The notes below the pieces were generated by a model, which did not search any database, was not told the origin of the DNA, and worked only from the letters and a program-made list of their open reading frames with translations. A stretch of 35,479 nucleotides of DNA from Nemertoderma westbladi (Eukaryota > Animalia > Xenacoelomorpha): contig JAUCBJ010003154.1 in NCBI GenBank assembly GCA_032718475.1, positions 1 to 35,479 of the forward strand, written 5' to 3'. Shown in pieces: positions 1 through 35,479 of this stretch (the first letter of the stretch is position 1; every line of letters starts with the position of its first letter). The position numbers and the translations under genes were made by a program.

Positions 1-542
1 TTTAAATGTAATATACTAATAAGTACAGTATCATTATTCAATAATATTAATTATAATTAACTTTATATTGATAACTATTAACAAGAAAGATTACTAAAAT
101 ATTGCAGCAAAGACAGAAAGGCTGTATTGTTTTGAATAAATGATTAATGTTTCAACACCAACTAAATCTGCGAAAGTTGTTTACATCTGAAACTATCCAC
201 ATTTGCTGGGGCAATCACACAACTTCCATACCCGCCATCCTTCATCCTACTGTATATCGCATTTTTAACATGCCTTGGCTGCATACCGGTATGCCTGAAG
301 GCCTACTGCACTGCAATGTCATATGATGATACTGATACGTAACATGGCAACCTGATCCCCTATTGGCTATTTACCTATATCTCTTTCTCCTGATTGGTTA
401 TAGGATCAGGACAGACGTTTTATTCTACCTCGTTTTTTTTTAATGTCAAATTATCTAATTTGGTATTGGCGGTTATTTTCAGCACCGCTACAGCACATCA
501 GCAGTGCCTTTATTGGTGAGTGTTAATTTAACATAAACTAAC

Positions 543-718
543 GGGTTGTTTTTCGGCGGGTGGCCTAGACGCCGACATTCTTCGTCCCGTTACGTAAGGG
601 TCCGGCCCACCTCCTTCTGGTCCGTTGTTAGCGTAAGGTTGATCAACCCGAGGTAGGGGGGTGGAGTAGGTAAACTGAGGCAGAGGGGAATGACCACCAA
701 TTGGAGGGAACATAAAAC
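543..718 (-). CDS. Possible internal coding exon (Pro/Gly-rich), gene assignment unknown
   Basis: GC-richer open frame (GFMFPPIGGHSPLPQFTYSTPLPRVDQPYANNGPEGGGPDPY...) bounded on the - strand by an acceptor (gatcag|, exon starts 718) and a GTTAGT donor after 543. No convincing partner exon found. Confidence 0.35.
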
Positions 719-808
719 CTGATCGACACAAAATAGGTCGCCATGAACTAAAACTTATCGAATAGTTTCTGGATTACAGCAATAAGTCGAGGCAACATGT
801 GTGATGTT

Positions 809-904
809 ATATAATGTAATAGGACAATATGATAATGCTCTCGATAATGATGATTGATATTTTTCGCTAAGGAGAGCATATGATATTGTCCTATTACATT
901 ATAT
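809..904. mobile_element. Short palindromic MITE-like element
   Basis: Perfect 22-bp inverted repeat ATATAATGTAATAGGACAATAT (809-830 / 883-904), extended inward by atgctctc/gagagcat; TA-rich ends. Confidence 0.55.
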
Positions 905-1855
905 TTAATTCACCGTCACTCCACCCCACAACAATTCATTTATTATTATTGTGTAATGTTATGGTTAGAGCCCCAGAATAAACTCCAATAATTTTACACA
1001 TTTCAAATAATTTAACAAAATCCAGAAAATTACGGCTAGGGAAATATGCCTAAAATTGCGGTACTTCTGAATGAGTGATTGATATACAATTTGATGTAAT
1101 TTTTAAATGCATCAAAAATTGTGGAAGATCTAAGATAACTGGGGCAAATTATTATTTAATACAATCTATACCAAATACGGAAAATGCCACCAATAGAGTT
1201 ACCTTGTTGCTGGCAGGAAAGGAAGCGAATTAGGCTGATTACCACAGGACATCTGTGGACTTATAGAACAAATTACAAAATCCTCTAGCAATATGTTCTA
1301 GAGTCTAATGATTTCAGTGCTGCATTAATCTATAACTGATCACTTCACAAGGTATATTTACACAGGCAACAGCGGTGTAGGTCGTGTCACATTATGTGTG
1401 AAATCTGAAGTACTTGTTTCTTGGTGGTCCACTACTTCTTTTTCAAGGAGGTCAACTAATGAGCCCAGATAGGGGAAGGGGGATGGCAATCTCTTGTTTG
1501 CGATGAGAAGAAATGGGAAAGAAATTAGTAGCAGATGGACAAAACTTATACAAATTGTACCGGTATTAATAACTAATTATTACAAGTTGATTAAATAAAA
1601 TACAATGTATCTAAATATTAATTTACCTCTCAATTTAGTAGAATTATGATTTTTCAATTAAATACATAGTTTTACAATCCTACTTAAAAACGCCAGCACC
1701 AACAGAGCACAATTAATAGACGCGGATTAATGTACCACGAGGAATAAACTATCAGGTACAATAAATTAATAAAAATATTAATAAAAAATCAAACCGTTTA
1801 CTGTATGCAGTCGATAAAGATAAAACAAAAGAAAATTAGTGAAATATACTAATTA

Positions 1856-2073
1856 CTAAAAATATTGTTTCTTGCGTTCCGCCTTAGCTAGATTTCTCAT
1901 CATTTTTCGCTGCCTTTTCATTTCCTTCCGTTGCTGCTTACTGTAACCGTGGTAACGGTGTCCATCGGAAGACGAGCTAGAAGAGGAAGATGAAGAACTG
2001 GAAGATGAAGAACTTCGTCGGTTGTGTTTGTGCTTTTTGTGTTTGTGCATCTTTCGAGCGTGAGCTTGCCCCC
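1856..2073 (-). CDS. PRR13: Last coding exon of PRR13-like proline-rich protein
   Basis: Acceptor ttctccctactag| then a phase-1 frame GGQAHARKMHKHKKHKHNRR-poly(S)-DG...KKQYF*, in frame with ORF 1856..2050. The AH.KMHKH.KH...poly-S-D tail resembles the human PRR13 C-terminus as I recall it; not searched. Confidence 0.6.
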
Positions 2074-2377
2074 CTAGTAGGGAGAATATTAATAATGAAT
2101 CATGAGCGAGGTGTTAGTATACTAATCACTAATATATTGCTAATAACTAATGAAAAAAGTGAGAAATCAATAAATTTAATATGGAACATGAACTGTTAAA
2201 ATATCCTACTATTTTGTTATATTTTAAATCGATTTCCAAAGATGTACAAACAATTTCCATGTAATTAGGCAATGAATGAAATATGATCAACATTGTCTAA
2301 TATCTACACTTAGCGTTCTAGCAGCTGTCTAATTCTAATTCTATAGCATTGGCGATACTATCATAACGTACACTGAC

Positions 2378-2683
2378 CTGCTGGTAAGTGCGTCTGCCCA
2401 GGAAAGGGCATAGAGGAACCTGGAGGATAACCTGAATGTTGAGAGGGACCGGATGGGTACAGAGGTCCCCCTCCAATAATTGGTCCAGTTTGGGGGTACG
2501 GTATGCTCCCTTGCTCAGGGTAGGGGCTGGTACCAGGTTGAGGGTAGGGGTTGGCACCAGGTTGGGGGTATGGGTTGGCACCAGGTTGGGGGTAGGGGTT
2601 GGCACCAGGTTGGGGGCAGGGGTTGGCACCAGGTTGGGGGTAGGGGTTGGCACCAGGCTGGGGGTAGGGGTACCCTGGAGCGC
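2378..2683 (-). CDS. PRR13: Middle coding exon of PRR13-like protein (PYPQPGAN repeats)
   Basis: Acceptor tttcttaatag| at 2683 and donor CAG|GTCAGT at 2378; 306 bp, phase 1-1. Translates [20 protein letters not shown]...[49 protein letters not shown], a frame missing from the ORF track, and joins the next exon in frame. Confidence 0.7.
2518..2672. repeat. 24-bp coding tandem repeat, ~6 copies
   Basis: Unit GGGTAGGGGTTGGCACCAGGTTGG; encodes PYPQPGAN on the - strand. Confidence 0.9.
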
Positions 2684-4578
2684 CTATTAAGAAATACAGA
2701 TATATATATAAATATAAATAGTAACATATATATAAATAGAAATAGGACCAAAATATTTTCCGAAATATTAAAAAAAAAATTGAAAAAATAGTCTCATGAA
2801 ATGATGTGGGCTTAATTAAAACAATCGTTCACTGCAGTGACTGTCAAGGTCAGGTAATCAGGTTTAAAACTTGCCATAGCCCCATGGCATGGCCCAGCTG
2901 ATGAGCGAAATAGCACACATAATGGTGGGTCTTGTGCTCCAGAGTAGGTATGGGTGATGTCCCCCATGCCATATCTGACACTACTGCGACATCCACCCTG
3001 TGGAATGGCAAACCAGGATGTGGTATTTGCCACGAGAGCTGACTCGGCAAAAAAGCATCCCCTACCCCTAGTGGAATCCTTACAAAAAGTGCGCTGGATA
3101 GAAAAGCTAGAGAAAATCTAAATTTCAAGTCAAAATGCATCAGCCGCCACTGCGCCAGTTAAAAAAAAGATTAAGGATATTTTATGTGAATTACTGTGAA
3201 TAACACGGACCCCAACCCCCATCATCCGTCCATTGATAAATATGAATTAAAGAGATTAATTACGGTACGGTTCTAAAGGTGAAGGGATACAATTACATTA
3301 TATTGTACTTGGCCTACTTTTTACTTTATGTTTTCTGATTATTAAATAATTTATGTAGTTTAGTTAGGAATTACTTAATAATATTGCCAATCAACAGAAC
3401 TGACTTCAAGCATAGTATTATTTATTATGAAAAAATTAAGGAATACAATTTAAAAATTATGTATGACCAAGGCTGCAAATCATCATTGAACCACGCACAA
3501 TTTTTCAGCCTCGCTGCAATGTTGTCCAATACTACAATGTGTAGTGTACATACCAAGTAAATCACACAAAGTAAACATTAACAGCGCCATGAATACTGTA
3601 ATAAGACATGCAAGGAATAGTCAATCAGATATAGTTTACTGAATGTTAAACAGGTTGTTTAGCTATTGACAGAAATAATAGTATAAATAATAGTGTCAAC
3701 AGAAATTCAGTCCATCTTCAACAGGACTTCATCTCTGGAATAGATTGTTCTCGGCCGGGACCCAGTTCAAGGAGCGAAATGCAAAGCTGAGGACACAAAT
3801 TGGACCCTGTGGTCACAAGTCCCAGATAGACCATTTATTTTGAATCCATTATATATTCTGTTTCGTAATAAACACAGGAGTTCTATGCATGACTGTACAC
3901 GATTTTCTCTTCACACCTTCACCAGTGATAATCGTCTCATAGAGGCTAAGATAAATCAATGCCTTACAAGACAATACACTCTCTTTAAATATTTAAAAAA
4001 CAGAACATATCTTCCCCATTAGTTCAAATAGGCGACAAAACGATTAAACTCAAACAACAACACAATTTCTAGGTATATACACATACAAATTAAACTATCA
4101 AGGAAGACACACAACACACTGCATCCTTTCCAAAATGTCAAAATCATATGGAAATTTCTTTTTAAGTTAGGCCTACTTTATAATTTTCCACTTAGAATTC
4201 TTAGGCTACTGCTGTACTGTAAACAGTAACAGTACTACTCATTATTGTACTTCTCATATAGTATTATACTATGGGGAAGATAAGTGCATAATAAGTATAT
4301 AAATCCTATTAAAATTACTATAATGCCACACCTGGATACGTGCCATTAGTTTAAACCATTATCAGGCTCATTCAGCACCCATTTAGAAATCTCTAAAAAA
4401 TTCCCTATCGATTTAGTAGCCTTAGGCCTACCTATATGGCCTAGAATTGTCAAAATTTTTGTACGCCATCCGCTAGCCCGCAATGAAAAGAAACCGCAAG
4501 CACTTACTGTACTTAATTATTTCAAAAGACATCCCATATACATACACACAGTAATGGCAGAATGCAGGAATGACGAAC

Positions 4579-4732
4579 CTTGTTGTTGGTGATACGGCTG
4601 GTTGGCATGCCCATGCGATTGGCCAGGATATCCGTATTGATATAGGTTATTTGAATCAGGGGCGTTCATTGGTGGATATGCGAGTGATGGATTCCCGGTC
4701 GGAGTTGGTTCGTAGGGGTTAGGGTATGACAT
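4579..4732 (-). CDS. PRR13: First coding exon of PRR13-like protein
   Basis: ACCATG at 4732; MSYPNPYEPTPTGNPSLAYPP...HQQQ has the same P/Y/G/Q composition as the next exon. Phase-1 donor AAG|GTTCGT at 4579, with an alternative phase-1 donor GTATGT starting at 4545. Confidence 0.55.
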
Positions 4733-6967
4733 GGTAAAATGCAGCACTCAGAAAACAATGGAAACCAAGCTCAGACAGACAGAAGCAGGATACTGTCTGA
4801 CTGGGGCTGGGGTATCAGTGTATGTAGGCCTATGTCTATCAGTCTGTCAGTTCAGCAGTTATCTTATCACATACAGACATAACATACAGGCATAGCCTAC
4901 CCCTGTACCGTACCCCTAGGCCTACCGTTAACTGTATTAAGGTTTGTATAATAGGCACATCAACCACGAAGATCACGAAGGTCTCTTAAACGCTCGTGCT
5001 GCTATGTGCTGTTCAATACACCAATAGAAACAATACGCTAACTGGCTAACGCCTAACGCTAGGCCTACCCCTTTCTGCCATTTTACTGCAGTCAGCAGTC
5101 AGGCAGTGTACCGGTACTATACGTACAGCTGTACAGTAGTATAGTGCTGATGGAAAGACAAAATTGGACCAAAAGTCCAAAATTGGATGCGCAAAACTTT
5201 AAATGACGGTTGTCTTTGTGGTGCACCGTGAAATTTTCTCGTGCACGGTTACTGAGGTTAAAACTCTTATTTTGTAGTAAAGAACATGTACAGACAGATG
5301 TAGGTTAAATTTCAGATCCCGTCCGAAAAAATTGTAGGCCGTGGAAAATTCACTGTAATTCATATCAAAATTAATTCCGATATTGGAATGGAAGTCCAAT
5401 TTTGACAAGTCCAAAATCGCCTACCGGTATACTGGTATATCACCGACTGGCAGTGGTCTGGTGGTAACCCGTCTGCCCGTATCGTCAGATCGTTTTCCAA
5501 TTTTCATGTACCAAGTATACCTGTATACAGACAGACATATATACCGGTACAGGTAGACCTAGTGCCTGAGTGCAGTTGTGATATAACAGTCTGCTAGGGG
5601 TCCGGTAAACAGGTAAATCCTTACCAAATGGGCTGTTACCTGTTACCTCTCTCTGAGTCTCTGACTGACAGCGTGACAGCCCCTATCTGCCTATAGCTGT
5701 ATAGGGAAAATGGCCCATTTCAGCATTTGCCATTACTGCATTATGAATGATCAGTAGGCCTACAGTCTGACAATACTACACGTACAGCAGTCAGGCAGTA
5801 CAGTATTACAGTATTATGAGTACAGTCAGACAGTGGTCTGGCAGCCATGGTCAATGTATTACTGATTCTGGGGGCAGTGGCAGCCCTGGGCCACACCATG
5901 GCACATGGGGTATTCTATATTAAACTTTTACTGAACATTTTATATACCTCAGTACATATTACTACAAATGCCTGTACTTCAGTACTTCATTACAATTAAT
6001 TTTCTGATTGGCCATTCACTACCCGTCTGCCCGTACATTGTATTATTTACAATGTAATAATACAAACATACAAGACACTGTCTGTCTCTGTCATACTGTG
6101 GCTGTGGGCTAATACAATATACTGTAATATAATATGATGATAATATGAACAAGAATACAATAATTAAAGTAGACCAAAAGAATACAAATTAAGTGTATTG
6201 GCGTGGTGGTGGTGGTGGTAGGGCCAAATTGCTAGCTGATAGAGTTTGAGTAGAATGTAGGATGTGATGGTAATTGGCCCTTGCTTATGCCAATCAACGT
6301 GTACAATATCTGGCAAACATATAATGAACTAATATTGTCTAATAGCCTAATTAATATGATGTACTATAAAGCAATCAGAAAATTAATTGTAATGAAAACT
6401 AACATTTGATTTGATATGTTAAGCAGAGCATAATTAGCTACTGTACTGTAATAAATGGCATGTAATCAAGCTTGCAATTACCTAATAAAGCACCTTCACG
6501 GATTACAATTACACAGAATAAAATAGTTACAAAATACTATTGTGTAGTACCCTCTCGTACCGGTAACCGTCGTACGCTCTCGTACCGGAGAAGGCAAGTT
6601 AATTTAATGTAACATAAACATAATATAATATAATAATATAATAAACATAATTAATTACTATTGCATAAAGGTACCTTTTGTATATCACTAATAGGGTGTA
6701 GGTGATCGCGCAGCCGCCTCTCTGTGCAAAAAATACATAGCTAAAAGGGCAGGGGGTTGCAGAAAAATGCTTATACGGAGTAAGCCTAGTAAGTATTGCG
6801 ACCCCATCTCCCCATTCCTTACTTTCTTGAACGATCAACCCAAGTGTAGCACATTGACCACTCAGAATAAATTTTCTTATCCGTTGAAATCATTAAATTT
6901 ACTAAATTATACTTTTATGATATTTATTGATATTGTGATATGTAGTGTCGTAAATTACGGTAATTAT

Positions 6968-7765
6968 TTAAGGGGGTTTATTTAAGGGGGTTTATTTAAG
7001 GGGATTAATTTAAGTAGCCCCTCTATCCGTTTCCGTCTATCAGTTTGTCCGTCAAAATTTAGAAGACAGACAGGCTATCAGACAGACACATTAGATACAA
7101 CCAAACATTAAAACTGACATCAGAAATGAAATCACCGACCCCGAAAACCCCCATATTGATAATTTTATTGAGTTGGTATGAAGCCATAGTGTCAAACATT
7201 ACAGACCGATTAGCAGACTACAGTCAGTCAGGTTTGAGCGGGAAGGTTCAAATTTTAAAGCAAATTATCTCGGAATTACATTTCACGATATTTCCATTTT
7301 TCAAAATACTACTCCTCCGCCGTTTTTCACCCAAATTCGATAATTTATGGCTCGTTTGAAAGGTTTTTTTAAAAACTTGAAAAATTATCCAGCACTTATT
7401 TGACAATTTTTTTTTTAAATATTATTGAAAATTTTTATTAATTTTATTAATTTTAATTAATAAATTTAATAAATTTACTTAAAAATTAATAATTTAAAAA
7501 ATCGGCTGGGTAATTTTTGTAGACGCGAAGGTGCTGAGTCCAAAAAAGTTGGTTTCAAAAAATTTGAATAAATATTAAGGGACTAGTAGTGCTGATAGTG
7601 AAATATTCAATTCCGCCACTCGCCGCCAGAGGGACACAACAAAATTTAAAATTTCAATTTTTGTTGGTCTTTGGCCTTCCCCACGTTGGCTGAACACCAC
7701 ATCACAGTGATATTGACCTACAACACGAAGTTAGAGTTGTTAACCCCCCCCCCCCCCCCCCTTAA
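6968..7765. mobile_element. Non-autonomous TTAA-flanked DNA transposon (Kolobok-like), left terminus triplicated
   Basis: TTAA-GGGG... on the left (three 14-bp units at 6968, 6982, 6996) and poly-C-TTAA (7762-7765) on the right. TTAA with purine termini is the Kolobok pattern. No ORF. Confidence 0.5.
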
Positions 7766-8637
7766 TTGTTTTAGTTACTGTAGAAAAACCTTTGTAACCC
7801 GCCCCTTTTCCCTCTATTGTTAACGAGATCGTTTATTGTTTAGATTATAAAGGCCCTCATCTGTAAGCTGCTCGTTTTCTTCATTGCTAATACAGCGTAC
7901 CTATATTATTTTGGTTATATTAATATTAGCTTCCTGCGACTCCACCCGCATTATTACTACACATTACGAACACAAATGCCGTATGAAAGAATTCGGAATT
8001 CTCGTTTCGCCCAGCAAAAGAGCGTAAGATAACATTTAGTCTATTAATCTACTGTATTAGACGTACGACATGGGCAAAACTACAGTATAGGCCTTCAATA
8101 CAGTAAAGTATACAGTATACTATCATTATCGTAGCTTTCTGCCCCGACAGTCGTCCGACCCTGACAACATTTATAGGATCTGCGTCGGTGACGTAGCATA
8201 GATCAGGCATGTGAAAGAATGTTTCTTGATACCGCCTTCTTCAGTGATGCATAGCCATAGATTTGACAATCATTTTTAATTTTCGTTTTCTGGGCGCAAT
8301 CAAAATTCAACCCTTGCCAGAGTAAAATCGAATGCAATAATAACAGCTGATTCAGAGCAAAAATTAAACTGTAACCTGTGCCTCATTATTATTTACTTTC
8401 GTTTATTGTTTTGGTTAGAATAGCGTGTACCACTGTATCCTGCTCCTTTCCCGAAAGTTAATCATTAACAAATGAAGATTCGAAGCCATTCGAATGGTTG
8501 CGTAAATTCCCATTCTAAAAAAGAAAAAAAATCTGACTCACGTCATTAGTCGAGAGGTGAAACTGTAGTATCTCCGTTTTAAATTTAATTCAACCTCATT
8601 AAGATTTGTCGAAACATTTGGGGTCACTGAATTGAGG

Positions 8638-8899
8638 ATTAGATAATAAGACACTAAGAAGATTTTGTAAGCTGACTTGGTGTGTGTAACAGTAGCAATG
8701 ATATCTCGCTACGCTCAGAAAGATAATATTAGTTCCTTCAATGATTGGTATAGGCCTAGCTGTACATACGAGGCAGGTTTACTAAACTGAATTAAGTATT
8801 AGATAATAAAAAAAAAGAAGATGGTGTAATCCAACTTGGTGTGTGTAACAGTAGCAATGATATCTCGCTACCCTCAGAAAGTTAATATTAGTTCCTTCA
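8638..8899. repeat. Direct duplication, period ~159-160 bp
   Basis: acttggtgtgtgtaacagtagcaatgatatctcgcta...aatattagttccttcaa at 8675 and 8834. Confidence 0.85.
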
Positions 8900-9127
8900 A
8901 AAGGTATAGCTTTACATGCAGTAGTGGCAACTCTGTAGTTGGCGACATGGCTTGAGTACAATTTGTTACATAGCTACACCATACCAACACCAGCACAGGT
9001 TCTAGTCTTATGTCTCACGTCTCCGCAGTCTAGCAGGATTGGCCTGACGGCATGGCCTGGGCGGAGGGCAGTGCAGTACAGTAGTAGTGCACAGTTACAG
9101 TAGGCATAAAATTAGAGAACATCTTTT

Positions 9128-10066
9128 CGACCTACACGTAGAGGTCTACGCGTAGCTGCGCGAAGTTTGTAACTTCCATTCCTGTCATTTACCAGTAGGT
9201 AAATGACTCACTGCCTTCCTAACAACTATGCGTAGGTGTTTTAAAACTGCGCGTAGGTAATTTGAAGCTACGCGAAGTTACGCGCAGCGGTCCTGATAAC
9301 AACGATTTTTCATTTCAGGTCCGGCAGGGCTTGAGTTGTTAGGCAAGTATCGGTATATGTCAGGTATCTGAATATCAGACAAACGGAATAACGGAATCGG
9401 TTGCACATCTCTCTACACAGCACTGGTAATTAATAATATTCGGCTCTCCGCTGTCACATAGAAACACAGGATGAATAAAACATTGACCTAAAATTCACGT
9501 CAATTGGATAATTTAAATATTCTACAGTACTATAAAGCTACCAGTCTACCGGTGAAGTGCTTAAACGAAAGCTGATAATATTCTATTAGTCTCCTCCCCC
9601 TTGACGATGGGTTAGCACATTAAATATAGCCTTGATCTCTCGTGAACAAACGAAATAAATGGCAATGGAGAATCGATAAGAACCATATCGACCTATTTTC
9701 TTGTAAATTATTTTTTAACTCTAAACATTAAAAACACATTTATTGAGCGCGTAACACATAGAGTAAAAAATAACGTAGCATAAAGTAGCAAAAAGTAGCG
9801 TACTGTATACCACACTTTACATGGCTGCAAGGGAGTATACATACTGTACAGTACAGGTATAGGCTAGGAGAAGCTTCTGTTGAAAGCATTTGATGGGTGT
9901 ATACACTGTCTGACTGTACATGTAGTCTATCGAACACACAGTATGTGTCTTATTTTAGTATTGTACCGCTTGGAATGTACTGTAGGCCTACTAATTATAA
10001 ACGTCGTATACGTTGGTTATGCGTAGCACCTACGCATAGTTTGCGTAGGACCTACGCGTAGGACCT
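9128..10066. repeat. Two clusters of TACGCGTAG-like motifs (9128-9290, 10007-10066), probable DNA-transposon subterminal repeats
   Basis: Repeated ctacgcgtag/ctacgcgaag/tatgcgtag variants; perfect 10-bp hairpin gtcatttacc-agta-ggtaaatgac at 9184-9207. Termini not resolved. Confidence 0.4.
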
Positions 10067-10166
10067 GTCCATGTTAAAACTCTGAAACAGGATGAATGCA
10101 GATGAACAGGGAAAATGTTTGCAAAAATTAAAACGCGTTGTGCGCGGTAAAATAATGGGCTGATGG

Positions 10167-10209
10167 GTGCGCGTGCGCGTGCGCGTGCGCGTGCACGTGC
10201 GCGTGCGCG
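10167..10209. repeat. (GTGCGC)n microsatellite, alternating purine-pyrimidine
   Basis: About 7 units seen directly. Confidence 0.9.
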
Positions 10210-10286
10210 GAAAAGGCCAAAAACGTGCGCCGTGCATCCACAAAGCAGGCCACATGTGCGCGCTTGCGCGTTCTTGCGCACCAAAA

Positions 10287-10551
10287 ATTACCTGTTTTTC
10301 TAAACATATGTAAGTACGGAAATTTTAATTGACCATTTAATACGGTAATATAAAACAATACAATTTAAAATCATTAAATTGCAAATCTAGAGTACGGGAG
10401 TACGCATATTGAAAGTACCCAACCCCCTTAATGAGGCGGGTCTTTACAGTATGTCGTCGTATGCATTCGTGGCAGGTTAATTCAACTATTTCTTATTAAC
10501 TACTCGGTCTGTCGGTTTCCGTACTTACATATGTTTAGAAAAACAGGTAAT
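10287..10551. mobile_element. MITE with 36-bp perfect terminal inverted repeats
   Basis: ATTACCTGTTTTTCTAAACATATGTAAGTACGGAAA (10287-10322) and its reverse complement (10516-10551); can be read as TA-CCTG...CAGG-TA. Confidence 0.75.
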
Positions 10552-10557
10552 GTTTTC

Positions 10558-11964
10558 TGTCGTTATTCTGGTACATGGATCCCCCCCCCCCCCCAAATTT
10601 TTCTACAAATCTTAATGAGATTGCATGAAATTTGAAACTGAGTTAGTTTCACCTCCCTCCTCCTTACTGGGTGAGCCAGAATTTTTATTTTTGCATTCAA
10701 TCTTTAGCTACAGTACAAGCGTTTGAAAAAGGTGTCTCCGGTGATATTTCACCAGTTACACTGCAGTTATTCATGAACCTTATCGCGATTTGTTGGTAGA
10801 AATAGAAAGCTAACCATGCAAGAATTCCAAAATGTAAAAATATTTGAATTTTGTTGTGCAATAGCTGAGATATGAGCGTTCAAAAGTTTCATGGTTTTGC
10901 ACCTGCCACCTGCGTGAGGCTGTTTATTCTATTAAATAAAAACACTATATTCTAGAACATTTTATTTATGTATGAATAGCTACATAATAGTATGTTTAAA
11001 GAAGCATTGCAATGTTGCCCAGCTATGTACGGGATAAACAAAATGTTCCAGAATATTATGTATTTATTAAATAGAGTAAATGGCGTGCAGGGGAAGCAAA
11101 TACATGCAACTTTCGAATGCCCATAATCTCGGCTATTTATCTACCAAATTCTTGTTTTTGTTTTCAAAATGTTTTTACATTTTTGGAATCCGTGCACGAC
11201 TAGCTTTAAGGGGGGGTGTACACCATTTTGGTCAAAAATATGTCGAATAATGGTATATTATAATGCACCATTGAATGGTGTTTCGAAATCTGAAAACCGC
11301 TATTTAATAGCTCTTTTAGTTTTCAAGTTATAACAATTTCCATTTAGGGATTCCTATTGAAATTACTATTACTATGTATAATGAAAGGTCGATTATCTCC
11401 AAATATTTTTTTTATGAAATTGTCAACTTCAAAACCCTACTACTTCTATAATTTTTGAGCAATTTGTCTGAAAGTTTCTGTGGGTGTCTAGATAGCCACC
11501 CTGCATAAAAGTATCAGACAACTTTTCGAAATTATTTGTTAATAAAATTTAATACAATTTTTATAACAAACCTAAAAATTTAGACTAAATTTGCAGCGCC
11601 ACCTAGCGGTGCAGAATTATTTTTACAAAATTTCGCCTGATAGTTATGTTGCCCCATCTTTGATCTATCATATAAAAAAACTTTCATGTGATTAGATTCA
11701 AAACTGTAAAAGCCTTAAATTAGTACTACTGTAACAAATCATAATACGATTGAAGAATAACTGTGGTGTGACTGGTGCAATTTCGCCGGAAACACTATTT
11801 TCAAAAGATTGTAGCTAAAGAATGAAAGCGAAAATAAAAATTCTGGCTCACCCAGTATGGAGGAGGGAGGTGAAACTATCTCTGTTTCAAATTTCATGCA
11901 ATCTCATTAAGATTTGTAGAACAATTTGGGGGTGGGGGGTGGTCCATGTACCAGAATAACGACA
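10558..11964. mobile_element. Foldback-type non-autonomous DNA transposon (almost wholly palindromic), interrupted by a nested insertion
   Basis: tgtcgttattctggtacatgga...ctacaaatcttaatgagattgcatgaaatttgaaac mirrored at ~11885-11964. Imperfect inverted similarity continues inward to ~10960/11040; the right arm is split at 11206-11718. Confidence 0.8.
11210..11714. mobile_element. Nested TTAA-flanked non-autonomous element (Kolobok-like)
   Basis: TTAA (11206-11209) GG...CC TTAA (11715-11718). Removing it restores the host foldback's symmetry. TIRs are weak. Internal similarity to the 7.0-7.76 kb element (ttcaaaa...ctact block). Confidence 0.6.
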
Positions 11965-12099
11965 CTATTCCAGGACATGGTGTAGTATGTATTACAGTAC
12001 ACGAAGTGGGGCCTTCGCGCAGCACGTGAAATGAGTTAATGCTAAGTATCAACTCGAAAGGATTATAAAAACATAGGAGAAGATTTTCCCGGAAAACGT

Positions 12100-12888
12100 T
12101 AACCCTCTAGCGGGAGACTGGGTAACTGAAGAAGGAAGGATTAGTTTCCCTACAAAGCCACAGCATATGGTCTATTACATATCTACCAAGTTTCCGATTG
12201 ACGGATCATAAATAACGAAATGTTGGAAGGTTTTCACTTTCATACATTTAGCCCTCTAGCGGCATATTAAAGAACTACGGATCGATCACCTTCCTCACAA
12301 AGACGAGGCATGTGGTCTAGTACATACCGGTACTGTATATTCCAAAATTCAGCTTAAATAGATTAAGATCAAGGAATTCGCGAAGGTTATCACTTTCCTA
12401 CATTTCGCCCTCTAGCGGCAGACTCGAAAACTCCGGACCGATTACTGTCCACACAAAGACTTAGGATGTCTTCTAGTACATATATGACAAGTTTCAGCGT
12501 AATCAGATCATAAACAAATAAATGGAAGAATAATTTCACATTCGGGACATTTCGCCCTCTAGCGGCAGACTGGAGAACTGCAGACAGATTAGCCTCCTTT
12601 GAAATTTACAGCTAATGGTCTAGTACATACTTCCCAAGTTTCAGCTTAAACGGATTAAAAGCAAAGAAATGGGTGGCCATTTAATGTTTAGATATGTGGC
12701 CCTCTACCGGCAGACTGGAAAACTTCGGACCGATTACAATCCACACAAAGACTCAGGATGTCATCTAGTACATATATGACAAGTTTCAGCGTAATCAGAT
12801 CATAAACAACTAAATGGAAGAATAATTTCACATTCGGGACATTTCGCCCTCTAGCGGCAGACTGGAGAACTGCAGACAGATTAGCCTC
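12100..12888. repeat. Tandem array, 145-156-bp units forming a 292-bp higher-order dimer (left part)
   Basis: CCCTCTA(G/C)CGG anchors at 12103, 12252, 12408, 12555, 12700, 12847. Confidence 0.9.
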
Positions 12889-14180
12889 TGTAAAAGCTTC
12901 TGTGGGATATAACTGGCCCCTTTGCTTCGCAATCCAGTTTCCCCCCAGGCGCTGGAATACTCTAAAAAGGTTCTCTAACTGTATATATATTCCCCTCGCC
13001 CGCAAGGTACCGTTATAGGTGTTTTAACGGACATAAAAGTCATTCTGCTATATACGTGTTTTGGCGGACATGGTAAGGCAAAAAACCTGCAATGCACCAA
13101 ATACCTTTCACAGCTTAGCCGTGATGATTCATATTACGACATCTAACAGCTGGTTGCTGACATGGAAACAGCCATTGGACGCATGGTTCTTTGTTTGGCT
13201 TGAGCCAATCAGAGCGATTTTTCCTGTCGACGTGTAGCTTTTCGGCCGATCATAAGGAGAGTGTTCAGTCTTACTGTTTTTTCTTGATACTTTGTTGTTA
13301 TTGCTATCTAGGCCAGGAACAACGGCTCTAGAGTCAATTCGTTTCATACTTTTAGAAGAAACATTAGTAGGCTTAAATTATAGAGCGTATGACTGTTATC
13401 AATACAATGCAATTCAGTCAAATTCATAACACATCATATATCAATTTATATCAACTTGTTTCTATTCTTGTATTATCGGTGCAATATACATTATTATACT
13501 GCTGTTTACTATTGTGTTTGGTTGAACAATATTTGGAGAACATATATAAAGAACCCAAATTTCCCAATTTTCTTGATACACTACAGGTTAGAGAGACGGG
13601 TTATATATAGCGATTGCGACTTATATTGTTGTGGTTTGTAGTGAATTTAATGCTATTTGATAAGCCCTACATGAGTCAATTGCTGTTCGCTTTATATATG
13701 ATAAAATTCATTGACGGTCGGCAAATTAGTGAGCAGTATTGTGTGTTACCGGTAGTGTGCATGATTGTGATTGATAACTAAGCATTTCCTAAAGAATGCG
13801 CCTCATACGTGAATCTTAAGCCTTACCGACTTACCGTTGTGATTAGTATAAGTCATATCTCTGTTTACTTAGATAGAGCGCCACGTCCTAAAGGAACTGT
13901 TAATATTTCCCGAAAGTGAATAATATTAGTCAGAAATTAATTATTAACGATCAATCGAATAATACAATACAGTAAGCTTCACTGCAATAATAATCTAAGC
14001 CCTCAGAATCCAGTCTCCCGGGAATATCCAGCGGGTGAATGGACGCGCACTAGGCTGGCTTCTGCTAATGTTGTGTTTATTGGTATTAAATATTTGTTAT
14101 CTTCTAAAGTATATTTATAAACCAAAAGACATATAAATTTTGGCAGGTTAAACTGCTAAAGGTCTTCAAAAGCGCGTACA
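12889..14180 (+). repeat. 5' LTR, 1292 bp
   Basis: Matches 27591-28882 at constant offset 14702. Differences seen at 13481 (G/T), 13529 (A/T), 14095 (T/A). Confidence 0.97.
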
Positions 14181-14191
14181 ATAACAGTCAT
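14181..14191 (+). promoter_or_regulatory. Putative primer-binding site, non-tRNA type, complementary to the element's own LTR
   Basis: ATAACAGTCAT directly after the LTR is the exact reverse complement of ATGACTGTTAT at 13389-13399. No TGG start. Confidence 0.55.
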
Positions 14192-14246
14192 TGACTTTAT
14201 TGCAGTAAGCAATAAAGTTGAAAGTACCGGTCAACCGGTAAACCTG

Positions 14247-14372
14247 AACCGGTACTTCTGTAGGTCAGTAGGCCCAACTGGCAGAACCGGTACTGCTGTA
14301 GGTCCGTAGGTCCAACTATCAGAACCGGTACTTCTGTAGGTCTGTAGGCCCAACTGTCCTAACCGGTACTTC
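14247..14372 (+). repeat. 38-bp tandem repeat x3.3 in the retroelement leader
   Basis: aaccggtactKctgtaggtc.gtagg.ccaact at 14247, 14285, 14323, 14361. Confidence 0.9.
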
Positions 14373-14534
14373 CAATATAAGTACATTAGTATTATTTCGA
14401 TTGTGATCTATAGTATATTGTAGGCTGCCAGGGGAATAGGGATTGATCACCCCTCATTCCTTTGTATAGTTTACTTATTTCTGTCAGTTTTATTTCCTAG
14501 TAAGTTAATATTGAGCTGAAGACGTGTAAGTCTG

Positions 14535-15122
14535 CTCAGATTGTTCAGATAATTGTAGGCCGGACTGTTGTCGGATTGTTGTTGAGTTTGGAGAGATTAC
14601 GGCGTGTGTAGAGTTTGTCCGATAGAGTGCCAGTTAGTAAGTTGGGGCAGCCATAGCTGTAAGGTCAATCCCCTCTTAAAGAATAAGTCGTACTACCGTG
14701 TTAGAACGCATACTAACTAACAATTTTGGAATCTGCACATACTGTAGTTTATTTAGGCTTGACAGTATTCTGCCAGCGCTTTGGACTGTGTTTGTTTGTG
14801 TAGTCTGTTCAGGTACCGTAATAGTTATTACTCAGATATTTTGTAGGCTGGATTGTTGTCTAGCTATTATTAGGTCTGAAAAGATTGCTGCTTGTGTAGA
14901 GTTTGTCTGATAAAGTGCCAGTTAGTAAGCTGGGGCAGCCATAGCTGTAAGGTCAATCCCCTCTTAAAGAATAAGTCGTACTACCGTGTTAGAACGCATA
15001 CTAACTAACCGTTTTGGAATCTGCACATACAGTAGTTTATTTAGGCTTGGTGGTAGTCTGCCAGCGTTTGGTTTGTATTTGTTTGAGTATTCTGTACGGG
15101 TAGCGTAATATTTATTATTCAG
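14535..15122 (+). repeat. 288-bp tandem duplication in the retroelement leader
   Basis: Near-identical core gtgccagttagtaag...aagtcgtactaccgtgttagaacgcatactaactaac; anchors at 14691 and 14979. Confidence 0.9.
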
Positions 15123-16413
15123 AGTTTATGCGATTATTCGCAACATTCATGTCCCCAAGTTTATTCCTACAGTAATTGTGTTTGTTACACATACCGTTAT
15201 AGTTAAATTAACCCCGGTACTACACGGGCTGCTTGGCGTAGGACAAGACTGGTGACTTTGTGCTCTGGTCACTCCAGCAGATGCCGTGGTTCTTTTAACT
15301 GTTCAAGTATATTTAACTACTGATTATTTGTTGTACCAGTACTTGTACCTAATTTAGGGTTTAGTGTACAGTGCTTTCCGAAGTAATTAGTGTGTAGGCA
15401 GTATATTTGTGTTGTAAAGTGGTTAATAGGCACGCTGGATCTGGTAGTCCGCGGTAATTAACTTCTAGGTAGGAACACTCCGTGATACATAACGTAGTAC
15501 CTATAGCGATACGGTTATAGGTCGTCAGGCGGTGGTATTTTCCTATCTGGACAACGCAGTGTATTTACTACTACTTATTATTTTCAAATACCGTAGTACC
15601 CTGTCCTTTGTAATAACCAGAAATCTAACCCTTTGTTAGGCTGGTTTGTAGACTTCCTGTAAAATTACCCTAAAAATTCGTACGTAATATTTTTGTTGTG
15701 TTTAATTAGAGATTTAATCTCACCCGTATCGTACGTAATTTGTAGTATTAAGTAACTTAGGTAAATTAGAATTATCAGTTTTAGTGTCCAATAAATAGCA
15801 CTTCACTGAGAGCGCACAGCTTCTGTGTAGTGACCCCCCAGAAATAATAACATTTATTTCAAATATTGACAAAACCCATTTTAAACGGGTATATATCTAT
15901 TATAAATCAACTCAAACGATTTATAAATAGTAGGCCTGCCATACAACAACTAGGTCTAAAAATCAGTTGGACTACTGCTTAAATAACGGTAACAAAGTAA
16001 GTTAAAGTAACCAAGTAACCCTAAAATATTCAGAAAATCAATTATTCTAAAATAATTGACATACCGGTATTTACCATAGGCTTATTATATTTATTTCTAT
16101 AAATTTGAGCTGAAATCATACCGGTATTCTGTAATTAATTCTAGTTTATGATTATACTTATATATACTATAAGTGTGAGCTGTATACCGGTATTCACGAT
16201 AGGCCTATTATATATTTATATATATTTGTGCTGAAATTGTATACCGGTACTCTGTGACAAACATAGTTTACAATACTTATATATATATTATAAGCGCATA
16301 CCGGTATTCTAATACTGCAATAAATTACCGGTACTAGGCCAACGGTCATACTGAATTACTAGACTTGCTTTAACTGTAACTATAGCAGTAAGCATTCAAC
16401 TGTATAGCTAAAC

Positions 16414-19400
16414 ATGTCTGACACTCAGCCAAACCTGTCAGACAGCCTAATCGATACAACCATCTGTGACACAGATAGGAGTGTTGAGCGATTAAGAAAG
16501 GAGTTCAGCTCACCTCCTACTGAAAGAAAAGTCATCCCTCCAGTAGTGATATCGGACCCTAAGCTAATCCAACACCGTAGGTCCATCATCGGCACTCGGG
16601 CCCAAGTCAAACGGAACCAGGAAGCAGCTGTCCCACAGCAGCAACAGCCTAGTCAAGAAACTTGTTCCCAGCGATCCGATAGCTCCAGTAGTTCGGATAC
16701 TGTCGAACTGACCCCCGAACGCGGATTGCAGATGACGGCTAAAGCCTACTCGGACCCCCTTCTCACCCTTCCTGCCGCAGTGCTAACTACTATATTGATT
16801 GCGGTGGAGGAACATCAAGCCGACTGGGCGAGAAATAAGCGAGCGACCCAAGATAATTATGCGGGATACGCCAGGGAAGAATTGATGTCGATTGTCGAGT
16901 CACAATGGAACTTTCCCGGACCCGGACTCCCGTTAGATCTGTCCGAGGCTACTTGGGAAGATATACACAGGATGGGAGTGGCTAAAGATACTATGGATCC
17001 AGCTGTTTGGAAGAGGTCGGCAGCAGGATATGTGCAGGGATTCTTCGGCTCCTTAGAGAGATTAGAAGAACAACTGTTTCGACAACCCCAAGGACCTCAA
17101 GAGCAGGAAGAACTGCTATATCAAGTATGCGAAAGAACCCTACGCATTCGACTAATCCTATCGGCTTTTGAGGAAACTTCCAAAAGAAGACAGGACACGT
17201 CGCTGCAGGTTGCTGTCAAAACTTGGTTCCAGCGGGTAGGTCTCCAAGTACAAGAAACAGAACAGTGGAAATCCCAGCTGTCGGAGAGACTAACTTATGA
17301 AGAACCAACCGATGCCACCCTTTCTAAAGTGGAAGGCGAAGAGACCTCAGAGAAACCACGAACGAGAGACGCCATCGACATTTATCTGTCCGACTATCAG
17401 CGATTCCTAGGAGACGAAGAGTTGAGGAGACAGCTGTCTGGACTTTCCCCCAATAGTGAAGGAACCCAGCGTGTGTTAGATTCAATTGATGCTGAAATGT
17501 TAGCTGCTAACCAAGCTGAGTTTGATGAAAAGCTCCGCCTCACTAGAGTCCAAGAAGAACTAGTAAAGAAAAAACGGATAGAGGACCGAAAGGCAGCTGC
17601 AGTAACAGCGGCAATGGCCGAAGTGGAAGCAGAAAGAAAAGCGACTGTGGCAGCAGCAAAGGCAGTGGCAGAAGCAGAACGGAGAGCCTCTGAGGAGACT
17701 ACCCAACTTGAGTTGGAAAATCTGCAAGAGACGCAAGACAACATAAATAAACAGTTAACTGCTAGTCACATGCAGATGATGAGAAAATCTACTCCTAAAC
17801 GCCAGGGATATACGTCATCGGAGGAAAGCGAAACCACCGATCCTGAAGGCGGAGGAAATAGATCTCGTCTAAGCAGGCGTAGAAAAACATCTTACCGTCA
17901 CAAATTGCCTGATTTGCCCCCAGCTGTTAGAAGACAACTAGCTAGCACAGACTTAAGTAGTATAGAACCTACAGACCAAATTATTAAGGTCAAAAGACTC
18001 CCTACTATAGTTGATGAGCCTGAAATAATTAGGCCTGTCGTTCCCAGAGTCACTCCTGTGTTAGAGACCCCTGTACTTCCAGAGCTTAACTCTAAATTCC
18101 CTTTACACAGTACTACACTGCCTGTGCCCGGTAGAACAGTCCATGAGAATATCCCTGTCCTGGAAGCTGAGAGAGAAATCAAAGATTTGTCTCCCGTCGT
18201 CCCACGTCAGCCCGCTACAATGTTGGCGACTCCCGCTTCGGCGGTCGAGTGGGTAGAGGAGGGACGGCGGGGGATGAATCTCCTGCTCGGACAGATGCAG
18301 GAGACTGTCCACCAGCTTAAGGGAACAGTAAGGGAAAGTAGGGCCGAACTGCAAGAAGTGCAGCAAAGTATCACGCTAGAACGCGACAAATTAGTCAATA
18401 TACAAAAGGGCATACCAATACCCCCTGTAACATTGTGTCAACCTGTTAGGTCTGAAGTATTACATGCGCAAGGTGTGGAGCCTACACGCATCTATACTGC
18501 TAGTGAAGTAGAAACTCCTATAGCAAACCCTATTAAGGGTGATTATGTTGTTAACGATATTCCCTATAGACCTGATAATGATCCGAGAAATTTATATACC
18601 GATAATTCGATATTAAATAACACGATGGCCCAAGAAAGCTTTACGCGGCAGATGGCTAGAACAGAAGCCCGCCAAGCGGTCAAAGTGGGAGAGATCGTCA
18701 AATTCAATGGAGATGAGATGAAATGGTTACCTTTCAATGAATATTACAAAGACAGCATACAGAACTCTGTGCTATCTAACGGAGAGAAACTTAGGTTCCT
18801 CATCAAGTGCTTGGAAGGACCTCCCAAGTTAATGGCATTAAAGTTTATTGGACATCCAGAAGGATTAAGACAAGTTTGGGATACATTAAACATCAGGTAT
18901 GGTAACAAGGATAACATAGCTAAGTATTTGTATACCAAATTAGTAGCCCCCCGACACTTCCTTAGTAGCGGGATTATAGAGTTTTCCGATGAAATTCAGG
19001 AGATCTGTAGACAATTGGACTGGTTAGGTAAGTCTCATGAATATCAGAGTTCAATGGTTATTGGAGCCGTAGTCTCTACTTTACCAAAGGGTGGAGTATG
19101 TACACGCTGGGACAAGAAAGTGTTGTACATGAATGAACAACAACGACGAAGTCCTACCATGGCTGATCTCATGTCCTTCTTAGATGGTGAGGTAAAACTA
19201 CAACTCATCAAGCAGTCCAGAGAGAAAACATCGGAAAATAAGGTAAGTGAGAAACCCGCTTCTAGGAGAAGAATAACACCGGTGTGTTACACTGACGACG
19301 GCGAAAGCCAAGTTTCTCAAGAAGAGGACAGCGGGAAAGACACTGACCGATCTTACTACGTTGACAAAACCCCAAAAGATGTAAGTAAATATAAGGCTCG

Positions 19401-22400
19401 AAACAACGATAGGAGAGAACAGGTTGCCAAGACCCCCCCTCAGTCTCCTAACAGAATGCACCGAAGAAAACCCGAAGAAAAAACGAGAGTGCATCAAGTT
19501 ACCCAAGGTAAAGTGAGTAACATAAAACCTAACTGTGCGCTATGCGACGGGACCCACCGTTTGAGTGCGTGTGCTGAATTTCTAAAGAAATCCCTTGTAG
19601 ACAGACGTGCAGTTGTGTGGGACAAGCGGTTATGCTATAATTGCCTCAGACCAGGATACCAACGGCGAACCTGTTACTCCGACATAAAGTGTACAAAGTG
19701 TGGCGCGAAACATCACATCTTGTTACACAGTGAGTTCGAACGAGACAAACAGAGTCAGGTAAGTGAGCCCGAACTACATGTCCAATTCAGTGATGTAAAC
19801 GACACTGATCAGGAGTCTGAGATGGAAGGATTCTATACTGACGAATTCTCCGACGCCAACGAATCCTGTTATCTAATCAATACCGCAGTGTATCGAGCAC
19901 TTACTTATGAAAAGGACACCAACGATGAGTTTCCCCCAACTACTTTTGCCAAACAACCATCTTGGAAAGCTCCAACTTCCAACGTAGGAATCAGAGAATT
20001 TCCTGTAGTGCAGGTAAGAGTTCACGGTCTTAACAAAAGTTACATAGTGAACGCCCTCCTTGACTCCGGCAGCACAGGAACATTCATCGATCAAGAATTA
20101 GCCGAAGATATCTTTGCTGGACAACCCAAATTCCGGACTAAATTGAATATGTCAGGAATTATGCAGGTTTGGAAATCTACCTTAACGGCAGATTACTATG
20201 TAGGTGTGTTGTCCACCCCCCAGGATAAGATAGGAGCACAAGGTATAAGGTCGGTAAAAATGGTGGCTATAAAGAACTTCGCTGCTACTCAAGCAGACCT
20301 TTATAATTGGGACGAGGATGAGAGCATCCAACATCTTAAGATACCTCGATTCCAGACAGATTATCCTGGAGTGCAAATACTCATCGGCCAGAACGCGCAT
20401 GAGGCGCTCGAAACATTAGAGAAACGGCCTGCTCAACCGCAGCCACTGCAAACCTATGCGGTAAGAACTAGAGTAGGTTGGTACTTTACTGGCCCTTCCC
20501 GCAGGACTCTCGAAGAGAGAATGCCACAAGAACAAACATACCAAGTACAAGATTGGGAAGTGGAGAGCAGTGAGGTGGACGAACTAACTGAGAGGACACC
20601 ATACTCCTCAGATAATGACGACATCTACCAACTCTTCGATGAAGAGAACACAATCGACCTACTTACAGAAAACCAAACTTGGAAAAGTCAGGTGAACCTA
20701 TGTCAACTGATTCACCCATCGGAACCCATCGCTTACAATGACGAACTAAACGATGAGATAGAGCGCTACAACGTTAGAACTCGGGACGAACTAGCCGTAC
20801 GATTCTTTACTCAGGAACTGGTAGAGCCCCATTCATATGATAAGGCTCTATCGATAGAAGAAGAAAGAGCCAAGCAAATCCAGGAAACAACTACACGTTT
20901 TTTAAAGGACCAAGGTAGGTATGAAATCGGCCTACCATTTCGAAAACGAGAACCTAGATTTATAAATAACAGACCCTTGGCAGAGAAAAGAATCGCTCAA
21001 TTATATCGACGCCTTACAGCTAATGCTTCAGCGAAAGAAATGTACCAAACTCAGCTGAAGAAATTTATAACAAAGGGATACGCGGAGAGAGTACTGGAAG
21101 GAACACCAGTGACTGAGAGAACGTATTATTTAACACATCATTACGTTCCCAAACCCGGTAAACCCCATGAAGTAAGAGTCGTATTCGATGGCTCTGCTCT
21201 ATATATGGGCCAATCCCTCAATTCCGAGTTGTTACCAGGACCCAACTTACTCCAATCTTTGTTGGGAATACTTTTAAGATTAAGACAATATTCCATCGCG
21301 TTCGCCTCCGATATCGAAGGAATGTTCTTACAAGTCAAGGCGCTGGATCGAGATAGAGACAGCCTGAGATTTCTGTGGTGGCCTGAAGGAGACCTCAATC
21401 AGAAACCGGTAGAATATTGGATGACCATCCAGGCTTTTGGAATCATATCAAGCCCTTCCAACGCCTGCTCCGTGGTGCGAACCACTGCGAATGACAACCG
21501 AGACTCCTTCTCAAAAGAGGTGATAGACAACATAAAACGCAATATATACATGGACGACAATTTAAGGTCCCTTCCATCAGTAGAAGAAGCCATAGCTGTC
21601 GCGAAAGGAACGGTAGAGTGTTTGAAAAGAGGTGGATTTCGACTGACGAAATTCACTAGCAACTCTCGTGAGTTTCTGGAAGCCATACCGGTAGAAGACC
21701 GCGGAGCGAAAGATCTAGATTTAATAAAGGACGATCTTCCTGAAACCAAGACGCTAGGCTTGAAGTGGGACACTGAAAGAGACATCCTGTTTTTTCAGTT
21801 AAAACAGCGAGATAATCCAGTTCGGACCAAACGGATTTGTTTAAGTATCCTGAGCACTTATTTCGACCCATTGGGATTTATTAGCCCAGTTATATTGATT
21901 GCTCGGAGTTTAGTACAACAAATGTGGCTTGAAAACCACTCATGGGACGATCCGCTTAAAGGGGAATTGTTAAAGAAATGGATGAAATGGGAAGATTCTC
22001 TACCTGCCATCGAGAACTTTATAATTTCCCGTGCATATTTTGGTCATGTTCTTCCTACATATTCCTATCAACTCCATGTGTTTGGAGACGCCAGCGACAT
22101 GGGAATAGGTATAGTAGCATATCTGCGAGTCGAAACTCCGGATGGAATCAAAGTCGCCTTGGTTACCTCTAAGGCACTGATTAACAACAAGTTAAAGGTT
22201 CCTCGAGCGGAGTTAAAGGCGGCTTTATACGCTACAGCCATCGGCCGGAACGTAACGGAACAAGTCGACTATCCACTGGAGAAAACGGTTTATTGGACCG
22301 ACGCTTTACTCGTGTTGGAGTATCTCACCAATGAAGTCTGTCAGTTTAGCGTTTTTGTTACTAATCGAGTAGCTATTATTCTTAGTCGCACAAAGATAGA

Positions 22401-23523
22401 TCAATGGAGACATTGCCCTGGTACGATTAATCCAGCCGATATCGCCTCCAGGGGAGCAACTCCACAGGAACTGATAGATACTCCAGATTGGTTGGGTGGA
22501 CCCGACTTCCTGAGCAAGGAAGAGGATGAATGGCCTCCTCACCTTACTACGGCGGAGATTAGACAAGCCAAGGGAGCGGAGACAGTCAAACCTAAAACCC
22601 GGGCGAGTAAATCGAAGTTATTTAAACCGACTATCGATCTATCTGTATTACATACTTCCGGGAATGATGCTTCGGATCCACAATCCCTCAACACAAATAA
22701 GTCTGTTGTGGAAATTAGAGATAGAGATTGGAAATCTGGAATACCAGACGTCTCGCAAGGAATCTCACCCATGCTGCAGAGAGCAATGCATCATTACAGT
22801 TCCTGGAATCGGCTCTGTAAAGCCGTCACATATTTAAGACGATGTTTTCATCATCACTACTCCAGGACGAAGACCACTAGTGATAACGCTCCATTGACAT
22901 CTGCACACGTTCATGTTATTAAAAATTTACCCAAATATAAGACATCTGACCGTTTTCTAAAGGAGAAAATTAGTCACCAGGAGCATGAAGAAACCAATAA
23001 GCAGATACTGAGACTCCTGCAATGCTATGAGGATTCCGAAAAGTATTTCCTATTGTTGAGAAATCCGCAGATGCGCTTAAGGGATCGATTCTCGAGCACA
23101 ATGATAGATGGGTTAATACGTGTTGGAGGAAGACTCACCAATGCGCCCTTATCCTTTGACACCAAATTCCCCATACTTATTAGAAATCTTGAAGTACAAA
23201 TCAAGATGATTGTAGATGTTCACAGTAAACTTTATCATGCTGGTAGAGAACGAATTCTTAGCGAAATTCGAACTCGCTATTATTTTGATAAACCCCGTAG
23301 AGCCCTGAACCAAGTTCTTAGGAACTGCATACCCTGTAGGAAAGCATTCAGTAGGCCTTTAACACAGCGAGAGGCAGAATTACCTAGGGAACGAGTAAGC
23401 TTCTATGAACCACCTTTTACTAATACTGGTGTAGATTTATTTGGCCCTATTGAAGTATATCGTGCGAGGACTATAGTCAAGAGATGGTGTGTCATCTTCG
23501 TGTGCATGACTTGTAGAATGTAG
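16414..23523 (+). CDS. BEL/Pao Gag-Pol polyprotein, truncated in the integrase by a frameshift
   Basis: Gag core (KFNGDEMKW); three Cys/His knuckles (CALCDGTHRLSAC, CYNCLRPGYQRRTC, CTKCGAKHHILLH); protease ALLDSGS; RT NIYMDD; Pao-type RNase H (LHVFGDAS, WTDA, NPADIASRG); integrase H-H-CxxC and GVDLFGP. Confidence 0.95.
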   Translation: MSDTQPNLSDSLIDTTICDTDRSVERLRKEFSSPPTERKVIPPVVISDPKLIQHRRSIIGTRAQVKRNQEAAVPQQQQPSQETCSQRSDSSSSSDTVELTPERGLQMTAKAYSDPLLTLPAAVLTTILIAVEEHQADWARNKRATQDNYAGYAREELMSIVESQWNFPGPGLPLDLSEATWEDIHRMGVAKDTMDPAVWKRSAAGYVQGFFGSLERLEEQLFRQPQGPQEQEELLYQVCERTLRIRLILSAFEETSKRRQDTSLQVAVKTWFQRVGLQVQETEQWKSQLSERLTYEEPTDATLSKVEGEETSEKPRTRDAIDIYLSDYQRFLGDEELRRQLSGLSPNSEGTQRVLDSIDAEMLAANQAEFDEKLRLTRVQEELVKKKRIEDRKAAAVTAAMAEVEAERKATVAAAKAVAEAERRASEETTQLELENLQETQDNINKQLTASHMQMMRKSTPKRQGYTSSEESETTDPEGGGNRSRLSRRRKTSYRHKLPDLPPAVRRQLASTDLSSIEPTDQIIKVKRLPTIVDEPEIIRPVVPRVTPVLETPVLPELNSKFPLHSTTLPVPGRTVHENIPVLEAEREIKDLSPVVPRQPATMLATPASAVEWVEEGRRGMNLLLGQMQETVHQLKGTVRESRAELQEVQQSITLERDKLVNIQKGIPIPPVTLCQPVRSEVLHAQGVEPTRIYTASEVETPIANPIKGDYVVNDIPYRPDNDPRNLYTDNSILNNTMAQESFTRQMARTEARQAVKVGEIVKFNGDEMKWLPFNEYYKDSIQNSVLSNGEKLRFLIKCLEGPPKLMALKFIGHPEGLRQVWDTLNIRYGNKDNIAKYLYTKLVAPRHFLSSGIIEFSDEIQEICRQLDWLGKSHEYQSSMVIGAVVSTLPKGGVCTRWDKKVLYMNEQQRRSPTMADLMSFLDGEVKLQLIKQSREKTSENKVSEKPASRRRITPVCYTDDGESQVSQEEDSGKDTDRSYYVDKTPKDVSKYKARNNDRREQVAKTPPQSPNRMHRRKPEEKTRVHQVTQGKVSNIKPNCALCDGTHRLSACAEFLKKSLVDRRAVVWDKRLCYNCLRPGYQRRTCYSDIKCTKCGAKHHILLHSEFERDKQSQVSEPELHVQFSDVNDTDQESEMEGFYTDEFSDANESCYLINTAVYRALTYEKDTNDEFPPTTFAKQPSWKAPTSNVGIREFPVVQVRVHGLNKSYIVNALLDSGSTGTFIDQELAEDIFAGQPKFRTKLNMSGIMQVWKSTLTADYYVGVLSTPQDKIGAQGIRSVKMVAIKNFAATQADLYNWDEDESIQHLKIPRFQTDYPGVQILIGQNAHEALETLEKRPAQPQPLQTYAVRTRVGWYFTGPSRRTLEERMPQEQTYQVQDWEVESSEVDELTERTPYSSDNDDIYQLFDEENTIDLLTENQTWKSQVNLCQLIHPSEPIAYNDELNDEIERYNVRTRDELAVRFFTQELVEPHSYDKALSIEEERAKQIQETTTRFLKDQGRYEIGLPFRKREPRFINNRPLAEKRIAQLYRRLTANASAKEMYQTQLKKFITKGYAERVLEGTPVTERTYYLTHHYVPKPGKPHEVRVVFDGSALYMGQSLNSELLPGPNLLQSLLGILLRLRQYSIAFASDIEGMFLQVKALDRDRDSLRFLWWPEGDLNQKPVEYWMTIQAFGIISSPSNACSVVRTTANDNRDSFSKEVIDNIKRNIYMDDNLRSLPSVEEAIAVAKGTVECLKRGGFRLTKFTSNSREFLEAIPVEDRGAKDLDLIKDDLPETKTLGLKWDTERDILFFQLKQRDNPVRTKRICLSILSTYFDPLGFISPVILIARSLVQQMWLENHSWDDPLKGELLKKWMKWEDSLPAIENFIISRAYFGHVLPTYSYQLHVFGDASDMGIGIVAYLRVETPDGIKVALVTSKALINNKLKVPRAELKAALYATAIGRNVTEQVDYPLEKTVYWTDALLVLEYLTNEVCQFSVFVTNRVAIILSRTKIDQWRHCPGTINPADIASRGATPQELIDTPDWLGGPDFLSKEEDEWPPHLTTAEIRQAKGAETVKPKTRASKSKLFKPTIDLSVLHTSGNDASDPQSLNTNKSVVEIRDRDWKSGIPDVSQGISPMLQRAMHHYSSWNRLCKAVTYLRRCFHHHYSRTKTTSDNAPLTSAHVHVIKNLPKYKTSDRFLKEKISHQEHEETNKQILRLLQCYEDSEKYFLLLRNPQMRLRDRFSSTMIDGLIRVGGRLTNAPLSFDTKFPILIRNLEVQIKMIVDVHSKLYHAGRERILSEIRTRYYFDKPRRALNQVLRNCIPCRKAFSRPLTQREAELPRERVSFYEPPFTNTGVDLFGPIEVYRARTIVKRWCVIFVCMTCRM

Positions 23524-24439
23524 AGCCATCCATCTCGATATGGTGAACGATCTATCTACTAACAGCTTCGTCTTAAGTTTACGACGACAGATCGCTCGCT
23601 TCGGGACGAGTAATACCATGAGATCGGATAAAGGAACGAACTTCATAGGTGCCAACAACGAGATACAGGCTTACGTGAAGGACTGGAACCAAAGACAGGT
23701 GGACGACCAGCTAAGGATAACAGCGTCTAGCTGGACCTTCAACGCTGCCGACGCCCCTTGGTGGGGAGGAAGTTGGGAGAGATTAATTCGAAGTGTCAAA
23801 ACCGCATTTCACTTTATAGTGCCATGCCGCGCGTATCTCACCGACGAACTTTTGCGGACGTTAATGGAGGAAATCGCTGCCTATCTCAACGAGAGACCGC
23901 TTATGCCAGTCTCATCGAGTCCCGATTCCCTGGAAGCGCTAACACCCGCGCACTTCCTACTGAAGAAACCTGTAGCCATGCTCCCACGATCGGAGATTGC
24001 CGACGGAGACGAATACTGCCGTCGAACTTGGCAACTTATGCAGTTGCTATCCCGTCGTTTCGCTGACCATTTCGAGAAACATTATCTGCCAACGCTACAA
24101 CTTCGAACTAAGTGGTTTGCGCAGCAAGAAAACGTCAGCGCCGGAGATATGGTGCTTATTGTAGATCCAGACCTCCCACGTAAACGGTGGCAGACAGGTC
24201 GTATCATCGAGACACACATTTCAGATGATGGTTTAGTACGCTCGGTAGAACTCATCGTCATGCGGCGTAACTTCAAGAAGCCAGGCATCATCTTTGAGAC
24301 GCAACAACTCAATCGCCCAGTTGGTCGTTTATGTTTACTGGAAAGAGACAGAGAACTCTCCGGGAACTATGGAAGGCAAGACACTCTTCCCACGACCACC
24401 TCCCTAATTCCTCAAACATCTAGGGACTCCCCCATGTAA
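23519..24439 (+). pseudogene. Frameshifted integrase core and C-terminal part of pol
   Basis: Reads CRAIHLDMV...RSDKGTNF...PWWGGSWERLIRSVK...LNERPL...LTPAHFL...DGLVRSVEL, the expected continuation; displaced by a 7-bp insertion at ~23512-23524. Confidence 0.92.
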
Positions 24440-24959
24440 TACGTCTGGAGTGGGTGTATGACTATATTGTTTTATCTATTTTATTATATTTTATATGCGA
24501 ACTTTATTATGTACTTTATTATAATCGTTTTTATTCAATTTTATTTAGTAGAATGTTATTTTAGTGATTATTTAGTAAATTAGTGCAATATATTAATGTT
24601 TATTACGTACGTAATTACTTATAATATATATTTAGTGCGACGGCGAGAAATAATTTTTTCTCTTTCCTTACTGTCCGTATCATATTATAAATACGTGACT
24701 ACAGTAAGATGAAATGTAAGTACTTATTAAAGTACAATAAAGCCACTACTATATTCAAGTATTATTGGTAGGCAGAGTATTAGGAATGCAAAGTTCAGAT
24801 CCTCGTGTCTCGGCTAAACCAAGCTCTGGGTAGACCTTGGAAACGACTTGCCTCTTCACACTGACATTGCTTCGTGCGATATTGCTCTTCTACCTTATAT
24901 TAAATAATACATATAGTAGCGTGATGTCCCTCTAACAGTAGCGTAAAACGCAAATAAAT

Positions 24960-25260
24960 CTGTTAAACCTTTTGACCATCTGTAATTCTAGTCGATTAAG
25001 ATATCGCGGCACCCACCGATATACTTGAAAGACAAATTCTAGAATCAATGGTTAACGTCCCCAGACAAGTTCTGGAATAAATCGGTGCCCATCTTAAATA
25101 TTAATTTAATATTTGTTAAAATCTGTAAAATTCAGATCCGTTAACAATTCTAGTCGATTAAGATATCGTAGCACTTCCCGATACTCTTAAAAGACAAATT
25201 TCATAGAATTAAGGATCCTATGTCCCCAGACCTGTTCTGGAATCAAATTGTGTCAATTTT
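24960..25260 (+). repeat. ~162-bp duplicated structured unit in the pol-ORF3 spacer
   Basis: aattctagtcgattaagatatcg at 24984 and 25146, each followed by gtccccagac...ttctggaat. Confidence 0.85.
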
Positions 25261-26063
25261 AACATCAAATAATAAAATTCACGGGAATAAATTTAAATTC
25301 ATATTTTAAATGAATTTCATAAATTGTCGTTTTGTGCAATTTATAACATTCCCAAAATTCCATTAATTAATAGATCATGGGAGCGGAGATTCATCCTATT
25401 GAGTGTATTAGAGTGCGAGAATCTCCAACATATAGTCAATAGCCGATACAATTAATAAAATCATGCATAAAGAGGATATTGACAATTAAAGAATTATTAT
25501 TAAATAGCATCCCAGATCTGTATGCATGAGAATTACCCTAATTCTACCGCTAGCATTCCATAATGTCACCATAGCAACACCCACGCTAGAATTAGAAGCA
25601 AGTTAAAAGAACAATAGAAAGCTTGTCCCATTGCCTAGCATAGAGAATACATAGCACACTGTTAGTATCCAAGGATACACAGTAATAAAGTGACATTCTG
25701 GAAGGCACTGACTAACGGACAAATGGCCTGTGTGTGTGCAGTTGTTGACAGTTGTGTGGAATTTGTGCGTTTATAGGTGAATGTTACTGCTAAAGTATGT
25801 TTACAGTAGCTAGTCGCAATTGTAAAAATAGCCCAACTCTCCTATAGAAAGAACCTAAGTGGATCCAAGCCTTTGGGACGGACAGTGGAGTGACTTGTGC
25901 CGGTTATCGTTGTCGTGCTGTTGCTACATGTTGGCGTAAACACCGCGACGACGGTACATCGGCGCTGAGAATCCCACTGTCCGGGGGCAAAGAGAAGTAG
26001 GCAGCGACGTCCGCTCGCCTAAACATAAACTCATTTCGATATTAATAAACTCAGATAGCAGGT

Positions 26064-27512
26064 ATGACGGAGTTGATAGAAGATGATCTTGGTATCAGGG
26101 AGCGATATACTCTACCTTTGCCAGCATTTGTGGATAGCTTGATACGCGGTGAAACCGATCCAACCATTACGGAGGACGATGGTCGTTATATCGAACCGCC
26201 GATGTCCCAAGAGCAACTTACGCGTGAATTGGACTAGCGAAAATTCACCTCTCGCTATACGCATCGTAATAGTACGTATATGGACTTCCTAATTACCGGC
26301 CATCCTATCGATTTACATGATACGGACGATGTAGACACCGAAAGGGAAATGGTTCTATTTAAATATCATACCCAGCGGCGTCGTAACGATAAACCGAGAA
26401 TAGATCACGAAAATTCTATTCGTAACAGACTGGGAAGACGAACCAATATGCCTAGAATCTGAGGAGATTCAGCCTATCGCGCCCGGAACAGCGACAATGA
26501 TTACATCCTAGAATAGTATCAAGGTCCATAATATCTCACTGCGTACGATTATCGCCATGCCAACTATGTTTCTCGGCAACGTTGTCGGTTATGCGCATCG
26601 AGAGACCATGTTACGCCCATGGACACAAACGTCCGCTGTTCCTATTTCCACGAACAACCGGCGATGGAAATTTATTGCGCGTATTGCAGATTTAATAATT
26701 TGCACATTTTTGCGGTTTGCCCTCAATTTATGACTCAATGTCACCATTGTCAACTAAAGGGACATGCCAGTTTCGATTGCCCTTTTAATCACGATTTGGA
26801 AAGCGTAGATGAAATGATCACACTACGTTACATCAGAGCTTGGGAAGCGAACGCTGATTTACATTGTGATTCGCGCCATCGCTATTATCCCGGACGCGCT
26901 TACGAAGGAGTTTATGCGTTCCATCCTTATCTATTCGCTTCGGTTGAACAGAAATCACGCATATCAAGTTACGAGCTACTGAAGCGCGTCGGAGAATGTA
27001 TTTCAACCAAATTCGTACGCAAATTTCTCAGGAGTGTTAATCCTAGCGACCTTCATTCCTATAACTTAATCAATCATATCCATCAGGATCCGGACTATGG
27101 AGAATTGTTTGTTAACTCACACCCTGAGTTACAGGAAGTATATCGACGGCCTTACGAATACCGAGCCCGCGAACGCGAGTTGGAAAGGACCATTAAACCC
27201 CGGAGGTTTCTAACTGCCTATGGTCCACCCACGGCCCTCATTCAGACCACTCGTAAAGGACCCGTAAGAGCGGCTGTCTTGAAACGAGCTCTCAAAGCCG
27301 TTAGACCCCTCTCCCCTGACGTTGATGTCAATCAACCCGGTACTTCGACTGGCGGATACACCGACCATAATCCTACACCCTCTGATGCAATCATATTGCA
27401 CCCTTCACCCAGGAGTTATAGCCCTCCTTGTAAAGTGGCTCGCCCCAAAGAGAAAAGGACTCTGGCTAGCTTTAAAAGACTGCGTAAACGCCGTCCGCGC
27501 AAGAAAGACTAA
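26064..27512 (+). CDS. Extra ORF3 of the retroelement: Cys/His-knuckle protein with basic tail; 5' third broken by 4 in-frame stops, 3' part open (26532-27512)
   Basis: ATG 26064, ORF 26280 and ORF 26619 share one frame. Stops at 26235, 26460, 26514, 26529. Motifs CRLCASRDH..C, CAYCRFNNLHIFAVC, CHHCQLKGHASFDC; ends KRLRKRRPRKKD. Confidence 0.7.
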
Positions 27513-27582
27513 CTGTTTAGAGTATTTACGTATATTAGAAACTGTGATTTTGTATATTTTATAGACTCAAATCCCATTTTCT

Positions 27583-27590
27583 GGGAGCGG
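27583..27590 (+). promoter_or_regulatory. Short putative polypurine tract
   Basis: GGGAGCGG abutting the 3' LTR TG. Confidence 0.5.
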
Positions 27591-28882
27591 TGTAAAAGCT
27601 TCTGTGGGATATAACTGGCCCCTTTGCTTCGCAATCCAGTTTCCCCCCAGGCGCTGGAATACTCTAAAAAGGTTCTCTAACTGTATATATATTCCCCTCG
27701 CCCGCAAGGTACCGTTATAGGTGTTTTAACGGACATAAAAGTCATTCTGCTATATACGTGTTTTGGCGGACATGGTAAGGCAAAAAACCTGCAATGCACC
27801 AAATACCTTTCACAGCTTAGCCGTGATGATTCATATTACGACATCTAACAGCTGGTTGCTGACATGGAAACAGCCATTGGACGCATGGTTCTTTGTTTGG
27901 CTTGAGCCAATCAGAGCGATTTTTCCTGTCGACGTGTAGCTTTTCGGCCGATCATAAGGAGAGTGTTCAGTCTTACTGTTTTTTCTTGATACTTTGTTGT
28001 TATTGCTATCTAGGCCAGGAACAACGGCTCTAGAGTCAATTCGTTTCATACTTTTAGAAGAAACATTAGTAGGCTTAAATTATAGAGCGTATGACTGTTA
28101 TCAATACAATGCAATTCAGTCAAATTCATAACACATCATATATCAATTTATATCAACTTGTTTCTATTCTTGTATTATCGGTTCAATATACATTATTATA
28201 CTGCTGTTTACTATTGTGTTTGGTTGAACATTATTTGGAGAACATATATAAAGAACCCAAATTTCCCAATTTTCTTGATACACTACAGGTTAGAGAGACG
28301 GGTTATATATAGCGATTGCGACTTATATTGTTGTGGTTTGTAGTGAATTTAATGCTATTTGATAAGCCCTACATGAGTCAATTGCTGTTCGCTTTATATA
28401 TGATAAAATTCATTGACGGTCGGCAAATTAGTGAGCAGTATTGTGTGTTACCGGTAGTGTGCATGATTGTGATTGATAACTAAGCATTTCCTAAAGAATG
28501 CGCCTCATACGTGAATCTTAAGCCTTACCGACTTACCGTTGTGATTAGTATAAGTCATATCTCTGTTTACTTAGATAGAGCGCCACGTCCTAAAGGAACT
28601 GTTAATATTTCCCGAAAGTGAATAATATTAGTCAGAAATTAATTATTAACGATCAATCGAATAATACAATACAGTAAGCTTCACTGCAATAATAATCTAA
28701 GCCCTCAGAATCCAGTCTCCCGGGAATATCCAGCGGGTGAATGGACGCGCACTAGGCTGGCTTCTGCTAATGTTGTGTTTATTGGTATTAAATATTAGTT
28801 ATCTTCTAAAGTATATTTATAAACCAAAAGACATATAAATTTTGGCAGGTTAAACTGCTAAAGGTCTTCAAAAGCGCGTACA
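27591..28882 (+). repeat. 3' LTR, 1292 bp
   Basis: Direct repeat of 12889-14180. Confidence 0.97.
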
Positions 28883-29295
28883 GCCTCCTTTGAAATTTAC
28901 AGCTAATGGTCTAGTACATACTTCCCAAGTTTCAGCTTAAACGGATTAAAAGCAAAGAAATGGGTGGCCATTTAATGTTTAGACATGTGGCCCTCTACCG
29001 GCAGACTGGAAAACTTCGGACCGATTACAATCCACACAAAGACTCAGGATGTCATCTAGTACATATATGACAAGTTTCAGCGTAATCAGATCATAAACAA
29101 CTAAATGGAAGAATAATTTCACATTCGGGACATTTCGCCCTCTAGCGGCAGACTGGAGAACTGCAGACAGATTAGCCTCCTTTGAAATTTACAGCTAATG
29201 GTCTAGTACATACTTCCCAAGTTTCAGCTTAAACGGATTAAAAGCAAAGAAATGGGTGGCCATTTAATGTTTAGACATGTGGCCCTCTAGCGGGA
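28883..29295. repeat. Tandem array (right part), in register with the left part
   Basis: Anchors at 28991, 29138, 29283. Subtracting the 15,999-bp insertion plus TSD continues the 292-bp period. Confidence 0.9.
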
Positions 29296-29519
29296 GACCA
29301 TTGCACTGATGGTGTCTGAAAGTCTCTCAAAAATCTCAACTTTTGCTCATATTGATACCTACAAATTTTCAACTTGGCAGCTTTAAATCCGACAAAGTTA
29401 TTAGCATAAGGCTCCGCCAACTTCGTGGCTCGCCCCACAAAATTGACTGATTGAAGAGCAATAATCTCCTATTACCGTAGTCGTAGCAGTAGTCTCGCGC
29501 AATTTAAACTATCCTACTT

Positions 29520-29658
29520 TTTTTTCGGGGTGCGCGGTTTAATTTTTTTGGGTGCGCGGTTGAGATTTTTGGGGTGCGCGATTATTGCATATGGGAATGC
29601 GCGGTTGACAATGAAGTGCGCGGGCGTTGTGCGCGCCCGGGAGACTTTTTCCAGCCTG
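29520..29658. mobile_element. Probable hAT-like transposon end with ~22-bp GGTGCGCGG subterminal repeats
   Basis: Five or six tgcgcg motifs ending in actttttccagcctg (CAGGCTGG on the - strand). Other end not found. Confidence 0.35.
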
Positions 29659-31382
29659 CCGCGGACAGGTGCTATATGACCCAATGTGTCTAACTACACA
29701 TACCTCTGTACTTACCCGTTGGTCGAAAAAATTAACCCATATATCAGTATAATAGGCCTAATTGTTAAAGGTTACCGGTACGCTGTACCAGTTACCACTG
29801 TACCAGCACTGTACGTGCAGTGTGCAGACTTAGACACGCAGACATGGCTGCATGGGTTTATTTCAGTATTTTGTCACATTCTGTTCCGGTTCTGACATTA
29901 GTCGGTTAGACAAGGGTTGAACTGTTGGATGCCGGGATGGGATGGGATGAGAGTAAGGAACGCCTCATACTGTCATACCAGCATACTGCTGTACTGTACT
30001 GCTGTATGTGACCTTCTTTCAGTATTTATTGGGCAAGACTGACTGCCTGACTGCAGAACTGTCAGTAAAATACCATAGGCCTACAGCCATACCGGTACGC
30101 AATCTGTCAGTCTGGCATTGCTGCAATGCAATGAAACCTCAATAAAGTGAATGGGTAAAGTTTTCAAGATATTCGTGTGTGGCTTCAAAGGTATTGGCAA
30201 AACTTCTCTTATTCACAAAGTTATTTACAACGAAAGCCGTCCGCAGGTTGGTTTATGTGCAGGTACACGGTACTGCAACTGTCAGACTGATGTCTGGATG
30301 TTCTGTTTTATTTAACGGTATATGTTACGGTACTGCGGTAGGCCTATATTTTAGCCTATCTGCCTGCTATCAGCCTATCTGCCTATCACCATACAGCCAT
30401 AGCAGGGCCTATCTGCCTATACAGCTATATCCCTATAGCACTGTAGCAGTGTGCAGTATAGGGATAGGCAGATAGCAGGATACAGGCAGGCAGGGACAGA
30501 GGGATACAGGATACTGGGATAACTGCTGTAGGCAGGTAGGGATAGACCTATCCGTTTGCTGGTTTGGGTTGGGCGTTTGGGTCTATTGCATTGGCCCTTT
30601 TGGGGTAATTATAAACTATTTTAGGGTCATTTGTGGCATTCCGGAAACCACAGTGATCTGGTCCTGGTGCTGTGGTGATTAGTTTGAAGGTCACCTCTGC
30701 CAAATGAAATATATATAAATTATTTGTCTAGTCGTATTGTCCAACATTAGAAGATATTTACGCCGTCACTATTGACACTGATCGTGGAATAAAGGAGAAG
30801 TTTCTTATCGTTGATTCTGCTGGATTACTGCAGGACACCGTTGGTGAATTGCCCAGACATGTAAGTATAAAGATGAAGAAACCTCTATTTATTTATTTAT
30901 TCCAGACATCAGTAAAATTAAATACATAATACAGACGTCCATATAGCACAGTAAAACAATAAATTGTATTATTATAATTAAATCAACGTATGTAATGTAG
31001 GGTAGGGTATAGGGTAGGCTTACTATTTTATTTTATTTATTTATTTATTTACACGAGGGATCAAGTAGTTAAAAACAGAACATAACACAATACAATACAC
31101 AATACACGAATAAAACAATCGGTCAAACAAACACAACATCATAGTAGTTAAGTAACTTGTACATAAGGTAAACAGCAAAACGAATAAAAATAAAACACGG
31201 ACATGTAAAAAGTAATGTACTGTAGTTGTCGGTAGCTAAAACAAGTGGTCGTGGGAGAGAACCACCCAGGCTCAGGGCACTTATGGGTGTGAATAATTGT
31301 ATACATAGTGATTAATATAAAAAATGGTGATGATCGAAAATGAAATTAAAAATAAAAAAAAGTAAAGAAAAAAAAACTGGAA

Positions 31383-34265
31383 TCAACGAGTGAATTTTGC
31401 GTGGGTAAGTAAGTCCGTTTTTAATAATTGCACGGAGAAAATATTTATACTTTTGGCATCAACAGCTTGTGCTGGTAATGAGTTCCATACGGGCACAACA
31501 CGGTGAGAAAATGAATGCTTACAGATTTGAAGTCTACATTGGGGAACATACAGTTTATGATTATGACCACGTAGACCAGCTCTTGGGGCACTTGTGAACA
31601 TCTTATTGAAATCTATATCTACTAAACCATGCTTTATACGATACAACATTTTGAGGTCGAAAATAATTCTACGCACCTCTAACGGTTGCACAGATAGATA
31701 CTGTATGCGATTGAGGTAACTGACATACGGTAGTTTGCAGCGAGCGTACAATCGTCTGGTAAAGTACCGTTGTACTTTCTCAACAAGGTCAATACTTTTT
31801 TTTGTGAAAGGGGACCATATGGGTGTGCAATATTCCAGCAACGGTCTTACCAGAGTCTTGTATGCTGTTAGCAGGGCTTTAATATTAGCTGTCCGTACAC
31901 TACGAAATATCCAGTTCAGTATTTTGTACGCTTTTGCAACTTGTTCCCTACAGTATTTATAAAATTTGAGGTTCGTACACACGATTAAGCCTAGATCCTT
32001 ACAGTATGTATCTGATTTAAGCACTGCACCATTTAAATTATAAACAAATTTATTATTATTTCCACCTACGTAAACAACCGAGCATTTGTGCGCCGCTACT
32101 GTTAGTTGCCATTTTCTAGTCCAGTCTTCCAAGTTTTGAAGGGCTGAGGCTAGAGAATCACAATCTTCCTCCGGTGCATAAAGCTTAAGGTCATCAGCAA
32201 ATAGTTTATTACATACAGGTAACAATGCATCAGGTAAATCATTAATAAATAAAAGAAACAATACTGGCCCCAAGACACTGCCTTGAATAGTTCCCGATGT
32301 AACTACACAGTAGTCCGATGATTCGGTACCAACAAGTACATTTTGGGTTCTATTACATAGAAATGCACGTATCCATAGAAACAGATCTCCGCATACACCG
32401 TAGCTAGTGAGCTTTGATAGTAATTTAGAGTGAACTACCGAATCAAAGGCTTTTGCAAAGTCTATATATATAATGTCCAGGTTCTTTCGTTTATCAATTA
32501 AATTGAACCAATCAGTAACACATTCTAGCATTTGAGTACAAGTGGATTTACGATGTAAAAAACCGTGTTGTGCCCTACTTATTAATTTATGAGAAAATAA
32601 ATAATCTATTAAAACCTGTTTAATGCGCATTTCCATGAGTTTACAAGCAATACAGATAAGGGATATAGGCCGATAGTTATAAGGATCTGACGGATCGCCT
32701 TTTTTGAACGTTGGTATTATGTTGGCCGTCAGCCAGACAGATGGTAATGCGTGCGTTTCGAATGATACTTGAAAGATTGCTGATAATGGGGCTGCTATAC
32801 AACACGCTAGTTTAACAAATAAAATAGCTGGCAATCCATCAGGGGTCCTACTCTTTTTAGACGCGAGCTTATTTAGCATAACTAACACATTAACTGGGCT
32901 GAAACCAACACTAGACAGATTAACATTGTTACCAACTTTACGTGTAAATATTGGAACCGAGTTATTATCTTCAGTGAAGTTTTCGGAGAGAACTTCACTT
33001 AGAATTTTGGCTTTAATTTTATCGTCTACAATCGTGTCGCCCTTGTAATTTAACGGACCAACACCGGATTTATTTTTGCGTTTCGAGTTTAGGTACTTAA
33101 ATATGTGATTTCTGTCACCAGAATTCAATATTTTGGTTTCTTTCTCGCAGGTTGCCCGGTAGGCCGCTTTAGAGGCGGCTTGCGCCGCATTCTTATATTC
33201 TCGCATACCAGATGCTGTGTGGCGGTGTCTCCACAGCAGCTTTTTGACACGTTGTAGACGTTTTACATAAATTGGATAACTTTTTTTACTAGTATTTTTT
33301 GGTGTTCTGAACGGTACAAACAGGTTAATCCCTTCTTTTAAAACATCACTAAAATTTAAGTAATAGTCATTAACTGTATTACAAAACTGAAACCGGTCAT
33401 TCCAGTTAGTGTTCCGTACATATACATTAAACCCGTCGTAATCACCCTTATTGAAGTCGAAGTAGCCAACCGGTTTGTCATGACTCTGATTGTGGGCTGG
33501 GGCCAGAATGTTGAACGAAACTCCAGCGTGGTCACTGATGGAAAACGGTTCGAATGTGCGCACGTTTGCGACAAATAGTTCATCGCTAGTGAAAACCAAA
33601 TCTAGATTACTCGAGCCACGGGTAGGCTCATGTTGTAACTGGGTTAAACTTGATTCTAACAGCAGCGCTGCGACGCGTTCATAAAGTTCGGTATTTGGGT
33701 AGATACTTTCCTTCCAGTTGAACAAAGGAAGATTGAAATCGCCAGTGATAACGCACGGGTAGTTAACATCCGATAGTAAAGACAGTGCATCGCATAGTAA
33801 GCTGCTGTTATCTGGAATCAGTAAACGCGATGGGGGTCGGTAGGCGCACACGAATCTGGACGGCGCTTTTCCAAGTAGATCGATGGCGACCACTTCGGCA
33901 TCATTATAGGTGTTGGGTAGGTTTACCCGTACACAACGAAATTGATCGCGAACTAAAATTATGACTCCGCCACCATCCCTAGTTTTCCGGTCATTGCGAA
34001 ACATATTAAAGTTTGTGCTAGATGTGATCATTGCATCGGGTATAGTCTCGTTCATCCATGTTTCTGTAATCGCGATGATGTCGTAACTAGTCTCCTTGAG
34101 AAATACTCCTAGATCTGACAGTTTATTTTTCAGCGAACGGGCGTTTAAGCAGCAGCAGTTTAGGATTGGTGTTTTTTTGCGATTCTCTCCCCCTATTGGT
34201 TTTCCGAGGGCGGTGAGGCCTCCGATGGATTGTTGGTAGGGTCCGAGACTGGTACATGGGTCCAC
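31383..34265 (-). CDS. LINE ORF2: AP endonuclease plus reverse transcriptase
   Basis: LNARSL, ITETW, GDFN, SDH (APE); YRPISL, DFAKAFD, QGSVLGP, FADD (RT); C-terminal LRGH..KL..F..RV...WNSLP typical of CR1. Confidence 0.95.
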   Translation of the reverse strand: MDPCTSLGPYQQSIGGLTALGKPIGGENRKKTPILNCCCLNARSLKNKLSDLGVFLKETSYDIIAITETWMNETIPDAMITSSTNFNMFRNDRKTRDGGGVIILVRDQFRCVRVNLPNTYNDAEVVAIDLLGKAPSRFVCAYRPPSRLLIPDNSSLLCDALSLLSDVNYPCVITGDFNLPLFNWKESIYPNTELYERVAALLLESSLTQLQHEPTRGSSNLDLVFTSDELFVANVRTFEPFSISDHAGVSFNILAPAHNQSHDKPVGYFDFNKGDYDGFNVYVRNTNWNDRFQFCNTVNDYYLNFSDVLKEGINLFVPFRTPKNTSKKSYPIYVKRLQRVKKLLWRHRHTASGMREYKNAAQAASKAAYRATCEKETKILNSGDRNHIFKYLNSKRKNKSGVGPLNYKGDTIVDDKIKAKILSEVLSENFTEDNNSVPIFTRKVGNNVNLSSVGFSPVNVLVMLNKLASKKSRTPDGLPAILFVKLACCIAAPLSAIFQVSFETHALPSVWLTANIIPTFKKGDPSDPYNYRPISLICIACKLMEMRIKQVLIDYLFSHKLISRAQHGFLHRKSTCTQMLECVTDWFNLIDKRKNLDIIYIDFAKAFDSVVHSKLLSKLTSYGVCGDLFLWIRAFLCNRTQNVLVGTESSDYCVVTSGTIQGSVLGPVLFLLFINDLPDALLPVCNKLFADDLKLYAPEEDCDSLASALQNLEDWTRKWQLTVAAHKCSVVYVGGNNNKFVYNLNGAVLKSDTYCKDLGLIVCTNLKFYKYCREQVAKAYKILNWIFRSVRTANIKALLTAYKTLVRPLLEYCTPIWSPFTKKSIDLVEKVQRYFTRRLYARCKLPYVSYLNRIQYLSVQPLEVRRIIFDLKMLYRIKHGLVDIDFNKMFTSAPRAGLRGHNHKLYVPQCRLQICKHSFSHRVVPVWNSLPAQAVDAKSINIFSVQLLKTDLLTHAKFTR

Positions 34266-35371
34266 GTTTTATCGCGTTTCCATTTACCATCAGAGTGTTT
34301 AACGAATTTCCACACTGAACCGTCGGACCTTAGGCTGTAGCTTTCGGAATGATCATCTTCAGATTTTGCAGCTTTATTAAGGTCATAAACCTCTTTATTT
34401 CTATCTTTGATACGCGAGCGCTGTTCCGCTGATAGACTCGGGCGAACGCGGATCTTTTTACATAAGTCTGATGATGATACATTTGCAGTCACATTCTTAT
34501 GAAAGGTGCGGGCCCCCTGTTCGCTGTTGAACGAGACTTTTACGAGACGGTCATGGTTCCCAAGACGTCCCAGTCGGGACACTTCGACCACCGAAGACTT
34601 GTCAACCCCGGCCAACTCGCAGAGCTGAAGCACCGAATCTTTAACAGACACCTCGTTATCTTCCTTCAGTCGTGAAATAATGATCTCTTTCTTTAGCTGT
34701 TCTTTTTGGAAAACATCTTTTATGGACTTATCCACAGCTCTGGAAATTGGTGTACTGGGATCGGAAGAATGCCTGGGCTTTCCTTTTCCGCGTTGCACAT
34801 TCCATCGCGAGGATACGTGTACATCTTCGTCCCCATCTAGCTCAGTTCTGAGTTCCAAAATTTCCGTTGATAGAGTAGACAGCCTAAGCGTTAAACTGTC
34901 ACTCAACATTTCAATTTTGTCAGAAAGCGATGTGTCCGGGGTTCCCGGGGAATTGTAGGACTGGACTACCAATCTACCTCTTCCCTCACACTTATTGCAC
35001 AGTATTTTACAGTTTACGCATTTGGCTAAGGTGGATACCTCAGTATTCGATAGTTTCAGGCACGATCCATGGATCCAATGTCCACAGATTTCGCATCCAA
35101 GGCAGTTCTTACCTGCGACTTTCTTGTCACAGTGTGGACAAATGTCCATGGAGTTGACATTTACCGAGTCGTTGTGGCAAGATGATGAGTGGAGGTCGTA
35201 GTCGCTCTTATTCGCGAACAGAGCACTGCAGATATCGCAGTTGTGTAGTTTCGACATATCTATTTTGCCGCCGAGGCTAGGTCTTGGTGCTGAGGTGGTT
35301 GTCCCTCCAGGTACCGCCCCCGCCCCAGCCATGCTTAGTCGCGTCTGTGGTTGCTTGTTCTTTGGTGGCAT
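34193..35371 (-). CDS. LINE ORF1: C2H2-like finger, PHD finger, coiled coil and RRM-like region
   Basis: CDIC-x12-H-x4-H; PHD pattern CPHC..CEIC..WIH..C..CNKC; RLG...R.VKVSF segment. Confidence 0.88.
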   Translation of the reverse strand: MPPKNKQPQTRLSMAGAGAVPGGTTTSAPRPSLGGKIDMSKLHNCDICSALFANKSDYDLHSSSCHNDSVNVNSMDICPHCDKKVAGKNCLGCEICGHWIHGSCLKLSNTEVSTLAKCVNCKILCNKCEGRGRLVVQSYNSPGTPDTSLSDKIEMLSDSLTLRLSTLSTEILELRTELDGDEDVHVSSRWNVQRGKGKPRHSSDPSTPISRAVDKSIKDVFQKEQLKKEIIISRLKEDNEVSVKDSVLQLCELAGVDKSSVVEVSRLGRLGNHDRLVKVSFNSEQGARTFHKNVTANVSSSDLCKKIRVRPSLSAEQRSRIKDRNKEVYDLNKAAKSEDDHSESYSLRSDGSVWKFVKHSDGKWKRDKTWTHVPVSDPTNNPSEASPPSENQ

Positions 35372-35479
35372 TGCAGCAGTACCGGTACGGTAGGTATTGT
35401 TGTATAATGCAGTAATGTATAACCATCCAGTTCACAGTTGCACCGTAGGCTGTAGGCTGTAGGGCTGTAGCCTTCAAAA

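What the first reader, a model, noticed from the sequence alone, without database searches (positions are those of the whole stretch)
13389..14191. Possible Tf1-style self-priming in a BEL/Pao element
Seen: the 5' LTR is followed by ATAACAGTCAT (14181-14191) rather than a TGG... tRNA-complementary PBS, and this is the exact 11-nt reverse complement of 13389-13399 inside the LTR. The match starts at the first base after the LTR. A rough chance estimate for an 11-mer in 1.3 kb is ~1e-3 or lower. Known: fission-yeast Tf1 primes reverse transcription with the first 11 nt of its own transcript, whereas BEL/Pao elements are normally described as tRNA-primed. Inference: transcription starts at ~13389 and the RNA self-primes across a ~780-nt loop.
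Basis: partly seen in the sequence, partly recalled or inferred. Interest (0 to 1): 0.85.

Follow-up and report, generated by a model that had tools for sequence, protein, structure and literature searches.

The report
Self-primer in BEL/Pao retrotransposons
This young BEL/Pao jumping gene has no tRNA landing site and instead carries 11 bases that pair exactly with a stretch of its own terminal repeat, so it likely starts copying itself with its own RNA; most of the relatives examined carry the same kind of 11-base match, but in them it would form only after an intron in the repeat is spliced out.

Summary
Observation confirmed. LTRs lie at 12889-14180 and 27591-28882 (TG..CA, TSD GCCTC); 14181-14191 is the exact reverse complement of 13389-13399 (chance about 5-9e-4 per site).

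Relatives supply the main support. Of 14 BEL/Pao elements with a fixed LTR end and no TGG site, 13 have a perfect 10-15 nt match (mostly 11) between PBS and their own LTR, against 0 of 12 tRNA-type elements (6 families) and 4 of 182 swapped pairs. In 11 of the 13 the match exists only across a GT-AG intron in the LTR. The window's element and two relatives carry it contiguous. In the window's family, sequence similarity ends 1-2 nt after the 11-mer.

Self-priming is likely (0.82). No RNA data, host genome or host tRNAs were available; the element sits on a long branch, so common origin with the spliced group is not shown.

My paper searches found no report of BEL/Pao self-priming. This scan noted the same thing earlier in other genomes (read after my analysis).

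The parts
12884..12888 (+). Target-site duplication, left copy (GCCTC)
12889..14180 (+). 5' LTR, 1292 bp, TG...CA
   Evidence: 3 mismatches to the 3' LTR
13205..13270 (+). CCAAT box (13205) and TCAGT initiator-like motif (13265-13270): a candidate transcription start about 122 nt before the primer (motif only, unproven)
13389..13399 (+). Predicted self-primer, 11 nt, contiguous (no intron) in this family
   Evidence: family contigs cross it without a joint
13401..13450 (+). Stretch that differs among copies of the family, starting 1-2 nt after the primer's 3' end; begins with AATACA here; right edge approximate
   Evidence: 19 of 22 listed contig pieces end at 13398-13402; X1 summed depth 70498 at 13397-13400 and 324 at 13405-13408; dip also
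14181..14191 (+). Primer-binding site, offset 0 from the LTR end, no TGG
14193..14219 (+). 11-bp hairpin directly after the PBS (-12.3 kcal/mol, p 0.005 against shuffles); not general in relatives
16408..23523 (+). gag-pol reading frame (2371 codons stop to stop): DUF1759, Peptidase_A17, Integrase_H2C2; ends inside integrase
23510..24439 (+). Rest of integrase with DUF5641, in another frame (this copy is broken in integrase)
26532..27512 (+). Extra frame, 326 codons, Cys/His-rich start and basic end; no Pfam family; only weak zinc-knuckle-like leads
   Evidence: best score 0.85, lead only
27583..27590 (+). Short purine-rich tract GGGAGCGG before the 3' LTR, like the GGGGCCGG../GGGGAGCCA tracts of relatives
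27591..28882 (+). 3' LTR (second copy of the 11-mer at 28091-28101)
28883..28887 (+). Target-site duplication, right copy

Best explanation
The 11 bases after the 5' LTR pair perfectly with 13389-13399 of the element's own LTR, and this pair is likely the primer-binding site and its self-primer: the RNA would fold back, be cut after 13399 (by analogy with Tf1, by the element's RNase H) and use that end to start minus-strand DNA without a tRNA. Shown: the complementarity; its recurrence at about 11 nt in divergent relatives that lack a TGG site; its absence from tRNA-type relatives; its interruption by a GT-AG intron in most relatives; the loss of similarity among family copies just after the primer. 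Inferred: in most relatives host splicing of a cap-proximal LTR intron builds the primer, and this element, L081 and L020 are intron-less forms with a ready-made primer. Also inferred: plus-strand synthesis copies the primer into the PBS, which would keep the two sites matched as they drift and would explain why the PBS matches the spliced joint rather than the DNA. Sequence 5' of the cut, intron included, would be recopied from the unspliced 3' LTR. The primer may be internal to the RNA (start about 100-120 nt upstream) rather than its first 11 nt; this is open.
For:: 13 of 14 non-TGG elements reach 10-15 perfect base pairs (11 across an intron, 2 contiguous), each against 150 control sites (0-4 of 150 as good); 0 of 12 tRNA-type rows exceed 7; own PBS/LTR 13 of 14 at >=10, swapped pairs 4 of 182. 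The junctions use strong splice signals (GTAAGT, GTGAGT, GTAAGC donors; pyrimidine tract plus YAG), which the scoring did not require; a scan of the other 98 loci that did not use LTR ends gave hits in 15; in 10 the site starts with GT 0-3 nt after ACA (9) or ATA (1), as an LTR end would place it. Paired changes at matching donors: L079/L082 (RT 90% identical) CAC/TAA against GTG/TTA; L001/L044 (72%) AAAAT/AGATT; L020/L021 (66%) TTTC contiguous against AATT spliced; family similarity ends at 13400-13402.
Against: No RNA, cDNA or start-site data: splicing, cleavage and priming are all unobserved. The window's element is on a long branch (1.62; best identity 45%) outside the main spliced group, and two tRNA-type rows (L018, L109) fall in the same larger group (quick tree), so the relatives speak to it by analogy. 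L083 has only 11 nt with one mismatch, in both LTRs. Six of 12 loci with a likely LTR gave no convincing site (L008, L038, L048, L055, L064, L085). The L079/L082 exon-1 part is only 3 nt and each PBS also matches the other's LTR through a weak GT. The Tf1 'pretzel' flanking stems were not found as a general feature. Host tRNAs could not be searched.
Confidence: 0.82

Rival explanations
1. Strict Tf1 model (a sub-case of self-priming): transcription starts at 13389 and the primer is the RNA's first 11 nt; in spliced relatives the first exon would then be only 3-9 nt long.
For: The tight 11-nt length would follow if the primer ended at the cap. L001 has TATATAA 31 nt before its primer start. The 40 nt before 13389 are conserved in the family.
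Against: Only 1 of 14 elements has TATAWA 25-35 nt upstream. L065 and L003 have it 133-135 nt upstream, and L079, L082 and L083 have a TCAGT initiator 87-108 nt upstream. The window has CCAAT plus TCAGT 122 nt upstream and no TATAWA within 340 nt.
Confidence: 0.3
2. The primer comes from the element but acts in trans: a short LTR transcript (spliced, ended at the LTR's own polyA signal, or from a solo LTR) is packaged and cut to prime the genomic RNA (also a sub-case of own-RNA priming).
For: AATAAA-type signals follow the primer closely in several LTRs (L079 and L082 directly; AATACA at 13401 here). The 781-nt loop in the window makes cis pairing less automatic.
Against: Nothing here separates cis from trans. 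In Tf1 the primer is part of the same mRNA (PMC7175516 passage).
Confidence: 0.15
3. The pairing is an RNA switch (packaging, dimerisation or translation control) and priming uses something else.
For: Priming was not observed. A strong hairpin lies right after the PBS in this element.
Against: The paired site begins 0-5 nt from the LTR end, exactly where minus-strand synthesis must start, and no other primer site exists there. Elements with a TGG site lack the pairing.
Confidence: 0.07
4. A host tRNA half primes, as in half-tRNA-primed Copia lineages, and the LTR match is incidental.
For: Half-tRNA priming is documented for Copia lineages (PMC6317226 passages). Host tRNAs could not be searched (no genome; 0 tRNAs in the window or the 123 loci).
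Against: A tRNA primer predicts a conserved PBS, as in the TGGTCC group. The non-TGG PBSs all differ and each tracks its own LTR. From memory, not tested, the Asn arm offers about 8 pairs with one G-U.
Confidence: 0.06
5. In this element the 11-mer is a coincidence.
For: 4 of 150 control sites reach 11 under the widest search; the element is distant from the others.
Against: Anchored chance 4-9e-4; same length and position as in relatives; family conservation stops at the primer's end.
Confidence: 0.03

Closest known systems
Tf1/Tf2 of Schizosaccharomyces pombe and the Tf1/sushi and Tcn1 groups (Ty3/gypsy chromoviruses)
   Same: An 11-nt LTR sequence complementary to a PBS directly after the 5' LTR, with no tRNA site (PMC7175516 and bioRxiv 2022.12.06.519325, passages).
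   Different: Different superfamily (BEL/Pao). The primer is not shown to be at the RNA's 5' end. The loop is 781 nt here. The three-duplex pretzel was not found as a general feature. In most relatives the primer is split by an intron.
TAR lineage (Houba, Osr-1) of plant Ty1/copia
   Same: Self-priming predicted from sequence (PMC6317226 passages).
   Different: Copia, in plants; the passages read mention no intron-split primer.
Belpaoviridae (BEL/Pao) as described by ICTV
   Same: Gag-Pol domain families, TG..CA LTRs, 5-bp TSD, short PPT.
   Different: ICTV gives an 18-nt PBS for the 3' end of tRNA-Arg or tRNA-Gly, LTRs of 0.2-1.2 kb and genomes of 4.2-10 kb (PMC8742986, whole text). This element has no tRNA-type site, a 1.29-kb LTR, 16 kb length and an extra 3' frame.

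Membership tests
BEL/Pao (Belpaoviridae) | Pao-type Pol domains in PR-RT-RH-INT order with DUF1759/Peptidase_A17/DUF5641 | tested here: met
   about 40-45% identity to BEL/Pao proteins of corals, echinoderms, mussel and tunicate
BEL/Pao (Belpaoviridae) | TG..CA LTRs with short TSD and PPT | tested here: met
BEL/Pao (Belpaoviridae) | 18-nt PBS complementary to a tRNA 3' end (ICTV description) | tested here: not met
   no TGG in the first 30 nt after the LTR; this marks the ICTV description as incomplete, it does not exclude the element
Named BEL/Pao clade (Suzu, Sinbad, Sparrow, Surcouf, Tas, Dan, Flow) | RT/RNase H clade with reference elements | not tested
   no named reference sequences came back from the tools; the tree holds none
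Tf1/sushi group | Ty3/gypsy chromovirus RT and chromodomain | tested here: not met
   Pao families, no chromodomain hit
Tf1-type self-priming (mechanism) | About 11-nt LTR sequence complementary to a PBS abutting the LTR | tested here: met
Tf1-type self-priming (mechanism) | Primer is the first 11 nt of the transcript | tested here: inconclusive
   motifs mostly point upstream; no raw RNA reads were offered
Tf1-type self-priming (mechanism) | Two flanking duplexes (pretzel) | tested here: inconclusive
   window leader duplex 2 of 100 shuffles as good, but a local hairpin competes; U5 stem 23 of 100; none of 13 relatives below 5 of 100 for either stem
Tf1-type self-priming (mechanism) | RNase H cleavage of the RNA duplex after the primer | not testable with these tools
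   needs biochemistry
Splice-built primer (as in most relatives) | GT-AG intron inside the 11-mer | tested here: not met
   11-mer is contiguous and no joint in family contigs; a 10-nt spliced alternative 13394|13586 exists but uses a weak GTTATC donor

The most novel reading that the evidence does not exclude
A large, phylum-spanning branch of animal BEL/Pao retrotransposons has dropped tRNA priming and has the host spliceosome build an 11-nt primer from an exon-exon joint inside the LTR. Only the cap-proximal 5' copy would be spliced, which ties reverse transcription to splicing and keeps the intron through the 3' LTR. The window's 16-kb element is a divergent, intron-less, high-copy form with a ready-made internal primer, showing that self-priming persists with or without the intron.
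Probability: 0.65. Interest if true: 0.9.

Novelty: new variant of a known kind. Interest (0 to 1): 0.8.

Why it matters
Self-priming has been described for Ty3/gypsy (Tf1/sushi, Tcn1) and predicted for one plant Copia lineage, while the ICTV profile lists BEL/Pao as tRNA-primed. This would add the third LTR superfamily, in animals, and explain BEL/Pao elements that seem to lack a PBS. If the split form is right, a primer made by pre-mRNA splicing is a priming route I found in no paper searched. It gives the host a splicing checkpoint on transposition, and it makes a sharp prediction (the 5' RNA of strong-stop DNA) that existing RNA-seq and CAGE data can begin to test.

Tried and rejected
Host genome: none held. 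tRNA search: 0 in the window and 0 in 123 loci, so the tRNA-half idea could not be tested on host tRNAs.

Sequencing runs: no RNA holder listed; only contigs. Run X4 (guessed RNA) laid nothing on 13345-13445, which is no evidence. No splice-type joint was among the 15 of 58 joints shown. The letter-difference table was empty on so short a stretch, so per-base conservation of the 11-mer and co-variation with the PBS inside the family were not measured.

Viral contigs: two scans, no relatives. Rfam on 12889-16400: two weak hits far below gathering scores.

Pretzel stems and a hairpin after the PBS as general features: not supported (10 of 23 against 180 of 690 background, Fisher p 0.31). A trans-spliced leader as the 5' half of the primer: rejected, because the distal PBS halves differ between families and each matches an exon end in its own LTR. 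Initiator TCAGT as the reason for the AG before the match: rejected for most, since pairing stops at the AG and resumes at an upstream donor.

Rows left out of the count: L009 (LTR end misplaced by the aligner; its family appears as L010) and loci whose repeats were not LTR ends or reached a contig end. The careful tree did not finish; the quick tree was used. The extra frame matched no Pfam family and gave only sub-0.9 Atlas leads.

Full report
1. The element. The window holds a 15,994-bp LTR retrotransposon at 12889-28882. Its LTRs are 1292 bp, differ at 3 positions, end in TG...CA and are flanked by GCCTC, so the insertion is recent. It sits in a tandem repeat of about 146 bp. The main frame (16408-23523) carries DUF1759, Peptidase_A17 and Integrase_H2C2; the integrase continues in another frame (23510-24439, DUF5641), so this copy is broken there. 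Its RT-RNase H region is 40-45% identical to BEL/Pao proteins of corals, sea urchins, a sea cucumber, a mussel and a tunicate. An extra 326-codon frame before the 3' LTR has no Pfam family. Contigs of four runs lie on the LTR and leader in large numbers, so the family is abundant and diverse in the host.

2. The observation. 14181-14191 is the exact reverse complement of 13389-13399, 11 nt with a mismatch on each side, starting at the first base after the LTR. Chance is 8.8e-4 by composition and 11 of 24,793 empirically.

3. Relatives. No host genome is held. In 25 loci the 3' end of the 5' LTR could be fixed from two LTR copies. Twelve have TGGTCC-like tRNA-type sites; seven of them are near-copies, so 6 families. 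The label tRNA-Tyr for that site is recalled, not tested. The other 13, like the window, have no TGG site.

4. The split primer. In those 13 the bases after the LTR first looked only partly complementary to the LTR (5-9 nt), but the match began right after a pyrimidine tract and AG. The rest of the PBS matched the bases just before an upstream GT donor. Scored uniformly (perfect pairs, offset 0-4, contiguous or across any GT..AG of 40 nt or more), 13 of 14 non-TGG elements reach 10-15 nt: 11 across an intron, and the window and L081 contiguous. L083 fails the perfect-match rule (11 nt with one mismatch, in both LTRs). The 12 tRNA-type rows reach at most 7. Controls of 150 downstream sites per element reached the observed value 0-4 times. 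Swapping PBSs among LTRs gives 4 of 182 at 10 or more, two of them the sister pair L079/L082 through weak GT sites.

5. Independent loci. A scan of the other 98 loci, many too short to hold an LTR, asked only for strong donor, acceptor and a downstream complement. It hit 15 loci. In 10 the site begins with GT 0-3 nt after ACA or ATA; two of these repeat families already counted (L027, L066). L090 (14 nt) follows TTAAA. L060, L070, L095 and L122 look like chance. A relaxed scan of 12 loci with a known LTR start or a circular contig added L007, L019, L021, L029 (family of L032) and a contiguous case, L020. L078 shows 11 nt at offset 5 by eye. Six gave nothing convincing. Sister families change both sites together: L079/L082, L001/L044, and L020/L021, where L020 has the primer contiguous in a 290-bp LTR and L021 has it split by a 168-nt intron in a 401-bp LTR (RT identities). 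That pair shows intron-less and intron-split states in one lineage.

6. The window's own family. On 13345-13445, 19 of 22 listed contig pieces end at 13398-13402, and summed depth falls from 70498 to 324 (X1), 57511 to 700 (X3) and 241 to 0 (X5) between 13397-13400 and 13405-13408, with differing loose ends and small insertions listed at 13402-13404. Depth here is not copy number and the stretch's edge may lower the right side, but the wider laying shows the same dip. Conservation therefore runs through the 11-mer and stops at the predicted cut. L020 has short tandem duplications at the same place. Error-prone first-strand transfer at the cut would explain both; that is inference. No joint inside the 11-mer was seen. 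A 10-nt spliced alternative (13394 to 13586) exists but its donor is weak.

7. Where transcription starts. Not determined. Only L001 has a TATAWA 31 nt before its primer. L065 and L003 have one about 133 nt before, and L079, L082 and L083 have a TCAGT initiator 87-108 nt before. The window has CCAAT at 13205, TCAGT at 13265 and no TATAWA within 340 nt.

8. Against my reading. Nothing was seen at the RNA level. In the quick tree (45 rows, SH-aLRT only) the window's RT is on a long branch next to, not inside, the spliced group, and two tRNA-type rows lie in the same larger group; the spliced label needs 3 changes. A single origin is not shown, and L007, L019, L020, L021 and L078 were not in the tree. 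Flanking pretzel stems are not general, nor is the hairpin after the PBS, although it is strong here. Host tRNAs were unavailable.

9. Mechanism. Most likely the RNA folds back, the 11-bp duplex is cut at its 3' side, and the freed end primes minus-strand synthesis, as in Tf1, where RNase H cuts between bases 11 and 12 (PMC7175516, passages). Copying of the primer during plus-strand synthesis would rewrite the PBS as the primer's complement, which accounts for fast paired change and for a PBS that matches a spliced joint. Everything 5' of the cut would be recopied from the 3' LTR, so an intron survives if that copy stays unspliced. These steps are inferred.

10. Literature. ICTV describes BEL/Pao as primed by host tRNA-Arg or tRNA-Gly (PMC8742986, whole text). 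Self-priming is reported for Tf1/sushi and Tcn1 and proposed for TAR/Houba/Osr-1 (PMC6317226, passages; bioRxiv 2022.12.06.519325, passages; PMC2864245 and PMC5341516, passages). The Sinbad, metazoan BEL/Pao and mollusc surveys contain no 'primer' or 'tRNA' wording in term searches. Term look-ups in PMC3601003, PMC9094657, PMC3286476 and PMC13524379 (passages) showed nothing on BEL/Pao self-priming. Nine searches (listings only unless named above) found no paper on BEL/Pao self-priming or a splice-built primer; two searches returned none. Subscription papers, Repbase reports and supplements were not seen and could bear on novelty. After my analysis, one search showed six earlier notes of this scan from other genomes with the same idea, three with the splice-built primer and one mentioning intron-less copies. 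They are unchecked notes and are not counted as support. One search found nothing near this place.

11. Verdict. Real, and probably self-priming (0.82). It works like Tf1 but is not a member of that group. It is a new variant of a known kind; the splice-built form in relatives is the most surprising part. Interest 0.8.

Noticed in passing
window 26532-27512: Extra sense frame between integrase and the 3' LTR, Cys/His-rich with a basic tail, no Pfam family; preceded by about 2 kb of AT-rich non-coding DNA.
   Followed up: partly
window 12889-28882: At 16 kb with 1.29-kb LTRs and a 2.2-kb leader, the element exceeds the ICTV size range for the family; Gag has a long low-complexity N-terminal region.
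   Followed up: no
window 14246-14370 and 14545-15123: Leader repeats: three 38-bp units and two units of about 288 bp.
   Followed up: no
window 12103-12888 and 28883-29298: The insertion site is a tandem repeat of about 146 bp; a 125-nt match at 28882-29006/29174-29298 is part of it.
   Followed up: no
window 31383-35431, minus strand: A LINE with endonuclease and RT (961 codons) and an upstream frame (412 codons).
   Followed up: partly
window 2485-2695: 24-bp G-rich tandem repeat, six registers.
   Followed up: no
window 10283-10794 and 11733-11964: Inverted repeats (40 bp at 97%; 237 bp at 86%) suggesting DNA-transposon remnants.
   Followed up: no
L020 LTR, just after the primer: Short tandem duplications begin right after the predicted cut, as hypervariable sequence does in the window's family.
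   Followed up: partly
L016, L009/L010, L092 family: LTRs end in TA rather than CA.
   Followed up: no
L078-L123: 46 BEL/Pao loci came from bacterial and archaeal genome assemblies; they are evidently animal host DNA contaminating those assemblies.
   Followed up: no
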